A DNA stretch of 64,000 nt, taken from the NCBI GenBank assembly GCA_050174305.1, contig JBFXJZ010000009.1:34148-98147 (forward strand). The letters are read 5' to 3'. This document shows positions 1 through 64,000 of this stretch, piece after piece. The notes beneath the pieces were generated by a model. The model saw nothing but the letters and a program-made list of their open reading frames with translations, did no database searches and was not told the origin of the DNA. Origin of the DNA: Pyrinomonadaceae bacterium. Lineage in GTDB: Bacteria > Acidobacteriota > Blastocatellia > Pyrinomonadales > Pyrinomonadaceae. A program made the translations under genes and the position numbers. Positions within the stretch are counted from its first letter, which is position 1. Each line of letters opens with the position of its first letter.

Positions 1-298
1 CTTTTGGGGAAAAGGCCCAACCCCTCCCATGCCCATAGACCCTCGCAAGCACTTGTTTTTCAACCGTTTGCCCCATACCCAACCCAACACTCCTGTAGGA
101 AAAAATACTATGTTTTTCCTACTATAACAAGGGTCGGTAATCTCAATTTACGTCAAACACAATACCAAGCCGTAACTCGCCCTAAAGTCGCTTAAAATAA
201 AATCGATCCAGAGACAAAAGTTAGCATGCCCACAAGTGTAATAACCTGAAAATGGCGAACGCGGGCCGTCAGGCCTAGGGTTAACAGGTCGTGAGAAT

Positions 299-2533
299 TC
301 AGTACTTTGGCTTCATTTCTTCCAATCTCCGATCCATATCACGGAAAAATCCGGTCACAACGGTTGAAACCATTCTCAGTCGCGCAGCCTCCATCGCAGC
401 TGTCTGATTTATCGACGCCGCCTCGGTGCGACCGTCAAAGTTTAGTTGGTTTGATACTTTCTCCATGTCGGCCGAGCGGCGAATTCCTGAAAGCTGGATT
501 CCGGCACCTTGTCTGGTGCTCGACGACGCAATCGAACCGCCCGTATTGAAAGCCTGCTTGCTTTGTGAAGCCTGAGTTTCGAGGGCTTGGTTGATCTCAC
601 CTTGGTAAACATTACTTGCCTCTACCTTCGTGTCCGCCACAATGCCAGTGTTGTTATTTTGAAGTGCGATGTTACTGCGAGTCGTAGAGTCCATCTGCTT
701 GTTTACTTCTTGGATAGGATGCTTATTTCTCGACCAGTCGAAGAGTTCCTGCCCCGTACGAATCGGAACGGTAGTTCCGGCGATCGAGGAGCCGCCGGGT
801 GTGAATTCGTACGTCTTCATTCCAAATCGCTCAAGGTTGCCATGACCGCGCAGTTCGACTTCCTTCATTCCATCGATGGTTCTAGCTTCTTTAGCTCCTT
901 GAGCCTCGGCTAGGGTTCCTGCGATCTCTCGCTTAGTTGCCGCTGCACTGCTGCTCAACCCATAGTTCTTGCTAGCCTCGGCAAGCAATGTCTGCGTCAC
1001 CTGATTTGCCCGGAGCTGTCCCAAACTAGTGGTAAGGCCGCCCTCGACTCCGGCAACCGACGAGACCAGACGAGCGTCCGTTGATTGGTTAGCGGCTTCG
1101 AGGGATTTTCTGGCGGCCGTCTGCTCGGCATTGTAGATGCCCTGAATCTGGGTGTTTTCGGCCTGTCGATTGATTGCGGCCCCGGCTACTAGTCCGTACG
1201 TCTCAAGCGCGGTTCCCATACTTGAAAGCATCCAGCCCATCGAGATCTGAGAGACACCCTCATAGACCTGTCCGCGAAGGACGCGATAGCTGAGCCACGG
1301 AACGAGTATGAAACAGAGACTGGAAACGAAGAACAGCGCAGTGACAATAAGAGCACTTGACGCTGGATCATATGCACCGTTGGTTATGATCTTGGCGGTT
1401 ACTGGATCAAGTGAGAACGTTGCCTCACCGTTGTAGATTGAAAGCGCTAGAACACCGAGACCATAGCAAACATATAGTGTCACTTCCTTGACTATCGGAA
1501 ATGCGAGAGCAAATGTAGCCACGCCCCAGCAGAACGGATAGAAGATCTGAGCCGCAAACTTCTCGTCAAAACCAAAAGCGGCGAGCACGGGCGCGGCGAG
1601 TTTCAGTCCTATCAAGATAAACAGTCCAGCGATCGCAAGAAAAAGTCCGCCGAACTTGATGATGTTTTGGCCGATCACCATAAATGTGAACATCTTTGGC
1701 AGGTTCCACCCAAGGATATTCAGTTCCCCGGTAATGTCCTTTACGGTCGATTCCTTATCCATGATGATGCCGACAAGTCCGGGCTCACCATTCGGAAGAC
1801 GCTCAGCAAGGAGTGCGTTAGGGTCCTCGACCGCAAAGTTGGCTTTCACATACTTTTTCATCTTGTCGTCGAATTCTGTGACTAGTGAACGGTTGTAAGC
1901 GCGAATTGGCCGCGCAAAGAACTTACCCGTTATCGTAAGGCCGTCGATGATAAAGGGACTCGCTCCGATCAAAACCATGAAAATGATCGACCGGATCGCC
2001 CATGCAACGAGTTGCTCGGGTCCTAGACCTCGGTTGTCATGGAACCTGCGAATAAATGCGAGGATCAAAACAAAACTCGCGATGATCCACGCCAGAAACA
2101 TAAGGATCGGCATGAGCGGCTTTATGATGGTATTGAGAACGGATTGAAATAGCCATTCCTGTCCAGTCCGCATGAGATTCTTGATCTGTTCGCTGAAACT
2201 CGGGGCGGGAGGTTTTGGGGGGACGACCGGCCCGGGAGATGGACTCGCAACCGGGTTCGCGGGGTATTTGTTCTCGAATTCACGAAGTGCCGGTGCTGGA
2301 CTTCCATCGAGCGGCGGCATAAACGGAGAATCCGAGTTGATCGTCATTATTAGGTCATTCGCCGTCACAGGCTGCCCGTTCATTGTGCCTACTGGGGTCT
2401 GACCTTCGACGCGAGGAGGGCGCGGCCGGGTTTGCCCGGCCGCTACATTGGCGAGGAGGTATGGCGAGACGAGGTAGGCGAGAACGAAGAGAGCTGTCGC
2501 TAAAGCGTGAGGAAATGGAGTCGCGTTTTTCAT
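299..2533 (-). CDS. VirB6/TrbL-like T4SS inner-membrane protein
   Basis: 744 aa with an N-terminal signal/TM, a Pro-rich linker, multiple hydrophobic spans and a long Q/S/T/A/N-rich C-terminal tail. It is the last gene of the pilin-virB3-virB4-trbJ operon, the slot normally held by VirB6/TrbL. The call rests on topology and synteny, not on a motif. Confidence 0.55.
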   Translation of the reverse strand: MKNATPFPHALATALFVLAYLVSPYLLANVAAGQTRPRPPRVEGQTPVGTMNGQPVTANDLIMTINSDSPFMPPLDGSPAPALREFENKYPANPVASPSPGPVVPPKPPAPSFSEQIKNLMRTGQEWLFQSVLNTIIKPLMPILMFLAWIIASFVLILAFIRRFHDNRGLGPEQLVAWAIRSIIFMVLIGASPFIIDGLTITGKFFARPIRAYNRSLVTEFDDKMKKYVKANFAVEDPNALLAERLPNGEPGLVGIIMDKESTVKDITGELNILGWNLPKMFTFMVIGQNIIKFGGLFLAIAGLFILIGLKLAAPVLAAFGFDEKFAAQIFYPFCWGVATFALAFPIVKEVTLYVCYGLGVLALSIYNGEATFSLDPVTAKIITNGAYDPASSALIVTALFFVSSLCFILVPWLSYRVLRGQVYEGVSQISMGWMLSSMGTALETYGLVAGAAINRQAENTQIQGIYNAEQTAARKSLEAANQSTDARLVSSVAGVEGGLTTSLGQLRANQVTQTLLAEASKNYGLSSSAAATKREIAGTLAEAQGAKEARTIDGMKEVELRGHGNLERFGMKTYEFTPGGSSIAGTTVPIRTGQELFDWSRNKHPIQEVNKQMDSTTRSNIALQNNNTGIVADTKVEASNVYQGEINQALETQASQSKQAFNTGGSIASSSTRQGAGIQLSGIRRSADMEKVSNQLNFDGRTEAASINQTAAMEAARLRMVSTVVTGFFRDMDRRLEEMKPKY

Positions 2534-2574
2534 GGCTTTGTTTGTTTTACTTTTTAGATCCGATTTTGCTGCGA

Positions 2575-3507
2575 TTATGGAAGAGGGCTTTCATAGACGT
2601 CGTCATTCCATACTTCATAGCGTTCGAGCTCGCGAAGAAAGTCGTCCGAAGCTCGTGTAATCCCAGTCATCATCTCAGTGCTTCGGCGTATTTCTTTTCC
2701 GAACTCTGTCATCTGCTCGATCTTAAGACCATAGGCAATAAATTTTGCCTGTATCTTCGCTTCAAGCTCGCGCAGCTGTCCTTCAACCGTTGATATGCGA
2801 AGATTGATCGCGAGCATCTGATCTATTAGAGATTGAACTCCATCCCGATCGGCGGCGGGATTAGCCTCTATCGCTCGCGTTTCATCAGCGATCTTCTCGC
2901 GTTCTTCATAAAGTTTGGCAAGATCGAGAAGCATGTTTTCACGGTCAAAGAGCATCCGTTCGAGTTCAGAATCGAGCTTTGCGAGGCGTTCTAGATTCTT
3001 GAGGTGGGCATCTGCGCTTCGACCGATCGAATGCCGAAGAAAGTCATCAAGGTCCCGTTTGTTTGCGTCCATATCGAAGATGCCGTTCTTCAAACGTCGA
3101 GCAATATTGACGACTGAATGAATTTGGCTGGTTATAGTCGCCTCGATTCGCTTCTTTAGTTCGAAGGTCCCGCGGATAAGCCGTCCGATAGTTGCGTAGG
3201 TAGCTATCAGCTGCTTGTGCCGCATGACCTGCTCTTCAACCTTCCCGAGGATCCCCCGCAGATTAGTTACGCTTTCAACCATCTTTTCGTACTGCTTGAC
3301 CGCTTGTTCATAGGTATCGATATAGTGGTTGATGGTCTCAAGCCACCGCGCCGCCTCTTCGACTCTCTTTTCAACCTGGAGAACGTATTGCGACGGATCG
3401 AATACCGTCCACTGTGCCCGGGCCGGGCGAACGTCGATCCCGATGAAGATCGAAGAAAGAACTGCTCCCAGAAGGATCTGCCTTATTGTTTCGTTACTTC
3501 CGATCAT
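2575..3507 (-). CDS. TrbJ/VirB5-like secreted coiled-coil T4SS protein
   Basis: 310 aa with a signal peptide, then AQWTVFDPSQYVLQ (TrbJ-type N-terminal motif) and a long helical/coiled region. Its start makes an ATGA overlap with the virB4 stop. Confidence 0.5.
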   Translation of the reverse strand: MIGSNETIRQILLGAVLSSIFIGIDVRPARAQWTVFDPSQYVLQVEKRVEEAARWLETINHYIDTYEQAVKQYEKMVESVTNLRGILGKVEEQVMRHKQLIATYATIGRLIRGTFELKKRIEATITSQIHSVVNIARRLKNGIFDMDANKRDLDDFLRHSIGRSADAHLKNLERLAKLDSELERMLFDRENMLLDLAKLYEEREKIADETRAIEANPAADRDGVQSLIDQMLAINLRISTVEGQLRELEAKIQAKFIAYGLKIEQMTEFGKEIRRSTEMMTGITRASDDFLRELERYEVWNDDVYESPLP

Positions 3508-6371
3508 GCTGTTACCTCCAAACCGTTCAGTTCACTTAGGTCAAAAGAAGATATTTCCGTGAGTCCGACGGCGGTCAATCCGCTCGGATACTTCGAGGCA
3601 AGCCACGAAACGACGATCTCAGGCGGCAGGTCGGGCCGAATATTCTCGACAAGTCTTCGCGCATTCGCTTCGTTCGTGTCGTTCGTGTTAGCCCAGAGCA
3701 TCGCGGGCGAAAGACGGATCTCGGCCATCTGGACGATCTTGTCCGCTCCACTGCCGATAACGAAAACCCACTGGGTGTATCTTCCGTACTGGTTTCTGAT
3801 CGCACGGATCGCTGCAACCGTCTCAGGGGCAAGTTCGCAGTCAGCGGCCAAACGGTCGAAGCCGCCGATCTGCTTGCCGATCATCTTTACGCCGGAATTC
3901 TTTACAAGATCAATTCCGATCTCATTCGGACGCTCCGCAGTTCCCGTAAAATGCTCGTAAGCCTGCGAGAATAGGACGGTAACAAGACCTTCTTTACGGC
4001 CGGTCACTGATGCCTCCGCGATGAGTTCCTGGATCGCCGGGAAGTGTTTGTTGATCTCGCGCATTTCGTCGCAAAGAAATAGGATTGGCGTCTTTTGCTT
4101 CCGCTCGTCTTCTTCGCCTATCTCCTGCATGATTTGGGCGCTGATTCTGAATCCGACGCTCTCACGTATCTTTTCATCGAGGCCGCTAATTCCGGAGAGC
4201 TCGAAAACGTCGAACATCGATGGAACGTCATAATCTGGATGGGTTGGTGAGTTAAGCCACGGGTCTTTTCTGTGAACATTTAGTTTTAAGTACAGCTCGC
4301 TCGCCTGGCCCTGTTGTGCAGGGTCCCAATGGTAGGTCTTCAGAACATCCAGAAAATGCCCGAGCGTTGGCTGGAATTTCGGCCTGCCCGCTCCATTGCG
4401 AGAGATCGCCATCTTATAGACCTCATCGATAACAGTGGCGGCAATAGCACTCGTGATCGCATCTGTCCTTGCCGTCTTGCTAAGAATGAGGATATCCATC
4501 AACACCATTGAAAGCTGACGTTTGGTGGGTCGGACTCCTTTTTCGATACCCGGATAGTTCCAGATATTGATCGGTTTCGGATCGGCTTCGTTGAACTCGA
4601 TATGACGGCCGCCGAAAAGCCGACAAATAGGCTTGAACGAATGCCGGTAGTCCATCACTCGGACTTTTACGTTTCCTCGATGCGCTCTGATATCCGTGAT
4701 CAGCATCGAAGCCAGGAATGATTTGCCTTCACCGGATGCTGCAGTGACGATGACTGTTGGAGACTTGATAAGAGCTCGGTCGTAAAGATCGAGACCGAAC
4801 ATCTGGCCATTCGGAGTTGTGAAGATGCTGTGCGGCCGGCGGCTTCCCCGCCAACTAGTTTCGGTCGGGACAAATGATATAACCGAGTCCGCCGTCTCCG
4901 TGAGTTCCTGTCCGGTTGGCCGCGAGGAAAGCTCACCAGCAAGCATTCGCGGATATATCGCTCGCTGCCTCACTGCGTCCTCCCTTATAGCATCGGCACC
5001 GATCTTCTTTCGAATCGCCGAAACTACCGCGTCGCACCGGTCGTCGAGTATTTCAATCTGCCGCCGAGCTTCCTTTGCTCCTTTCGACCGGCCGGCGAAT
5101 ACTATGACGTTCAAGCGAAGATTACAGATCTCTTCATTGTCGCCTTCGACCTGTTCGAGTAGGTTCTCAAGGTCGGCCTTGATCACGACTGCATCCTTCT
5201 TGAGATTTCGGAAACCGAGCCAGGTGTTGCGGCTGCCATCGATCCGGTCAATGCGCTTTTGAAGGTCCTTCTTGGCCACCTGCTTTTCAGTCGTCAACAA
5301 ATCAACGATGATCTCGTGCGGAAATCCCAAAGCCCTCGTCGCCGTCAGATAGCGCATGATATCCGCAGTCACAAAGCCATTTGGAAGTGTTTTCAGACTG
5401 ACAAGACTAACAGGCGTCCCGCTATGCCGGACATACTGCTCGCGTGTGCTCTCGATATTCGTGCTGCAAAGATATCTCCTTAGATCGACGCAATCTGTTC
5501 TTGTCAGATTTGGGAACGAATCGTGCTCCCGGCGATGGCTCGTAAAAAGAGCTTCGAACATCTCGGTTCGGGTCATCTCTCGAAGCTGTAAATTTCGCGG
5601 AAAGTTGGCTTCGAATGACTGAAAGACCCGCAACGCTTTGAGTTTGCACGCGGCTTCACTTTGTACCTCTCTCTGCACCATCAATTCACTTTCGCGATTT
5701 CTTATCCTTACGAGGGGCGATCGGAGTAGTCGTGCGATTCCGTATTCCTTTGCATCCTTTACAAGCGATGGCAAGAGAGACGACAACACGCCCTTATCGT
5801 CCGGAGCTCTGACCGGCACGCGAATCCAGACAGTAGCGGTCTGGCGCATAACTTCACCTGATCTGATCGCTTCCTCATGGAGCGAAAGATTGGTTGCCTG
5901 GAGAACTCCGGCTACGGGATCGGAAGTCGCTGAATCTCTTGACGACAGATGGTCTCGAAGAACTTCACCTATATCCAGCGAATTTACGAATCTAAACTGA
6001 ATGATCGTGTTCTTCGGCTTCTCGAATTTCAGGATAGTTTTCAGTTCCTCGATTCGTTGTTCAGTGACGTTTCCGTCGATGTAAAGGCTATTCGCGGGTT
6101 CGAAAATATATGCCTTTCCGAAACTGCCGTCCTTGTAGCAGACGGTATTTCCATCAAGTCCAGCTATTTCGGTTGGAAACAGCCGTGCCGCTTGCTCGGC
6201 CGCTAATTGAGATTTCTCGCGGCCCCGTTTTAGCAAGTCCTTCGGACCGCTTCTGTGAAACTTAAGGGCAGGCAAGATTCTCAATCCTGCTGTAAGACCG
6301 AGTCCCACGGAAAGAAGCCCTCCGAAGAATGAAATGGCGATCTGTGTGAATGATAGGTTTTCTGTGTCCAT
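3504..6371 (-). CDS. virB4: VirB4/TrbE conjugative transfer ATPase
   Basis: Walker A TAASGEGKSF and Walker B ILFLCDEMREI; ~955 aa. I moved the start to MDTENLSF (ATG at 6371), 2 nt after the virB3 stop. The longer ORF (to 6482) overlaps virB3. Confidence 0.9.
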   Translation of the reverse strand: MDTENLSFTQIAISFFGGLLSVGLGLTAGLRILPALKFHRSGPKDLLKRGREKSQLAAEQAARLFPTEIAGLDGNTVCYKDGSFGKAYIFEPANSLYIDGNVTEQRIEELKTILKFEKPKNTIIQFRFVNSLDIGEVLRDHLSSRDSATSDPVAGVLQATNLSLHEEAIRSGEVMRQTATVWIRVPVRAPDDKGVLSSLLPSLVKDAKEYGIARLLRSPLVRIRNRESELMVQREVQSEAACKLKALRVFQSFEANFPRNLQLREMTRTEMFEALFTSHRREHDSFPNLTRTDCVDLRRYLCSTNIESTREQYVRHSGTPVSLVSLKTLPNGFVTADIMRYLTATRALGFPHEIIVDLLTTEKQVAKKDLQKRIDRIDGSRNTWLGFRNLKKDAVVIKADLENLLEQVEGDNEEICNLRLNVIVFAGRSKGAKEARRQIEILDDRCDAVVSAIRKKIGADAIREDAVRQRAIYPRMLAGELSSRPTGQELTETADSVISFVPTETSWRGSRRPHSIFTTPNGQMFGLDLYDRALIKSPTVIVTAASGEGKSFLASMLITDIRAHRGNVKVRVMDYRHSFKPICRLFGGRHIEFNEADPKPINIWNYPGIEKGVRPTKRQLSMVLMDILILSKTARTDAITSAIAATVIDEVYKMAISRNGAGRPKFQPTLGHFLDVLKTYHWDPAQQGQASELYLKLNVHRKDPWLNSPTHPDYDVPSMFDVFELSGISGLDEKIRESVGFRISAQIMQEIGEEDERKQKTPILFLCDEMREINKHFPAIQELIAEASVTGRKEGLVTVLFSQAYEHFTGTAERPNEIGIDLVKNSGVKMIGKQIGGFDRLAADCELAPETVAAIRAIRNQYGRYTQWVFVIGSGADKIVQMAEIRLSPAMLWANTNDTNEANARRLVENIRPDLPPEIVVSWLASKYPSGLTAVGLTEISSFDLSELNGLEVTA

Positions 6372-6373
6372 GT

Positions 6374-6709
6374 TTATTTCCTGTTGGGTGCTTTCCAATC
6401 GGTTGGTTTTAGATCCCCTTGCAGAGGCGGTCGAAATGCCGCCCATCTGTCGATCTCGGCGTCGAACTTCTGAGAAAGCCAATAGGTCGGCTTGCTCAGT
6501 CGCAGGTAGTTAAAGACTCCCAGAAGAATCAGAAACACGAACAGTCCCAGCGGAAAGCCCAGCGGAAAATAGCCGACCCACAGACCTAATACGAACGGAA
6601 CGAGATAGGCGATACCCGTAGGGATCAAGATAAACTTCCAATCGGTCGAATAGACTCCGAACCGTTTCAAGCCCCGAAAAACATTAGGCCGCGTTGCGCG
6701 TCTTCTCAT
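6374..6709 (-). CDS. VirB3/TrbD-like small membrane protein
   Basis: 111 aa starting at MRRRATRP (ATG 6709, preceded by AGGAGG). It has two TM helices and lies between the pilin gene and virB4. The 171-aa ORF extension overlaps the pilin gene and was discarded. Confidence 0.55.
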   Translation of the reverse strand: MRRRATRPNVFRGLKRFGVYSTDWKFILIPTGIAYLVPFVLGLWVGYFPLGFPLGLFVFLILLGVFNYLRLSKPTYWLSQKFDAEIDRWAAFRPPLQGDLKPTDWKAPNRK

Positions 6710-6720
6710 TTGGCTGCCTC

Positions 6721-7074
6721 CTAAAAATTGGTATCGACCCCAACAGTACGGCCTTGAGCGAGCTGCCAGAACACCGCGACGATCGTTCCGAATGCAAACG
6801 AAAGAAGCGAACCAAACGCCTGGTTGCCCCATTCCTTTCCGGTCATTTTGTTGTAGATCGACCAGGCTACGCCGACCGCTCCAAGACAAAACAGAATGAT
6901 CGCCATGAGTTTGAGCGACTCGCGGATGATGTTCGAAAGGTTGCTCGCGTCGCCGGTGAAGATCGGGCCCTGGGCCGAACTCAGGTTTGTGGAAAGTAAG
7001 ATCAGGCCGAGCGGAGCCAATGCCGATGCCAAGCCCTTAATTTGTTTCAGTAGTTTTTTCATAATCGTCCTCAC
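6721..7074 (-). CDS. VirB2/TrbC-like pilin precursor
   Basis: 117 aa with a long signal peptide ending SSAQG, followed by two hydrophobic helices. It is the first gene of the minus-strand T4SS operon. Confidence 0.55.
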   Translation of the reverse strand: MRTIMKKLLKQIKGLASALAPLGLILLSTNLSSAQGPIFTGDASNLSNIIRESLKLMAIILFCLGAVGVAWSIYNKMTGKEWGNQAFGSLLSFAFGTIVAVFWQLAQGRTVGVDTNF

Positions 7075-7191
7075 TAAATGGATTTCTTAACGTTCCCGAA
7101 TTCGGAAGCGTCAATGATTTCACTCGCTTTGCAAGGGTCGTGCCGCAAGGCGAAAGATATCGCTGGCACATCGGTTGCCATAACCGACGAC

Positions 7192-8052
7192 ATGAAAAAA
7201 CTAACCATACGCTCGATCACATTCTTCTCAGTGCTTGTTCTTGTATTTCCTCTGACAGTTGCCTCTCAGGAAAAACAAACAATCTCTCGGACTTCACTTG
7301 CCCGAATGGACGTGCTCTCAAGAGCAAGATTATTCGAGCCAACTATCGAAAAGGCGGCAAGAAATGAAGGTGTCGATCCTTTAATTCTGTGGACGATCGC
7401 CTATAACGAAACTCGCTTCCGTCCCTGGCTGACCAGCCCGAAGAATGCTCAGGGGCTCATGCAGTTCATGCCAGCGACGGCAGCCCGATTCGGGTTAGCC
7501 AATCCATATGAACCGTCATCTTCACTGCTAGCGGCAGCCAAGTACGTGAAGTATCTGGGACGCCTATTTGATGGGAAACTCGAGTCTGTTTTGGCAGCCT
7601 ATAACGCTGGCGAAGGGACTGTTTCGGCCTACCTTCATGGCCGCGAATTAAGGGTAAATGGAAGAGTTATCAATGCTTCTAGAAGACGAATGGTCAACGG
7701 TGTCCCGCCCTACAAAGAGACCCTTAGATATGTCACACAAGGGATGGAGGTTTATCGTTGGCTTCAAAGTCAAGGTCGGCTGGGCGTGCCCACAAATACA
7801 TTCAGACCGGAACAAAACGCTCGAAAAGAAGGGCTATCAAAAATAGTTGAGGTTAAGGAAAGCCAAGCTATATCGGTGTTCTATGATCCGCGAACGGGTA
7901 AACGAAGCGTTATGTCGTACGGCAATTTGAACCGCCTCTCACAACTAGATTTCGGACCCGTGATTATTGACCCGGCCCTTCCAAGAAATTCGGCTGAACG
8001 CGCCCGGTCAACCTTTGCGGGCGAACTCCAGATATCAAAGCCAAGTCAGTAG
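7192..8052 (+). CDS. SLT-domain lytic transglycosylase (VirB1-like)
   Basis: Motifs AYNETRF, GLMQFMPATA and AAYNAGEGTV. The start is set at MKKLTIRS (ATG 7192), which gives a signal peptide. Confidence 0.85.
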   Translation: MKKLTIRSITFFSVLVLVFPLTVASQEKQTISRTSLARMDVLSRARLFEPTIEKAARNEGVDPLILWTIAYNETRFRPWLTSPKNAQGLMQFMPATAARFGLANPYEPSSSLLAAAKYVKYLGRLFDGKLESVLAAYNAGEGTVSAYLHGRELRVNGRVINASRRRMVNGVPPYKETLRYVTQGMEVYRWLQSQGRLGVPTNTFRPEQNARKEGLSKIVEVKESQAISVFYDPRTGKRSVMSYGNLNRLSQLDFGPVIIDPALPRNSAERARSTFAGELQISKPSQ

Positions 8053-8204
8053 TCGGCGAATTTTCGAGTCGATTGTGGACGACTTTCGCACCGTTCGGCA
8101 AATTTTTCGACCGGTCAAGAATGCTGTAAGAGCGAACCCGCAAAAGTACGGCTATTTCGCGTTTGGCACTAGTTTTGCCATTAGCCCTACTGAGATAAAA
8201 TCCT

Positions 8205-8999
8205 ATGAAAGCAAATGAAACCAAAATCGAATCACCTGATCCATTAAGCAGGCGTGCTGATGCGCTTACATATCTCACCCGCGATCCGGACGACATCGTA
8301 ACCATCGCCTCTCTCCTGAAGATCCTCGGCGTGTTGTTGTTTGCCCTTGTCCTCAGCGGCTGCGTAAATATGTTTCTGATCTTCAGAAAGGCTGATCGTA
8401 TCGTCGTTGATAAATCCAGTGGACGAGTTGTTGAGCTAAACAACCGGGATTACGGTTCAACAGAAACTGTCAGTATCGAACCGGACACACCAACATCGAC
8501 GGATAAAAAGTATCTGGTAAAAGAATTTCTCACCGCCCTCTACGAAGTTGAACAAACGACGCGGGAGGCACAAGTCAACAAACTCCTCCGAATGCTCGAC
8601 CCCGATCTTTCGATGGCGATGGCCACTCGACTAAAACAGAATGGCGTCCTTGCTGCCGAAAAGACAGAAAGCGTGAATTCTTCCTGGGAACTTCAGGATC
8701 TGTCGGTGGATGAAAGCGACCCATACATCCTCCGTGCGATCGGTACGCGAAAGATACGACGCAAAGCCTCAGGCCAGGACGTAGAAGAGTCCGTTCAGCT
8801 CAAATGCAAATTCCTTCTTAAAGACAGTCCGTCAGCACCGATACGCAATGACAACAACCTGAGAACGGGATTCACGATCCTACGCTTTCGGGTCGAACCC
8901 GTGAATGGGAAGACCGTCTCCCCTATAACGCTCATCGGAGATGCTGAGGAAACATCTCCACAAAATCAACCCGTTGGCGAAACAACTGGCGGCAAGTAA
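8205..8999 (+). CDS. VirB8/TrbF-like bitopic membrane protein (tentative)
   Basis: 264 aa: a short cytoplasmic N-terminus, a single TM (ILGVLLFALVLSGCVNMFLIF), then a ~190-aa periplasmic domain. It sits before the virB9/virB10-like genes. Synteny and topology only. Confidence 0.4.
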   Translation: MKANETKIESPDPLSRRADALTYLTRDPDDIVTIASLLKILGVLLFALVLSGCVNMFLIFRKADRIVVDKSSGRVVELNNRDYGSTETVSIEPDTPTSTDKKYLVKEFLTALYEVEQTTREAQVNKLLRMLDPDLSMAMATRLKQNGVLAAEKTESVNSSWELQDLSVDESDPYILRAIGTRKIRRKASGQDVEESVQLKCKFLLKDSPSAPIRNDNNLRTGFTILRFRVEPVNGKTVSPITLIGDAEETSPQNQPVGETTGGK

Positions 9000-9019
9000 G
9001 GAGGAACCTGATTTAACCC

Positions 9020-10297
9020 ATGAAAAAAACAAGAACATATAAACCCGCTGAATATTTTATGAAGTTGCTGGGAGTCGCGCTTGTGGCCGTCGCCGTGATT
9101 TCCGGAAATGCTGAGGCTCAGACTCGAAAGTTCGCAAACAAACCGAAACCCAAAAAGGTTGTCCGGCCCGTCTCGCAAGAGTCCAAGCCGGATCCCGCCG
9201 AAAAGTCCGTGAATGTTTCCGCTGCTCCCGTTGGCACGCAACCTGTTTCGGTTGTGAATGCCCCGCAGCCCGATTTTCTATCGGGAGAAGCAACGGTGAC
9301 GGTCAATCCAAGACAGCCGACCATCGTACGGCTCGGGCTTGCTCAAAATGCGGTCACAATTGTGGAGTTCCCTGCGTCAGACGGGATCTACTACATACAC
9401 GAAGGCAACCCAAAGCTTGCATCAGTGTTTCAGTCTCCTACAAAGGAAACTGACCGATCGATAACCATCTATCCGGGGGAAGGATTCGTTCCGACGAAAG
9501 ACGGCGCGACCTCGGCCGCGATCAGCCTACAGATGCGATCCGGTCTAGTTCTCATCCTTGAACTTGTGCCCGTTAGTGAGCTTAAAAAGAACGCCCACCG
9601 CTGCGTTATTACGTATGACAGGGACGCCGTTGTGTCGGCACGAAAAATTGCGGGCCTCGCTTTCAATCTTGGCGGCGAATCGGCCAGCGTCTCACCGATC
9701 AACTCGCGAGCAGTATCGAAACTTGTCGGGACCGTCCAAGTCCCAGAACCGCGAAGTTCGGAATCTTCGAACTCCGAAATCGCCTCAGTTGCCAAAGCCG
9801 CGTTCACGGATCTGCCCGATACAAAACGAGTCAGTTCAAAGCGAGCAATGACCGATTCCGAAATATCGAAAACCTCGAACAAGAGGCTGGCGGATGTCCT
9901 TCGCGATCCCAAGAAACACCTCGGAACTTGGACACCACAGCTCCACGGACTGGAGCTTTCACTGACGCGAATTACGGACCTCGATGCCGAGAACCGGCTC
10001 GTTATCATCGGCATTCGAAACTCGACAACATCCAACCTCAGGCTCGTACAAGGTTCCCCGGAACTTCAGATACAGACGCTCGACAAGGACGGCAACAGCC
10101 TTCTGACCTCGAAGCTCGATATTCGGTATCTGGAAACAACCGCATTTGAAGGACTCCTTCTGCCGGGTTCGACGACTTTTCATGCGCTCGTCTATAAAGC
10201 ACCGACTCTCGGAACCAATCAAAAGATCAGAGTTGTCGTAGCCCAGAGCAACGCCGCCGACGCGCCGATCTCGGCGGTTCTAAACGGATCAAAATAA
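9020..10297 (+). CDS. VirB9/TrbG-like secreted protein (tentative)
   Basis: 425 aa with a signal peptide (AVISGNAEAQ) and a beta-rich region, VTVNPRQPTIVRLGLAQNAVTIVEFPA, that resembles the VirB9/CagX N-domain. It lies immediately upstream of virB10. Confidence 0.45.
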   Translation: MKKTRTYKPAEYFMKLLGVALVAVAVISGNAEAQTRKFANKPKPKKVVRPVSQESKPDPAEKSVNVSAAPVGTQPVSVVNAPQPDFLSGEATVTVNPRQPTIVRLGLAQNAVTIVEFPASDGIYYIHEGNPKLASVFQSPTKETDRSITIYPGEGFVPTKDGATSAAISLQMRSGLVLILELVPVSELKKNAHRCVITYDRDAVVSARKIAGLAFNLGGESASVSPINSRAVSKLVGTVQVPEPRSSESSNSEIASVAKAAFTDLPDTKRVSSKRAMTDSEISKTSNKRLADVLRDPKKHLGTWTPQLHGLELSLTRITDLDAENRLVIIGIRNSTTSNLRLVQGSPELQIQTLDKDGNSLLTSKLDIRYLETTAFEGLLLPGSTTFHALVYKAPTLGTNQKIRVVVAQSNAADAPISAVLNGSK

Positions 10298-10309
10298 AGG
10301 AGGAATTCG

Positions 10310-11647
10310 ATGCAAACCTTATCAACCAATACCGCAGAAATTCCAACCGCCTTGCCTGACATCGAAGCAGATGAGGATCGTGAAAATCTTCTTCTTGAAA
10401 ATCAGCCTGACGAACCGGAGGATGAGGAGCTGGACTCCGTCGACCTGGCTCCTGAAGCTGATTCGCAACGCAAAAGCTCACGAACCGGAAAAGCACTAAA
10501 AAGCGTCGCTGCTTTCACGGTATTTCTTTTTCTCATGGGGGTAGCTATTACATGGTTTTTCGGAATGGGATTCTTCGCCACACAGAAACCGCAATCCGTT
10601 AACCGCACCGGCGGGAAAGATACGTCGTCTGCTCCGATGACGGAGGATGAAAAGCTCAAAGCGGCTCTAACGATGGTCGCCTCTAAAGAACCCAATATTA
10701 GCAAAGACTCTGTAGCTAACCAGACGTCCGAGATAATGACGGTTGAGAAACCCGAAACAAACGCCGGCCAACCCGGCGATATCGTTTCTATGGCAGACTC
10801 ACGATCTGGAGGATCCCCGACCACTAACATCGGCACTACCCTCGCCTCTCAGGAAACAAATGGCCCCCGGGACGAAACTTCGGAAACTAGGAACAAAGAA
10901 GATCGGCCGCGTTTAAATAGCCCTCAACTCACCCAGCCGAACACATCTATCGAGCCTGTGGGTCGATCGCTTTTCTTCGGAATAACCAAAGCAAGAAATG
11001 ACGCGACTCCTGTTCAAAATGCATCGTCGGCAACTCTTGCTACCGATCCTAAGAAGGCAAGGAGCAGTGGACAGATACCATTTGGGACCTTGCTTCCCGT
11101 CCGATTGATTGGAGCTATTTACACACTTAGAAGTTCTGGCGGCGTCGTTCGGATGGAGCTGACGCAGCCGATTGAAGGTAAGGGATACTCATACCCCGCG
11201 GGCACAATGCTTATTGGCAATCTACGAGGTGGCGAATCCGTCCGAGCTTTCGTGAGTGTTGTTGGGCTCATCGATCCGGCTTCTGGTGAGCTCGTGAAAT
11301 TCGGCGGTGAACTTATGGGAACCGACGGTGCTTCCGGCATCAAGGGAAACAGGAAGAGGATCACCGGAAAATGGGCGCGATTCTTCCGAGGCTTGAAGGA
11401 GACTGCCGGGTCAATATTGGGTTCGGTTGGCTCATTCCGTTCAGGTGGGACGATTGTCCTGTCCGAACCGCTTCGTCGTGGATCGGAACGACTGTCCGAG
11501 AATACCAGCGAATCGTTATTTGGAACCGAGCGCGAGGACACATTCCTGGAAGTATTAGCAGGAACCAGCGGCTACGTTCTTGTGACCCAACTTCCTGAAC
11601 CGACAACATCAATGACCACCACAGCGAGGGGAGCAGATAAGGAATGA
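10310..11647 (+). CDS. virB10: VirB10/TrbI-like protein
   Basis: An acidic N-terminus, one TM (FTVFLFLMGVAITWFF), a low-complexity linker, and a C-terminal domain IPFGTLLPVRLIGAIY...YPAGTMLIGN...GTDGASGIKG that matches the TrbI/VirB10 pattern. An AGGAGG RBS precedes it. Confidence 0.7.
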   Translation: MQTLSTNTAEIPTALPDIEADEDRENLLLENQPDEPEDEELDSVDLAPEADSQRKSSRTGKALKSVAAFTVFLFLMGVAITWFFGMGFFATQKPQSVNRTGGKDTSSAPMTEDEKLKAALTMVASKEPNISKDSVANQTSEIMTVEKPETNAGQPGDIVSMADSRSGGSPTTNIGTTLASQETNGPRDETSETRNKEDRPRLNSPQLTQPNTSIEPVGRSLFFGITKARNDATPVQNASSATLATDPKKARSSGQIPFGTLLPVRLIGAIYTLRSSGGVVRMELTQPIEGKGYSYPAGTMLIGNLRGGESVRAFVSVVGLIDPASGELVKFGGELMGTDGASGIKGNRKRITGKWARFFRGLKETAGSILGSVGSFRSGGTIVLSEPLRRGSERLSENTSESLFGTEREDTFLEVLAGTSGYVLVTQLPEPTTSMTTTARGADKE

Positions 11648-12732
11648 TCCCATTTGACCAGAGCCAGCCTCAGATAAATCCCCGAGACCTCGTATCAGCA
11701 GGACGCCAAGCCGATCTATTTGAACTGATGGCTCGCAGCGGATACGTGCCGGAGGAACAGGTCTTCCAAGATTTTTGCGAAAGCTTAAAATCCGGCCGTG
11801 CCTGGCTAATATCGGGTACCCGGGGTAGCGGAAAGACTGCTTTTCCGGAAGCACTAGCTGCGGCCTGTAATCTTTCGATGTGCGTTGTGGCCGGACGGGA
11901 CGGTTTGAAACAGGAAGAGATCCTTTATGACTGGGACGGCGAGGAGCAGGAAGTTTGGATGAGAGAACACCTTGCTCTCGCCAAACAGCTACCAATCGAA
12001 GAGCAGGCCGAGTTTCTAGACAACGCTCGACGATCTAAATGGCAGCGCCGATTTCTGATTCTGGGCGAAGTTGGTATGGCTTATGATCTTGCGGCAATCG
12101 CGGCATCAAGTGCTCCAAGAAAACCGCCGCCGGTTTTGATCCTCGATGAAAGCGATAAATTTGGAGCGAGCATAGAAGATTCCCTTCTTATGCCGCTCGA
12201 ACGCGGATTGATCTACATTCCCCGATACGAAGGCGGAACCGTCGGCATTTCCGATTGGCAGTCAAGACCTATAGTTATCACGACCTCAAACGATCTTCGA
12301 CATAGACTCAGTTCGCCGTTTATTTCGAGACACGTCTATAGCCGTTTCTCAAGCCCGTCACTGGAGAAGGAACTTGAGATCTTATCCACGAGAAACAAAC
12401 GCGCCACATCGGTCCAGTTGGCTCTGACTACGAAATTGATCGATGCGGTTCGCGGAATCGCGGGTTTGGAGGATCATCCTAGCGTTCGTGAATCGATCGA
12501 CATAGTAACTGCATTCGAAAGGGACTCGATCGAATCGCTAAGCCCTAAGAGCCTTGTTAGGTATTTTTGTTATTTCGTAAAGACAGGTTCATCCCGAGAA
12601 CTGCTCACTCTTCAGCTCGACTATCTTCTCGCGATGATTAACGCTTTCCACCCGGATATCGATTCATGGCTTGCCTCGCGAGATTCCAATTGGAAGCTTC
12701 GGTGGCCGCAACTCTCCGGCTTTTCAGTATGA
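11644..12732 (+). CDS. AAA+ ATPase (MoxR-like), not VirB11
   Basis: Walker A GTRGSGKT, Walker B VLILDESDKF and sensor-1-like IVITTSN. It makes an ATGA overlap with virB10. Confidence 0.7.
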   Translation: MIPFDQSQPQINPRDLVSAGRQADLFELMARSGYVPEEQVFQDFCESLKSGRAWLISGTRGSGKTAFPEALAAACNLSMCVVAGRDGLKQEEILYDWDGEEQEVWMREHLALAKQLPIEEQAEFLDNARRSKWQRRFLILGEVGMAYDLAAIAASSAPRKPPPVLILDESDKFGASIEDSLLMPLERGLIYIPRYEGGTVGISDWQSRPIVITTSNDLRHRLSSPFISRHVYSRFSSPSLEKELEILSTRNKRATSVQLALTTKLIDAVRGIAGLEDHPSVRESIDIVTAFERDSIESLSPKSLVRYFCYFVKTGSSRELLTLQLDYLLAMINAFHPDIDSWLASRDSNWKLRWPQLSGFSV

Positions 12733-13478
12733 GTAAATCAGAAAACAAATTGGGTCTCTTTTCGAGGATCAAAAAAAGGCTCGGAACGACCAGACAGTCA
12801 ATCGGTTTGTCGCAACACGTCGGCGTTCTTGTTGTCCTCTGCCTCGTCGGAATATACGGAACTTTCAGAATCCTGTCGCCTCAGAATGAAGCGGCCCAAG
12901 TCAGATTCATCGAAGCTCGTGATAGTGAACCTGACGAGGATTTGTCTACAGCCCAATCGCAAATAAAAAACCCTTTTTCCGGCCCGGAGTATGACAACGC
13001 TGTAAGACTAAGGGAAACATCCGCATTCGGAATGGCGGTCTCGTTGTCGGTGTTGTCGTTGAATACCGAAACCGGGAACCTGCCGGGCAGCGTTGGAGAA
13101 ATTACGCGACATCTTGAAAGGGCTCGACTACTACCGCCTGGGCTTCGCTACAACAGTGGGACGATTGTTTCCGAACAGAGCACATTCCAGATCGCCTATC
13201 GGCGCGAACCTCTTTCATTCGAAGTTCTCGCTATCCCTAGATCTGATCAAGGCTCTCAACTGCTATTCCGATTTCCGCTTCCGCAAAGCGAGCCCAACAC
13301 AGTTCTTTACTTTGAGGCTCTCCGCGATAACGCAATCCCGGCCGCTCTATCGACCACGGAACGACTGAGTGCCTCAGGATGGAAGATCCGGCATTGGCGG
13401 GGAGATGTGATGTCTCTTAACTCTACGACCATAGATTCGCTTAAGGAGCAAAGTGCTTTTTTACTAAATGCACGGTAG
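12729..13478 (+). CDS. Hypothetical membrane-anchored protein
   Basis: The start at MSKSENK (ATG 12729) overlaps the AAA+ stop. It has a single TM (VGVLVVLCLVGIYGTF) and no recognisable motif. Confidence 0.5.
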   Translation: MSKSENKLGLFSRIKKRLGTTRQSIGLSQHVGVLVVLCLVGIYGTFRILSPQNEAAQVRFIEARDSEPDEDLSTAQSQIKNPFSGPEYDNAVRLRETSAFGMAVSLSVLSLNTETGNLPGSVGEITRHLERARLLPPGLRYNSGTIVSEQSTFQIAYRREPLSFEVLAIPRSDQGSQLLFRFPLPQSEPNTVLYFEALRDNAIPAALSTTERLSASGWKIRHWRGDVMSLNSTTIDSLKEQSAFLLNAR

Positions 13479-13489
13479 GCAATTACGAT

Positions 13490-15505
13490 ATGTTTTCTCG
13501 CGAATGGATTGAGAAATTCGACGCTTCCTATGGGATTCCACGGAAAGCAAATGAGCAATACCTGCCATCGTATCAGGCATTTTGGCAATGGTCAGCGGAC
13601 ATTGGAATGTGCCTGTTCTTCATCACACTGGGGCTACTCGGGTCATTACTTTGCCTGTATGCGGGAATTCTATTGGACGTCTATGGGCTGATCACTTTGG
13701 TCTTTTGGGCGATGGCGTTGATATGTGTCGCTGGCTCATTTGTAGATGCGTACTCGCTGATGTGGGCTTACCGCGTTCGACGCATGAGCACCGCCCACGG
13801 CTCTGCGAGGTGGGCAAAGGCCTCTGACTTGATCCGTTGTGGTTTGATGAACCGGATCAAAGGACTGCCGTTACCCGCAAATGCCCTTCCCCTTGCAAAA
13901 GCCTTTCGGGGCCGAGATGTTTTTCTCCCCGCGAGTCAGTGGCTCCGCCACTTTGTTATGTTTGGCCCAACCGGTTCCGGGAAATCAAAGACATTCTTCA
14001 TGTCGATGATCCGGGCGACCCTAAAGAAGTCATCATGTTTAGTTTACGATCCTAAAGGCGAGCTTTTTGCCCAAACGGCAAACTCTGCCAAAACGATCTA
14101 TCGTTTAGACCTCAACGATCCGACAAAAAGCGATCGATGGAACTTCATTCCCAAATGTAGGAACGATCCGGCTTTTGCATGTCAGATTGCCGGAATGATG
14201 ATCGGGATAGAGGGCCGTCGCCGCACGAATGCGGACCCGTTCTGGGGCGATGCTGAACAAATAGCATTGACTGCGATCTTGCTGCACATAGCAGAGGTTT
14301 ACCGGGAGAAAGCGATTCCCGCGTTCGCAGCAGACTTTCTTTTATTTCTCACCGGTGAAAGCGATGAGGCATTCAACGAAACGATGTTGAATTCACCTAG
14401 TCTGTACGCAAAGCAGGCTTATCTGGCTTTTCGACAGGCTCCGATTCAGACCCGTGGCTCGATTCTGATCGGTCTGTATAACAAATTGCGTCCTTTCACT
14501 CTTGCTCCTGCCCGGATGGTAACGACGCCGCCGGCAAAAAGCGAAACTGCGCTTGGTTGCCGGTTGATAGACTTTTCAGATCTTCGCCAATCCGGTACGG
14601 CAATCTATCTCGTCGTCTCGGAAGGCGCCGCTGACGTCTATAAGGAGCTGATAGCTACCTTCATCGGCCAGGCAGTAATGGAAATGAGGCTCGATGGTGT
14701 TAATGAACCTGAGTTTCCTTGCTTCGTTCTGATTGATGAGGCCTACCAATTGAACGTTTCCGAAGTGAAACGAATCTCAGGCATCGGACGCGGTCGCGGT
14801 GTCGGATTGGGTCTCGGGTATCAGGACCTGCCTCAGATGTATGACCAATACGGACGAGAGCAGGCGAATGCAATTCTTGGAACCATAATGACCAAGATCT
14901 TTCTTCCTGGCCTGGACGACGTAACCGCCGAATACGCCTCAAAACAACTTGGCGACACAACGATCTTTTCGAAGACATTTCAAGACTTTCCGGGAAAGAA
15001 GCAGGACAATACGAGGTATGCAGAGCAAAAGCGTGCGCTGATGCAGCCGAATGAGATAAGACAAACAGCCGCTCATTCCGAAGTACTAATTATCAGCGAC
15101 ACGGCTCCGCCCATTCGAGCAGCATATCCACCTTTTGCGGCTTCTAAAAACATCTTTCGTGCTGAAACGAAAGGCACCCCTACGGAAGTTCATTTAGGCG
15201 ATGTCGATCCTCAGTTCATGCTAAGCTCTCCAGCCGAGCGGGGTCTTCCTACCAAGCATGACAAGGCCACTTTGAAAGAAATCATTTCCGCCGGGGTCGA
15301 TCGAATCTGTACAACCGAACGACTGCGTGAACTGGTTGGCACGAGCCGCCAAAAGTCAGAAAATGATCTCCAACATCAGGAGGAAGAACAACCCGATAAA
15401 AGCGATCCCGTTTGCAACGCGCTCAACGATCTTCCAAATGACTTGCGGTCAATCGCTGTTCAAAGCAATAGAAATTACTTTGGTATCGAACACGCCTCAA
15501 TCTAA
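13490..15505 (+). CDS. virD4: VirD4/TraG-family type IV coupling protein
   Basis: Two N-terminal TM helices, Walker A FGPTGSGKSK and Walker B CFVLIDEAYQL; 671 aa. Confidence 0.85.
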   Translation: MFSREWIEKFDASYGIPRKANEQYLPSYQAFWQWSADIGMCLFFITLGLLGSLLCLYAGILLDVYGLITLVFWAMALICVAGSFVDAYSLMWAYRVRRMSTAHGSARWAKASDLIRCGLMNRIKGLPLPANALPLAKAFRGRDVFLPASQWLRHFVMFGPTGSGKSKTFFMSMIRATLKKSSCLVYDPKGELFAQTANSAKTIYRLDLNDPTKSDRWNFIPKCRNDPAFACQIAGMMIGIEGRRRTNADPFWGDAEQIALTAILLHIAEVYREKAIPAFAADFLLFLTGESDEAFNETMLNSPSLYAKQAYLAFRQAPIQTRGSILIGLYNKLRPFTLAPARMVTTPPAKSETALGCRLIDFSDLRQSGTAIYLVVSEGAADVYKELIATFIGQAVMEMRLDGVNEPEFPCFVLIDEAYQLNVSEVKRISGIGRGRGVGLGLGYQDLPQMYDQYGREQANAILGTIMTKIFLPGLDDVTAEYASKQLGDTTIFSKTFQDFPGKKQDNTRYAEQKRALMQPNEIRQTAAHSEVLIISDTAPPIRAAYPPFAASKNIFRAETKGTPTEVHLGDVDPQFMLSSPAERGLPTKHDKATLKEIISAGVDRICTTERLRELVGTSRQKSENDLQHQEEEQPDKSDPVCNALNDLPNDLRSIAVQSNRNYFGIEHASI

Positions 15506-15510
15506 AATAG

Positions 15511-16029
15511 ATGTTAAATCGGCTAAAGATCTCTCTTATATTGGCTCCGCTCGCTTTGACGATGTTGATCGGAGTGTATGTCTATACCCTGTGGTCCGAG
15601 GAGCGAGAGCGATCTGCGGAAACACCATTTGACTCAAGCGGAGCGATGAATCGGGATCTGCTGAAATTTCATGAAAAGCGCGGCTCATTTCCGGAAAAGC
15701 TCGAAGATCTGGAAGGTGTGGTCTGGAAAAAGAAGGATCGAAATTATGTGTCCGGTGGGCGTTCGATGTTCCATCGGAATTACTTCTACCTGTACACAAA
15801 GGTCGGTCCACATCGTTTCACCCTCTGGGCAATACCTATAGGAAGGCTGCGCGATGACGCACCCACATTCCATCTGATTGGAACTCCCAGATCCCACAGA
15901 ACCTGGAAAGGCCCGGCAGTGCCGATTCCTGATGTAGAGAAGTTGTCAGTTACTCCTTCGTCGCATAATCTGAACATTCTGGGTCTTGTCGAACAATCAA
16001 AGACCTCAGCGTCTGCGACGATGAAATGA
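15511..16029 (+). CDS. Hypothetical membrane-anchored protein
   Basis: 172 aa with an N-terminal TM, starting 5 nt after the virD4 stop. No motif recognised. Confidence 0.45.
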   Translation: MLNRLKISLILAPLALTMLIGVYVYTLWSEERERSAETPFDSSGAMNRDLLKFHEKRGSFPEKLEDLEGVVWKKKDRNYVSGGRSMFHRNYFYLYTKVGPHRFTLWAIPIGRLRDDAPTFHLIGTPRSHRTWKGPAVPIPDVEKLSVTPSSHNLNILGLVEQSKTSASATMK

Positions 16030-16125
16030 TTCGGGTTAACTGGCGTGAACTCTCTCTATCCTTATCTATATCTGTCGCCCCTTTAACAACCTGCCAATCG
16101 GATCAGCTTTCCATTGAAACATGAA

Positions 16126-17031
16126 CTAGCTCAGCCTCTCGGCCTCCTCTTTTCTGATTTGCTTCGAATGCTTCGATGGCGAGCTACCGAAAAATCTCGA
16201 GTATTCGCGGTTGAACTGTGACGGGCTTTCGTAGCCGACCTTGTAAGCTGCATTGCTAACGGCGAGCCCCTCATGGGCGATAAGATTGCGAGCTTCCAAT
16301 AGCCGCAACTGCTTTTGAAACTGAACCGGACTAAGGCCAGTCGCCTGCTTGAATTGGCGATGAAAGGTCGTCACGGCCATTCCCGTTTCCCGCGCAACAT
16401 CGCGGACATCCATCGACTTATCAAAGTTCCTTCTTAACCACTGAACGGTTCGTTCGATCCTGGAAAAGTTACTTTCACGCAACGCGAACTGCCGGAGAGA
16501 ATCTCCTTGCGGCCCGGTGAGCACTCGATAAAAGACCTCACGCTTATACACCGATGCAAGGGCGGAGATCTCGCTGGGCCGCTCGGCCAGCCGCATCAAT
16601 CGAAACAGAGCATCGGCGATCTCACCGTTCATACGGCACGCTGTAAACGGCACCGGCTTGTCTGTCCTACCACCGCCGACATCGCGAAGCAGCCCTTGTA
16701 ATATAGTGAGGTCAAGATCTAACCCAATCGACCGGTAGGGATTGCCGTTGCCGTCCGAGTGAACTGTCGCCGTTACGGGCAAGTGCATCGGGAGAAGGAA
16801 ATAGCCCGGCCCGCTAACGTTGATACTGTGCTCGCCGATCAACATTCGCTTCGTTCCCTGTAGAACAAACCCGATCATCGGCTGATACAAAGCAGCCAGC
16901 TGATGAGCAGGCACATCGCCTCCGATAACGAACAGTCCAGAAATAGGTGTTTCAATCGGATGCGTATCCGCCCCTTGGGTCATCTCGATGATTGCCGCTA
17001 GAGGTTTATTGAGTTCGAAGCGTATTGGCAT
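16126..17031 (-). CDS. AraC-family transcriptional regulator
   Basis: A C-terminal double HTH (VARETGMAVTTFHRQFK ... AYKVGYESPSQFNREYSRFFGSSP) and an N-terminal cupin-like domain. Confidence 0.85.
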   Translation of the reverse strand: MPIRFELNKPLAAIIEMTQGADTHPIETPISGLFVIGGDVPAHQLAALYQPMIGFVLQGTKRMLIGEHSINVSGPGYFLLPMHLPVTATVHSDGNGNPYRSIGLDLDLTILQGLLRDVGGGRTDKPVPFTACRMNGEIADALFRLMRLAERPSEISALASVYKREVFYRVLTGPQGDSLRQFALRESNFSRIERTVQWLRRNFDKSMDVRDVARETGMAVTTFHRQFKQATGLSPVQFQKQLRLLEARNLIAHEGLAVSNAAYKVGYESPSQFNREYSRFFGSSPSKHSKQIRKEEAERLS

Positions 17032-17179
17032 GATTAGGCATATACTACATCATATTTAAGCCTTCTCCATAAATCGTGTTTGAGCATTTCGGCAGGTTTA
17101 GGCAAGAACTTGACACGAATGCATCTAGTTTCTGGCCGAGAGAAGAGCGAGAATTAAATCCTCAAAAAGGAGAATAATT

Positions 17180-17932
17180 ATGAAAATTGCAATCGTAACA
17201 GGCGGAAGTAACGGCATTGGAAAGGCAACGGCACTAGAACTCGCCAAACGCGGAATCGGCGTCATCCTTACGTACAACACATACGCCGATAGAGCTCATT
17301 CGGTGGTGGAAGAGATCGATGGTTCTGGCGGTAAAGCCATAGCGATGAAACTCGACCTGACTGATCGCTCAAGTTTCACAGTTTTTGAAGCGGAGCTGAA
17401 AAAAAAGATCCACGATCTATCCGGCCGAACCACGTTCGACCATCTGATCAACAACGGGGGAGCCGGTGGACCGATGGCGTTCGATGAGATGACCGAGGAA
17501 TACTTCGATCTGATCATGAACACGAACTTCAAGGGTCCGATTTTTCTGACGCAGAAGCTTGTAAAACATATGGAAAACGGCGGATCGATCGTGAACGTCA
17601 CGAGCTCGTCGAAGTCGCAGGTTTTTCTCGGCTATTCGGTCTACGGCTCACTCAAGTCTGCGTTCTCGACTTGGACTCGCTATATTGCAAAGGAACTCGC
17701 ACCGCGAGGCATCCGCGTCAATGCCGTATCGCCCGGTCCGACGATTACCAACTTCGGCGACGGAGCATTCGACCGGCACCCTGAGTTGATCGAACCGCTG
17801 GCAGCACAGTCAGTGTTCGGACGGCTTGGCTCTCCCGAAGATATCGCGAAGGTTGTCGCTAACCTCGTATCGGACGATTTCGGCTGGGTAACCGCTCAGG
17901 ATGTGGAAGCCAGCGGAGGCCACCTGCTATAG
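17180..17932 (+). CDS. Short-chain dehydrogenase/reductase (SDR)
   Basis: TGGSNGIGKA cofactor motif, NNGG, and the catalytic YGSLK (YxxxK). It is divergent from the AraC gene. Confidence 0.9.
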   Translation: MKIAIVTGGSNGIGKATALELAKRGIGVILTYNTYADRAHSVVEEIDGSGGKAIAMKLDLTDRSSFTVFEAELKKKIHDLSGRTTFDHLINNGGAGGPMAFDEMTEEYFDLIMNTNFKGPIFLTQKLVKHMENGGSIVNVTSSSKSQVFLGYSVYGSLKSAFSTWTRYIAKELAPRGIRVNAVSPGPTITNFGDGAFDRHPELIEPLAAQSVFGRLGSPEDIAKVVANLVSDDFGWVTAQDVEASGGHLL

Positions 17933-18154
17933 TCCGGCTGGACAGCCGACCAGACTTTATCTCGCCGGCACCTTCGAAGCAATGCTGTCCAATGGGACAT
18001 ACCGCTAGTCAACTACGCTGGCGTTGTTGAGAAGGTGTCGGTGCCGACTAGTGTCAGGACGGGGAGACGCAAACAAAGCGGTAGGCCGACCGCACATGGT
18101 GAACTTGCGGTGTGACGGGCCGGATCGCAAAAATTCCGCCCCGAGATCAGTAAA

Positions 18155-20407
18155 CTATCTTGTCGGGACAGGCGAATGGTCACGGCTCGGGACGCTTTGC
18201 TTGAATTCCTGCACGACCTTCGGCCTTGAAGGATCTCTTTCGTGTTGTGAATTCCGAGCATTTCTCCCAACGACGATCTCGCTCAGCTCTTGCGACAGCT
18301 GTTGGGCCTCCAAATTCAATGAATTATTTCTACCATTACCCAAGTGTTCCTCGAAAATCACGGTGGTACGATTCAGAACTACTCTTGAGTCGACATTTGA
18401 AAGCGATAAATCGAGTAGCTCCCGCTTCATTTCTTCTCGAAGTCCCTCAAAAACAAGGCTGGTGGGCAAATCTCGCTTTTCTGAGCCACTGCGAGCTGTT
18501 GTCTCTAGATGATCTTTTTGCTCCGTTGCTCGCTGATACACAAAATCCCTTTCGGCGGGCGGCAGTTTTCGGTAAAGTTCGCTGTGATCGAAGCTATTCT
18601 TGTATCGAAGTTCCTCATTCGGGGTTTTGAGACTCTGGAGGAAGTGTTTTGTCGCTGACAAGGACTCGTCAAGATATTTCCGTTCCATTCGAGATTCCAG
18701 ACTATTGACCAATTGGAGAGCCTCCGGGCTTGGAGCGATCTCACCTCTTTTCAAAGCCTCAGTTCGCGCTTTTGTGGCGGCGCCATCACCTGCATGGCTG
18801 AGTTTCGCTACGGTCATTTCTGACGTGAAGTGTCGAGGCGATTGTTCGGTAAACAACATTTGCATCTCATTGGAAGTTAGCGCGGGTGAGGTTGTAGGCT
18901 TTCGATCTCCGCCGTCCTGCTGACGATTAAAACCTACAGAAGCATTTTCAATTCTGATCTTTGACGATGCTTCAATCACTTCTTCACGTGATTGACACCG
19001 GTCCAACATCTGGGCGTAGTCTCGATATCGCTCGTTGAAATGTCTAAGCCTCGTTTCAGGTTGTTTGAGTTGGTGTTCAAGATACGCAGTCGCGAAACGC
19101 AGGTCCTCGTAATCCAGCTCCTTTCCCTTCACACCGTTCTCAATCGTTTTATCCGATTTTGCCCTAAACAGCTTCAGGATTGTGGAGGGTGGAATCCCGT
19201 TCTCAAGAGCCTCGTTGAGCGCCGGAAATTTAACCTCGGACCAGTGTTTGAGTTCGTCGACCGACATCTCGGTCGCAAGAAGATTCAGATGCGTGCTTTC
19301 AAGCTCAATTCGCTCGAACCCAAGAGTTGTCTGACCGTGTTCAGGATCCCGTTCGGTCGATAGATGTTCAGATGATTCAGCAATTTCTTCGGGCTCTTCA
19401 CCGAAAGAATGTTCCATGTTCTGCGAATTCGATTCGACAAGCTGCTCGTATGGCATCGAACGGTCCGATGGTTCCAATCTCTCCATCTCGTCAGCCACCT
19501 TCGCGATTTCTGCCAGCGTCCTATCGAACCGTTCCACGACTGATTCTGATTTCGCCTCGTCTCTAACCTGATCTAACAGTTCCTGTTTTCCGTCTAGCGA
19601 GTCGTAAATCCAACGAAAGACCTTCGCGTCGGTTTCTCGATCCGCATTACTTCCCGCGATAGTCTTCCCGTATTCCAGGATTCGGGGAGCCGCCTCTCGT
19701 GCTTTCTCTGATCCGACCAGTGCCTCAAGTCGGCCTACTCCGTATCCAAGAGTTGCCAGTTGAAGCGGTGACTTTAGATCATGCGACTCCTTCGGAATTA
19801 TCAGTACACCGTTTTGAACAGTTCCGCCACGTTCGTAGGTGTCGCGAAGAAATTGTGATTCGGCGTTGAGGAATGAAGCATGCTCGCTCCTGTTACGACC
19901 ATTGGTGTCGTCGAGTTTGGATAGTAGAAGGTCCGATTTGCTGACGGAAATTATTTCGTTGATCGCTCTTTCTGTTCGGGGATTCGATGGTCGAAAGCTT
20001 GCGTCTTGGACACTAGTGGATCGTGCGGCATGATTTAGTTCTTTTGCATCAATTGCCTTTGCAACCTTTTCGATCGCGAGCTTAACGACATCCGCGTGGC
20101 ACGTCTGCCCCGCTCGACAAAAGCATGTGATCGAGATTGGTTGGCCATTCCTGAATGCTTCACTAAGCAGGACCATACCGTCCCTGAGTCCACCTTCATT
20201 CTGCTTGTAACTACTTCGAAGCCGTTCGGAGTAAGCAATAAGAGCGGCATCGCGACCTCCACCGCGTGGTGCAATTTCGTTCCGATTGGGCGAAAGAAGA
20301 CTCAATTCTGGAGTAATAATATTCCCCAGGTCCAAACTTCTGTTTGGCGATTGCGAGTCGCTGTTGCTTAGGCGAGCTATTACTTTATTGCTCAAATCGA
20401 ATTTCAT
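18155..20407 (-). CDS. Large hypothetical protein downstream of the relaxase
   Basis: 750 aa, acidic and helical. The N-terminal ~120 aa contains ISITCFCRAGQTCHADV (a Cys/His cluster). No catalytic motif recognised. Confidence 0.55.
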   Translation of the reverse strand: MKFDLSNKVIARLSNSDSQSPNRSLDLGNIITPELSLLSPNRNEIAPRGGGRDAALIAYSERLRSSYKQNEGGLRDGMVLLSEAFRNGQPISITCFCRAGQTCHADVVKLAIEKVAKAIDAKELNHAARSTSVQDASFRPSNPRTERAINEIISVSKSDLLLSKLDDTNGRNRSEHASFLNAESQFLRDTYERGGTVQNGVLIIPKESHDLKSPLQLATLGYGVGRLEALVGSEKAREAAPRILEYGKTIAGSNADRETDAKVFRWIYDSLDGKQELLDQVRDEAKSESVVERFDRTLAEIAKVADEMERLEPSDRSMPYEQLVESNSQNMEHSFGEEPEEIAESSEHLSTERDPEHGQTTLGFERIELESTHLNLLATEMSVDELKHWSEVKFPALNEALENGIPPSTILKLFRAKSDKTIENGVKGKELDYEDLRFATAYLEHQLKQPETRLRHFNERYRDYAQMLDRCQSREEVIEASSKIRIENASVGFNRQQDGGDRKPTTSPALTSNEMQMLFTEQSPRHFTSEMTVAKLSHAGDGAATKARTEALKRGEIAPSPEALQLVNSLESRMERKYLDESLSATKHFLQSLKTPNEELRYKNSFDHSELYRKLPPAERDFVYQRATEQKDHLETTARSGSEKRDLPTSLVFEGLREEMKRELLDLSLSNVDSRVVLNRTTVIFEEHLGNGRNNSLNLEAQQLSQELSEIVVGRNARNSQHERDPSRPKVVQEFKQSVPSRDHSPVPTR

Positions 20408-20488
20408 GACTTACCCAATCCTCCTCTCGGACTTACCGAGCTATGAAAGGGCAAATAATGTGCCGAAACAATAAGACATGGAGCCGAA

Positions 20489-22858
20489 TTATCGTCCCAT
20501 TTCTATGATGATCTCTCGCTTATCTGGTTTGTGCCGAACGACTGTTCTTTGTTCTATTTCTTGGGCGTCAGATAACTGATCCTTAACCGCGACAGATTTT
20601 GGGTCCGGTAACATAGCAGTTTGAAGAATCTGGTCATAGGTGCTCGAATTGTGGCTAACAGAGTGTTCGAGAGCTAGTTTTAACCTGGATGCCTCCTTAG
20701 TATCGGGGCTGGCTGCGATCCTTTTCTCAATGTCCGCTACCTCTTTAACCGTAAAGACTGGTTGGTAATCCGGCTCCCCAGAACTTTGCCACCAAGAGTT
20801 TTGCTTGAATGTTGCGGCTTCCCTGCCAGATTCAAGCATAAGTTCTTTTGCGGCAACGAGGCTGGCCTTTAGATCGGCCTCACGCGCCTTCACCCGGCCT
20901 TCGAGTTCGTGCCTCAACAATCTGTGATCCCTGCTCTCTAACAACAAATTTAGTCCGTGATCAAGGATCGATCCTTTTCGCGGTAGATCAACATCGTTCA
21001 GACTCAGATAACTCATTGACCCGTTCGTTTTGCCCTCGATTGCAAATTTGTGAAATAGCTTTGTTTTTCGATAATATGCGAGGTCTTCTTTTGCTTTGTT
21101 CAACTCGATATTACATAGGATCTCTCGGGCGAACGTCCGCCCAGCGACGAGGTCGTTACCGTGACCCACCATCGTTTCCTCAACGATCCCTCTTGTATCG
21201 GGCTTTTGCCGTTCAAATTCTCCAATCGACTTCTTTTGTAGGTTCCAATTCGCCGAATACTGGTTTGACTGATTAAGATTTCTGGCAAGGGCATCAATCT
21301 CAAGAACTTCCTCAGCAGAAAACCTTGGCTCAAGATCCTTCTGCATTCCGTGTCGGTCCAGCACGTCGTGCAGAACTCCGACCACCTTTCGGCCCGTTTG
21401 AAGATCTTTTTGCAGATCCATCGACTGCTCGTTCAAACTGGTAGTCACCGCTTCGGTCAGTAGGCTTTGGTCTGATTTGGTATACCAGCGGCTTTCTTTA
21501 TTCGTCAAAGATTGGATCGCGACGCGAATGCTCTGAATAACCGACCCATTCTTGCTATTTCTAGCCTTTGATTCACGATCGATCATAGCCAATGAGATTC
21601 GTTCTTTTCCTACGGAAGTTTTCCTGTAATAGGCATTGTCGCGGAGGTCCATCAGCTTCCTTTCCCGATGCTGCAATCTCATTTCCGAGAGAATTTTTTG
21701 AGCGGCAAGGCGTTCAAGATCCTCCTTATCTCTTGCTTGAATTTCGTTTCTGGTCTCAAGGTCAAGGCGGATCTGTTCCAGGAATCGGTATTCCCTAACT
21801 TTCGAGTTCACAAGACACTGATTTTGAAGATCGTCCAACTCTTTTTTACTGAAAGCGGGTGCGGGCAACCTGGTTCCTTTTTTCTTATGGTTTTTTCTTA
21901 CCTGGTCGGCTTCCTTTCTCACCTCGGCCGTGTCTTCCTTTAGCTTAAAGAATTCCGACTCCTCCTTTACCAAGATGCTGTGCGTTATCGCCCTAATCTG
22001 TCGAGCCTCAGCAGTATTATCTAAGTCACTGAGTCCACCGCTCGCCGACTCTAGTTCCACTAATGAAAACTTGTGTTTCGCTCCAGTTTTCGGATCGGAA
22101 ACCGGAAATCTCAAGTTCTGACGATGCTCGACGAGGAAGGCAATTCTTTCCTCTTTAAATTTGAGTTGGTATTCGGCCAGAATCCCAAGTCGCAATGTCT
22201 CTCGTTCGTCAAAGTTTCGACCGATATTATGGACTTTGGTCTTTTCCTCCGTTCTCGATGAATTTTGGTCTTTGACGTGTCTCTGTGACGGACCGCGTTC
22301 AGCTATCAATTCCTCGAGTTTCGTCTTGGCGGATTCGATAAAGATCCCCTCGACGATCTGCTTTTCTCCATTGATTGACTCAAAGTGTGGAAGCGCCTCT
22401 CGCGGAATTTTATTTAATGATCGGGCTCGAAGATCTTTCGTCAGATAGTTCTTTTGAATGGCGATATGCACATGCGGGTTTGCCGTATTGAGATGAACGG
22501 CTCCGGCCCAGGCGAGTCTTTCGCTATTGAGACTCTTTTCAAGCTGACTCAGCGCGAACCGGGCAACGGCCTTTAGTCGTCGCTTTCGCACTTCGTCAGT
22601 CGAACCGAGATCATGAAAATCTTCCGGCCTGAATGAAAGAACCAAATGATGGAGTTCGTCGTTGGATGGTCGTCCTTTTCCGCAATTCGACTTTAGAAAG
22701 TTATTGGCGTTCCGGACGTCTAACTGGTCGGTGAAAGCGTTGAAAAGTTCACGGCCTTTTTCCGGCTCTTTGTCGGGGTCTATCTTGCTGTGAGCCAGAT
22801 AGTGCACAAGCCCGCGCGAACTGCCTCTTTTTGACTGGACGCTTGCGATAATTCTCAT
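20489..22858 (-). CDS. Conjugative relaxase (MobA/VirD2-type nickase domain)
   Basis: An N-terminal relaxase fold with a Tyr in GLVHYLAHS and the histidine triad HLNTANPHVHIAI. A long helical C-terminus follows. It makes an ATGA overlap with the upstream RHH gene. Confidence 0.8.
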   Translation of the reverse strand: MRIIASVQSKRGSSRGLVHYLAHSKIDPDKEPEKGRELFNAFTDQLDVRNANNFLKSNCGKGRPSNDELHHLVLSFRPEDFHDLGSTDEVRKRRLKAVARFALSQLEKSLNSERLAWAGAVHLNTANPHVHIAIQKNYLTKDLRARSLNKIPREALPHFESINGEKQIVEGIFIESAKTKLEELIAERGPSQRHVKDQNSSRTEEKTKVHNIGRNFDERETLRLGILAEYQLKFKEERIAFLVEHRQNLRFPVSDPKTGAKHKFSLVELESASGGLSDLDNTAEARQIRAITHSILVKEESEFFKLKEDTAEVRKEADQVRKNHKKKGTRLPAPAFSKKELDDLQNQCLVNSKVREYRFLEQIRLDLETRNEIQARDKEDLERLAAQKILSEMRLQHRERKLMDLRDNAYYRKTSVGKERISLAMIDRESKARNSKNGSVIQSIRVAIQSLTNKESRWYTKSDQSLLTEAVTTSLNEQSMDLQKDLQTGRKVVGVLHDVLDRHGMQKDLEPRFSAEEVLEIDALARNLNQSNQYSANWNLQKKSIGEFERQKPDTRGIVEETMVGHGNDLVAGRTFAREILCNIELNKAKEDLAYYRKTKLFHKFAIEGKTNGSMSYLSLNDVDLPRKGSILDHGLNLLLESRDHRLLRHELEGRVKAREADLKASLVAAKELMLESGREAATFKQNSWWQSSGEPDYQPVFTVKEVADIEKRIAASPDTKEASRLKLALEHSVSHNSSTYDQILQTAMLPDPKSVAVKDQLSDAQEIEQRTVVRHKPDKREIIIEMGR

Positions 22859-23532
22859 GAGGGATCTGTTTGCTGCTTCTGCAAATTAGGCATGGATTCG
22901 ATCCGCTTCTTGAGCACTTCTACCTTCGTACCGAGATAGCTTCGTTCCTTCAAGTCATCGTTGACAACATGCTCATGAAATAGAAGGCATTTCTTAAGAT
23001 CCGTTACAGCGTGTTCAATCAGTTCCGCCATCGCAGTTGAAGCTATAATGACGCTATCGTTTCGATCTTTTGTATCGGGTGACGCGAACTCAATTAGCTT
23101 GGTAAAGACAAGGTTCATTGATGAGATCGACATGCTCGACATTGAGTAGACTTCGGTCGTAAGAGACTTGGTAATTTGAAGCAATTCAGATACTTTTTCG
23201 AGCTCTAATTCCAAGTGTTCCACCCGATCCCGGATCTCGGCAAAGTTGCCGCTGAGTGAGAAATTTATGGACTCATTGTCACGTCCCTTGCTAACAAGCC
23301 AATCAAGCTTCATCTGACACTGGCCTGCTGCAAATTGCTTCTGCCTGTCGTTCAATGCGAAATGGATCATTCGACGGACTATGGCGGCCTTGTTCTCACC
23401 GGTTTCCTCTGCGATCTCTTCGAGCTTTCCATGATCTTCTTCATATGGCCGCACGCTTATCGGACGGCCCTGTTTCGGTTCATTCTTAACATCAATATTC
23501 TTCGCAATTCTTTCTTTGTCACGCTTTCTCAT
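22855..23532 (-). CDS. Ribbon-helix-helix relaxosome accessory protein (MobC-like, tentative)
   Basis: An RHH-like N-terminus (RPISVRPYEEDHGKLEEIAEETGENKAAIVRRMIHFAL), translationally coupled to the relaxase. Confidence 0.5.
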   Translation of the reverse strand: MRKRDKERIAKNIDVKNEPKQGRPISVRPYEEDHGKLEEIAEETGENKAAIVRRMIHFALNDRQKQFAAGQCQMKLDWLVSKGRDNESINFSLSGNFAEIRDRVEHLELELEKVSELLQITKSLTTEVYSMSSMSISSMNLVFTKLIEFASPDTKDRNDSVIIASTAMAELIEHAVTDLKKCLLFHEHVVNDDLKERSYLGTKVEVLKKRIESMPNLQKQQTDPS

Positions 23533-23913
23533 TTTTCCGGTTTTTGCTGTGCCGTTTTGTCACCAACTCGTCGTTTTGTAATTTTTCGGACAGGTTGGAG
23601 CTAAGCAAAGCTCGTGCCTTTAATGAATTTTTCGCTTAAATTTCGGTTTGTAATTTCGGTGACAAGGCGTAATTCACTGTAAGTATTGGGTTTATGCGAA
23701 TTACAATGGTCGGATTCTGGTCTATCCTGTCATACAACCACAGCTGTAATGTTCATTTTTTACAAGGCACCTCGAACCGCCTCTTTTTTACGCCAAAAGT
23801 GGTGCTCCCATACGCCACCCTTTGCTATTAAATTCCCGCTGCTCTGCTACGGCACGCCGATTGATCTCATCTTTGTGACAGCTATTTTACCGAACCAAAA
23901 GGAGACCAATTTA
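23533..23913. promoter_or_regulatory. Putative oriT / relaxase-operon control region
   Basis: An intergenic region upstream of the mobC-like and relaxase genes. TTGTAATT-type motifs recur (23575, 23648, inverted at ~23700), and TTGTCACC/GGTGACAA form an inverted pair ~95 bp apart. Confidence 0.3.
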
Positions 23914-24171
23914 ATGAACGAACAGCCTAATATCACCCCCTCTTCAAAAACGTCCCTCGAGCGGCCACTTCTGCAGATCAACCGGCTTACTTACGTCAAA
24001 TTGAATACAAGAGTACTCGAAGCAACTGAACAAAAACTCAAGCAGTATCTTCAGTTCGCGACAGCCAACATGAACACCGAGATCACAAATGACGATGTTG
24101 TCGAGTACGCGCTAAACCACCTTTTCGAACGCGATCCCGCATTCAAAAGCTGGCTTAAAATTAAGACTTAG
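23914..24171 (+). CDS. Small hypothetical protein
   Basis: 85 aa from MNEQPNIT, with an AAGGAG RBS 9 nt upstream. The longer 161-aa ORF has no RBS. Confidence 0.4.
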   Translation: MNEQPNITPSSKTSLERPLLQINRLTYVKLNTRVLEATEQKLKQYLQFATANMNTEITNDDVVEYALNHLFERDPAFKSWLKIKT

Positions 24172-24181
24172 AAGGGAGACT

Positions 24182-24835
24182 CTAGGCAGAGAAGGCTGAA
24201 GGAAGAGTTCCGATGCGGTCTAAATTTGCACCCGGAATGAAGGATTGATGGGCTATTCCGTATCTGGAAACAACCTTCTCAAGCTCCATCTCAAAATCAC
24301 GGATGTCGAACTGTTCGGAACCCTTTGAAAGATGCCCGGACAGTTCCTCCAGATCCTCTCCCGACAGATCGCGGCAAACTTTTGCCGAACTGCGAGCCAG
24401 ACGGTCTGCCACTTCTTGAAAAGCTACTCCTGAATGTCCTTTTACCCAACGCCAGGAGATGTGATGACCGTAACAGGCTTTCACGAGACGCGTCCAGAAC
24501 AGACGATTAGTTCGCATTCTATTAAGCCCAGCCATCGTGTCGATCACATATCTTGAGTCTGACACGATTTCGACCCGGCAAGAGCGATGCAGTTGTTCCA
24601 AAGCCTTTATACACGCAAGTATTTCAGCCTGCTGATTGGTAACCTGTCCGAGGTATTTGGCTACCAATTTGATCTCCAGGCGATTGTGATCAATCATCAC
24701 CGCACCGCATCCCGCCGACGAGTCGATCGCACCATTTCTCAAGCATGACGCATCGGCATAGATCCTCACCAGAGGCGTATAATCATCCGAACTTCTGATA
24801 CCGCTTTTGTTTTCAAGTAACCTTACAACACTCAT
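24182..24835 (-). CDS. RNase HI-like ribonuclease with a C-terminal extension
   Basis: DEDD residues in context: IYADAS, QQAEILA, IVSDSRYV and WVKGHSG..EVADRLA. About 70 extra residues follow the RNase H fold. Confidence 0.8.
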   Translation of the reverse strand: MSVVRLLENKSGIRSSDDYTPLVRIYADASCLRNGAIDSSAGCGAVMIDHNRLEIKLVAKYLGQVTNQQAEILACIKALEQLHRSCRVEIVSDSRYVIDTMAGLNRMRTNRLFWTRLVKACYGHHISWRWVKGHSGVAFQEVADRLARSSAKVCRDLSGEDLEELSGHLSKGSEQFDIRDFEMELEKVVSRYGIAHQSFIPGANLDRIGTLPSAFSA

Positions 24836-24913
24836 TGTCCACCTCTTGTTTTTTCTACTGAAGAAGGGGGCAAAGCTCTGAGGCCTTGCCCCTTGTTGGC
24901 GAAGCGATCTATC

Positions 24914-25357
24914 TCAGAATTGATCGACGAACCCCTCTTCGACGGGAGTCTCAGGAGCAGTTGAGCCGGTGTATTCCGGAACGTCAGGCTCGTCGCTGTT
25001 GCTGTTCAATGCCGATTCTTCCTGATCGTTACCACGGTTCGAACCGACGAACTCAAACGAGAACAACGACACCTCGGCACCCGATCTGGGTTCTCCCTTA
25101 TCCGTACTCCAGGGGCTGAACGAAAGCCTGCCGTGAACAAGCAGGGACGTGCCCTTCTTTACGTGCTCGGCTATCGTCTCAGCCGTCTTTCCGAAGGCGA
25201 CGACGTTGAACCAATGTGTGACTTGAACACGCCCTTCAGAACTGTTCTTGAACGAGTTGGACGCGATTGGAAAGCTCGCGACCGGCGTGCCCTTTTCTGT
25301 ATATCGCAGGCTCACATCGCGGCCTGTGTTTCCGAGTATCGAGATATTTGCTGACAT
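24914..25357 (-). CDS. ssb: Single-stranded DNA-binding protein (paralog 1)
   Basis: OB-fold pattern MSANISILGNTGRD...TPVASFPIASN...WFNVVAFGKTAE...LLVHGRL, with an acidic tail ending VDQF. Confidence 0.85.
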   Translation of the reverse strand: MSANISILGNTGRDVSLRYTEKGTPVASFPIASNSFKNSSEGRVQVTHWFNVVAFGKTAETIAEHVKKGTSLLVHGRLSFSPWSTDKGEPRSGAEVSLFSFEFVGSNRGNDQEESALNSNSDEPDVPEYTGSTAPETPVEEGFVDQF

Positions 25358-25491
25358 GGATTATTCTTGCTCCTTTTTTGGTTTAGTTTTTCTCCGAATG
25401 GAACGGCAGTTAGCCACTTAAGACGGACTTTGAAGCGAACTGCTTACGGGACTGGCCACCGCTCCTTTCGTTATGTGCTTCTCAACAACTT

Positions 25492-27111
25492 TCAGGCCGA
25501 AGGCACAACCTGAACGTGTGATCTTTGACTTACCGGTTGCGCAAAGAGGTTCCTCTGGATCGTGCGACTGGCGTGTACGCTCTCGCTCAGTTCCGCCTCT
25601 CTTGCCCTTACCGCATCCCAGAGTTTCTGTTTCTCCTGACGTTTAAATGCCTTTGCCGCTGCGTCGTTGTAGAGTCCGAACTTCAAGAACCGTAGCTGTC
25701 CGTGGGTTGCTTTTTCGATCTTTCGCAGCCATTGTCGAGCCTCCCTTGAAAGCTGCCCGTTGAGCCTGCCCTCCTGAGATTTTGCGACCGTGTTGAGAGC
25801 CGTGAACTCCTTGAGGGAGAGCCTCTTCTGATCCTTAAAATCCGCGTAGGCTTTCTTCTTCAGGTCTGCTACGTCGGCTGTATCGGTCGTGCCGCGGATC
25901 GCAAGATAGGTTTCCTGATAGGCGTCGTGGCGAAGGCTCCGCAGATGGAAATCGGAGTATTGACGCTGCCACAAAAGACGAAGGACTGAAGCCGCGTACT
26001 GCATCTCTTCAAAATCAGGATTGATCTCCTGATCGATAAGAATCTCGACACTGCTGCCTTTGCCGAATGTATAGATACGGCGTGCGGAACGGATCGCTTT
26101 GCCGTCATAGATTCTATCGAGTGACAGTGCCAGCCATTCCTCGAACTCCTGATCCGAGAACGGATGTCTCGAAGGCATCGACCATCCAGCACAGTTGATC
26201 ATTCGACGTCCTTCCTGAACGGCATTACCACCCAAAGAATGGCCGACAAATAGTTTCGGAAGCTGTGCGGAAAGGCCTCTCGATTCATACGGAAGACAAT
26301 TCGCATCGATCTCACAATCAAGGTCAAAAACGACCACCGAACGCTGACTTGAACTCATCGTTATACCGATCAATCCGTTCTCATCGAACTGCTCAAGTTG
26401 TTCGTAAGTGGTGAAATCACGATCAAGTTCTTCGATAGATTTATTGCCATCTTGGAGATAGAATTCCGCAAAGTCATCGAATATCATGCGGCTGACCTTC
26501 TGACGGCCGACACGTCTCAAAACAGCCTGCATTTCATCGTCGAAGTTCGGGCATTTTGGGGGGAGCGGCTTGCGTTTTTTTGCGACTTCTTGAACCCGCC
26601 TCTGGTCCGCGACACAAAGCCTTTGCTCGGTCAATATCGACTCTTCGAAGCTTATCTCACGGTCCGACAAGGTGGCTGTAACGGCCTCTAACTGCATACC
26701 GAGTAGTGCCATTTCTTTGAGAACCTCGCTTACGCTTCTGCGTCGGATCTCACCGTAGTAGTAAGAGGCAATTTGCTCATACTCAAACTGCCCGGCATCC
26801 GGACTTGCAATGGCCTTAACGCATCGGACAAATTCTTTTGCGTCCGTCTCGTCGGAAAGAACTTTCATTGCATATTCGCGAGACATTATCCTTACGCGAT
26901 CCAGAGCTTCGGGCTCAAGTTCATCGGCTATCCTGACAACCACATCACCTAAGATCGAGAACTCTTCAAGCTCGCGTCTGCGCATCGGGTTCGATGAAAG
27001 ATGGGCACACCAGTCCTGCATCGGCGAGCCGGTATTGACGGGCATGAATGCCAACATATGGTTATTCGGAGCGTGCTTTCTGAGCTGTTCAATATTGATT
27101 CTTTCTGCCAT
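25492..27111 (-). CDS. Hypothetical protein (539 aa)
   Basis: The start is set at MAERINIEQ (ATG 27111, GAGAGGAAG RBS). It contains FVGHSLGGNA, which resembles a GxSxG hydrolase elbow, but no other motif supports a fold assignment. Confidence 0.55.
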   Translation of the reverse strand: MAERINIEQLRKHAPNNHMLAFMPVNTGSPMQDWCAHLSSNPMRRRELEEFSILGDVVVRIADELEPEALDRVRIMSREYAMKVLSDETDAKEFVRCVKAIASPDAGQFEYEQIASYYYGEIRRRSVSEVLKEMALLGMQLEAVTATLSDREISFEESILTEQRLCVADQRRVQEVAKKRKPLPPKCPNFDDEMQAVLRRVGRQKVSRMIFDDFAEFYLQDGNKSIEELDRDFTTYEQLEQFDENGLIGITMSSSQRSVVVFDLDCEIDANCLPYESRGLSAQLPKLFVGHSLGGNAVQEGRRMINCAGWSMPSRHPFSDQEFEEWLALSLDRIYDGKAIRSARRIYTFGKGSSVEILIDQEINPDFEEMQYAASVLRLLWQRQYSDFHLRSLRHDAYQETYLAIRGTTDTADVADLKKKAYADFKDQKRLSLKEFTALNTVAKSQEGRLNGQLSREARQWLRKIEKATHGQLRFLKFGLYNDAAAKAFKRQEKQKLWDAVRAREAELSESVHASRTIQRNLFAQPVSQRSHVQVVPSA

Positions 27112-27265
27112 AACTTCCTCTCTTGATCGGCATAGCGCCGAATCGAAAACGCGTGTATTTAAGGGCCGCATTTTCAAAACCCTGAATAAAAAGCACCCTA
27201 ATTCAGGCTTGAAAATCCCTCGCAAGGTGCAGGAGAAGTGTGTTAAGGGAAACGAGATCGGCTGG

Positions 27266-27655
27266 CTATAAAGACAGGTCTCCTAGATGCTTTTGAAGAT
27301 AAGCGAATGTTAGCGGTGCTCGGCTTTCGAGTTGAGCCCGGCCAGTTCCGATGCCGTTTGTGGGAATAACAATTACTTGGTCGGTCGTTGAACATATCAC
27401 CGACAGACGCTCGAAGGCCTTATCGATCGCCGCTTTGTTTTGTTCGAATTCTGCATCCGTAAAGAAGGCATTCTCGCTATTGCTGGGGAGTTTCTTGGTT
27501 GGTATTCCAATGACATTCGGTTCGCCTCTCATAGCCGCAGCCTGACCGCCAAAGCCACGCCGGGCGAGGTTATCTCCGAAAAGGAAGATACAGTCGCGAT
27601 GCGCCCTAACGATACCTCTGGTGATCCACTTCATCGTCACAACGCGGTATCCCAT
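27266..27655 (-). CDS. Small hypothetical protein (129 aa)
   Basis: AAGGAG RBS; motif CIFLFGDNLARRGFGGQAAAMRGEPNVIGIPTKK. I could not place the family with confidence. Confidence 0.5.
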   Translation of the reverse strand: MGYRVVTMKWITRGIVRAHRDCIFLFGDNLARRGFGGQAAAMRGEPNVIGIPTKKLPSNSENAFFTDAEFEQNKAAIDKAFERLSVICSTTDQVIVIPTNGIGTGRAQLESRAPLTFAYLQKHLGDLSL

Positions 27656-27740
27656 TGCAGACTCCTTTTACAAAAAAGAACTGCCGCCTGAAGAGTGCTA
27701 TCTCCCCAAGCGGCAGTTGTTCATTTACCGATAGATTTGA

Positions 27741-28142
27741 TCAGTAAGCGGCGGCCTGCTGGAGTTCGACCGGGGCGGTCTGTGCCGTCTGCATTGCAAC
27801 TCCGTCTCCTTCCTCATCGCGGCGACCCGACAGGAACTGAAACTCCTGCAGGACGATCTCCGCTCCCGCCTGAGGAGATTCGTTCTGATCTACCCACGGG
27901 TTAAAGGTGAGGCGGCCTTGAACGTAAAGGCGACTACCTTTTCGCACGTATCGAGCAAGTGTCTCCGCCTGCTTTCCGAATGCCGTCACGCGGAACCAGT
28001 CCGTCTTCTCCACGCGTCCCTCCGCACTGTTCCTGAACGAGTTCGAGGCCATTGAAAAGCTCGCCACGAGTGTTCCGTTGTCCGTGATCTTAGTTTCCGG
28101 AGTCTTGCCGAGATTGCCGATGATCGAAATATTTGCTGACAT
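27741..28142 (-). CDS. ssb: Single-stranded DNA-binding protein (paralog 2)
   Basis: MSANISIIGNLGKT...LVASFSMASN...WFRVTAFGKQAE...LYVQGRL, clearly paralogous to 24914-25357. AGGAG RBS. Confidence 0.85.
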   Translation of the reverse strand: MSANISIIGNLGKTPETKITDNGTLVASFSMASNSFRNSAEGRVEKTDWFRVTAFGKQAETLARYVRKGSRLYVQGRLTFNPWVDQNESPQAGAEIVLQEFQFLSGRRDEEGDGVAMQTAQTAPVELQQAAAY

Positions 28143-28505
28143 TTTCTTAATTCTCCTGTGTGTTTAATTTTTCGAGGATCACGTTGAGTGACACCCTCAA
28201 ATCCTTCTCCGAAGGCACACCTTTTCAGCCGCTGTTTATTTGTTTTGTTTATCGAGTGATGATGGGCAACGGAAGGACTTTGAGATTCGCGGCAGCGTTT
28301 CCTGTTGGCCGAAAGGCGTTATCGGTCATCATTTGTAGTCAATTTTTTGAGGGTAATCACTGACACTAGAGGGAATAAAGGCAGTACGAATTACGTAATT
28401 CAGAGCTTTAGCCCTCAAATGGTGTTCGGTCTGGTAGGCAGTTACGGACCGCTAAAAGAACATTATCAATCATGGTTTCAGCCCTTCAGGCTTGGGATTT
28501 GTCTT

Positions 28506-29705
28506 CTATCTTACAAGTATAGGTCTATTAATGAGTTCCGACATTTCCGGTCCTTTGTAGTGTGGTTTAATCCAGATCAATTTTCTTTCTTCCGATCCTT
28601 TGCCGAATGGCTGCTTACGCCAATGACCTCTTACAATAAATCGAATGGAGAGTCTCTTTGTTTCGCTGCGACGATCATTTTCGAGTGCATCATTAACATT
28701 TTCAGTGCCATCATCTTCCACTACAATTCTCTGAATTATGAGAGGAGGGATATCAGCTCCAATCAAGTGATAATCTAGTCTAGATATTTCCCGATCTGAA
28801 TTCGGGGGATCAAACAATATCTCCCGTTTTTGCTTTCGATTCATCGACGCTGCTCGACGATGAGGAGATAATTTCTTGATTATTTCAGCGTCGTTCGACT
28901 CAAGATAAAGAATGCAGTTCAAAAGGACTCTATAAAACAACAAGACGCCGCGATTCTCATAAAAGTCATCGTCATCTAATGCAAATGACTTTTCGTCTTT
29001 AGACTCAGGCGAAATACTTAACCAATCTGTCCGAAGCATGTGTTTTATTGACCAATCCTCTCGAATCAAAAGCGACCGCTTCACAAAAAACGGCTCGCCG
29101 TTGGGTATCTTTTGATAACAAACAAACACCACCTTTCGAATACCACCTTCATCGGCACTCGTTACTGCTTCCGTCAAGAAAATATTTAGAGGTTCGAATG
29201 ATTCAGGATATGTTCCCCTCAACTGCCAAATTGCCTCAATTACTGATTTAGCAGTAATAACAAAAAGGCAGGACTCAAAAGGAAGCTTAATACTGCTTGA
29301 CGGAGCATCAAGCTCGGTATGGACTAGGTGTTCGACAAGATTATCTGTAAAGAATAAAGACTTCTTCCCAAAAAGTTCAAAATTTAGTAGCACTAAATAA
29401 TCAGCGGTAAGAAAAAACTCAATTCGTCCGACGGTGTTTTTGGAAGTGAAATCTTCCCACAGGCGACGGAAATACAACTCGTCGAATCCGGCTAATTGTC
29501 TAAAACTATTTTTCGCTTTTTGTGCGATGTTAGTAAAAGCATAGTCAAAATATCGATCGAAGCCTTTAAGTATGTCGGGATCAAAGAAAGGACCGCTCAG
29601 ACCCTCCTTTTGAATCAACCTTAAATCTTGACGAACGCACTCTGTGATCAAGGGCTGTTCCTCTGTGCGAAAATCATAGTATGTTTTAGGCAATGAAAAC
29701 GGCAT
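28506..29705 (-). CDS. Hypothetical protein (399 aa) in the AT-rich islet
   Basis: A long ORF in visibly AT-rich DNA. The C-terminus reads RFIVRGHWRKQPFGKGSEERKLIWIKPHYKGP. No family recognised. Confidence 0.5.
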   Translation of the reverse strand: MPFSLPKTYYDFRTEEQPLITECVRQDLRLIQKEGLSGPFFDPDILKGFDRYFDYAFTNIAQKAKNSFRQLAGFDELYFRRLWEDFTSKNTVGRIEFFLTADYLVLLNFELFGKKSLFFTDNLVEHLVHTELDAPSSSIKLPFESCLFVITAKSVIEAIWQLRGTYPESFEPLNIFLTEAVTSADEGGIRKVVFVCYQKIPNGEPFFVKRSLLIREDWSIKHMLRTDWLSISPESKDEKSFALDDDDFYENRGVLLFYRVLLNCILYLESNDAEIIKKLSPHRRAASMNRKQKREILFDPPNSDREISRLDYHLIGADIPPLIIQRIVVEDDGTENVNDALENDRRSETKRLSIRFIVRGHWRKQPFGKGSEERKLIWIKPHYKGPEMSELINRPILVR

Positions 29706-29773
29706 GGCTTATTCAACAACACTCAATAGATATCCTTCAAACACGCACTATAGGCCATGTTGTGCAAGCAACG

Positions 29774-30100
29774 CTACTCGCCAAGTATAAGGTGAAAATA
29801 AGCGAGGCCATGTCTTCCATCGTAGTGTAAAATCAATTCGCTTTCGGACTGAAATGCCTTCAGCGACAACTCTTCGGTTGGGTCGTCATAATAGTCCGTT
29901 TTGAAATGATATTGATTTTGATCCCTTAGAATAATCACTATTTCGAGATTCGAGTCTTCACCGTCTACTTCGCGCAACTCGAATCTGATTGTTCCCAGTT
30001 GATCGTTTGCGACAAACGTCTCCGAAACTATTTCATAGACATATGCACGGTTATCATAGACCCAAGTAGCTTTTATATCCCTGATCGTAGACATTTTCAT
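29774..30100 (-). CDS. Hypothetical protein (108 aa)
   Basis: An ORF co-oriented between the 139-aa and 399-aa genes. No motif recognised. Confidence 0.4.
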   Translation of the reverse strand: MKMSTIRDIKATWVYDNRAYVYEIVSETFVANDQLGTIRFELREVDGEDSNLEIVIILRDQNQYHFKTDYYDDPTEELSLKAFQSESELILHYDGRHGLAYFHLILGE

Positions 30101-30358
30101 ATTTTCTACCCCATCGAACCCCGTTTAATAAGCATTCAGTGTAGTTACGAAGTGCCGGTTGTTTCATTTCCGGCTCATTTGTAGTTTACGATGATTTTGC
30201 TTTTCGGGAGATTTTGCATTTGTGTAATCTAACAGGATGAGCGCACATCTTACGTCCCGTGTGTGGTATCAGCGAATAAGGTTGAGGGCTACCATGCCCA
30301 CCTGGACCTGGTTCAAGAATATCCATGTTGGTGCAAAAACAAACCAAGGCTGGAATGT

Positions 30359-30778
30359 TTATGCACCAATCAATGCGGGTTTAAGGTGGATTGAGTGTGC
30401 AGCTATGCGATATCTAAAATCTTCTCGAAAAACTGACAGGTCGCGATGGGTCGCATAAATAATGCGGACATTGACCGGCCGTGAGGTATTGGCCCCAACT
30501 TGAGTGATCGATTTTCCTTCAACAACCTTGACTAATTTGGTCTGAATATTTGGCTCCAGTTCATCTATTTCATCCAAGGAATAGTGTGCCGCCATTGGCC
30601 GCTTCAAACTTGCCCAGCTATGAACTTGCAGCCCCAGTGAACGCTCCCTTAACTTACGGATCAATTTCGCGGTACGCGTCTTGCTTGTTCCTGTTTCACC
30701 AAGCAAACAAGAGATCAAAAAATCGAGCTTTGCTAGAAAATTTATGTTTACATTCTCATTTTGCAAGGTGTATAACAT
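30359..30778 (-). pseudogene. Truncated or decayed sigma54-activator (bEBP) AAA+ fragment
   Basis: 139 aa: degenerate Walker A GETGTSKT, Walker B-like SLDEIDEL, then QTKLVKVVEGKSITQVGANTSRPVNVRIIYATHRDL..FREDFRYRI. The segment that should hold GAFTGA is missing, and so are the receiver and HTH domains. Confidence 0.45.
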
Positions 30779-30953
30779 TAAATACTAAAGAAAAACAGGA
30801 GCTAATTGCCTGATTGGAAAGAGGATAGTCTTTTTAAATCTTTGAAAAGCCGTCTCTCCTAACAAAGGTCGTACGACTACAAACCTTCAAAATGGTCATT
30901 GGTTACACGCCAATGTGATTCTTGTAACGAACCTGGGCGATTAGAAAACAATT

Positions 30954-31649
30954 TTGGCTAACTCGATCGTTTCCAAGTTGCAGACATCACCAGGATCCCC
31001 ACCCACGGGCGGACCTGGCGACGCACACGATCGCGAGGGCTTCGTCGCCGAATCATTAAAATTAATTCGAAAAGTCATCGCTGGGCGTAGATCCGTGCCT
31101 ATTGATGACGTTCCCGATATTTCGCAAGAGATCGTATTGAGACTCTGGAAGTGGCGCACCAAGTTCGGGGATAAAAGTGAGCGAATGGCCGAGGAAGATT
31201 GGTTGTCCTTCACTGCGCGTACCGCCCATAACGAAGTAAATCGAAATCTATCAAATCGCGGAAGACACGTCGAAGTATCGATTGATGACGTCGAGGTGAA
31301 TGAAGGCTCGCAAACCTCATCCTCAGCAGAAACTTTTCAACTTGTTGAAATTGCGTGGCAAGGTATTTGCAAGTTAAGTCTGCATCAAAGGCAGGCACTT
31401 CTTTTCAGTTCAGTAGATCTTGTACTTCATCTTTTCCAGTATGGAATCGAGGAAGATGAATTGTTAGAAACGCTCGGGTTGTCGAAGGAATCTTGGGAAT
31501 CTATTTCAGCAAGAATGCCTCTAACAGACCCTGAAATTGCTGAAATAGCGAATCTAGCGACCAGTAAGAGGCAAAGAGTGACCACCGCGGGTGCCATCAA
31601 GAAGGCAAGATGCGATGCCCGGAAGAGACTAAAGGAGTTGATGAAATAA
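30954..31649 (+). CDS. ECF-type sigma-70 family factor (atypical)
   Basis: A region-2-like stretch (DISQEIVLRLWKW ... SFTARTAHNEVNRNL) and a region-4-like stretch (LSLHQRQALLF ... IAEIANLATSKRQRVTTAGAIKKARCDARKRLKE). The ORF starts with TTG and the true start is uncertain. The next gene starts 1 nt after its stop. Confidence 0.55.
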   Translation: MANSIVSKLQTSPGSPPTGGPGDAHDREGFVAESLKLIRKVIAGRRSVPIDDVPDISQEIVLRLWKWRTKFGDKSERMAEEDWLSFTARTAHNEVNRNLSNRGRHVEVSIDDVEVNEGSQTSSSAETFQLVEIAWQGICKLSLHQRQALLFSSVDLVLHLFQYGIEEDELLETLGLSKESWESISARMPLTDPEIAEIANLATSKRQRVTTAGAIKKARCDARKRLKELMK

Positions 31650-32561
31650 ATGAATCAAGATCACTTATCAGCTGCTGAGGTCGCTATGTTTCGGGAAGAG
31701 AGTTTTTCTTCGCGATCGATTGAGATCGGCCGCCATCTTCTCGCCTGTAAAGAATGTCGAGCAAAACTGCCATCTGTTACTCCGCAGGAGTTTCGAGACT
31801 GTGTTCTCGGTGCTGACATCCCTCGATTGGATGAATCTGAACAAGAATACCGATTTCTCAATTTACCGGTACTGTCCTTTGCAAGAGTAGGTGCCTTTGC
31901 GGGATTCGCAGTTCTACTCTTGGCCGGGATCTATTTTATGGGCGTTCAGGGGTTAAATTCGTCCGGGGATATCGTTGTAAGAAGCAATGAACCTCCAATA
32001 GAAACATTCTTTGAATTGAAGCCGGAAGGCTCAGTCGTCGGTACAGCTTCCGGCGAGCGAGACCATGCGGCCACAAGACCAACGATTCAAACAGATGTAA
32101 CGACTCCGCCGTCGAATCTAAAGACGCGTCAAGTAACAACCCGAAAGGTCATGACCAAAGCTCCGGAGATTCGAAACTCAGAAACTCGCGGCAAGCTACC
32201 GTGTGGAGGCCAAAGATCTGTCGGTCTTGAAGCCCGACTTACCGAAGCAGGTCTGCTGCTAAGATGGAACAAAGTCCGTGGAACAGTCAAACTCAATGTC
32301 TACCTGTCTGATCTCGACGAAAAGCTGATAGACCATTTTGAGACTGTTGACCGAACCTCCCATGTGGTTTCAGCGAAACTTGACAATGAAACTGTCTATA
32401 GCCTGCGCCTGATCGTGACCCTTGAAAGTGGGGAAAGGATCGTAAGCGAGTCACAGAATTTCAAGGTCGGCGATTTAACAAATAACGCAAAATCAAGCGG
32501 TGCCGTTTCTGTACAAAAGACGACAGCCGCATCCGTACGCTGCGTGGAGGCAAAGCCATGA
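31650..32561 (+). CDS. Anti-sigma factor (zf-HC2 type) with TM and extracytoplasmic domain
   Basis: HLLACKECRAKL (H-x3-C-x2-C), a single TM (FAGFAVLLLAGIYFMGV) and a ~200-aa outer domain. Confidence 0.6.
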   Translation: MNQDHLSAAEVAMFREESFSSRSIEIGRHLLACKECRAKLPSVTPQEFRDCVLGADIPRLDESEQEYRFLNLPVLSFARVGAFAGFAVLLLAGIYFMGVQGLNSSGDIVVRSNEPPIETFFELKPEGSVVGTASGERDHAATRPTIQTDVTTPPSNLKTRQVTTRKVMTKAPEIRNSETRGKLPCGGQRSVGLEARLTEAGLLLRWNKVRGTVKLNVYLSDLDEKLIDHFETVDRTSHVVSAKLDNETVYSLRLIVTLESGERIVSESQNFKVGDLTNNAKSSGAVSVQKTTAASVRCVEAKP

Positions 32562-34537
32562 ACCCGTTCACTCATAATATGAATAGATATGAAGTCGCTT
32601 CGTCGTGGATCCCCGTCACTTTCATTACAACATTTGTACTGCTTTCGATCGTTTTTTTGTCTGTTATTTCGGCATCTGGTCAGGTGACCGACGAATTTCC
32701 GGTACCACCTTCGTTTGCTATCGAGGGAATTCCAACGATAAAGAACGCAGATGTTGAACACCTCTTTTTCGATCCCTCGGAAGTAAGAAGCAACCTAATC
32801 TGGGACGTTGACCGGACGAATCGCTCGATACTGGTAACCGATGAAAAGTCGTATATTTATCGGCTCGGTTCGCCGATGGGAAAACCGCAAAACCTGATCG
32901 ACGGCCGTTCCCCGAATATGGTTCGCGTAAGCCCGAAAGGTGGCGTATTCGCCTTCATCGACGATAAGGAAGATGCAGATAACTTTGAATTGCATCTCCG
33001 GGATGAAAACGGAAATATGCGCAAGCTTTCCTCATTTTCAGGCAAGGATGAGTCTGTGGAATCATTTGTTTGGGATGAATCTGGAAAGACGATCTTTTAT
33101 GCGCAGACTGATTACGAAAAGAAAGCAACTCGATTATGCAGCCACGACCTGTCAAAAATCACCTGCTACGACCTTGACCTTAACGGCATCTGGAATGTTA
33201 TTGACTCGGAGAAAAACAAGGTGCTTCTCAAATATTGGAAATCGTCCAGTAACCAGAGCCTTTATATTTACGACCTGATTTCGAAAAAGCTGACCACCGT
33301 CGAGGATAAAGGTAACTCGACAAGAGGATTTTTCGGCCAAGGCCGAGTCTTCTGGCTTTCCGAGGGGTCGGCGGAATGCGGTCCAGAGACTTGTCTTGCC
33401 TCGATGGACCTTAAGAACGGAAGCAGGAGGCGTGTAAGCTTGCCAAATGGTATCGCAAATCTGCAGGACGTAAAGATTTCACCGGATAAAAAGTCTTTCT
33501 TAATTCAGGAGATGCGCGATGGGATTGACAACATGCGCGTCGGCAGATTAGCGAAGAACGCGATCACTGAGACAGTGCCACCTTTCATTCGCGGTTCATA
33601 TGTTATCTGGAACACCCGATGGCTTTCGAATACGGAGATTGCGTACACAACTGAGAATATTGCTAAGCCCGCCTCAATAGAGGTCTTCGACATCTCGTCC
33701 AAAAGGACTACGGCCTGGACAAAAGAGAGGATACCAGCCCGGTTTGAGAACAAGGTGCGTCGACCAGAAGTGATAAAGTGGAAGTCCTTCGATGGCCTCG
33801 AAATATCAGGCTATATGATCAAGCCCCAACGAATTGAGGGAAGATCTCCGGTACTCATCTTTATCCACGGCGGACCGCAAGTCATCGATCGCCCGGTATT
33901 CAATTCGCAGGCCCTGAGATTCGCGGCATATCTTGGGCTAACGATCATACACACCAACATTCGCGGATCGAGAGGCTTTGGAATCGAGTTCATGGATGCC
34001 GACAACGGCGCCAAAAGGCGTGACGCGGTCAAGGACATCTCCGCTTTGCTGGACTGGGTCGAAAAACATCCTGAGCTTGACAGTGGCCGGATAGTTGTAC
34101 GCGGTGAGAGTTACGGCGGCTTTGTTGCTCTTGCCTCAGGGTTGCTAGAACCAAAGCGGGTAAAAGCCGTCATAGCCGAATATCCGTTGGTTTCAATTAG
34201 GGGCTTACTTTCCCAAAGTTCTATTGAAGAGTTCTCGATCAACGAATACGGCGATCCGAAAGACGAGCGACTAATGAAAGAACTTGATGATCTTTCTCCA
34301 TTAAACAACGTAGATCGTTGGAGCCGAGCTCCGTTGTTTATGACTAGGGGAAAGCTGGATTCAAGAAATCCCGAGAAAAACGTTCTCGACCTCAAGTCCC
34401 AACTGCAGAAAAAGGGCAACGAAGTTTGGTTCATATATGCGAAAGAAGCAGGACACGGCGTGGCCGGTCGTTATGTAACTACAGCGATGTATGAGTTTTT
34501 GAGGCAACAACTAAACAAAAAAGGAGAAAACAAATGA
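32558..34537 (+). CDS. S9-family serine peptidase (prolyl oligopeptidase / DPP type) with N-terminal propeller
   Basis: An N-terminal TM anchor; nucleophile elbow GESYGGF; C-terminal ...KEAGHGV (catalytic His region). Its start overlaps the anti-sigma stop. Confidence 0.85.
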   Translation: MNPFTHNMNRYEVASSWIPVTFITTFVLLSIVFLSVISASGQVTDEFPVPPSFAIEGIPTIKNADVEHLFFDPSEVRSNLIWDVDRTNRSILVTDEKSYIYRLGSPMGKPQNLIDGRSPNMVRVSPKGGVFAFIDDKEDADNFELHLRDENGNMRKLSSFSGKDESVESFVWDESGKTIFYAQTDYEKKATRLCSHDLSKITCYDLDLNGIWNVIDSEKNKVLLKYWKSSSNQSLYIYDLISKKLTTVEDKGNSTRGFFGQGRVFWLSEGSAECGPETCLASMDLKNGSRRRVSLPNGIANLQDVKISPDKKSFLIQEMRDGIDNMRVGRLAKNAITETVPPFIRGSYVIWNTRWLSNTEIAYTTENIAKPASIEVFDISSKRTTAWTKERIPARFENKVRRPEVIKWKSFDGLEISGYMIKPQRIEGRSPVLIFIHGGPQVIDRPVFNSQALRFAAYLGLTIIHTNIRGSRGFGIEFMDADNGAKRRDAVKDISALLDWVEKHPELDSGRIVVRGESYGGFVALASGLLEPKRVKAVIAEYPLVSIRGLLSQSSIEEFSINEYGDPKDERLMKELDDLSPLNNVDRWSRAPLFMTRGKLDSRNPEKNVLDLKSQLQKKGNEVWFIYAKEAGHGVAGRYVTTAMYEFLRQQLNKKGENK

Positions 34538-34782
34538 AGAAAATAAAATCACTTGGCTTAATGCTGGTGCTTTCGATAGGTCTGGTCGGCAATATCTTTG
34601 CGACCGGACCGGTTATAGCGGGTACTACTGGGGCCGCTCCGGGACTCCTCACGCTCGTTTTGGAACAGGTCCTATCGGCGTTCGGCGGTGAAAGCTGCCC
34701 CCTCCGAATATGCCAGAACTGTCGTCCGAATAGTGAGGGCGGTGATAACGGCAACGGTGACTGCCGCCCTCGAGATAACTAA
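34534..34782 (+). CDS. Small secreted Cys-rich peptide (82-aa precursor)
   Basis: A GGAG RBS and an ATGA overlap with the peptidase stop. Signal peptide MKKIKSLGLMLVLSIGLVGNIFA, with a C-terminus CPLRICQNCRPNSEGGDNGNGDCRPRDN (4 Cys). Confidence 0.5.
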   Translation: MKKIKSLGLMLVLSIGLVGNIFATGPVIAGTTGAAPGLLTLVLEQVLSAFGGESCPLRICQNCRPNSEGGDNGNGDCRPRDN

Positions 34783-37365
34783 ATGGACCAGAGCTTTTCG
34801 AAATGGTGTTTCCCTGGATTCGCGACAGCAAGCCGGTCAATATTACCCGGCTTGCTACTTTTACTTCTTGCGGCCGTTGGAATCCAAGGTCAATCAAAAG
34901 CCCTTTCGCCTTTACGAACTTTCTTCAACAACGGACAATTCGACGAGGTTGTGAGCCAAGCCCCTGAAGCTCTTCTGAAAGCACGCAAGACCGGAGCAGT
35001 GGCCACCTCTTCGGAAATTAACGTATTTTATGCTCTGGCCCTGATGCGGCTGGAGAGGTATGAAGAAGCGGCGACGGCTCTCGAAGAAGCCATGGCAGAC
35101 GCTGAAATCTCAAGACAGCCTCGAAGAATTGCGGCAGCGTATCTGGCTAGGGCCACGCATTTCCGTGCCCAGCGGGACTTTCCATCTGCGATAAAGTCCG
35201 CCCGCAGCGCTATGGTAGCTGCTCCTTCCGATCCGCAAATCAAGGTCGAATATCATCTCGCCATCGGCCGGATTATGTACTCGTCCGGGTACGACGTGGC
35301 TGCGATCATCTGGCTTGAAAAAGCCGAGAAACTGGCTAGCAGCCTTCCTACATCCGCTCTCCTCGATGTCCTTGGACATCTAAGCCTCTCGTGGGCATCC
35401 AAATTCAATTATGCAAGAGCGATAGAGTACGGAGAAAGATTGGTCAAGATCAGCGAGAAAACCGAATTCAAATTCCGTCACCGCCTCGCACACTACGAGT
35501 TCGGAGGGCTTCTAAGTGCGGTGGCTCAGGAGCGAAGAGCAAAGCAAATGCGTGAAACGGGCCTGAGACTCGCGTTTGCAGCTAACGACGAGTATCAGAG
35601 CTGTCTCTTTCTCACTGCAATTATACTCACTTCCCTATACGACGGTGACGTAAAGAGCGCCGAAAAACATCTCACCACACTTGATCGCGTCGATCGGAAA
35701 AAAAGATTTCAATTTGAGTCAATTTTGGGAAAAGCGGTTATCGCTGGCCTACAAGGACGAACGGAGGTGTCCGATCAAAGTTTCAAGGAACTCGAATCGC
35801 TCAAGGCTCATTCCGAATATATTATTCCGCACTGGAAGGCAGTCCTCGCCGAAAAAAGAAAAGACTGGGCCGGATTAATCAAACAAATGAAGGTTCTAGA
35901 GAAACTCACCGAAGAAGGTAACTTTCGCGAGGACCTGCCGGGCGTTTATTTTAGTCTGGCCAAGGGATACTGGGGATTAAATGAACCGGAATTGGCCATT
36001 GGGTACGCAAGCCGCTCAGCAGCGATCATCGAAAGTGATCGACCGACAGAGGACACCATTTTGTCGTTGTCGATGCTGGAGACGTACCATTCCGTTTACA
36101 GGTTGATGGCAGAAATTAAAGATAGCGGAAACAACGCAACTGCCGCTTTAGAACTTGCCGATTACTCAAAGGCTCGTGTGCTTCGTGATCGCATCGAGAC
36201 TTCGGCCCTTCGGCGTAAAGCCGATCTAGATAGCGAGACCCGCAAACTTGTGGAGGATCTCTCAACTCAATTAGTTGATGGAGGAAACGTGCGAGAGAAA
36301 TTGGCGGGTATTGAGAAAACCGTATCGCTCTCTTTGCCTCAAACCGTAACTGAACGAAAACTCAACCGGGAATTGCTTACCGCTAAAAATCTGCTCCGTG
36401 ACACCGCGATTGTCTCATACTATTTCACCGTCGGTGGCCAGCTACGAGCTCATGTAATCGAGGACCGAAAACCAGTCCGCTCGGTCGAATTGTCGCTTTC
36501 AGAGAGCGAGGCTGGTCTGATAGCACAATCCACCCGAACAAAGATCCGCGATAGGATCTTCTTCAAGAACGACGGAAAGGAAATCTATGACAAGCTACTT
36601 GCTCCATTGTCGCTTGATGCGAACCATATCGTGATCGTGCCGGACAAAGCCTTGTGGAAGATTCCGTTCCATGCATTAAGCCCTGATCGTAAATCCTACC
36701 TAATCGAACATCGAACCGTAACCTACGCGCCGTCTGTATCAATGCTCCTGAACGAACTCAGACAGCCGGCTCCAATCCGAAAAACCGTTCAGATTTTTGC
36801 TAATGATTCATTTCAAGACCGTTATTTGGCATACGTTAATCGCGAAGCCGCAAAAATCGCTGGCATTTTGGGCTCGAAACCTTTGATCGGTGCGACACGA
36901 ATGCAGTTCCTTGGCTCTGCCCTTGAAACCGACATATTACACTTCTCGATGCATGCACAAGTCAATCCGGATGAACCACTGGCGTCTTTTTTGGCGTTTA
37001 AGGCTAACGGCAAGGATCCGGGGCATATCACCGTGCAAGACCTTCTAAGCATTCGTCTCAAAAAGCAGAACCTCGCGTTTCTCGCCTCGTGCGAAACAAG
37101 CAATGTGCTTAACGGTGAAGGACTCGTAAGTATCGCATGGGCACTTCTGGGATCGGGAAGTTCGTCGGTGATATCTGCTCAGTGGGAGGCGAATGACCGC
37201 TCGACCGAGGAGTTTACCCAAGAATTCTACAGGCACTACCGCGAAGGCAAATCAACGGCAAAGGCTTTACAGGCCGCATCAATTTCTATGATCCGAAACA
37301 AGTCAAACGGCACGCACGAACCGTATTTCTGGGGAGGGTTTATCCTTCTTGGGGATTTCAGATAG
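34783..37365 (+). CDS. Exported TPR-repeat CHAT-domain (caspase-like) protease
   Basis: A signal/TM at the N-terminus and ~550 aa of TPR-like helical repeats. The C-terminal CHAT dyad context is ILHFSMHAQV (His) and LAFLASCETS (Cys). It starts directly after the peptide gene stop. Confidence 0.85.
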   Translation: MDQSFSKWCFPGFATASRSILPGLLLLLLAAVGIQGQSKALSPLRTFFNNGQFDEVVSQAPEALLKARKTGAVATSSEINVFYALALMRLERYEEAATALEEAMADAEISRQPRRIAAAYLARATHFRAQRDFPSAIKSARSAMVAAPSDPQIKVEYHLAIGRIMYSSGYDVAAIIWLEKAEKLASSLPTSALLDVLGHLSLSWASKFNYARAIEYGERLVKISEKTEFKFRHRLAHYEFGGLLSAVAQERRAKQMRETGLRLAFAANDEYQSCLFLTAIILTSLYDGDVKSAEKHLTTLDRVDRKKRFQFESILGKAVIAGLQGRTEVSDQSFKELESLKAHSEYIIPHWKAVLAEKRKDWAGLIKQMKVLEKLTEEGNFREDLPGVYFSLAKGYWGLNEPELAIGYASRSAAIIESDRPTEDTILSLSMLETYHSVYRLMAEIKDSGNNATAALELADYSKARVLRDRIETSALRRKADLDSETRKLVEDLSTQLVDGGNVREKLAGIEKTVSLSLPQTVTERKLNRELLTAKNLLRDTAIVSYYFTVGGQLRAHVIEDRKPVRSVELSLSESEAGLIAQSTRTKIRDRIFFKNDGKEIYDKLLAPLSLDANHIVIVPDKALWKIPFHALSPDRKSYLIEHRTVTYAPSVSMLLNELRQPAPIRKTVQIFANDSFQDRYLAYVNREAAKIAGILGSKPLIGATRMQFLGSALETDILHFSMHAQVNPDEPLASFLAFKANGKDPGHITVQDLLSIRLKKQNLAFLASCETSNVLNGEGLVSIAWALLGSGSSSVISAQWEANDRSTEEFTQEFYRHYREGKSTAKALQAASISMIRNKSNGTHEPYFWGGFILLGDFR

Positions 37366-37521
37366 CCTCTAGGGCGGGTGTCGTCCACATTAATCTACCT
37401 TATCGTTAATAAACGTTTGACAACTTAAGAGTTTTACGGCGCTTTAATATTAAACCTTTACGAGTGAATAACTTGGCTATTCAATATCCTTTTCGACGGG
37501 GCGTTTGGGACCTATAACCTT

Positions 37522-37689
37522 ATGGAAGAAATTGACGCAAAAAAAACTGAGAAATTTGTCAAAGAAGTCATGATGACTGAGCGACGATATGGAACCGACC
37601 AGAAGAATCAGAAGTCGAATCGCCAAAGCGATATCCGAGACTGTCTTGAAAAGTTTGTTGTCAAGGAATTAAGCGATGAAGATAAATAG
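37522..37689 (+). CDS. Possible 55-aa leader ORF overlapping the ATPase start
   Basis: Hand-translated as MEEIDAKKTEKFVKEVMMTERRYGTDQKNQKSNRQSDIRDCLEKFVVKELSDEDK. It ends at TAG 37687-37689, 14 nt into the next gene. It is below the ORF-track length cutoff and I saw no clear RBS. Confidence 0.25.
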   Translation: MEEIDAKKTEKFVKEVMMTERRYGTDQKNQKSNRQSDIRDCLEKFVVKELSDEDK

Positions 37690-39691
37690 AATCGAGTTAG
37701 AAAACTTTCGACAATTTTACGGGAAGCAGGAACTCGTTTTCGCGACGGACCCTGAAAAAAACGTAACACTTATCCATGCCGAAAACGGCTACGGCAAAAC
37801 AACTCTGCTAAACGCGATTCTATGGACGTTCTTCAATAAAACTACCACAAAGTTTGAACAGCCCGACAAGATCCTCAACTTTGAAGCCGAATCAGAAGGC
37901 ACAACATTTGCGTCTGTTAGTGTGGAATTTCAGACCCAAAATGAAACATACATCGTCAATCGAAACTTTAGTAGTCGAGCTGATGACACTAGTTTTACGG
38001 CCTTCCGGGTCGAAAGCAGTGGGGCTCTCAGCCCCCATCCTGCGCCAAAGACGCTTATCGAATCGATCGTTCCACCAGAGATGGCAAAGTACTTTTTCTT
38101 CGATGGTGAGTCTGCCGAGGCATTCTCATCGGCGACCAATCATCAGGCGGTCGGTGATGCCATTCGGAACATCCTTGGAGTTGCCCTTGCGAATACTGCA
38201 ATCAACGACCTGAAAGACATCAGAAAATCCGTGGACAGAGAATTAGGTCAACTTCAAGGGGACGAGAAGCTTAAAGCGATTGAAGACGAGCTGTCCAAAA
38301 AGATCGAGCTACTTGAACAAGCTCTTGAATACAAAAAGAATTTCAAAAGCGATATTGCTACTTTCCGATCCCACCGGGACCAAATAGTCTCAGAACTTCG
38401 CGGTTTGGAAGGTAGCCGGCTCATTCAGGAACAACGTGATGACAAGGAAAAAGACTTGGCGGTGTTGAAGGGCGACATCGAGACGACGAAGGATGAAGCG
38501 ATGAGATGGGTCGGTGAACGATCGACTGCCCTAGTGAGCCGAAAGCTAACAACGGAAACTCTAGATTTCGTTGACGAAGCAAAACTAAAAGGACGAATAC
38601 CAAGTCCCTATAATGAGGACGTTGTTAAGGATTTGCTTGAAGCAGAAAGTTGTATTTGTGGACGTGGCCTTAAATCCGGCACGGAGGAATGGAAAGCCGT
38701 TGCCAGACTACTTGTCGACGCCGCAAGCGCGGAAGTCATTGATCGCGCATTACGAGCAAGAAGCCGAATAAGGTTCCTAAGGGAGCAGGCGACCGAAGCA
38801 CCTTCGGGACTTCAGTCGATTCAGAATCGGCTTTCCAAGATGGTTGCAAAACGTGCCGAGTTGGAACAGGTAATCGACGATCTAGGACAACAAATTCAAA
38901 ATCTCCCTCTCGAAGATATTGTTGCCAAAGAACGAGCACGGCGCGACTTGGACTTCAAGATTGAGAAAGAGGTTCGCAAACTTGGCGAAATGGATGCGGG
39001 CATTCGCAAGCTCGAAGCTGAAAAGCTGTCACTCGAAAAGGCCCTGGAGGGAGCCGCACGGTCCAACAAGCAGGCGCTCAAACTTCTGACTCGTCGCAGA
39101 TTGCTTGAAAGCTCGGTAAAATTCCTAGAGGAGCTTTTGAAACAATATGAGACTCAGGCTCGCGAAAAGATAGAGGCTCAGGTGAATAAGATTCTCGATC
39201 GCGTCGCCCACCGCGAATACAAATGCAAAATTAATAGTGATTTTTCGATAGAACTGATTTACGTGGGACGGTCCACACCCAAAAGTTCTGGTGAGAATCA
39301 ACTTTTAAGCTTAGTTTTTATTGCATCTCTGGTGAAATTTGCCGCAGAGCGAGTAGATGATGAGGACTTGGTTCTTAAGCCGGGCACAATAGCACCGTTG
39401 GTTTTGGATTCTCCTTTTGGCCAACTGGATGAATCCTACCGCGAAAGTACCGCATCGTGGATGCCGAATTTAGTAGAACAATTGGTGCTACTTGTATCCA
39501 CAACTCAAGGTACGGAAGAGGTGGTTTCTACCCTTAAGGGATCGATCGGAGCCGAGTATATGCTTGTCTCTGAGAATGCGGGTCCCCGAAACGAACGGAA
39601 ACCAACGGTTTTGGTTCATAACGGCGAGGCTCATACCACTTCGTTGTACTCCCAACCAAAGGCTTTGACCAGAATCGTGAGGCTTAATTAA
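37676..39691 (+). CDS. DndD-like SMC/ABC-type ATPase (restriction-side paralog; PbeA-like)
   Basis: MKINRIELENFRQF...AENGYGKTTLLNAI (Walker A), a long coiled-coil middle, then a C-terminal GENQLLSLVF signature and PLVLDSPFGQLD (Walker B/D-loop). Confidence 0.8.
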   Translation: MKINRIELENFRQFYGKQELVFATDPEKNVTLIHAENGYGKTTLLNAILWTFFNKTTTKFEQPDKILNFEAESEGTTFASVSVEFQTQNETYIVNRNFSSRADDTSFTAFRVESSGALSPHPAPKTLIESIVPPEMAKYFFFDGESAEAFSSATNHQAVGDAIRNILGVALANTAINDLKDIRKSVDRELGQLQGDEKLKAIEDELSKKIELLEQALEYKKNFKSDIATFRSHRDQIVSELRGLEGSRLIQEQRDDKEKDLAVLKGDIETTKDEAMRWVGERSTALVSRKLTTETLDFVDEAKLKGRIPSPYNEDVVKDLLEAESCICGRGLKSGTEEWKAVARLLVDAASAEVIDRALRARSRIRFLREQATEAPSGLQSIQNRLSKMVAKRAELEQVIDDLGQQIQNLPLEDIVAKERARRDLDFKIEKEVRKLGEMDAGIRKLEAEKLSLEKALEGAARSNKQALKLLTRRRLLESSVKFLEELLKQYETQAREKIEAQVNKILDRVAHREYKCKINSDFSIELIYVGRSTPKSSGENQLLSLVFIASLVKFAAERVDDEDLVLKPGTIAPLVLDSPFGQLDESYRESTASWMPNLVEQLVLLVSTTQGTEEVVSTLKGSIGAEYMLVSENAGPRNERKPTVLVHNGEAHTTSLYSQPKALTRIVRLN

Positions 39692-39692
39692 T

Positions 39693-40151
39693 ATGCGTGG
39701 AATAAAAGCTAGCAACACACATGAGGAGATGATTCGTCACCTAACGCACCCAGTTACAGGAAAGCCTGTATTTGATTCCATGAGAAGTCTAATCTGCTTC
39801 GCGGCGGTGCTGGGCTTTGAATACGGGAAAAAAGCTTCGTTGGGTCGCCAGCAGTTCGAAGCAGTTGACGGCCGCATTTTCGAGAATAGTGACCAAGCGA
39901 TTGATCTCTTATATCTGATAGCTCTCGCTCACGAAAAAGACGCTGATATTCTTCGCGTCGAAAACGAGGAGCAGATGGTGGCGATTTTTGAGCAATTCGC
40001 TCAGGGCGGCCTCGAGATACTTGCTGGGTGGCTTCGCGAGAAGCCGGAAGATACGGTTGGTGATCGGGCCATCATAAGCGCATTCGGTAAGTATGGGTTT
40101 CTGACCGCAGGAGATGACTCCGAAGTAACGCTGTCTCAAATATCTTTCTAA
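39693..40151 (+). CDS. Small dnd-associated protein (152 aa)
   Basis: It starts 1 nt after the ATPase stop. There is no catalytic motif. Its size and position match the small 'dnd system-associated' proteins found between the ATPase and the helicase in such loci; this is from recollection and was not verified. Confidence 0.45.
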   Translation: MRGIKASNTHEEMIRHLTHPVTGKPVFDSMRSLICFAAVLGFEYGKKASLGRQQFEAVDGRIFENSDQAIDLLYLIALAHEKDADILRVENEEQMVAIFEQFAQGGLEILAGWLREKPEDTVGDRAIISAFGKYGFLTAGDDSEVTLSQISF

Positions 40152-40166
40152 CCACTACGAAGTTGA

Positions 40167-42305
40167 ATGCTCAGAAATTTCCCATTTAAACAGGTTTACA
40201 GGTCCGATACTGACCACATCCTACGAGATTTTTACATTCCAGCGCTGACCGAATCTACAAAATACGATAGGGCCGTAGGGTATTTTTCGGCTAGCATGCT
40301 CTCCTACGCCGCACAAGGCTTATCGGCCTTCGTTGAAAATGACGGACACATGCGTTTGATTGTGGGCGGCGAGTTAGACGCCTCAGAGGTTCAGGCACTC
40401 CTCGATGGGTATGAGATGCGTGACCTTATCAGTAGGCTCGGCTCACAATTCGTTCAAGTAATCGAGAGCGTTGATGACGCAATTTTCAACCGGCGACTGG
40501 AGCTCCTCTCATGGTTAGTTGCGTGTGGAAGACTCGACATAAAAGTTGCCTTAAAGACCCAAGGGATGTATCACGAGAAAATCGGCGTATTTACAGATGC
40601 CCAGGGTGACAAGATAGTATTTCAAGGATCTGCTAACGAAACACGCAATGCTCTATTACCTGACTTTAACTTTGAGTCGATTACTGTGTTTCCTAACTGG
40701 AACAGCCAGTTGAGCAGTTACTGCGAACCTTTTATAACGGGTTTTGAAGATCTATGGGAAAACAAGACTCCCAACACCGTAACAATCGATCTTCCGGAAG
40801 CAGCGAAAGCGAAATTAATTGGCATTGCAAAGAAAACGACCAAAATATTAACGCCATCAATCGAACTGGATCTCTGGCGGGATTCTCAGTTTTCCAAGCC
40901 AGAAGAAGTTCATGAACCGTCGGGTCCGGTAATTCCCCCGACCCTCTATGGCGAGGAATTTGAATTGAAACGACATCAAAGAGAGGCTTTAGAGGCATGG
41001 CGCGCCAAGGGACTAACAGGTGTGATGGCACTGGCAACGGGAGCCGGGAAGACGATCACTTCGATTTACGGAGCAGTGAAAATTTATGAAGCTGAGCAAC
41101 GCCTTTTTATGTGCGTTGCTGTTCCGTATCAGAATCTAGCGGATCAGTGGGTTGCCGTTCTCAGGAAGTTTAATATTTTCCCCATCTCCTGTTACATGAG
41201 CTCGGCCAACTGGGTTGGGGAGCTTAGTGACGCGATTTCGTTTTATCAAACGGGAGCGACAAATTTCGTTTGCGTGGTCGTCGTGAATCGAACGCTACAA
41301 TCAGAACGATTTCAGAACTTGCTTAAACAGGTAAACGGAAGCCATCTTTTATGGATAGGTGATGAATGCCATCATCACGGCAGTTCGGGTCTCAATTCTA
41401 TGCTACCGCAACAGGCTGCGATGCGGCTCGGTCTGTCCGCGACTCCCGAACACTATTTCAATGAGGATGCTACGGATCGAATACTGGATTACTACGGACA
41501 GATTGTTGCCCGCTACACTCTTGCCGAAGCATTGGAAGAAGGTGTGCTCACCCCTTACAAATACTATGTAGAGCTAGTGGATCTCACGGCTGAAGAGGCC
41601 GAGGAATATCAAGGATTAAGTGAACAGATTTCCCGACTTGCAGCAATGAACCAGAATTCTGGAGCTACAGACGGAAACGACGCTATGAAGATTCTTTTAT
41701 TTCGGCGTTCACGCTTGATAGGTAAGGCGAAGAATAAATTCAAAGCGCTAAAAGATCTGCTCGCGAATTCATCGCCAAAACCACTGACGCTTTTCTATTG
41801 CGGCGAAGGAAATACCGAGGATGAAGATTCGGGAGACACCAGCAGACAGGTGGAACTAGTAACTTCGATCCTGCGTGACCTTAACTGGAAGAGTTCTCTT
41901 TTCACTAGTCAAGAGACAACTCATGCCCGTGTCGATTTATTGGACTGTTTTCGGTTAGGCTTGATCGATGCTCTGGTTGCTATGAGATGTCTCGATGAAG
42001 GTATCGATATTCCGGCGTGTAAAACGGCTTACATTTTGGCGAGCAGCCGGAACCCGAAGCAGTTTATTCAGCGTCGCGGCCGCATTTTGCGCAGATCTCC
42101 GGGCAAGGAATTTGCAGAAATCTATGATTTTGTTGTAAAAATGCCCGATGGATCTTCTGAAACTAATGATTATGAGCGAAAGCTAATTTCGGCGGAACTT
42201 GAAAGGGTCGCCGAATTTGCAAAACTGTCATTGAATCACGCAGAAAGCATTAGGGTCTTAGCACCTATTCTTCGAGTTCACAATCTATCGCATTTGATTG
42301 CTTAA
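40167..42305 (+). CDS. PLD-family nuclease fused to an SF2 (DEAH) helicase
   Basis: An HKD-like motif YHEKIGVFTD...GSANET; helicase motif I ALATGAGKT, motif II GDECHH and motif VI QRRGRILR. Confidence 0.85.
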   Translation: MLRNFPFKQVYRSDTDHILRDFYIPALTESTKYDRAVGYFSASMLSYAAQGLSAFVENDGHMRLIVGGELDASEVQALLDGYEMRDLISRLGSQFVQVIESVDDAIFNRRLELLSWLVACGRLDIKVALKTQGMYHEKIGVFTDAQGDKIVFQGSANETRNALLPDFNFESITVFPNWNSQLSSYCEPFITGFEDLWENKTPNTVTIDLPEAAKAKLIGIAKKTTKILTPSIELDLWRDSQFSKPEEVHEPSGPVIPPTLYGEEFELKRHQREALEAWRAKGLTGVMALATGAGKTITSIYGAVKIYEAEQRLFMCVAVPYQNLADQWVAVLRKFNIFPISCYMSSANWVGELSDAISFYQTGATNFVCVVVVNRTLQSERFQNLLKQVNGSHLLWIGDECHHHGSSGLNSMLPQQAAMRLGLSATPEHYFNEDATDRILDYYGQIVARYTLAEALEEGVLTPYKYYVELVDLTAEEAEEYQGLSEQISRLAAMNQNSGATDGNDAMKILLFRRSRLIGKAKNKFKALKDLLANSSPKPLTLFYCGEGNTEDEDSGDTSRQVELVTSILRDLNWKSSLFTSQETTHARVDLLDCFRLGLIDALVAMRCLDEGIDIPACKTAYILASSRNPKQFIQRRGRILRRSPGKEFAEIYDFVVKMPDGSSETNDYERKLISAELERVAEFAKLSLNHAESIRVLAPILRVHNLSHLIA

Positions 42306-42311
42306 AACACT

Positions 42312-44132
42312 ATGAACATCAAACCCGTTTACGCGACTGTGGGCGAACTCTTCCGTTCGCGTCCGATGTTCTATGTTCCAAAGTATCAAAGGGCGTACGC
42401 ATGGGAAGCGGATCCGATTAGCGATTTCATAAAAGACCTCAATAGCTGCATCGATAAACGAAAAGCCGGGCATGACGTGAAACACTTCCTAGGCGGGATA
42501 CTAAGCGTTGAGCATGATGTAGCGGGAGTTATTAACCAACACAAATACGAAATAATCGACGGTCAACAACGGATCGCAACTTTGTGTTTGCTTGCCGCCT
42601 CCCTAATTGCGACATATAAAGAATTAGAAATAGACGCTGGGAACGCCGGGCAAACCAGCGAACAGTTGATTCTAGGGCAGCGCATTCAAGATTTGACTCA
42701 TCGGTTTTTTGAGTTCCAACAGGAAGTCAACAACAATCTCGAAACTGCCGACGTTCTCACGTTGTCGAAGGCAGATGATTCGTTTTACAGACTCTTGATC
42801 CGAAGAATGCCGTGCGATTCGAGTTTGAGGGATTCTCATAAACGGCTTGAAAAGGCTTATTCATCTCTGGATGAAAATATCAAAGCGATTGTTAATCAGC
42901 AGTTTACGCTCAACGAAAAAATCAGTGAATTGAAAATAGTGGAAACGGTGTTGCTTGGTGATTTCACCGTCATTCATATGGTGGTCGATAAAAGGAAAGA
43001 TGCGTACACTCTTTTTCAAGTAATTAACGATCGAGGCGCAAATCTTACCGACGGTGACTTATTAAGGGCGAAAACGTTGGAGATTCTAGAGAACTTCGAC
43101 AACGAGCAAAACGCTGTAGAGGCTTTGTGGGACAAGATTTTGGTCGATCCCCCTTCAGAAACGAACAACTATTTGAATTGGATTTATGAATCTTACCAAG
43201 GAACAAGAACTGCCCAAAATGTCTTGTTTGACATGTTCCTTGATAAGTTTTTCCCTCAGCATCAACAATACAATTTGGGAACTTTCACCGTTGCTGATGC
43301 CCAAGCTCTTCATTCCACTGTAGAAAGGCTTTATAAGGATATTTTGCATTGCAGGAAGTTGGTTCAAGGACAATGGCCATTTGAACGCAGACGGCCCATC
43401 ACGGGATGGGATATTACTAGGTTAAACCTTCTTCTAGTGGATCTGGATCATTCGTTATCGATTCCGTTGTTTCTGGCAGCGTCAAACCTTACTCACACTA
43501 AGTTCTCAGAAATTGTACAGATGGTAGAGCGTACGTTTTTTAGATATAAACTAATCGCTAACCAACACGCCGCATCTCTTAAGGCGATTTATCTTCAGGA
43601 ATCGCTAGCGATCAGAACGAATCCTGGAACGTATGACGTTAACCATTTAAAGACAAAACTCGATGTGCTTATTAATACTAAAGCTGGAGATGCGGTGTTT
43701 CAAAGCGGGCTGGCAGCGCTCCAGTATCAAGAGTCGGGAGGTAATAAACCCCTTAAGTATTTCCTAATGAGCATTGAATACTATTATCAATGGTACAAAG
43801 CGGGTGCGGTTGGGATTCCTAAATGTTCGGACAAGAGTAGAGTGTATGATTTCACGGGAACATCAATTGAGCATGTCTATCCCAAAAGGGCTGCTCCAAC
43901 CGACGCCACCTTGGAGCCTTTAAAGAATACCCTCGGCAATTTAACAATTATGGATCCGAAACCCAACTCGACAAGTGGCAATGATGATTTTGCTACTAAG
44001 AAGCCAGTTTATTCTGCATCTTCAGTCGAATTGACCCAAGAGATTGGAGCAAAGGCAACCTGGACAACAATTGAAATCTCGGCACACCAAGCTTTGCTGA
44101 TCGGTATAGCTCTAAAGGTATTTCGTCCCTGA
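42312..44132 (+). CDS. DUF262-DUF1524 protein (GmrSD / SspE-like architecture)
   Basis: N-terminal YVPKYQRAYAWE and IDGQQRI (DUF262, ParB-like NTPase fold). C-terminal SIEHVYPK ... GNLTIM (DUF1524, His-Me finger nuclease). Confidence 0.85.
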   Translation: MNIKPVYATVGELFRSRPMFYVPKYQRAYAWEADPISDFIKDLNSCIDKRKAGHDVKHFLGGILSVEHDVAGVINQHKYEIIDGQQRIATLCLLAASLIATYKELEIDAGNAGQTSEQLILGQRIQDLTHRFFEFQQEVNNNLETADVLTLSKADDSFYRLLIRRMPCDSSLRDSHKRLEKAYSSLDENIKAIVNQQFTLNEKISELKIVETVLLGDFTVIHMVVDKRKDAYTLFQVINDRGANLTDGDLLRAKTLEILENFDNEQNAVEALWDKILVDPPSETNNYLNWIYESYQGTRTAQNVLFDMFLDKFFPQHQQYNLGTFTVADAQALHSTVERLYKDILHCRKLVQGQWPFERRRPITGWDITRLNLLLVDLDHSLSIPLFLAASNLTHTKFSEIVQMVERTFFRYKLIANQHAASLKAIYLQESLAIRTNPGTYDVNHLKTKLDVLINTKAGDAVFQSGLAALQYQESGGNKPLKYFLMSIEYYYQWYKAGAVGIPKCSDKSRVYDFTGTSIEHVYPKRAAPTDATLEPLKNTLGNLTIMDPKPNSTSGNDDFATKKPVYSASSVELTQEIGAKATWTTIEISAHQALLIGIALKVFRP

Positions 44133-44146
44133 ATTGCAGCCTCTAT

Positions 44147-44530
44147 TCAAGCACATAATCTTAAAAGGTCAGCCACATTTTCGATTTGTTTATTGCTCGC
44201 TTTGCTTGCCAAATATCCGATCCCGCGGTGCAGATGAAGTTTGAATTGTTGGTGCAATGTGTCTTCCGTGCGGGGAAAACCATCCTCATGACACCGGACT
44301 TTAAGTAAGGCGAGGTAGATTTCGTTATATTCACCGCCAAATACCTTCCATGTCATTTCAACAGAGCTGTCGGTAACTATCTTTGCGGGTGCTGGAATTG
44401 TGGGTTCCGCCAACGAAAGGCAGAACGCCCAGCGACAAAGGACGTTCCAGTTCGAAATACCAGTGACACGTTTCAGCCGGACGAGCTGATCTTTCGCCTG
44501 TTGAGAAAGTCGAATATGCTCTATAGCCAT
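44147..44530 (-). CDS. dndE: DNA sulfur modification protein DndE
   Basis: 127 aa, IRLSQQAKDQLVRLKRVTGISNWNVLCRWAFCLSL. It is the last gene of the dndBCDE order. Confidence 0.75.
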   Translation of the reverse strand: MAIEHIRLSQQAKDQLVRLKRVTGISNWNVLCRWAFCLSLAEPTIPAPAKIVTDSSVEMTWKVFGGEYNEIYLALLKVRCHEDGFPRTEDTLHQQFKLHLHRGIGYLASKASNKQIENVADLLRLCA

Positions 44531-44536
44531 AATTGT

Positions 44537-46582
44537 TTACAGGGCTCCTTTGGTCACGAATAAGGAATCACGCTCAACCCCGGACGCAAGATCGTCGTCT
44601 TTTCCAAAGTAACCACCTCTGATCGTAGCTACCCCCATTTCATCATCGTAATCCAACGTGTAACTGCGCCCTATCGAGGGTTTCATTTGTTCGTACAACC
44701 CTAAATCAATTTCCTGATCGGTTGATAAAAGGATTACCTGGTGACTGGCGTGAGGAAAGTACCGTTCAATAAGATTTTGTCGATGGCTTGCATCGAGCCT
44801 GCCAAGAGGCGTATCAATTATTATTGGGAGTGGGCGTTCCGAAAACCTCGCAAGTCCCCAAAGCAACGCGACCGCCAATAATTGTCTCTCACCAGCAGAT
44901 AACCTTTCAGCAGGAACAACTTGATCCTCTGCATTTCGTAGCTCCAAAGAAAAATCCGATGAATTAATACATAGGGCCTCAATTAGCGTTGTTTTCCGCA
45001 ATAATTGTCGATAACTGTCTAATACCAAACTCTCGATCTGCTTCAGTTGCTTTTGAAGGAGTATTTCCCGGAATTTTTCTATAGCCTCTCTTACCTTTTT
45101 AGAGTGCAATAGTGAACGATCTACATCGTCGCGATCAAGTTCTGACCCGAAGACCTCCTCTATTTCGCGTTGTAACAAGCGTTCCTTCAACTGCCGTTCA
45201 CGGGCGAGTCTGCCAATCTCTAATTCGAGTGCAGATACATCTATTCGGGAGTTCTCAAGATTCGATCGCACTTTATCGATCTCTTCTGAGAGCCCCCCTA
45301 ATCTTTCTGCGTCTGGAATACTCGCGAGTTTGCGGTCGATGTCAAGAATGCGTTCTTGGCGAAGGTGAAATTGTCTTGAAAGACCTTTTACTGGTTTTGC
45401 AATGTCGCTAAAAAGATGGCCGTCGTTTAATGAGTCGAGGTGTCGTATAGCGGATTCGCTCAGTTCTACATACGAATCCGCAACTAGACTAGCGTCTCTT
45501 TCTTTGCGATCCGTTTGAAGAAACTCCTTAACTATATCCAAAAGATTAATGTCCGGCTGTTTTTTCCTAAGAACATTTATGAGATCCTTATCACGCTTCG
45601 CTAATACAGAACGAAGTATTCGATTCTCCTTTGAAAGCTCTTCTTGTTTTGATTGGGCATGAGTTTTTTCGATAAGCGAGCGGACGAGTGTCAGAGGGGC
45701 AGCCCCAGCCGCAAGTTCAAATAACTTAGCTTTGATGGTCTGTAATTCGCGCTTGAGGTCATCTCGGTCATCGCCGAGCGATTGCTTTGATCCAATCAGA
45801 TCGCCGCCCTCGCTCTTATATTTTTCGAGCAACCAATGAAGTTCTCGTTCAAGACGATCAATTTCTTTCGTTTGTTTCTCAGCTCTTTTACTTACATACT
45901 CTAAACGAGCCTCTTCGATTCTCTCGCACTCTTCTTTGAGGCTATCTATTCGCTTTCGATCGGCAACAGTTCCAAGATTAATTTTTTGTCTGGAATCATA
46001 AACGGCTAAATCGGATTTAAGGCGTTCTACTAAGTCTAGTCCTAAGAGGGCGCTTATCGCTTTACCCACAGACTGTCTCGAATTTTCAAGATCCGCGAAT
46101 TCTTCAATTTTTTCTCCATCAAAAAAGAATAAGTGCGACAGACTTGCAGGGAAAATTTCGTCAACAGTTTCATTCCAGTTCTCGCTTAAGAGACGGTCGT
46201 GGGAGCCATTCACGCTTACCGAGACTTTTTCGGTCAGTTTTTCCTTACGTACATACCACGAGCGGTTGATGCGATAAGTTTTCTCTTCACCTACCGCGTG
46301 CTGTGTAATTTGAATCTCTACTGACGCGCCTTGCTCTCCGTCAACGTGGTAGTTGATTGAGCGTTTCAAGTACTCGTCGTACGAAAGGCTTCCCCGATTT
46401 GAACATCGCGCACGTCGACCGTAGAGGGACAATTGAATCGCGTCGAGAAATGTGGTTTTCCCACCGCCATTTAACCCTCCAACGAGTATTATTGGCTTTT
46501 CAGGACGATGAGGTGTCAGGTCAATCTGTTGATACCCCTTATACAATCCGAAGTTGCGAAGTGCTAGTTTTTCTATTATCAC
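44537..46582 (-). CDS. dndD: DNA sulfur modification protein DndD (SMC-like ATPase)
   Basis: MIIEKLALRNFGLYKG...GLNGGGKTTFLDAIQLSLYG; a coiled coil; SAGERQLLAVALLWGL and PIIIDTPLGRLD. It makes an ATGA overlap with dndC. Confidence 0.9.
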   Translation of the reverse strand: MIIEKLALRNFGLYKGYQQIDLTPHRPEKPIILVGGLNGGGKTTFLDAIQLSLYGRRARCSNRGSLSYDEYLKRSINYHVDGEQGASVEIQITQHAVGEEKTYRINRSWYVRKEKLTEKVSVSVNGSHDRLLSENWNETVDEIFPASLSHLFFFDGEKIEEFADLENSRQSVGKAISALLGLDLVERLKSDLAVYDSRQKINLGTVADRKRIDSLKEECERIEEARLEYVSKRAEKQTKEIDRLERELHWLLEKYKSEGGDLIGSKQSLGDDRDDLKRELQTIKAKLFELAAGAAPLTLVRSLIEKTHAQSKQEELSKENRILRSVLAKRDKDLINVLRKKQPDINLLDIVKEFLQTDRKERDASLVADSYVELSESAIRHLDSLNDGHLFSDIAKPVKGLSRQFHLRQERILDIDRKLASIPDAERLGGLSEEIDKVRSNLENSRIDVSALELEIGRLARERQLKERLLQREIEEVFGSELDRDDVDRSLLHSKKVREAIEKFREILLQKQLKQIESLVLDSYRQLLRKTTLIEALCINSSDFSLELRNAEDQVVPAERLSAGERQLLAVALLWGLARFSERPLPIIIDTPLGRLDASHRQNLIERYFPHASHQVILLSTDQEIDLGLYEQMKPSIGRSYTLDYDDEMGVATIRGGYFGKDDDLASGVERDSLFVTKGAL

Positions 46583-48120
46583 GGCTTCTTTCGTTGTTCG
46601 GCCAGAGGTCTAATTTCATGAGTGTCACGGATCGAGGCGAATATTTGTTCCGTCTGCTCTTCCTTAATATCTCGCCGTTTAATAGCTCTATCAAGAGCGT
46701 CGTCCGCGTTTTCATAAAAGCTTCGCTTGAAAGCTTTGTCGATTGCCTCATATAGTCCCGCACGTTTCGTGGCAGATTTAAAGCGCCGTTCAACGTCAAT
46801 TAATTCTCTTGTCAACTCATACAAAATACGGTCTCCTCCACAGCTTTCTTTCAACAATTCCATTTCAGCGGCCGCAAACGGTAGATTGTCATCAATATTT
46901 GAATCGGGAAACTCCGTTCCTGTGATTTCAAGATATATAGTCGGAAGCAAATCCTCGATCTCATGCTTGTCAATTACCCAAATTCTACGAATTTCTCTTA
47001 ACTCAGGCATCGTAATAAGTTCAATGTCAGAAACTGACTTTGGCCCGTTTTCGCGTATCCATTTCTGAACAGACAGAAGCTTTCTAAGCCACCTCTCTCT
47101 TGCTTCCTGCGTGTATGGACCAGGAACATTGGTGTCATTATGAAGAGTCACGGAGCCGTTGGTTCTTCGGAAGTCGCGCAAATCTCTATCGTTGCGATTT
47201 CCACTTTCATCTCTTGGATCCAATTCGTTACGAAGGTCGAGAAGGGGTCTCATCCAATGCTTCTCGTCGTCATTCTGGACCATCGCCCCCATAGACTTAT
47301 CTTTATCAACTACGGTGCAAACCCAGCAACCAAATCGACTATCGCCACAACTCGGCGTGGTAGTATCAACCACCAGCGGGCACTCGCCGTCCGAGGAAGC
47401 CCCTTTATACATCGTCAAAAGATCCTTGTTGGTAAAACCCCAAGGATTTTGGACTTGCATCAAGAAGAGCCAAACGTCGTCATTCGACCAATTCTCAATC
47501 GGAGCATAAACCAACGAATTAATGAGGTTCGGTCTAATGCTAAGCTTGTCCCGTGACTGACGTTTCGCCATCTTGTCCATTGACTGGGCCCGAGTGGAAC
47601 TTTCAGCCCTACGGGTGCCCAATACCACTATTGCTTCACCATTTTCCTTGACAACTTTTTTTATAAATTCGTTTGACGGCTTAATCTTTAAGCGCTCTGT
47701 GCACCAACGAAACTTGGTCTTTGGCGCTGGGTACCCCTTGCCGATCAAATTCACCCAAAACGTGTCCGAAGTTTTTGGAGTCAACCGATGCGGGTAGATT
47801 GGTAAGGCGTCTTCAGTAGCTTTGGCCTGTATGTGTTGCAGGGACTTTCCAACCCATGACGCAACTATCGGATTTTCAACCAACGTATCGGTGGAGATAA
47901 CATGAACAGGTTTATGGAGTTCAGCTTTGCTAAGCTTTGAAAGAGCCGTCCAAATTAGCTGGAGTACCGCCGTAGAGTCTTTTCCTCCGCTGTACCCAAC
48001 GACCCACGGTATTTCGTCAGCAAGATAGATATTAGTTATTTCGGCCAGTAGTTCGTCTACCGACTTTCTAAATCCTAGAGCATTAAATGCCGACGTCGAG
48101 TTATTTGAACTATCTGCCAT
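46579..48120 (-). CDS. dndC: DNA sulfur modification protein DndC (PP-loop ATP pyrophosphatase)
   Basis: PP-loop VVGYSGGKDST and a Cys cluster (PSCGDSRFGCWVC). The start is taken at ATG 48120, which overlaps the dndB stop; the ORF could extend to 48147. Confidence 0.9.
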   Translation of the reverse strand: MADSSNNSTSAFNALGFRKSVDELLAEITNIYLADEIPWVVGYSGGKDSTAVLQLIWTALSKLSKAELHKPVHVISTDTLVENPIVASWVGKSLQHIQAKATEDALPIYPHRLTPKTSDTFWVNLIGKGYPAPKTKFRWCTERLKIKPSNEFIKKVVKENGEAIVVLGTRRAESSTRAQSMDKMAKRQSRDKLSIRPNLINSLVYAPIENWSNDDVWLFLMQVQNPWGFTNKDLLTMYKGASSDGECPLVVDTTTPSCGDSRFGCWVCTVVDKDKSMGAMVQNDDEKHWMRPLLDLRNELDPRDESGNRNDRDLRDFRRTNGSVTLHNDTNVPGPYTQEARERWLRKLLSVQKWIRENGPKSVSDIELITMPELREIRRIWVIDKHEIEDLLPTIYLEITGTEFPDSNIDDNLPFAAAEMELLKESCGGDRILYELTRELIDVERRFKSATKRAGLYEAIDKAFKRSFYENADDALDRAIKRRDIKEEQTEQIFASIRDTHEIRPLAEQRKKP

Positions 48121-49216
48121 GTTCCCCCTGTAGGAATGCGTACTCACGTTTTTGCTCTTCGACCGAGAGAGCCAATCCCATTTCTTTCTTTATTACGTTC
48201 ACTGTCAAAGTCACGCTCGCTTCTGATTTGGAAATACGACCTCCGATCATGGCACGTCCCTCCCAAAGTCTTGTGTTCGAGCGAGACCAATCGATTTTCC
48301 TTAGTTTAGATAGCTTTTTTTTCCACTCTCGTGGCTTTTCGCGGAGAAGAATATGGCCCACTTTTCCTATTGCTTGTAATGCGATTCCATGCGAGTGAAT
48401 ATATCTAGTTCGGATTTCACTTGCGGGTATCTTTCGCTCCAATACCTGATGCCACTCCGGGAAACTTTGTGCTACCTCGTACCAAAATGGGACGGCTACT
48501 TGCGATTTTAGATCCAGACTACTTTCGTCATTTGGTGAAAACATTGCACATGTTGCGGTATAGATCGCACTCAATGTGAATAACTTTCGAGAACGCAATG
48601 ACAACGTACTTTTCTCCATATCTACTACGTCTCTAAACAATGGGGTTTTTAGTGCAATTAATTTAGCCAGTTTTGCCATTTGATCACGATGATCATATAA
48701 GACGCCGATCGATTTCGAAGGGCGAATAGCATACCGATTCAAATCAGCAAACATTTGTTGGCATCGATCTAGTCCCCTGTCTACAAAAAAAACCACCGCA
48801 ATACTTTCGTCGCCAATCTCAGGATGTTCTTGTATTGCCATCTCAATCGCAGCCCTTCTATGTTGACCATCATTAATAATGAAGCGCGCCGACATGGAGA
48901 CTGACAGCTTACCGATTTGCTTATCGCTTTTCCCATTCTCGGAAGTCCCGAAGGATTCGAATGCTACATCCCCGTCAATTGAAGCTGTAATAGCAGAAAA
49001 GGTGTAATCATCCGGATTATCAATGATGTAGTTGGCCATTTCGGGTAGCCGGGTCCGGTTCAACCTCCTTTGCGCTCGAATCTCAGGAGCTAATTCTTCT
49101 TCATCAAAAATGAAGATTTTGGGTATTAACCTCAGGGGACACATTGAGACAAAATATTCCCTTTTTGCTTGGATGCCCCTAATGGCTGGGAAAATATATT
49201 CAAAGGATGACGGCAT
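48110..49216 (-). CDS. dndB: DndB (DGQHR-domain regulator of dnd)
   Basis: FIINDGQHRRAAIEMA (DGQHR motif); 368 aa; first gene of the minus-strand dnd operon. Confidence 0.85.
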   Translation of the reverse strand: MPSSFEYIFPAIRGIQAKREYFVSMCPLRLIPKIFIFDEEELAPEIRAQRRLNRTRLPEMANYIIDNPDDYTFSAITASIDGDVAFESFGTSENGKSDKQIGKLSVSMSARFIINDGQHRRAAIEMAIQEHPEIGDESIAVVFFVDRGLDRCQQMFADLNRYAIRPSKSIGVLYDHRDQMAKLAKLIALKTPLFRDVVDMEKSTLSLRSRKLFTLSAIYTATCAMFSPNDESSLDLKSQVAVPFWYEVAQSFPEWHQVLERKIPASEIRTRYIHSHGIALQAIGKVGHILLREKPREWKKKLSKLRKIDWSRSNTRLWEGRAMIGGRISKSEASVTLTVNVIKKEMGLALSVEEQKREYAFLQGEHGR

Positions 49217-49272
49217 AAACAGTCGCTTCCGTTTCTATCACGGGATTGAAGGTTAATTGTATTTATATGGTC

Positions 49273-49306
49273 TGTATGTTATTTTGTCAATAGAATATAA
49301 CATACA
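49273..49306. promoter_or_regulatory. Perfect 10-bp inverted repeat in the dndA-dndB divergent region (candidate operator)
   Basis: TGTATGTTAT-N14-ATAACATACA, read directly from the sequence. It is centred in the 132-bp intergenic region. Confidence 0.35.
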
Positions 49307-49348
49307 TTTTGCTTTTTGATACACACATGTTTTGCGGGTTGATTTGTA

Positions 49349-50476
49349 ATGATTTATCTAGACTGTAATGCTACGACACCCATTGAACCGGCGGTCGTGG
49401 ATTTAGTTTTGCATTTCCTCACCGACGAATTTGGCAATGCCGGGAGTCGGACTCACGAGTTTGGCTTACGAGCTCAACGAGCCGTAGAGAAAGCACGAGA
49501 ACAAGTTGCGAAGGTAGTTACCTGCGAACCGTCGGAAGTCATATTGACCAGCGGAGCAACTGAGAGTAACAATCTTGCGATTCTCGGACTCGAAAAATTT
49601 GCTAATGAGACGGGCAAACGCCACATTATCAGTACCGAAATTGAACACAAGGCGGTGCTCGAACCCCTTGAAATGTTATCGAAAAGAGGGTTTGATATTA
49701 CTCTCGTCGCTCCAGATTTAGACGGGAGCGTGTCCGCTGAGAATATTAAGGCCCGGCTGAGGGAAGATACGATTCTTGTTTCCGTAATGCATGTTAACAA
49801 CGAAACCGGTGTTATTCAGCCGATCACCGACATAGTTAATATCTTGGACGGGCACCCGGCATTTTTGCACGTCGATGCTGCTCAGGGTTTCGGTAAAGAC
49901 ATTCCGACATTACAAAGTCGTCGCATCGATCTAATCAGCATTAGCGGTCACAAGATATATGCTCCTAAAGGAATCGGTGCCTTAATCGTCCGTAGACGGG
50001 GCTATGATCGTCTTCCGATACAACCTCTTATGGTTGGTGGTGGGCAAGAACAAGGCCTACGTCCAGGAACTCTCCCGGTCCATCTTGCCGTTGGTCTTGG
50101 ACTAGCTTCTGAATTGGCAATTAAGAACTTTAGTCAACGTCAAGCTGATTGTAAGAAGTTTAGAGACCGCTTATTATGCGAATTGCTTCCTTTGAATCCC
50201 GTGATAAATGGCGATCTGAAGATGTCTTTACCTAACGTGGTGAATTTGTCTTTTCTTGGGATTGATTCTGAGGCTTTAATGCTCGCGTTAAAGAACGAAA
50301 TTGCGATTTCCAATGGCTCGGCGTGCACTGCTCACCTGTATAAACCGAGTCATGTACTAAAAGCGATGGGTTTAGACGACGATTCTATCCAGACTGCGGT
50401 GCGTCTTTCGTGGTGTCACCTGACAGAGGAACCAGATTGGGTCCGGGTTACGAAAATCGTCAGTTCTCTATCGTAG
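49349..50476 (+). CDS. dndA: Cysteine desulfurase DndA (IscS/NifS family)
   Basis: IYLDCNATTP, SGATESNN, PLP-lysine context SGHKIYAPKGIGAL and catalytic Cys SNGSACTA. It is divergent from dndB. Confidence 0.9.
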   Translation: MIYLDCNATTPIEPAVVDLVLHFLTDEFGNAGSRTHEFGLRAQRAVEKAREQVAKVVTCEPSEVILTSGATESNNLAILGLEKFANETGKRHIISTEIEHKAVLEPLEMLSKRGFDITLVAPDLDGSVSAENIKARLREDTILVSVMHVNNETGVIQPITDIVNILDGHPAFLHVDAAQGFGKDIPTLQSRRIDLISISGHKIYAPKGIGALIVRRRGYDRLPIQPLMVGGGQEQGLRPGTLPVHLAVGLGLASELAIKNFSQRQADCKKFRDRLLCELLPLNPVINGDLKMSLPNVVNLSFLGIDSEALMLALKNEIAISNGSACTAHLYKPSHVLKAMGLDDDSIQTAVRLSWCHLTEEPDWVRVTKIVSSLS

Positions 50477-50631
50477 CGGTATACTACAAGAAGGCGATCA
50501 ACCTTTTTGCGGAATGGTGAGGGCAGCGTCTCCCACACCGCGGCTCTCTTGCGGAATAACATCTTCGGGCCACGACGTTTTGTTCCAACTCGATTATAAC
50601 TAAAATTCTCCCGCCAGATTAATGAGTCGAA

Positions 50632-51696
50632 CTAACTGTCAAGTCGCTTTACTGCCTCAAGCATAAGCTCCGCGTCGGTTTCCGCGTAGATGTTTGTAAT
50701 GCTCATGTCCGAATGGGCAAAGAGATTCTGGACTATGAGGGGATTTGTATTTCTACGAATTAATTCGCTGGCAAAGTAGGTTCTTAAGTCGTGGAAATGA
50801 TAGTTTTCTTCTCTTGTGCCGTCTGGCTTGTTGATCTTGGCTCTTATGAGAGCCGGATGCCAGCGTTTTCGGAAATCGACAATTGGAAATGGAAGCTGTT
50901 TGTCGGCGATTAGGTCCCGTAAAACCGATGCCGCGGTTGCATTGATCGGTACGGATCGCGGAGGTCGTCCCTTCGAACCAATTACCCATACCCTTTGATT
51001 CTCAAAATCGATCACATCCTCGTTCAAAGCCAATAACTGGCCGCGGCGCAATGGCATGTTAACGGCCAATTGGACAAGCCTGTATAGCAGCTGATCGGAT
51101 TCGAGCTCCTTCCACAACGCTTTCTTCTGCTCGGTCGTAAGTAGGCGCTTTCGTGGTGGCGGCTCTGGAAGGGACTTTACATACTGCATCGGATTGCGAT
51201 CAAGAACGTCTTCCTCACAAGCGAGACTGAAGATCTTCGACAAAGTCGACATGATCCTATTGATGGAGGAAGGAGAGATCGAACTTTTCTTTTTTCGCTG
51301 GTTTTTCCCGTACTGAAGTTTGTCCCGGCAATCGCGACAATCCTGTGGCGTGATGGTGTGCAGAGGTTGATCCTTTAGGTTTTTCAAAAGGAGTTTTATG
51401 TAAAGATTCTTCGCCCCCTTATTGACGTTGTTTTGCTCTACATATTTTCGATAGGTTGTTTCTACGAAGTCTCCAAAAGTTAAAGTCGTATCCGCTTGTC
51501 CGAAAGATCTGTCGAATAGCCGCTTGACCAGTTGGCGCTCGGCGAGTTCAGCTTCTTCCTTAGTACGGGCTGTCGGAATAACCTGATGAATAGTCTTATG
51601 CCCTTTAACTCGTCTGTATACCCACCAGCGAGCTGCTGCATACGCCGGATGCTTAGCGTTTATCCGCTTACCGTTATACTTCTTAAAAACTGACAT
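50632..51696 (-). CDS. Tyrosine site-specific integrase
   Basis: The C-terminal catalytic region has RRGQLLAL (Arg I), HFHDLRTYF (H-x-x-R) and AHSDMSITNIYA (His...Tyr). Confidence 0.9.
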   Translation of the reverse strand: MSVFKKYNGKRINAKHPAYAAARWWVYRRVKGHKTIHQVIPTARTKEEAELAERQLVKRLFDRSFGQADTTLTFGDFVETTYRKYVEQNNVNKGAKNLYIKLLLKNLKDQPLHTITPQDCRDCRDKLQYGKNQRKKKSSISPSSINRIMSTLSKIFSLACEEDVLDRNPMQYVKSLPEPPPRKRLLTTEQKKALWKELESDQLLYRLVQLAVNMPLRRGQLLALNEDVIDFENQRVWVIGSKGRPPRSVPINATAASVLRDLIADKQLPFPIVDFRKRWHPALIRAKINKPDGTREENYHFHDLRTYFASELIRRNTNPLIVQNLFAHSDMSITNIYAETDAELMLEAVKRLDS

Positions 51697-51700
51697 ACGC

Positions 51701-51955
51701 TTAGTAATTCGCTAACCAGGCATCCACCTCAGTTCTATTAAAAGTTGGCCGGCCCACTCCGTGGAACGGTAAACCATTTTTTCGCATCCATCGATTGATC
51801 GTTGCACTAGATTTCTTCAGATATTTTGCGACTTCGGACTTCGTCATAATCTGGGGCGGCTGAGATGAGTGAATTGCTTTCTCGATTGCTCCCGCGACAG
51901 AGGTATCGATCAAACGAATCAGCTCAGCTTTTTCTATCGTGATAATTTCAACCAT
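51701..51955 (-). CDS. Excisionase / MerR-like HTH DNA-binding protein
   Basis: 84 aa, MTKSEVAKYLKKSSATINRWMRKNGLPF. It lies immediately upstream of the integrase. Confidence 0.7.
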   Translation of the reverse strand: MVEIITIEKAELIRLIDTSVAGAIEKAIHSSQPPQIMTKSEVAKYLKKSSATINRWMRKNGLPFHGVGRPTFNRTEVDAWLANY

Positions 51956-52222
51956 TTCCTGAACCTCCGATCACCAATTGGCAAAAAATGTGCCTCGCCA
52001 AAAAGCCATGAAAATAACCGGCATTGGCCACAAAAGTCGCGAAAACGAGCCACTCGACGCAGTTTTGTGCCACACAAAGGATGTTTATAAACCAGCCTGA
52101 TCAAGAGTGATGATCTTTGAAAGTTATGAGCGGAAAAAGAGGACAAAAAGAATACTGCAACCAACCTGCAACCAAGTCAAAGAAATGGAGCTTCCAGCAA
52201 TCGCTGAAAGCCCCATGTTTAT

Positions 52223-52299
52223 TGGTCGGGACGACAAGATTTGAACTTGCGACCTCTCGCACCCCAAGCGAACGCGCTACCAGACTGCGCTACGTCCCG
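52223..52299 (-). tRNA. tRNA-Pro (anticodon GGG), canonical
   Basis: Reverse complement: CGGGACG TA GCGC AGTCTGGTA GCGC G TTCGC TTGGGGT GCGAG AGGTC GCAAG TTCAAAT CTTGT CGTCCCG A CCA. All four stems pair, and C1:G72 is typical of Pro. Confidence 0.9.
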
Positions 52300-52343
52300 A
52301 AATTTCGATTTTTAGCTTAGATTTGGCGGGTGACTTTGTCAAC

Positions 52344-52844
52344 TCACTGATTTCTTAGGTGTTCGGCCGCCCGTTCCGTCTGATCGGTCTTCAACATCTC
52401 ACGAAGCTCAAGCAATTGTGCGCCTAGCGCCCGCAGCGCCTCGCGGCCTTCCCTGGACAGGCCTTCAGACGCCATCGCTCGCGAAAGTGTCTCCTCCGGC
52501 AATTCGAGGTCGAAAAGAGCCGGATCCGCGGCCGGTGAACTTGCAGGACCTTCAGCCGCTGCGTCAGGCTTGCTTTTGCCGTTTTCCTTCAACTCCGACT
52601 GAAGCTTTTTTCGTGCCCCGGCGATAGTGTAGAGCTCATCATAAAGCAGCTCTTTTATCCGAAGTGAGATCTCGACGTCCCGCCGTCGATAGCTTCGTTG
52701 GCCAGATCGGTTCTTTTGCGGGGCGAGTTGCGGAAATTCCGTCTCCCAATAACGGAGGACATGGGCCTGAACGTCGAGGATGTCGCATACCTCGCCGATC
52801 TTGAAGTATATTTTCTCAGGTATTACTACAGGTTCCCGATTCAT
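52344..52844 (-). CDS. MerR-family transcriptional regulator
   Basis: [25 protein letters not shown]...[12 protein letters not shown] (MerR HTH). Confidence 0.85.
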
Positions 52845-52927
52845 TACGATAGACTGTGTGTTAAAGTTCTTTATCGGTTAGTCGCCGTTATTGTATGTAT
52901 TTACGTGGTTTGTGTCAATAGGTTGAA

Positions 52928-53884
52928 ATGGTTTCGGAGTTTGACTTCATAAAGAACATTAAGGCGAAATACGGCCTTCGCGGTATCGGCGACGACTGTG
53001 CGATCCTCCCGAAAAACGACGAGTCAGACACCGTGATCACCGCCGATTTACTCGTCGAGGACATCCATTTTCGTCTCAATTGGACCTCGCCCGGATTGTT
53101 GGGAGCGAAAGTGTTGGCGGTTTCACTCTCGGACATTGCCGCGATGGGTGCCGAGCCGACGTGGGCGATGCTGTCGTTCGCCGTAACCGACTCGGTTTGG
53201 AATAGCGATTTCCTCGAGAAATTCTACGAAGGATGGTTTACGCTGGCCCGTCGTCACAACGTCGAACTGGTCGGAGGCGATGTTTCGCGAACGGCCGGAA
53301 AGATCGTTTTCGATTCGATCGTCGGCGGCAAGGTACCAACCGGAAAGGCAATCTTGCGGAGCGGGGCCCAGGTCGGCGACTCGATCTTCGTCACCGGTCC
53401 GCTTGGCGGAGCAGCCGGCGGCCTGATGATGCTCGAATCCGGTATCAAATACGGGACGGCTGACCCCGCCCGGCAAGCTTTGATAACGAAACAATTGCGA
53501 CCGGTGCCCAGGATCGAGATCGGTAACCAGCTCAGGGAAGCGGGCCTCGTGGACACGATGATCGACCTGAGCGACGGGCTCTCCTCTGACCTACGACACA
53601 TTTGCAATGCCAGCCACGTCGGTGCTCGTCTATACGCGAATGACATTCCGATCTGCCCTGATCTGACAAAGATCGGTGTCGCCCACGACCAGGCCCTTAC
53701 ATTGGCGCTAAACGGCGGCGAGGATTTCGAGCTTCTGTTCACATCAAAGGACGCTGAAATTTCTTTGCCCGGCCAATCGGACATCTACCGTATCGGTGAG
53801 ATCACCGCAAATGAAGGGGTGATTGAAGTTATCGGTAGCGAAGAGTTCGAGGTACTGCAGCCTGGTGGCTATCGCCATTTCTAA
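52928..53884 (+). CDS. thiL: Thiamine-monophosphate kinase
   Basis: EFDFIKNIK..GIGDDCAIL..ADLLVEDIHF, GGDVSRT and DLSDGLSSDL (AIR-synthase-like fold). Confidence 0.9.
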   Translation: MVSEFDFIKNIKAKYGLRGIGDDCAILPKNDESDTVITADLLVEDIHFRLNWTSPGLLGAKVLAVSLSDIAAMGAEPTWAMLSFAVTDSVWNSDFLEKFYEGWFTLARRHNVELVGGDVSRTAGKIVFDSIVGGKVPTGKAILRSGAQVGDSIFVTGPLGGAAGGLMMLESGIKYGTADPARQALITKQLRPVPRIEIGNQLREAGLVDTMIDLSDGLSSDLRHICNASHVGARLYANDIPICPDLTKIGVAHDQALTLALNGGEDFELLFTSKDAEISLPGQSDIYRIGEITANEGVIEVIGSEEFEVLQPGGYRHF

Positions 53885-53912
53885 CTTTTTTGCTCACCGC
53901 GAAAATTTTTGC

Positions 53913-53943
53913 TTGACACGGAATTTTGACCTGTGTTTATAAT
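53913..53943 (+). promoter_or_regulatory. Sigma70-like promoter candidate
   Basis: TTGACA (53913-53918) and TATAAT (53938-53943). The spacer is 19 bp, longer than optimal. Confidence 0.25.
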
Positions 53944-54156
53944 CCTCCCTGCTTCGCACCGGCGGAGTAATTTTTTTGGAGATAGTTTGATGATTCGAAG
54001 ATCGATACATAGCATCACGACCCTCACAGGCACGTCGACCGCGTTAGATATGCGGTTCGATATGGCCTGGGACGGAGCGGTCTGCTTCGGACTCGAACAG
54101 CCGAATTATCAACCCAAACAGCGCGGCACGGATCGCGCGGTAGAACCAGATTAAAA

Positions 54157-54287
54157 CAGCGGGAGCGGCGTTCCCGCTCCCGAAACATCGAAAGCAGGAC
54201 GAGCATATCGTCCGGTGATTTTTAGGAGCGGTTACGCCGGGGATATTGGAAGCCCGAGAGTAGCCGCTCCTTTTACTTTCGATGTTT
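54157..54287. ncRNA. Candidate structured RNA: hairpin plus three-way junction, class unknown
   Basis: Hand-folded. An 8-bp hairpin GGGAGCGG/CCGCTCCC (54161-54181). P1 is a 12-bp helix AAACATCGAAAG (54183-94) / CTTTCGATGTTT (54276-87). It encloses P2 GGACGA/TCGTCC (54197-54213) and P3 AGGAGCGG/CCGCTCCT (54224-54271). The strand is undetermined. Confidence 0.25.
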
Positions 54288-54312
54288 GACAACTGAATAG
54301 CCGCATTTATTT

Positions 54313-54384
54313 GTGACAAGGGGCAAGTGACGAGTGACTAGCCGATAGCATTGCTCATCACTTGTCACTCGTCCCTAGTCACTC
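54313..54384. repeat. Heptanucleotide tandem-repeat hairpin 1 (GTGACNN units)
   Basis: Left arm GTGACAA GGGGCAA GTGACGA GTGACTA. Right arm TCACTTG TCACTCG TCCCTAG TCACTC, the complementary heptads. A T7 run and then tRNA-Arg follow. Confidence 0.8.
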
Positions 54385-54391
54385 TTTTTTT

Positions 54392-54469
54392 GGAGACGTA
54401 GCTCAACGGAATCAGAGCGCCTCGCTTCGAACGAGGGGGTTGGAGGTTCGAATCCTTCCGTCTTCGCCA
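54392..54469 (+). tRNA. tRNA-Arg (anticodon TCG)
   Basis: GGAGACG TA GCTC AACGGAATCA GAGC G CCTCG CTTCGAA CGAGG GGGTT GGAGG TTCGAAT CCTTC CGTCTTC G CCA. Canonical cloverleaf with CCA encoded. Confidence 0.85.
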
Positions 54470-54481
54470 ATTTTCAAACAC

Positions 54482-54557
54482 GGGGATGAATGCAAAGCGT
54501 CGCGCGTCCAGTTTTTCAAGCTGGCCCTAGCGGGTTCGAGTCCCGCCTTCCCTACCA
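54482..54557 (+). tRNA. tRNA-Glu-like (anticodon TTC), non-canonical D region
   Basis: 76 nt that fit standard numbering. The T arm GCGGG TTCGAGT CCCGC and the anticodon arm CCAGT TTTTCAA GCTGG are fine. However it has A8 instead of U8, D-loop AAGCGTCG without the G18-G19 pair, a 13:22 A-C mismatch and a 6:67 T-T mismatch. Confidence 0.5.
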
Positions 54558-54559
54558 GG

Positions 54560-55063
54560 TCAGAGGATCAGTTCGTAGTGAAATTCGTCTTCGGTGATCC
54601 CATCGTTCCAAACTTTTTCGGTTACGTGGGTAAGCGAGAATCCAAACTTCTGATTGGCTGATCTTGACGCAAGATTTGACGCCCGATGGGAAATGATGAG
54701 CCGTGCGACGGTTGGATGCTCTCGAGCCCAGTTGATCCTCGCCTTGTAGAACATTTTAGATAGTCCCTTTCCTCTAATTTCTGGGTCCAGCCACGATCCC
54801 CACAGAATGGCAGTGCGGTTACTCGGGTCGTCCCGGTAGACCGATACGCCCGTGATACCCATCGGCAGCGTCCGAGCGAACAGTACAAAGATCGCGACTG
54901 CCTCATCCTTAAGCGATTCTTGCCACTGGACAACTGACTGATCTGCCTCTCGGTCGTAGTTCGAACCAAACACAAGTGGGTCTGTCGCAAGGGCTTTGAG
55001 GCGGATCTGCCTGAAGATCTCCCAATCGTCCTTTTCCAGTTTTCTGATCGTATATTCAGACAC
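54560..55063 (-). CDS. GNAT-family N-acetyltransferase
   Basis: 168 aa from GTG 55063, with acetyl-CoA motif A WLDPEIRGKGLSKMF. The 259-aa track ORF reads back through three tRNA genes, so it was trimmed. No obvious RBS. Confidence 0.6.
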   Translation of the reverse strand: MSEYTIRKLEKDDWEIFRQIRLKALATDPLVFGSNYDREADQSVVQWQESLKDEAVAIFVLFARTLPMGITGVSVYRDDPSNRTAILWGSWLDPEIRGKGLSKMFYKARINWAREHPTVARLIISHRASNLASRSANQKFGFSLTHVTEKVWNDGITEDEFHYELIL

Positions 55064-55086
55064 TGGGCAAAATATAACAGCACTAC

Positions 55087-55161
55087 TTCGGGGTCGTCTA
55101 ACCGGCAGGACGGCTGGCTCTGAACCAGTAGATGGAGGTTCAAATCCTTCCCCCGAAGCCA
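55087..55161 (+). tRNA. tRNA-Gln (anticodon CTG)
   Basis: TTCGGGG TC GTCT AACCGGCA GGAC G GCTGG CTCTGAA CCAGT AGAT GGAGG TTCAAAT CCTTC CCCCGAA G CCA. U1:A72 and G73 are as in bacterial tRNA-Gln. Confidence 0.85.
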
Positions 55162-55171
55162 ACATATTTAC

Positions 55172-55249
55172 CAGAGCGTTCCGCAGAAGGCTATACGGGC
55201 TTGCCTTGGAAGCAAGTGTTCGCAGGTTCGAATCCTGCCGCTCTGACCA
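55172..55249 (+). tRNA. tRNA-Pro (anticodon TGG)
   Basis: CAGAGCG TT CCGC AGAAGGCTAT ACGG G CTTGC CTTGGAA GCAAG TGTTC GCAGG TTCGAAT CCTGC CGCTCTG A CCA. C1:G72; there is a 13:22 C-A mismatch. Confidence 0.75.
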
Positions 55250-55257
55250 TACTTCCC

Positions 55258-55332
55258 GCCGGGATAGCTCAAATGGCAAGCAGCATCTGTCTTGTAAACA
55301 GAAGGTTCTGAGTTCAAATCTCAGTCCCGGCC
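55258..55332 (+). tRNA. tRNA-Thr (anticodon TGT)
   Basis: GCCGGGA TA GCTC AAATGGCAAG CAGC A TCTGT CTTGTAA ACAGA AGGTT CTGAG TTCAAAT CTCAG TCCCGGC C. It has a 13:22 C-C mismatch. This is the only array member without an encoded CCA. Confidence 0.7.
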
Positions 55333-55339
55333 AGTTCAC

Positions 55340-55416
55340 GCACGCGTGGCCAAAACGGCAAAGGCGCCGGTCTTAGAAACCGGATATTGAAGGTTCGAAT
55401 CCTTCCGCGTGTACCA
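55340..55416 (+). tRNA. tRNA with Leu anticodon TAG but a class-I (short variable arm) body
   Basis: GCACGCG TG GCCA AAACGGCAA AGGC G CCGGT CTTAGAA ACCGG ATATT GAAGG TTCGAAT CCTTC CGCGTGT A CCA. The variable region is 5 nt, whereas bacterial tRNA-Leu normally has a long extra arm. The D arm and anticodon stem resemble class-II Ser/Leu tRNAs. Confidence 0.6.
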
Positions 55417-55432
55417 CTTTGTTAGTTGCGAC

Positions 55433-55497
55433 TTTCGAGTTTCAAGTTTCGGGATCAACTTCTTTTGACTCCAGACTTGGAACTCGAAACTCGAAAC
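55433..55497. repeat. Heptanucleotide tandem-repeat hairpin 2 (TTTCNAG units)
   Basis: Left arm TTTCGAG TTTCAAG TTTCGGG. Right arm CTCGAAA CTCGAAA. It lies upstream of tRNA-Cys. Confidence 0.75.
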
Positions 55498-55505
55498 TAA
55501 TTCGG

Positions 55506-55582
55506 GCGGGTATAGCCAAGCGGCCAAAGGCGGCGGTCTGCAAAACCGTTAATCATCGGTTCAAATCCGATTACCCGCTCCA
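55506..55582 (+). tRNA. tRNA-Cys (anticodon GCA)
   Basis: GCGGGTA TA GCCA AGCGGCCAA AGGC G GCGGT CTGCAAA ACCGT TAATC ATCGG TTCAAAT CCGAT TACCCGC T CCA. U73 is the Cys discriminator. Confidence 0.8.
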
Positions 55583-55655
55583 ACTGTTTCGAGTCCCGGC
55601 TTCAGCCGGCCAACGCGAAAAGAACTGCCAGCTAAAGCTGGTACTCAAAACTTCA

Positions 55656-55733
55656 TGTGGATCGTAGCTCAATCGGCAGAGCACCTCACTGTGAATGAGG
55701 CCGTTGCAGGTTCAAATCCGGTCGATCCACCCA
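55656..55733 (+). tRNA. tRNA-His (anticodon GTG) with encoded G-1
   Basis: G(-1) TGGATCG TA GCTC AATCGGCA GAGC A CCTCA CTGTGAA TGAGG CCGTT GCAGG TTCAAAT CCGGT CGATCCA C CCA. It has the G-1:C73 pair. One A-G mismatch sits in the T stem, and 1:72 is U:A. Confidence 0.75.
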
Positions 55734-55753
55734 AAACAACAGTGGCGAGTGTT

Positions 55754-55815
55754 CAGTGGTCAGTGATCAGAGACTTCCGAGTGACTGACCACTGGTCACT
55801 GGTAACTGACCACTG
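55754..55815. repeat. Heptanucleotide tandem-repeat hairpin 3 (NNCACTG units)
   Basis: Left arm CAGTGGT CAGTGAT CAG. Right arm GTGACTG ACCACTG GTCACTG GTAACTG ACCACTG. It lies upstream of tRNA-Asp. Confidence 0.8.
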
Positions 55816-55820
55816 ACGAA

Positions 55821-55896
55821 GGGGCCGTGGCAGAAAGGCGTATGCACTTCGCTGTCGACGAAGACGATGACGGTTCGAATCCGTTCGGTCCCGCCA
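55821..55896 (+). tRNA. tRNA-Asp (anticodon GTC)
   Basis: GGGGCCG TG GCAG AAAGGCGT ATGC A CTTCG CTGTCGA CGAAG ACGAT GACGG TTCGAAT CCGTT CGGTCCC G CCA. G73 is present; there is a 13:22 mismatch. Confidence 0.75.
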
Positions 55897-55907
55897 GTTT
55901 CACAAAA

Positions 55908-55982
55908 GGACGCTTAGCTGAGACAGATCAGCGGCGGCCCGAAAAGCCGAAGAGCTTGGCGCGATACCAAGAGCGTCCACCA
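55908..55982 (+). tRNA. tRNA-Phe-like (anticodon GAA) lacking canonical T-loop and D-loop signatures
   Basis: GGACGCT TA GCTG AGACAGAT CAGC G GCGGC CCGAAAA GCCGA AGAG CTTGG CGCGATA CCAAG AGCGTCC A CCA. All stems pair except 27:43. The T-loop is CGCGATA (no T54-Psi55-C56), the D-loop has no GG, and position 33 is C. Confidence 0.45.
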
Positions 55983-56157
55983 ATCACTCAAAAAACCCGC
56001 CCGCTCACGCAGGCGGCACTGACAGGAGGCAAAACCTATGTCTGCACTTACGAGTTGCAACATTATCGCGACGTGACTGTTCAGCTTTTCCTAGTTCGCT
56101 GAAAGTTCGTCGCAAGAAACCAACATCTTTCAGCACATCAACATTGAGGAAAAGAAA

Positions 56158-56505
56158 ATGAGCAAGAAATACCACGTTCAAAAGAAGGAGTTTCTGAACA
56201 TGTTCCCGACATGGCGAGCCTACATAATCGCTTCCGTCGAAGACACCAGCGAGGTTTCGCGGTGCTGCAGCGATCACAGCGAGGCCGCCGGTCACGTTCA
56301 CTTCGAACTCGCGTCCTGCCACGACGAGATCGAACTTCACTTCTCGCTCGCGACCGCGGAAGAACGTGACAACAGCCTCTACAAGGCGAATAAACTCGCC
56401 GAGGTTATAGCCGCCTTCCGCGATGCGATCGAGAAGGAGATCGCGATCATAAACGAACGCCACTCGACGCAGCAGCAAGCTCGCGCATCGTCGGCCGTTC
56501 ACTGA
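56158..56505 (+). CDS. Hypothetical 115-aa protein inside the tRNA array
   Basis: GAGGAAAAG RBS. It contains a Cys/His-rich stretch, CCSDHSEAAGHVHFELASCHDE. I prefer it over the overlapping 172-aa minus-strand ORF, which has no RBS and an odd composition. Confidence 0.5.
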   Translation: MSKKYHVQKKEFLNMFPTWRAYIIASVEDTSEVSRCCSDHSEAAGHVHFELASCHDEIELHFSLATAEERDNSLYKANKLAEVIAAFRDAIEKEIAIINERHSTQQQARASSAVH

Positions 56506-56523
56506 TTCTCCGACCCGTCGCAC

Positions 56524-56551
56524 CCGGCCGCTTCGATCGGCAAGCGGCCGG
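56524..56551 (+). terminator. Stem-loop after the 115-aa ORF (possible terminator)
   Basis: A 10-bp stem CCGGCCGCTT/AAGCGGCCGG with an 8-nt loop. The T-rich stretch starts only ~15 nt downstream, so this is a weak intrinsic-terminator call. Confidence 0.35.
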
Positions 56552-56779
56552 CACTGGTTGGAATTATTTAGTTTTCAAACATCACAACGTCTTACCTGAC
56601 TAAACGCGGATCTCGCGGGACCGGTGAGGACAAGGGAATGAACTAATACATACCTTGGCCCGCAACGGGCCTGTTCGTCCTTTGTCCGACGAAGCCGGCC
56701 CCGCACCGCGTTTGCCTACCGTTTTTGTGACAAGCTTTTTCAGCTTGTCGCCGCAGACTGGGAGGTCTGCTCTATTTGC

Positions 56780-56856
56780 CCGCCGGTGGCCAAGCTGGTT
56801 AAGGCACTCGCCTTTTAAGCGAGGGAGCGTGGGTTCGAATCCCACCCGGCGGACCA
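56780..56856 (+). tRNA. tRNA-Lys (anticodon TTT)
   Basis: CCGCCGG TG GCCA AGCTGGTTA AGGC A CTCGC CTTTTAA GCGAG GGAGC GTGGG TTCGAAT CCCAC CCGGCGG A CCA. It has an unusual C1:G72 and a Ser/Leu-like D arm. Confidence 0.7.
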
Positions 56857-56865
56857 TTCTGAAAA

Positions 56866-56949
56866 GGATGAAGGCGGAAGGTTGAAGGATGAAACAAAGA
56901 TTATTCACGATTAACCGTTCGTCCCTCATCCTTCATCCTTCATCCTTCC
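56866..56949. repeat. Heptanucleotide tandem-repeat hairpin 4 (GGNNGAA / CTTCATC units)
   Basis: Left arm GGATGAA GGCGGAA GGTTGAA GGATGAA. Right arm CCTCATC CTTCATC CTTCATC CTTCC. It lies upstream of tRNA-Met. Confidence 0.8.
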
Positions 56950-56951
56950 AG

Positions 56952-57026
56952 GGCGGCGTAGCTCAGCGGAAGAGCAAAGGTCTCATAAACCTTGGGTCGG
57001 AGGTTCAAATCCTCCCGCCGCAACCA
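56952..57026 (+). tRNA. tRNA with CAT anticodon (Met or Ile2), with a 1:72 mismatch
   Basis: GGCGGCG TA GCTC AGCGGAA GAGC A AAGGT CTCATAA ACCTT GGGTC GGAGG TTCAAAT CCTCC CGCCGCA A CCA. It has a G1-A72 mismatch and an initiator-like GCAACCA end, but only two G:C pairs at the base of the anticodon stem. Confidence 0.7.
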
Positions 57027-57052
57027 TTTTTTCGTACAATCAAGGAGGAACA

Positions 57053-58303
57053 ATGCCATATAACAAGCTAAATATCAGCGGAGGACAGGCTGATGTCCTT
57101 TCGTGGGTCACTCACGGGCTGGACTATCAGGAAGAGAATATGCTCCGCAATGTCTCGCGTCTGCCGTGCCTTTACAAGCACGTTGCCCTGATGCCGGACG
57201 CTCATCTTGGGAAAGGTTCGATGGTCGGGTCGGTCATCGCGACCAAAGACGCTGTTATTCCGGCGACCGTCGGTGTCGACATCGGATGCGGGATGATGGC
57301 CGTAAAGACACCGTTCAAGAGCGGGATTCTCGATCGCAAGATGGCGGAGTTCCGACACGAGATCGAGCGGGCCATCCCGACCGGTTTCAATGCCTACAAG
57401 GAATCGGTTGACGAAGCGTCGCGTTGGGAAGGATTCGATACGTTCGAAGATCTTCACCCGAAGATTCAGGACCGTAAGCGGAAGTCGATGGTCCAGCTCG
57501 GAACGCTCGGCGGAGGTAACCACTTCATCGAGGTCTGTCTGGATACCGAAGACAACGTCTGGCTGATGCTGCATTCGGGATCGCGAAACATCGGTAAAGA
57601 ACTTGCCGAACGACACATCGCGACCGCGAAAACGCTTCATAAGCTGAACGAACTTCCGTCGCCTGACCTGGCTTACTTCATCAAGGGTACCGACGAGTTT
57701 CAGGCCTATTGGCACGACCTCGACTGGGCCCAAAAGTACGCGATGAAGAACCGTGAGATCATGATGAAGCGTCTGATCAAATCGATCAATCGTATGTTTA
57801 ATGCAAGTCTCGACATCGACCACGCGATCGCCACCACCCCGTCCGCCGAGGCGGCGGCCACCCCTCCTAAGACAGGAGGGGAGCGTTCGCAGATCGAAAT
57901 TGTCGTTAACTGTCATCACAACTACGTCGCTGTCGAGGAGCACTTCGGCGATAAGGTTTACGTTACCCGAAAGGGTGCGATAAATGCCGAAACCGGACGC
58001 TACGGGATCATCCCTGGTTCGATGGGAGCGAAGTCTTTCATCATCCGCGGCCTGGGAAATCCCCAGGCGTTCAACTCGTGCTCGCACGGTGCGGGACGAA
58101 AGATGTCGCGTACTAAGGCGAAAGCGAAGTACACCATCGATGATCTGAAGAAGCAGACCGCTGGCGTCGAGTGCCGAAAGGACAAAGGCGTCGTCGATGA
58201 GATCCCCGCTGCCTATAAGGACATCGAGGAAGTCATGCGTGCTCAGGACGACCTCGTCGAGATCGTCGCCGAGCTAAAACAGGTCATCTGCGTCAAGGGG
58301 TAA
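57053..58303 (+). CDS. rtcB: RNA 3'-phosphate/5'-OH ligase RtcB
   Basis: MPDAHLGKGSMVGS, DIGCGM, GGGNHFIE, HSGSRNIG, NCHHNY, PGSMG and SCSHGAGR are all present. An AAGGAGG RBS precedes it. Confidence 0.92.
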   Translation: MPYNKLNISGGQADVLSWVTHGLDYQEENMLRNVSRLPCLYKHVALMPDAHLGKGSMVGSVIATKDAVIPATVGVDIGCGMMAVKTPFKSGILDRKMAEFRHEIERAIPTGFNAYKESVDEASRWEGFDTFEDLHPKIQDRKRKSMVQLGTLGGGNHFIEVCLDTEDNVWLMLHSGSRNIGKELAERHIATAKTLHKLNELPSPDLAYFIKGTDEFQAYWHDLDWAQKYAMKNREIMMKRLIKSINRMFNASLDIDHAIATTPSAEAAATPPKTGGERSQIEIVVNCHHNYVAVEEHFGDKVYVTRKGAINAETGRYGIIPGSMGAKSFIIRGLGNPQAFNSCSHGAGRKMSRTKAKAKYTIDDLKKQTAGVECRKDKGVVDEIPAAYKDIEEVMRAQDDLVEIVAELKQVICVKG

Positions 58304-58381
58304 ATGCAGAGGCCCGACCGTCAGGGAGGGCTTAACTATCAAGTCGATCGTTAAGCCCTAGCTCACGCGCGGGCTTCCGCA

Positions 58382-58411
58382 TTCGTCGCCGAACTGAAGC
58401 AGGTCATTTGA
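58382..58411 (+). pseudogene. Relic of a second rtcB 3' end
   Basis: TTCGTCGCCGAACTGAAGCAGGTCATTTGA (FVAELKQVI*) against the rtcB end 58262-58290, ATCGTCGCCGAGCTAAAACAGGTCATCTG (IVAELKQVI...). After the first codon, the four remaining nucleotide differences are synonymous third-position changes. Confidence 0.55.
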
Positions 58412-58434
58412 GCCAAAGTCTAACCGACCACGGG

Positions 58435-58537
58435 CGTCTCACGACCGTCTCACCCTGAGACGGGCTAACCTGTGTGATCAGTATGATTTGAGCTAAAAAT
58501 CGTCTCACTTGCAAAAAAACACCGCGCATCTGAGACG
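58435..58537. repeat. Cluster of five CGTCTCA / TGAGACG heptamers
   Basis: Direct copies at 58435, 58446 and 58501; inverted copies at 58456 and 58531. Two of the resulting pairs can form hairpins. Confidence 0.6.
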
Positions 58538-58763
58538 TTCGGCCGCTGTTCCATCGTAAGCTATTGCAACGAGTGGATTTAGGTGCCGGCACGTTTCCCA
58601 TTCCTATTTCTTGAGAGCGCGTTAGGACGAGCCATGCATTTTCAAAGAGCACATCGCCGATCGAACGATGATTGCACATTGTTGCATAGGCGGCACACTT
58701 AAGCAAGGGTTTTTTGATCGGACCAAACGATCACAGCCAAAATTTTAGAAGGAGGAAATACCA

Positions 58764-59222
58764 ATGAAAATAGCAGAAGCACTTATTCTACGATCGGATA
58801 TACAGAAGCGGATCGAGCAGCTTCGTCACCGGTTGACGAACAACGCAAAGGTCCAGGAAGGCGACGCTCCGGCGGAGAAGCCGGAGGCACTTTTGAAGGA
58901 GCTTGAAGGCTCCGCGGTCGAGCTTGAGAAGCTGATCAAGCGTATCAACAAGACGAATTCGGCAACCGAGTTTGCCAAGGGCCGAACGGTGACCGATGCC
59001 CTGGCCGAGCGGGATGTTCTCCTGCTTCGCAAGGGTGTCTACAGCGGGCTGGTAGACGCGGCAACGGTTACGCAGCAGCTTTACAGCCGCTCTGAGATCA
59101 AATTCGTCGCTACTGTGAACGTCGGCCGCACGCAAAAGCAGGCGGACGCGCTCGCCAAGCAGTACCGCGAACTGGACGCGAAGATCCAGGAATTTAACTG
59201 GAAGACCGATCTCGCCGGGTGA
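58764..59222 (+). CDS. DIP1984-family-like small helical protein (tentative)
   Basis: 152 aa, MKIAEALILRSDIQKRIEQLRHRL..NAKVQEGDAPAEKPEALL...RINKTN...ALAERDVL. The GGAGG RBS is clear. The family name is from memory of the sequence pattern and is unverified. Confidence 0.5.
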   Translation: MKIAEALILRSDIQKRIEQLRHRLTNNAKVQEGDAPAEKPEALLKELEGSAVELEKLIKRINKTNSATEFAKGRTVTDALAERDVLLLRKGVYSGLVDAATVTQQLYSRSEIKFVATVNVGRTQKQADALAKQYRELDAKIQEFNWKTDLAG

Positions 59223-59303
59223 AAATCCCGGCGACGGTAGGCGGAAAAGCGAAGGCGTATGTATAAGCCGTCAACTGGCTGAAAGTTGAATAAGCGATTA
59301 TTA

Positions 59304-59357
59304 CTCGCCAATGGTAGCGTCGAGGCGGCGCTCCGGGTTCGATCCCCGGTTCGTACA
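59304..59357 (+). other. tRNA-like fragment (D-arm-like plus T arm plus 3' acceptor strand, no anticodon arm)
   Basis: CGC CAATGGTA GCG ... CCGGG TTCGATC CCCGG TTCGTAC A. Only 13 nt separate the D-like and T arms, so no full cloverleaf can be drawn. Confidence 0.35.
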
Positions 59358-59497
59358 AATTATGCCCAGCACTGTCACAAGGGTAATGAGTAATGTTCAT
59401 TGTCACTACCTATACATAGATTCGCCTTTCCGCCGAGGGTGGGCTCGGGGAAAAGATCGGTTATTGTCAGCCGTCGCCACGGAATTAACGATGCATG

Positions 59498-59717
59498 GTC
59501 GCCAACGGCGACAAATAATATAGCCTAGGGTTGAGTGAGCGATGGCGAACGAAACCCTAGGTTAAGTTGATAGAGATTTCCGTCGCTGTAGGCGACGAAC
59601 ATCCTCGAACGTTTGTTGCTCGCCTTCAGCGAGCGGAAACCGTTTTATCGTGTTCCTAGGGATCCACTCGTTTTACTCGCTGCTCCCCATGCTTTAATAT
59701 TTGTCGCCGTTGGCGAC
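59498..59717. repeat. Palindrome-rich element bounded by ~20-bp inverted repeats (REP/MITE-like)
   Basis: The ends are GTCGCCAACGGCGACAAATA and TATTTGTCGCCGTTGGCGAC. Internal hairpins are CCTAGGGTT..AACCCTAGG, CGTCGC..GCGACG and GCTCGC..GCGAGC. Related words (ATGGCGAACG, CCTAGGGTTAAC, CCGTCAGG) recur at 251-290 and 58315-58380. Confidence 0.5.
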
Positions 59718-59762
59718 GGCAAAAGGAAAGATCAGGCAGATCTCAACGATTTTCGTTGAAAT

Positions 59763-60680
59763 CTACGCTTTGGCTTCGGAGGCTGCTCCCTTGAATGCCG
59801 GAGCGAAGACGTCGCGGGCAAATTCGTCGAGAGTGATCTTTGTCGTGCTTTGGGCGTCGCGGGTGGTGGTTTTCTGGATAATGCCGTTGCTGATGGCAGC
59901 GTCCATTTCCAAGTACGAATCCGCCACGCTCGGCGAAAAGCCCATCCCTAAAAGCGCGCCCCGATAATCCTGAGCGGAGAATTCGACGTATTGCAGATCG
60001 GGCTTGCCGATCGCAGCGCCGAGTATCCCGGAGGCTTCGCTAAATGTCAGGTCCTTCGGGCCCAGAAGTTCGCGGACCTCGGTTCCCGACGATCCCGGCC
60101 CCGCAAGTATCCCGGCGGCCGCTTCGGCGATGTCGGCCGTCGCGATCATAGCGACCGGAACATCTCCCTTGATCGCACCGCCGTTGATGCCGGCACTTTT
60201 TATCAGAGGGATCATGTAGAGAAGGTTCTCCATGAAGTAGGTCGGCCTCAAGACCGTCAAGGATAGGCCGGCGACCTGCTTCAATCGTTCCTCAAAATCA
60301 TGAAGCCCGGCGATGGGCCCGGTGCCCGACGGCAGGCTGCCGCCGACGCTGCTTAGCGCGACGACGTTAAGAGTGCCGGCCGCCTGGAGCGATCTGGCGA
60401 TGCTGTCAGCAAACTTTCGGTAGTCGGCCCGCAAGTCTTCGGCAGCGGGATTCGGCGGGATCATCGCGAAAACGGCGTCGGCGCCTTCGAACGCTTTTGT
60501 CAGAAATTCGGTATCGGCAAGATCGCCGGCCCATATTTCGGCACCTTTTTCGGCGAGCGGCTTAAGCCTCTCTTCGCTTCGGGCAATTGCTCGAACTTTG
60601 TGGCCGCGGTCGAGCAGACGCTCGGCGATGCCGCCCCCAACGTGGCCGGTCGCACCGGTTATAGTGATCAAATTCGGCAT
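59763..60680 (-). CDS. NmrA-like NAD(P)-binding protein
   Basis: ITITGATGHVGGGIAERLLDRGHKVRAIARS (Rossmann GxxGxxG); 305 aa. Confidence 0.8.
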   Translation of the reverse strand: MPNLITITGATGHVGGGIAERLLDRGHKVRAIARSEERLKPLAEKGAEIWAGDLADTEFLTKAFEGADAVFAMIPPNPAAEDLRADYRKFADSIARSLQAAGTLNVVALSSVGGSLPSGTGPIAGLHDFEERLKQVAGLSLTVLRPTYFMENLLYMIPLIKSAGINGGAIKGDVPVAMIATADIAEAAAGILAGPGSSGTEVRELLGPKDLTFSEASGILGAAIGKPDLQYVEFSAQDYRGALLGMGFSPSVADSYLEMDAAISNGIIQKTTTRDAQSTTKITLDEFARDVFAPAFKGAASEAKA

Positions 60681-60867
60681 TTTCTTAACCTCCCTGGTGT
60701 GTTTTCGGCCATCCTATCAGCCGGGGAGAGCGAGGTCAATGCCGGCCTGTCGCCACGTTCGGGGCGCCGTCGCCGGACGGAACCGAAAGTCCGGGACTCT
60801 TAGACCGACCTCGATACGGGTACTGAGAACCGGTTCAATTCCGGTCCAAAGTTTCATTTCGATCAGA

Positions 60868-61278
60868 TCATCCGGCCCGCCCGGCCCCACCGAGTTTCGC
60901 CCCGATCCATGCCATCGGAATGTATGCAAGGAGAAGGTCCATGGCGATGAACCAGGTTGGTGCCGGGATCATCATTGCCGCTGCGATACCGCCAAGCAGC
61001 GTTATCGCGCCAACAATGATGCCGACGGTCATTTTGCTTGAGACTGAGATCATTGCCGCGACCATCGCTCCTACCAGGCTGCCTAACGCATGGGCAAGGA
61101 AAGGCGCGATAAAGTGTTTCGCTTCCATCATCGGCATCGCGGCGTTCAGGCCTTCGACGGTGGTAAGGTCGGCACCAGCGGGCGGCGGGATCACCATCGG
61201 GCCGACCATAACGATCCCCATGTTTACGATGCCGCCGATCACAAGGCCGGCGATAACTGCAAGTATGTTTCTTATCAT
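60868..61278 (-). CDS. Small integral membrane protein
   Basis: 136 aa from MIRNILAVIAGLVIGG (ATG 61278), with four hydrophobic helices. I prefer it over the antisense 153-aa ORF. Confidence 0.55.
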   Translation of the reverse strand: MIRNILAVIAGLVIGGIVNMGIVMVGPMVIPPPAGADLTTVEGLNAAMPMMEAKHFIAPFLAHALGSLVGAMVAAMISVSSKMTVGIIVGAITLLGGIAAAMMIPAPTWFIAMDLLLAYIPMAWIGAKLGGAGRAG

Positions 61279-61621
61279 ATTGCCCTCACGGAAAAGCGCC
61301 GACCGTTCGGCAGCTGTCGAAAATCCAGATGGTTGGGTTGAGGGTTTGTTATACACCGAAATCCGACCTAAAGCCATCTAACGATCGGAAATAGCATAGA
61401 ACGTTGGCCTGTGCCGCTGACAGATCGGCCGAGCCGAGCAGACCGTGTTCCGGAAGCCCGGGATCCGGTCATTCAATATGTAGGATTAATTTCTCGTTAA
61501 CGCCCATATATTGTGCTTGCCTAAAATAAACATTTGATATTACATTACAGGTAAGGAAATGATGACGGGCCGGCCGCCGATGGCGGGCCGGCAAATACGA
61601 CCCGAGCCTGAAAGGAGGAAG

Positions 61622-62185
61622 ATGAGTTTGTTGACCGGACGAGTATTACTGTTGAACTTTTCGTACGAGCCTCTCGGTACTGTCGGCGTGGCTCGTGCTG
61701 TCTGCCTTTGGTTTCGCGGCGCGGTTTATGTCGAGGAAAACGACGGCGACAATTGTTTGCACTCGCCCTCGACGACATTTCCCGTTCCATCGGTGATCAG
61801 GCTTCGCCACTACATCCACGTCCGCCGTAACCGCCCCGAAACCACGATGAAGCGTGCCCGGGTTTACATCCGTGACCGCTACCGCTGCCAGTACTGCGGC
61901 GAGCATCGTCATGCGAAGGACCTGACGCTCGATCACATCCTGCCTCGGGCCCAGGGCGGCGAAAGCACGCCGGCCAATCTGGTGACCGCTTGCGTAAAAT
62001 GCAACCAGCGAAAGGGCAACCGTACGCCCGAGCAGGCCCGCATGCCGCTGCTCACGTCGCAAAAGCTGCTTCGCCTCGGCTTGGATCACGTCCTTCTTTG
62101 CCACTATGCCGAATCGCGGCCTGAGTGGAAGAAGTATCTGTTCATGGACGATAATGACGAGGCCGCGAACCGTGCGGCGGCCTGA
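61622..62185 (+). CDS. HNH endonuclease
   Basis: CQYCG...LTLDHILPRAQGG...NLVTACVKCNQRKGN. The start is set at MSLLTGR (ATG 61622), preceded by AAAGGAGG. Confidence 0.85.
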   Translation: MSLLTGRVLLLNFSYEPLGTVGVARAVCLWFRGAVYVEENDGDNCLHSPSTTFPVPSVIRLRHYIHVRRNRPETTMKRARVYIRDRYRCQYCGEHRHAKDLTLDHILPRAQGGESTPANLVTACVKCNQRKGNRTPEQARMPLLTSQKLLRLGLDHVLLCHYAESRPEWKKYLFMDDNDEAANRAAA

Positions 62186-62333
62186 TCTCCTTTCATTTTG
62201 CGTCTAATATGTTGAGAGGGCGGCTGGTCTGATCGATCGGCCGCTTCTTTCTTATTGCAAGTTCGCAAACGGACCCGTCTTTTCAGGACCGTTCGTGATC
62301 GGCTATTCAGTTGTCCAATGGGGTGGAAATGTT

Positions 62334-62891
62334 ATGAAATTGCTCTTCATCTATGGACCGCCGGCGGTCGGTAAACTCACGGTCGCAAAGGAGGTTGCGA
62401 AGCTGACCGGATTCAAGGTGTTTCACAACCACCTGAGCATCGATGCGATCCTACCCGTCTTTGAATTCGCTTCCGAACCTTTCAATAAACTGGTCGAACT
62501 TATCCGGGTCGAAACGGTCGCGGAGGCGGCGAGGCGTGGCGTCGATCTTATCTATACTTTCTGTTACGCGAAGGGCCTGGACGAGATGCACGTTGAGGCG
62601 GTCGAAAAGGCAGCCCGCGAAAACGGCGGTGAGGTTCATTTCGTACTTCTCACCTGCGAACCGGATGAACTGAGACGCCGTGTCGTCCTCGAAGACAGGC
62701 TCCAGTTCCGAAAAGCTAACACGGTGGAAATGATGAATAAGTTCCTCGAAACCTACGACCTGACGGAGCCGATCCCATATGCTGACACCATTGTGATCGA
62801 CAATACGGAGCTTTCACCCGAGAACGCTGCCGCCCGGATCGTTGCGAGTACGGGACTAAAGGCGGCCAGCGGATTGAATAACCAACAGTAA
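62334..62891 (+). CDS. P-loop NTPase / kinase-like protein
   Basis: MKLLFIYGPPAVGKLTVAKE (Walker A); ~185 aa. Confidence 0.6.
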   Translation: MKLLFIYGPPAVGKLTVAKEVAKLTGFKVFHNHLSIDAILPVFEFASEPFNKLVELIRVETVAEAARRGVDLIYTFCYAKGLDEMHVEAVEKAARENGGEVHFVLLTCEPDELRRRVVLEDRLQFRKANTVEMMNKFLETYDLTEPIPYADTIVIDNTELSPENAAARIVASTGLKAASGLNNQQ

Positions 62892-62990
62892 ACGGATAGG
62901 ATGGAGGTTCGGACATTGAACGGAATGACCCGGGCCAAACGGCCGGGTCATTCTTTTTTTTATTGGCTGAAATTATGATCTAGGAGATGG

Positions 62991-63437
62991 ATGATGAAAG
63001 ACTTTTGTACAAACGAGGATGAGATCGCGGCGATCGTGCGATCGTTTGAGGATGCCACGGTAGCCCGCGGCGATTGGAAGCATGCCGATCACCTGGTGGT
63101 CGCGCTCCATTATGTAATTGACTATGACCTTGAGACTGCGGTCGAGAAAATAAAAGGCGGCTTGTTCAGGCTCCTTGAGGCGTTCAAGGTGGACCTGACG
63201 AAAGAGATGCCCTATCACGAAACGCTTACGGTTTTCTGGATGCGGACGGTCGCGGATTTTAACGCATCGAAGAACGGCACGCCGCTCGTTGAAAAGGTGA
63301 ATGAACTTGTTGCCAAATATGACAAGGATTATCCGCTGCGGTTTTACAGCCGCGAGTTCCTCTTTTCCGACGAGGCACGTGCACGTTTCGTCGAACCCGA
63401 CGTTGCCGCACTCGACCCGCAAGCCGAAATAAAATAA
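62991..63437 (+). CDS. Hypothetical protein (148 aa)
   Basis: A GGAG RBS and a natural-looking composition. I prefer it over the overlapping 180-aa minus-strand ORF. Confidence 0.5.
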   Translation: MMKDFCTNEDEIAAIVRSFEDATVARGDWKHADHLVVALHYVIDYDLETAVEKIKGGLFRLLEAFKVDLTKEMPYHETLTVFWMRTVADFNASKNGTPLVEKVNELVAKYDKDYPLRFYSREFLFSDEARARFVEPDVAALDPQAEIK

Positions 63438-63526
63438 GGGACCTGGCCGCTCATTTGGTGATAAATAAGCCCGATCCAGGTCCCAATCGTGCAGCGACGA
63501 GATCCACCCCGCCAAGGGTCACTGCA

Positions 63527-64000
63527 CTAAATATCCAGCGTCAGAAGTTCGGCTTTTTTCCCCGACTTAAAGCCGCCCATCATATTGAAGATGCTCTGCA
63601 TCGCGGAGCGCGACGGGCCTTTGTCGTGATTGACGAAACGGTAGTTCGCCGGCCGAGGGCCAATGCATCCGATCAGCCATCCCGGATGCGGGGCCTCGTG
63701 GATAAGGATGCCGGCCATGCCGCCCTTCGAATTCATGGTGTCATGATTAAGAACCCTGAAGCATTGGCCGGTTCCGTTCAATTCCTTCACAGTTTTCGAA
63801 ATGTCCATCTTGATCTGATAAGGCTTGTAAGTCCTTGGCTTCAATTGGACATAGAATTTGCTCTTATCGCTGTCCGTTCTGAAACGTTCGAGTATGTCGA
63901 ACCGGCCGATCACCTCGACAGGGCCGCCGAAAGTATCCAGCCTGATCCCCTGTGAGCCGATCCTGAATTTGGTCGTCCCCTCTCCGCAAGTATTTTCAGA
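63527..64000 (-). CDS. Hypothetical protein, 5'-partial (open to the window end)
   Basis: The frame stays open upstream of the GTG at 63913 all the way to position 64000. It contains GILIHEAPHPGWLIGCIGPR, a His...Cys pattern reminiscent of YkuD-like folds. Weak call. Confidence 0.45.
   Translation of the reverse strand, partial: SENTCGEGTTKFRIGSQGIRLDTFGGPVEVIGRFDILERFRTDSDKSKFYVQLKPRTYKPYQIKMDISKTVKELNGTGQCFRVLNHDTMNSKGGMAGILIHEAPHPGWLIGCIGPRPANYRFVNHDKGPSRSAMQSIFNMMGGFKSGKKAELLTLDI

Follow-up and report, generated by a model that had tools for sequence, protein, structure and literature searches.

A chromosomal tRNA array with RtcB, an HNH protein and a candidate attenuator leader at a conserved site in Pyrinomonadaceae

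Introduction

In cyanobacteria, mycobacteria, and phages, tRNA arrays have previously been found in association with an RNA-sealing enzyme, and the idea that such loci serve to repair and replace tRNAs has been published both for phages and for the L-arrays of cyanobacteria (PMC8421152, PMC7824862). The genes for an HNH protein and RtcB are linked to the Anabaena array and co-induced with it, and an HNH protein is encoded inside all four array types of Mycobacterium avium (PMC8421152, PMC10272220, PMC12803027). Acidobacteria are among the phyla reported to lack L-arrays (PMC8421152, PMC10272220, PMC5966550, PMC12803027, as a group). Together with Rsr and YrlA, RtcB is also part of a known RNA repair operon that responds to tRNA damage (PMC7790460).

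Here we analyze a 64,000-nucleotide stretch of DNA from a soil acidobacterium of the family Pyrinomonadaceae (the window), together with the corresponding loci of related genomes. An initial annotation had grouped a tRNA array, an antisense GNAT gene, rtcB and a DIP1984-like gene into a tRNA damage-tolerance island; all these elements are real (ARAGORN, Rfam, Pfam, NCBIfam), and rtcB indeed begins exactly 26 nt past the last tRNA, counted from the end of tRNA-Met at 57026 to the ATG. What sets this locus apart is that the pairing of array and sealing enzyme has become a fixed chromosomal feature throughout a family and is accompanied by an unnamed family of small proteins.

Results

The tRNA array and adjacent genes

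54315-54383, +, heptamer-repeat hairpin 1, just 5' of the first tRNA
54392-54469, +, tRNA-Arg(TCG) (ARAGORN; Rfam, 63.6 bits)
54482-54557, +, degenerate tRNA-Glu(TTC)-like gene (Rfam only; match 54482-54554, 31.8 bits)
54560-55063 (most likely), -, GNAT acetyltransferase, antisense, GTG start (Pfam Acetyltransf_3, 3.8e-12)
55087-55416, +, tRNA-Gln(CTG), Pro(TGG), Thr(TGT), Leu(TAG), spacers 7-10 nt (ARAGORN, Rfam)
55422-55500, +, heptamer-repeat hairpin 2
55506-55733, +, tRNA-Cys(GCA), tRNA-His(GTG) (ARAGORN, Rfam)
55740-55817, +, heptamer-repeat hairpin 3
55821-55982, +, tRNA-Asp(GTC), then the Phe-like gene (ARAGORN, Rfam)
55908-55982, +, degenerate tRNA-Phe(GAA)-like gene (Rfam match 55908-55979, 39.9 bits)
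56158-56505, +, ORF115, small conserved protein embedded in the array
56780-56856, +, tRNA-Lys(TTT) (ARAGORN; Rfam, 70.6 bits)
56864-56949, +, heptamer-repeat hairpin 4
56952-57026, +, tRNA-Met(CAT), elongator-like (ARAGORN, Rfam)
57053-58303, +, RtcB RNA ligase (Pfam, 1.5e-120)
58764-59222, +, DIP1984/DUF6847 protein at the array end (NCBIfam NF038048, 200 bits, cut-off 70; PDB 3kdq, 1.3e-40)
61631-62185, +, HNH-domain protein, start possibly as early as 61559 (Pfam HNH/HNH_5)

Ten sound and two degenerate tRNA genes lie on the forward strand between 54392 and 57026, so that the window array, with 12 genes, falls short of the 20 genes by which a tRNA array unit is defined. The ten tRNAs identified by ARAGORN score 51-71 bits with Rfam, 3'-CCA is encoded within the array genes, and tRNA-Met reads as elongator-like from its sequence, with a G1-C72 pair and without the GGG/CCC anticodon stem. 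Glu-UUC, previously counted among the isoacceptors of the array, is present, but only as the degenerate copy, which carries TTC in the anticodon loop and is 82% identical to the Glu(TTC) genes of relatives (L020); the Phe-like copy has C33 in place of the expected U33 and an odd T-loop. The hairpins between the tRNAs, made of 7-nt repeats, are new here, and hairpin 1 has a counterpart at the same place in most relatives.

The RtcB motifs DIGCG, GGGNHF, HSGSR and SHGAGR, involved in metal binding and guanylylation, align with those of the Pyrococcus horikoshii enzyme; the active-site motifs are intact in this alignment, and a variable insertion is found in the loop preceding the VNCHHNY motif. 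The ribosome-binding site of rtcB is AAGGAGGA.

Conservation of the locus across the family

Among 80 Pyrinomonadaceae genomes, 67 loci were informative, that is, extended at least 3 kb upstream of rtcB. The survey of rtcB and tRNA array co-occurrence proposed in the initial annotation revealed conserved linkage: same-strand tRNAs precede rtcB in 52 of the 67 loci, with eight or more tRNAs in 35, and in 27 no more than 300 nt separate rtcB from the last tRNA. Because this co-localization recurs in dozens of species-level genomes, it is not a matter of chance. The locus occupies a common chromosomal site throughout the family (tRNA-Pro-GGG / merR / thiL / array / ... / HNH), even though its ThiL proteins share only about 54% identity, and the mobile island reading was rejected on the strength of this fixed site. 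The actual island, of low GC, is an adjoining Dnd/Pbe defense element; the GC content of the array, unlike that of this neighbor, is similar to that of the host flank (52-54%). Gene order is conserved in part, and the genes share one orientation with little space between them. Distances of 1-5 kb, sometimes with opposite-strand genes in between, separate the array from rtcB in several relatives, so co-transcription of the two is not universal.

The tRNA content turns over rapidly across the family, from 0 to at least 28 genes per array. At the same loci, array tRNAs have a mean pairwise identity of 81-90%, whereas tRNA-Pro(GGG), which lies next to the array but outside it, reaches 93-96%. In L076, the array Ser(TGA) is 75% identical to the non-array Ser(TGA), a copy that is itself 98% identical between two genomes. 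Decayed tRNA copies are present in the window and in L012, and 15 of the 67 relatives have kept RtcB and HNH with zero tRNAs, which makes the tRNAs dispensable. Given the faster divergence, the variable number and the decayed copies seen in the related loci and the 64-kb window, the array tRNAs are probably supernumerary spares.

In 22 relatives, Ro60/Rsr adjoins RtcB. A YrlA Y RNA that exceeds the Rfam gathering score was found between the array and rtcB in three of seven scanned loci (L017, L020, L031), in each case between the last tRNA and rsr, giving the order YrlA, rsr, rtcB. Remnant rsr fragments persist in L001 and L013; Rsr and YrlA are absent from the window locus, which has lost both.

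Constant and occasional protein partners

The constant partner of RtcB is the HNH protein, which 43 of 47 loci encode and whose median identity exceeds that of RtcB itself (90% vs 76%). Its homologues are embedded in arrays on a Mycobacterium intracellulare plasmid and a Nostoc plasmid and in locus L114, and it is 38-46% identical to the HNH proteins in or next to the two plasmid arrays. HNH cleavage yields 5'-phosphate and 3'-OH ends, and its products are therefore not RtcB substrates. ORF115, found in 33 of the 67 related loci, has 109 close homologues, and a profile search extended these to 631 clusters; eight of the 11 distant members that were looked up sit among tRNA genes. No match to it was detected in Pfam, PHROG or PDB, or by fold, and ORF115 represents a new family without a name that is often embedded in tRNA clusters elsewhere. 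Relatives of both proteins occur mostly in phage- or plasmid-like contexts. These two most faithful protein partners, as well as the leader described below, were omitted from the initial annotation.

The GNAT gene, which does lie antisense inside the array, takes up the 532 nt that separate tRNA-Gln from the Glu-like tRNA; tRNA genes directly on both sides leave no room for an antitoxin, in line with the earlier remark that none flanks it. It occurs in only 4 of 80 related loci, outside the conserved set. Its best domain and family matches are of the RimJ/RimL and antibiotic-acetyltransferase types. There was no match in PADLOC and no similar solved structure in PDB at E<=1e-3, a collection that presumably includes the tRNA-acetylating toxins TacT, AtaT, KacT and ItaT. 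The DIP1984 gene is likewise facultative (6 of 47 loci) and, elsewhere, is not found beside tRNAs. Judging by these distributions, GNAT and DIP1984 are occasional passengers rather than core components.

A candidate attenuator upstream of the array

53913-53943, +, candidate promoter of the array operon (-35 TTGACA, 53913-53918; -10 TATAAT, 53938-53943; spacer 19 nt)
53990-54154, +, leader ORF, 54 codons (MIRRSIHS...NYQPK...); ribosome-binding site GGAG on its 5' side, stop 4 nt before H1
54160-54182, +, hairpin H1, CGGGAGCGG / CCGCTCCCG, invariant, paired by RNAalifold
54195-54223, +, hairpin H2, then a U-run; sequence variable, fold conserved
54224-54274, +, hairpin H3, then UUUU, terminator-like (-29.8 kcal/mol, z = -4.8)

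Upstream of the first tRNA, 26 genomes have a promoter-like site, a leader ORF of 54 codons and a terminator hairpin. The sequence CTTGACA does not vary among 21 aligned loci, and a TGn/-10-like box comes after it; a consensus promoter scan missed this candidate because the spacer exceeds 18 nt. The leader ORF is open in all 26 sequences, with an ATG or GTG 52-54 codons ahead of the stop in 24 and a GGAG-type site in about 21; the stop can be TAA, TGA or TAG but keeps a constant distance of 4 nt to H1. Of the 26 sequences, 20 have GAT or ACT as the final codon, and no obvious stretch of regulatory codons is seen in the ORF. A 22-mer over H1 is exact and single-copy in 25 loci and the window. 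H2 comes in 24 distinct sequences, of which 22 form a clear hairpin (dG -3.3 to -11.7) followed by a T-run, the exceptions being L028, where it pairs into its own T-run, and L030, where it barely folds (-0.1). The arms of H3 are invariant, and covariation is seen in its inner stem, in H2, and in a hairpin in the 3' part of the leader ORF.

The 5' arm of H3 (GGAGCGG) can alternatively pair with the 3' arm of H1 (CCGCTCC), and this pairing, spanning 54173-54245, is energetically feasible at -26.5 kcal/mol. Full-length H3 is more stable than this antiterminator, so an attenuator model depends on kinetics. The conserved arrangement of promoter, leader ORF and terminator, first described here, may thus be a ribosome-sensing attenuator.

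Discussion

The account that we favor, and hold to be fairly likely, is that the locus is a chromosomal accessory long tRNA array, of the kind called L-array or tRNA array unit, that has merged with RtcB, HNH and ORF115; the gene neighborhood and the analogy with Anabaena and Salmonella suggest a function in supplying spare tRNAs and in repair. Under such a scenario, termination in the leader would normally hold the operon down, whereas a ribosome lingering on the last leader codons would melt H1, freeing its 3' arm to pair with the 5' arm of H3, so that RNA polymerase would continue into the array. The cell would then receive a pulse of spare tRNAs and of RtcB, which would reseal tRNAs cut to 2',3'-cyclic-phosphate and 5'-OH ends, and translation could continue when tRNAs are cleaved or translation is stressed in another way. 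Counting against this account are the dispensability of the tRNAs, the short array and the loss of Rsr and YrlA in the window, the distance between array and rtcB in several relatives, the greater stability of H3, the lack of an obvious regulatory codon run and the mismatch between HNH cleavage products and RtcB substrates. The repair-and-replace interpretation offered at the outset is thus partly supported, by the linkage of the array with RtcB, by Rsr and YrlA and by the supernumerary-looking tRNAs, although it is largely already published, and the GNAT, DIP1984 and mobility fall away from it.

Rather unlikely, in our estimate, is a decaying relic, in which a phage- or plasmid-derived array with HNH and ORF115 landed beside a resident RtcB/Rsr operon and has been eroding neutrally, with no role coordinated with RtcB. 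Fast turnover of tRNA content that includes pseudogene-like copies, repeat hairpins and foreign genes within arrays (GNAT here, a hydrolase in L012), the mainly phage- or plasmid-like surroundings of HNH and ORF115 relatives, and the 15 genomes stripped of every tRNA would all fit erosion. However, the array persists at one site despite the divergence of ThiL, most of its tRNAs are well formed, gene order is partly maintained, and the extreme constraint on the leader, with its exact 22-mer in 26 genomes, is hard to square with junk downstream.

The converse possibility, that the array copies are the main tRNA genes of the cell, with RtcB downstream by chance, we regard as improbable. The single strand, short spacers, encoded CCA, conserved chromosomal site and host-like GC would be expected of a housekeeping operon, but many related genomes have no His, Cys, Asp or Phe gene in the array and must therefore encode these essential single-copy types elsewhere. 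Furthermore, array tRNAs outpace the housekeeping control in divergence, Ser(TGA) is duplicated in L076, relatives have unusual anticodons such as Ile-TAT, Arg-GCG and Gly-ACC, and some copies have a broken stem or C33. Highly improbable is a toxin-centered module in which GNAT acetylates tRNA and is buffered by the array and RtcB: its only support comes from where the gene lies, within the array, from literature reports of GNATs that acetylate charged tRNA and from the TrcR regulon of Anabaena, which includes two GNAT genes along with rtcB and the trn operon (PMC10272220), but the rarity of the gene, the abutting tRNA genes, the type of its best matches and the failure to match PADLOC or PDB entries all speak against a toxin.

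The accessory array with merged repair genes that we favor closely resembles the trn operon of PCC 7120 and other cyanobacterial arrays (PMC8421152, PMC10272220) and the Mycobacterium plasmid arrays (PMC5966550, PMC12803027), with which it shares dense one-strand tRNAs with diverse specificities, an HNH protein from one and the same family inside or beside the array, rtcB in the neighborhood, and frequent indels, pseudo-tRNAs and supernumerary tRNAs. Those arrays are sporadic and often plasmid-borne, whereas the single chromosomal site across the whole family points to vertical inheritance. Here, moreover, rtcB is physically inside the array or at its end; ORF115, Rsr/YrlA and sometimes DIP1984 are embedded; heptamer-repeat hairpins fill spacers; the window array is short; and no TrcR-type repeats are evident, their place being taken by a leader ORF and terminator. 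The Salmonella rsr-yrlBA-rtcBA operon (PMC4201824, PMC7790460) shares with the Pyrinomonadaceae relatives the juxtaposition of RtcB and Ro60/Rsr and the theme of a response to damaged tRNA; unlike in that type of operon, neither RtcA nor the sigma-54 activator RtcR was seen near the locus, and real tRNA genes are present, not only a tRNA-like Y RNA. Phage tRNA clusters with RNA ligases, in jumbo phages and in T4-like repair of anticodon-nuclease damage (PMC7824862), similarly combine spare tRNAs with an RNA ligase. Of 27 viral RtcB loci, nine carry tRNA genes on the rtcB contig, no farther than 8 kb from that gene, and ORF115 relatives occur in phage-like tRNA clusters, but the locus described here is cellular and chromosomal, with no adjacent phage genes, and viral RtcBs are only 35-52% identical.

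Ribosome-mediated attenuators are familiar from the leader-peptide operons trp and his and from the antibiotic-inducible leaders ermC and cat. The candidate leader has in common with them a short ORF with a ribosome-binding site, a terminator with a U-run, and mutually exclusive pairings, but differs in the lack of a regulatory codon run, in the length of the ORF, 54 codons with the stop 4 nt before the first hairpin, and in the genes that it would control, namely, those for tRNAs and RNA repair.

The array-RtcB locus in the window and in related genomes

The tRNA array and the RtcB gene that follows it constitute a real and conserved module. The gene arrangement described in the initial annotation, namely, a tRNA array with an antisense GNAT gene inside it, rtcB and a DIP1984 gene, is borne out by ARAGORN, Rfam, Pfam and NCBIfam, as is the start of rtcB 26 nt past the last array tRNA. 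Two further genes had been overlooked, ORF115, which encodes an unnamed small protein, and an HNH-domain gene.

Genes of the locus
52223-52299, - strand: isolated tRNA-Pro(GGG) (ARAGORN)
54392-57026, + strand: array, ten tRNA genes called by ARAGORN, Arg-TCG, Gln-CTG, Pro-TGG, Thr-TGT, Leu-TAG, Cys-GCA, His-GTG, Asp-GTC, Lys-TTT and Met-CAT
54482-54554, + strand: weak tRNA-like gene with loop TTC (Glu), Rfam 31.8 bits
54560-55063 (most likely, GTG start), - strand: GNAT gene, Acetyltransf_3 3.8e-12, between the Glu-like tRNA and tRNA-Gln
55908-55979, + strand: weak tRNA-like gene with loop GAA (Phe), Rfam 39.9 bits
56158-56505, + strand: ORF115, a 115-codon gene inside the array
57053-58303, + strand: rtcB, Pfam 1.5e-120, 26 nt after tRNA-Met, AAGGAGGA ribosome-binding site
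58764-59222, + strand: DIP1984/DUF6847 gene, NF038048 200.3 bits against a cut-off of 70, PF20935 1.4e-58, PDB 3kdq 1.3e-40
61631-62185, + strand: HNH-domain gene, 3.3 kb downstream of rtcB

All tRNAs called by ARAGORN are also matched by Rfam, at 51-71 bits. The weak Glu-like and Phe-like genes are 82% and 92% identical, respectively, to Glu(ttc) and Phe(gaa) genes predicted by ARAGORN in relatives, and in the Phe-like copy, C33 replaces the near-universal U33 and the T-loop is odd. The Glu-UUC gene counted earlier among the array isoacceptors thus exists, as a degenerate copy (31.8 bits). Apart from tRNAs, an Rfam scan of positions 50000-64000 at E<=0.1 gave chance microRNA-like matches only, with no Y RNA or other non-tRNA RNA. 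Tested against the definition of a tRNA array unit or L-array, which asks for 20 or more tRNA genes and no fewer than 2 per kb (PMC4758250), the array in the window, with 12 tRNA or tRNA-like genes in 2.6 kb, is dense enough and falls short in number, and relatives reach both values, with up to 28 tRNAs where both flanks are complete and more than 30 in one locus (L061). All 12 genes lie on the + strand with spacing compatible with co-transcription, the spacers being 7-95 nt long except for two gaps that hold protein genes. The association with an HNH gene that characterizes arrays is present as well, with homologues of the gene at 61631-62185 in arrays of Mycobacterium and Nostoc and in the tRNA cluster of L114, a locus of a distant ORF115 relative. 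The sporadic distribution that would accompany horizontal spread is not seen: throughout the near clade, the relatives closest to the window, the array occupies the same chromosomal site (29 loci with thiL in view).

A protein-guided scan with one genome per species yielded 80 related RtcB loci (L001-L080), all from Pyrinomonadaceae or other Blastocatellia (Acidobacteriota), with RtcB identity to the window of 68-87%, and tRNAs and homologues of the window proteins were mapped on all of them.

Occurrence of locus components among the related loci
At least one same-strand tRNA upstream of rtcB: 52 of 67 loci with at least 3 kb upstream
At least three tRNAs upstream of rtcB: 47 of 67 loci with at least 3 kb upstream
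At least eight tRNAs upstream of rtcB: 35 of 67 loci with at least 3 kb upstream
Last tRNA at most 300 nt from rtcB: 27 of 67 loci with at least 3 kb upstream
ORF115: 33 of 67 loci with at least 3 kb upstream
HNH: 43 of 47 loci with at least 6 kb downstream
DIP1984: 6 of 47 loci with at least 6 kb downstream
GNAT: 4 of 80 loci

The survey of co-occurrence across related genomes that had been proposed as a check on the module therefore finds rtcB and the array linked, in 52 of the 67 loci. The near-clade gene order is tRNA-Pro(GGG), merR, thiL, leader, tRNAs, ORF115, tRNAs, Rsr (Ro60) in some loci, RtcB and, further downstream, HNH. In a more distant clade, RtcB lies in the middle of an array of more than 30 tRNAs, in the order of about 18 tRNAs, RtcB, Pro/Arg/Gly/Cys, HNH, Phe through Gln and, sometimes, DIP1984 and Rsr. 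In 15 genomes, RtcB, accompanied by HNH where the flank is long enough, has no tRNAs upstream, and seven of these, for which both flanks are complete, lack same-strand tRNAs altogether. Because tRNA-free loci still carry RtcB and HNH, these two genes are the constant core of the locus and the tRNAs are its variable cargo. Following HNH in the window and in about ten relatives is a gene for a 198-residue protein (62295-62891, + strand) with weak matches to P-loop kinases (AAA_18, AAA_33). The AAA_33 class includes polynucleotide-kinase-like enzymes, and this protein may be a further partner in RNA-end processing.

Are the array tRNAs spares?

The evidence on this point is indirect and comes from the relatives and the 64-kb window. 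The number of tRNAs per locus ranges among the 80 loci from 0 to 28 or more, with more than 30 at most, and usually single-copy, essential types (His, Cys, Asp and Phe) are missing from the arrays of many relatives, so that those genomes must encode these types elsewhere. The array genes also diverge fast: in the same loci, mean pairwise identity is 81-90% for array tRNAs versus 93-96% for the non-array tRNA-Pro(GGG). Within L076, the array and non-array copies of Ser(TGA) are 75% identical, and the non-array Ser(TGA) genes of L064 and L076 are 98% identical to each other. Between the window and L012, its closest relative (about 93% DNA identity), the His tRNA gene differs at seven positions, and its anticodon stem is broken in L012. 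Unusual anticodons, namely, Ile-TAT, Arg-GCG, Gly-ACC and Leu-AAG, occur among the relatives. Published work on accessory arrays gives variable content, fast divergence, duplicates, decay and odd anticodons as their hallmarks (PMC8421152, PMC12803027).

A conserved leader upstream of the array

The spacer between thiL and the array is 508-552 nt long in most near-clade genomes and shorter where tRNA-Tyr leads the array. Alignment of the relatives reveals an ordered series of elements in this spacer, including three hairpins (H1, H2 and H3).

Elements of the leader, 5' to 3'
53913-53943, + strand: invariant CTTGACA with a -10-like box 18-19 nt downstream (aligned relatives)
Variable hairpin with a U-run, between the promoter-like site and the ribosome-binding site of the leader
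GGAG ribosome-binding site, upstream of the leader ORF
54160-54182, + strand: H1, within a 22-mer present exactly, once each, in 26 of 26 genomes
Strand AAACAUCGAAAG, between H1 and H2
H2 with a U-run, after AAACAUCGAAAG: 24 different sequences, 22 clear hairpins, those of L028 and L030 marginal
54224-54271, + strand: H3, arms invariant, inner stem covarying, UUUU tail
Strand CUUUCGAUGUUU, complementary to AAACAUCGAAAG, with a conserved tail, after H3
Heptamer hairpin, then the first tRNA, at the 3' end of the leader region

The leader ORF is open in all 26 sequences, with an ATG or GTG 52-54 codons before the stop in 24 of them; in most, the N-terminus MIR(S/R)SIHT and a (N/D)YQPK motif are conserved. 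The stop can be TAA, TGA or TAG and always lies 4 nt before H1, and in 20 of the 26, it is preceded by GAT or ACT. H3 resembles a terminator (-29.8 kcal/mol, z = -4.8), and its 5' arm (GGAGCGG) can also pair with the complementary 3' arm of H1 (CCGCUCC). With the other arm of each hairpin (5' in H1, 3' in H3) omitted, this alternative pairing is the minimum-energy fold (-26.5 kcal/mol); in the full-length leader, H3 is thermodynamically favored over it. The invariant arms of the leader hairpins provide little covariation, and comparison of the leader with Rfam at E<=10 yielded no family, only chance microRNA-like matches.

A leader ORF, a terminator and a mutually exclusive pairing, the constituents of an attenuator, are thus all present and conserved in silico. 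The leader accordingly has the anatomy of a ribosome-mediated attenuator, from which we infer its putative role in control. A ribosome on the last codons of the leader ORF would mask the H1 5' arm and thereby favor the antiterminator pairing between H1 and H3. No promoter common to all genomes was found between H3 and the first tRNA, and the array appears, therefore, to depend on read-through of H3. The TTGACA at 54286-54291 was considered as an array promoter and rejected, given that it lies about 20 nt ahead of the first tRNA in L003, L013 and L023 and that half of the sequences have TTGAAA. It is possible that the leader is instead an independent small mRNA that ends at H3. The leader is also present before one-tRNA operons (L015, L025), which suggests that it controls the ORF115/RtcB unit as such.

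Two other features of this region were noted. The 11-mer TTTGTGACAAG occurs exactly twice in the 64 kb, both times on the + strand (54310-54320 and 56724-56734), at a distance of 46-72 nt before the first tRNA of an array segment; each copy belongs to a GTGACAAG/CTTGTCAC inverted repeat. We rejected it as a motif because both copies form part of local hairpins and other loci show no clear conservation of it. In the distant clade (L046, L048, L050, L054, L061, L064 and L067-L069), another conserved block (...GAAGTGTGCCTCGAAGTGTGT...CTCTCTGCCTTCATCTGTTTTTTATCACA) lies within the 130 nt that precede the first array tRNA and may represent another leader type or, alternatively, the 3' terminus of an RNA gene.

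RtcB, HNH and the RNA repair connection

The catalytic Cys and His and the guanylyl-His motifs of RtcB are intact, as expected of the ligase in an RNA repair operon. In many relatives, the 1-5 kb between the array and rtcB encode a protein of about 521 residues that, judging by its N-terminal sequence and length, we read as Ro60/Rsr; in the distant locus L115, precomputed Pfam matches identify a TROVE + vWA_Ro60 gene. By tblastn, Rsr is full-length in 22 of the 80 loci and fragmentary in L001 and L013. YrlA, a Y RNA-like family, scores above the Rfam gathering threshold between the last array tRNA and rsr in three of the seven loci scanned (L017, L020 and L031). Rsr, YrlA and RtcB make up a known bacterial RNA repair operon, the Salmonella version of which is induced by damaged tRNA (PMC4201824, PMC7790460). 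In the window, tblastn found no Rsr and the Rfam scan no YrlA, so that RtcB has no adjacent Rsr and Y RNA there: the window lineage has lost rsr and YrlA and retained RtcB. Among the neighbors scanned with Pfam and NCBIfam, there was no ORF for RtcR (CARF + sigma-54 activator) or RtcA, and the viral collection contained no close relative of RtcB, the best matches being 35-52% identical.

The window rtcB allele is a mosaic. RtcB is 80% identical at the amino acid level to that of L012 (10001-11206), compared with 95-99% for MerR, GNAT, ORF115, DIP1984, NmrA and HNH and 91% for ThiL, and the best match of the window RtcB (87%) sits in a genome where ThiL is only 55% identical. This pattern of identities suggests that the allele was replaced by recombination. 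In a variable loop directly before the VNCHHNY motif, RtcB of the window and several relatives (L001, L002, L009, L011-L015, L020, L024, L034 and L043) carries a hypervariable in-frame insertion of 9 to 48 residues, 25 in the window (57818-57905, residues about 255-285). In six loci, the insertion is built of heptamer repeats, and in the window, it is encoded by palindromic DNA resembling array spacers. Tandem ADTPVRN repeats are present at this position in L020.

The HNH protein is more conserved than RtcB in 29 of 33 near-clade loci, with median identities of 90% for HNH, 76% for RtcB and 54% for ThiL. Such a pattern would not be expected of a purely selfish homing endonuclease and argues for a cellular role beyond homing. 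The window protein is 46% identical to an HNH protein encoded inside a 28-tRNA array on a M. intracellulare plasmid, 38% identical to one whose gene immediately precedes a 20-tRNA array on a Nostoc plasmid and 37% identical, over the full length, to that of the L114 cluster (37 tRNAs and tmRNA). Its N-terminal part of about 85 residues (LLLN-x-SYEP...) has no Pfam match and is conserved from Pyrinomonadaceae to the L114 homologue.

The ORF115 family

A Pyrinomonadaceae metagenome-assembled genome encodes a protein with 100% identity to ORF115, which has 109 close homologues of about 114 residues that share the motifs FLN, VEDT, (A/S)DC, R-x-NSL-x-K and F-R-D-A-I-E-x-E. When 1.84 billion representative proteins were searched with a profile of the family, 631 clusters (E<=1e-3) were recovered, 131 of them at E<=1e-10, counted at 50% identity; nearly all family members are 100-150 residues long, and many of those read have Lys-rich C-terminal tails. 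ORF115 has no match in Pfam, NCBIfam, PADLOC or PHROG, nor in the PDB by sequence, and none of the distant members matches Pfam, the only two weak matches being to PHROGs of unknown function. The AlphaFold model, with four strands and a long helix, is poor (pLDDT 63.6), and with this low-confidence model, Foldseek found nothing in the PDB below E = 2.6. As to genomic context, 8 of 11 distant members share their contig with tRNA genes on the same strand, usually no more than a few hundred bases away.

Contexts of distant ORF115 relatives
L114: between two tRNAs of a 37-tRNA cluster, then HNH
L116, L118, L119, L122: within small tRNA runs
L113: after tRNA-Gln, adjoining a Macro-domain gene, with a 2',5'-RNA-ligase-like gene 5 kb downstream
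L115: directly upstream of the Ro60 gene
L117: 1.6 kb from a tRNA

The three other members (four loci: L120/L121, L123 and L124) have no tRNA nearby. Most of the distant contexts look phage-like, and the viral collection gave one weak match only. The phage-like contig of L114, with its ORF115 relative, also has a tmRNA (4303-4686) inside the 37-tRNA cluster, and in L113, a borderline match to small SRP RNA (251-329) overlaps the end of tRNA-Gln. In the array literature searched, we found no description of a protein of the ORF115 type.

Heptamer-repeat hairpins in array spacers

All six period-7 tandem repeats of the 64-kb window fall inside the array, where they pair up into four heptamer hairpins with arms made of 3-5 heptamer copies and their complement.

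Heptamer hairpins
54315-54383
55422-55500
55740-55817
56864-56949

The heptamer differs from spacer to spacer in the window, and across the 80 loci, there are 146 distinct heptamers, a few of which recur in many genomes. Array spans, 20% of the DNA of these loci, hold 420 of the 524 period-7 repeats, in raw counts rather than per non-coding base. The array spacers are bimodal in length, with 239 at 20 nt or less, none of which contains repeats, and 136 at 71-100 nt, 88 of which do. Heptamer repeats per se have been described from other bacteria (PMC4679880); none were found in the Mycobacterium, Nostoc and L114 arrays. The hairpins are possibly processing signals, recombination substrates or mobile micro-elements.

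Passengers and a neighboring island

GNAT and DIP1984 are best seen as passenger genes. GNAT, found in only 4 of the 80 loci, is always antisense; L012 and L045 have it at the array position seen in the window, L026 and L036 just ahead of rtcB. The suggestion that it could be a toxin acetylating charged tRNA found no support. As the initial annotation itself had cautioned, no antitoxin gene flanks it, the tRNA genes at 5 and 23 nt leaving no room for one. Toxin GNATs that acetylate tRNA (TacT/AtaT/ItaT type) are present in the PDB; the protein matches neither PADLOC nor any PDB chain at E<=1e-3. As to the other proposal, a RimI/J-type enzyme, the fold class is RimJ/L-like, by the broad Pfam Acetyltransf_3 domain only, without an assigned orthologue: NCBIfam matches are all below threshold, to RimL and antibiotic acetyltransferases, with RimL (PRK10151) at 25.6 bits against a cut-off of 184.

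DIP1984 clearly belongs to its family, scoring above the cut-off over its full length; 3kdq, its sole solved relative, is annotated as 'uncharacterized'. The gene recurs at the distal end of long arrays (L064, L071, L073 and L078) and in L012, yet as a proposed module member it is present in 6 of 47 loci and, elsewhere, lies away from tRNAs. Outside this family of loci, it is found in toxin-antitoxin, defense-type or unrelated plasmid neighborhoods, and the copies on Picosynechococcus and M. branderi plasmids have no tRNAs within 12 kb. A role as array partner beyond loci of the Pyrinomonadaceae type was, accordingly, rejected, and a literature search on such a role returned an incidental mention only.

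Next to the array, a low-GC island (42-48%; about 28000-52222) with phosphorothioation-based defense genes is integrated at tRNA-Pro(GGG).

Genes of the Dnd/Pbe island
37676-39691: PbeC
40167-42305: PbeA
42312-44132: Orf5 (Pbe-type)
44537-49216, - strand: DndB, DndC and DndD
49349-50476: DndA
50632-51696, - strand: integrase
51701-51955, - strand: excisionase-like gene

The closest relative, L012, lacks this island, and its alignment to the window starts exactly at the tRNA-Pro gene. A mobile origin of the array in this genome was rejected, the integrase belonging to the separate island to the left of tRNA-Pro(GGG). The array DNA has a host-like GC content of 52-54% and lies beyond tRNA-Pro, merR and thiL from the island; hence, the true mobile island is the neighboring Dnd/Pbe one, and the array locus, previously suggested to be an island itself, is chromosomal.

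Meaning and relation to known systems

Accessory arrays have been proposed to buffer translational stress, to counter tRNA-cutting defense or to be genetic baggage. The locus described here is a natural experiment in which, at one site in dozens of species, zero to more than 30 probably spare tRNAs surround a constant RtcB-HNH pair, and Ro60 and Y RNA come and go. It offers several handles, namely, the leader, for how arrays sense translation trouble, the ORF115 family, and an HNH protein more conserved than RtcB. We consider it possible, albeit on the doubtful side, that two propositions hold jointly: that a ribosome-sensing attenuator, with its 54-codon ORF and H1/H3 switch, gates an operon of spare tRNAs and RNA repair, and that ORF115 founds a widespread family native to phage and bacterial tRNA clusters. 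Relatives of ORF115 do sometimes adjoin Ro60, HNH, Macro or 2H-phosphoesterase genes, and many have basic C-terminal tails. Were this so, ribosomes that slow down or stall would themselves summon replacement tRNAs and RtcB, ribosome status being wired directly to tRNA supply and repair, and ORF115 would be a new factor associated with tRNA or RNA repair.

L-arrays have been defined previously, and in cyanobacteria, an HNH gene is conserved beside the array, with rtcB and dpsA recurring nearby; translation inhibitors co-induce the HNH, rtcB and dpsA genes with the Anabaena trn operon, and it has been proposed that RtcB mends cleaved tRNAs and the array tRNAs top up or shield the pool (PMC8421152). 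The repressor TrcR acts on two HNH and two GNAT genes as well as on rtcB and the trn operon (PMC10272220); for the GNAT gene in the window, the GNATs of this regulon are a lead, nothing more. All array types of M. avium have a single HNH gene embedded in them and have been discussed as anti-defense (PMC12803027), and the tRNA sets of jumbo phages are described as supplemented by RtcB or Rnl ligases (PMC7824862). The L-array survey listed Acidobacteria with short accretive arrays only (PMC8421152), and the literature searched contained no paper linking Blastocatellia to tRNA arrays.

Given the kinship of the HNH proteins and the published work on L-arrays and rtcB, the central idea of the initial annotation, a repair-and-replace module, is sound but not new: the array-RtcB link is conserved and the module is plausibly one of tRNA damage or translational stress, whereas GNAT and DIP1984 drop out of its core and the toxin idea lacks support. 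The Pyrinomonadaceae locus is a chromosomal variant of an array kind already described, and like the Mycobacterium and Nostoc arrays, it has an HNH gene of the same kin (46% and 38% identity). What it adds is family-wide natural variation, the ORF115 family, an unusually conserved HNH protein and a candidate attenuator. Unlike the known L-arrays, it belongs to another phylum, occupies a fixed chromosomal site and is physically fused with Rsr, YrlA and RtcB, and it contributes, beyond them, ORF115, a conserved leader and heptamer-repeat hairpins.
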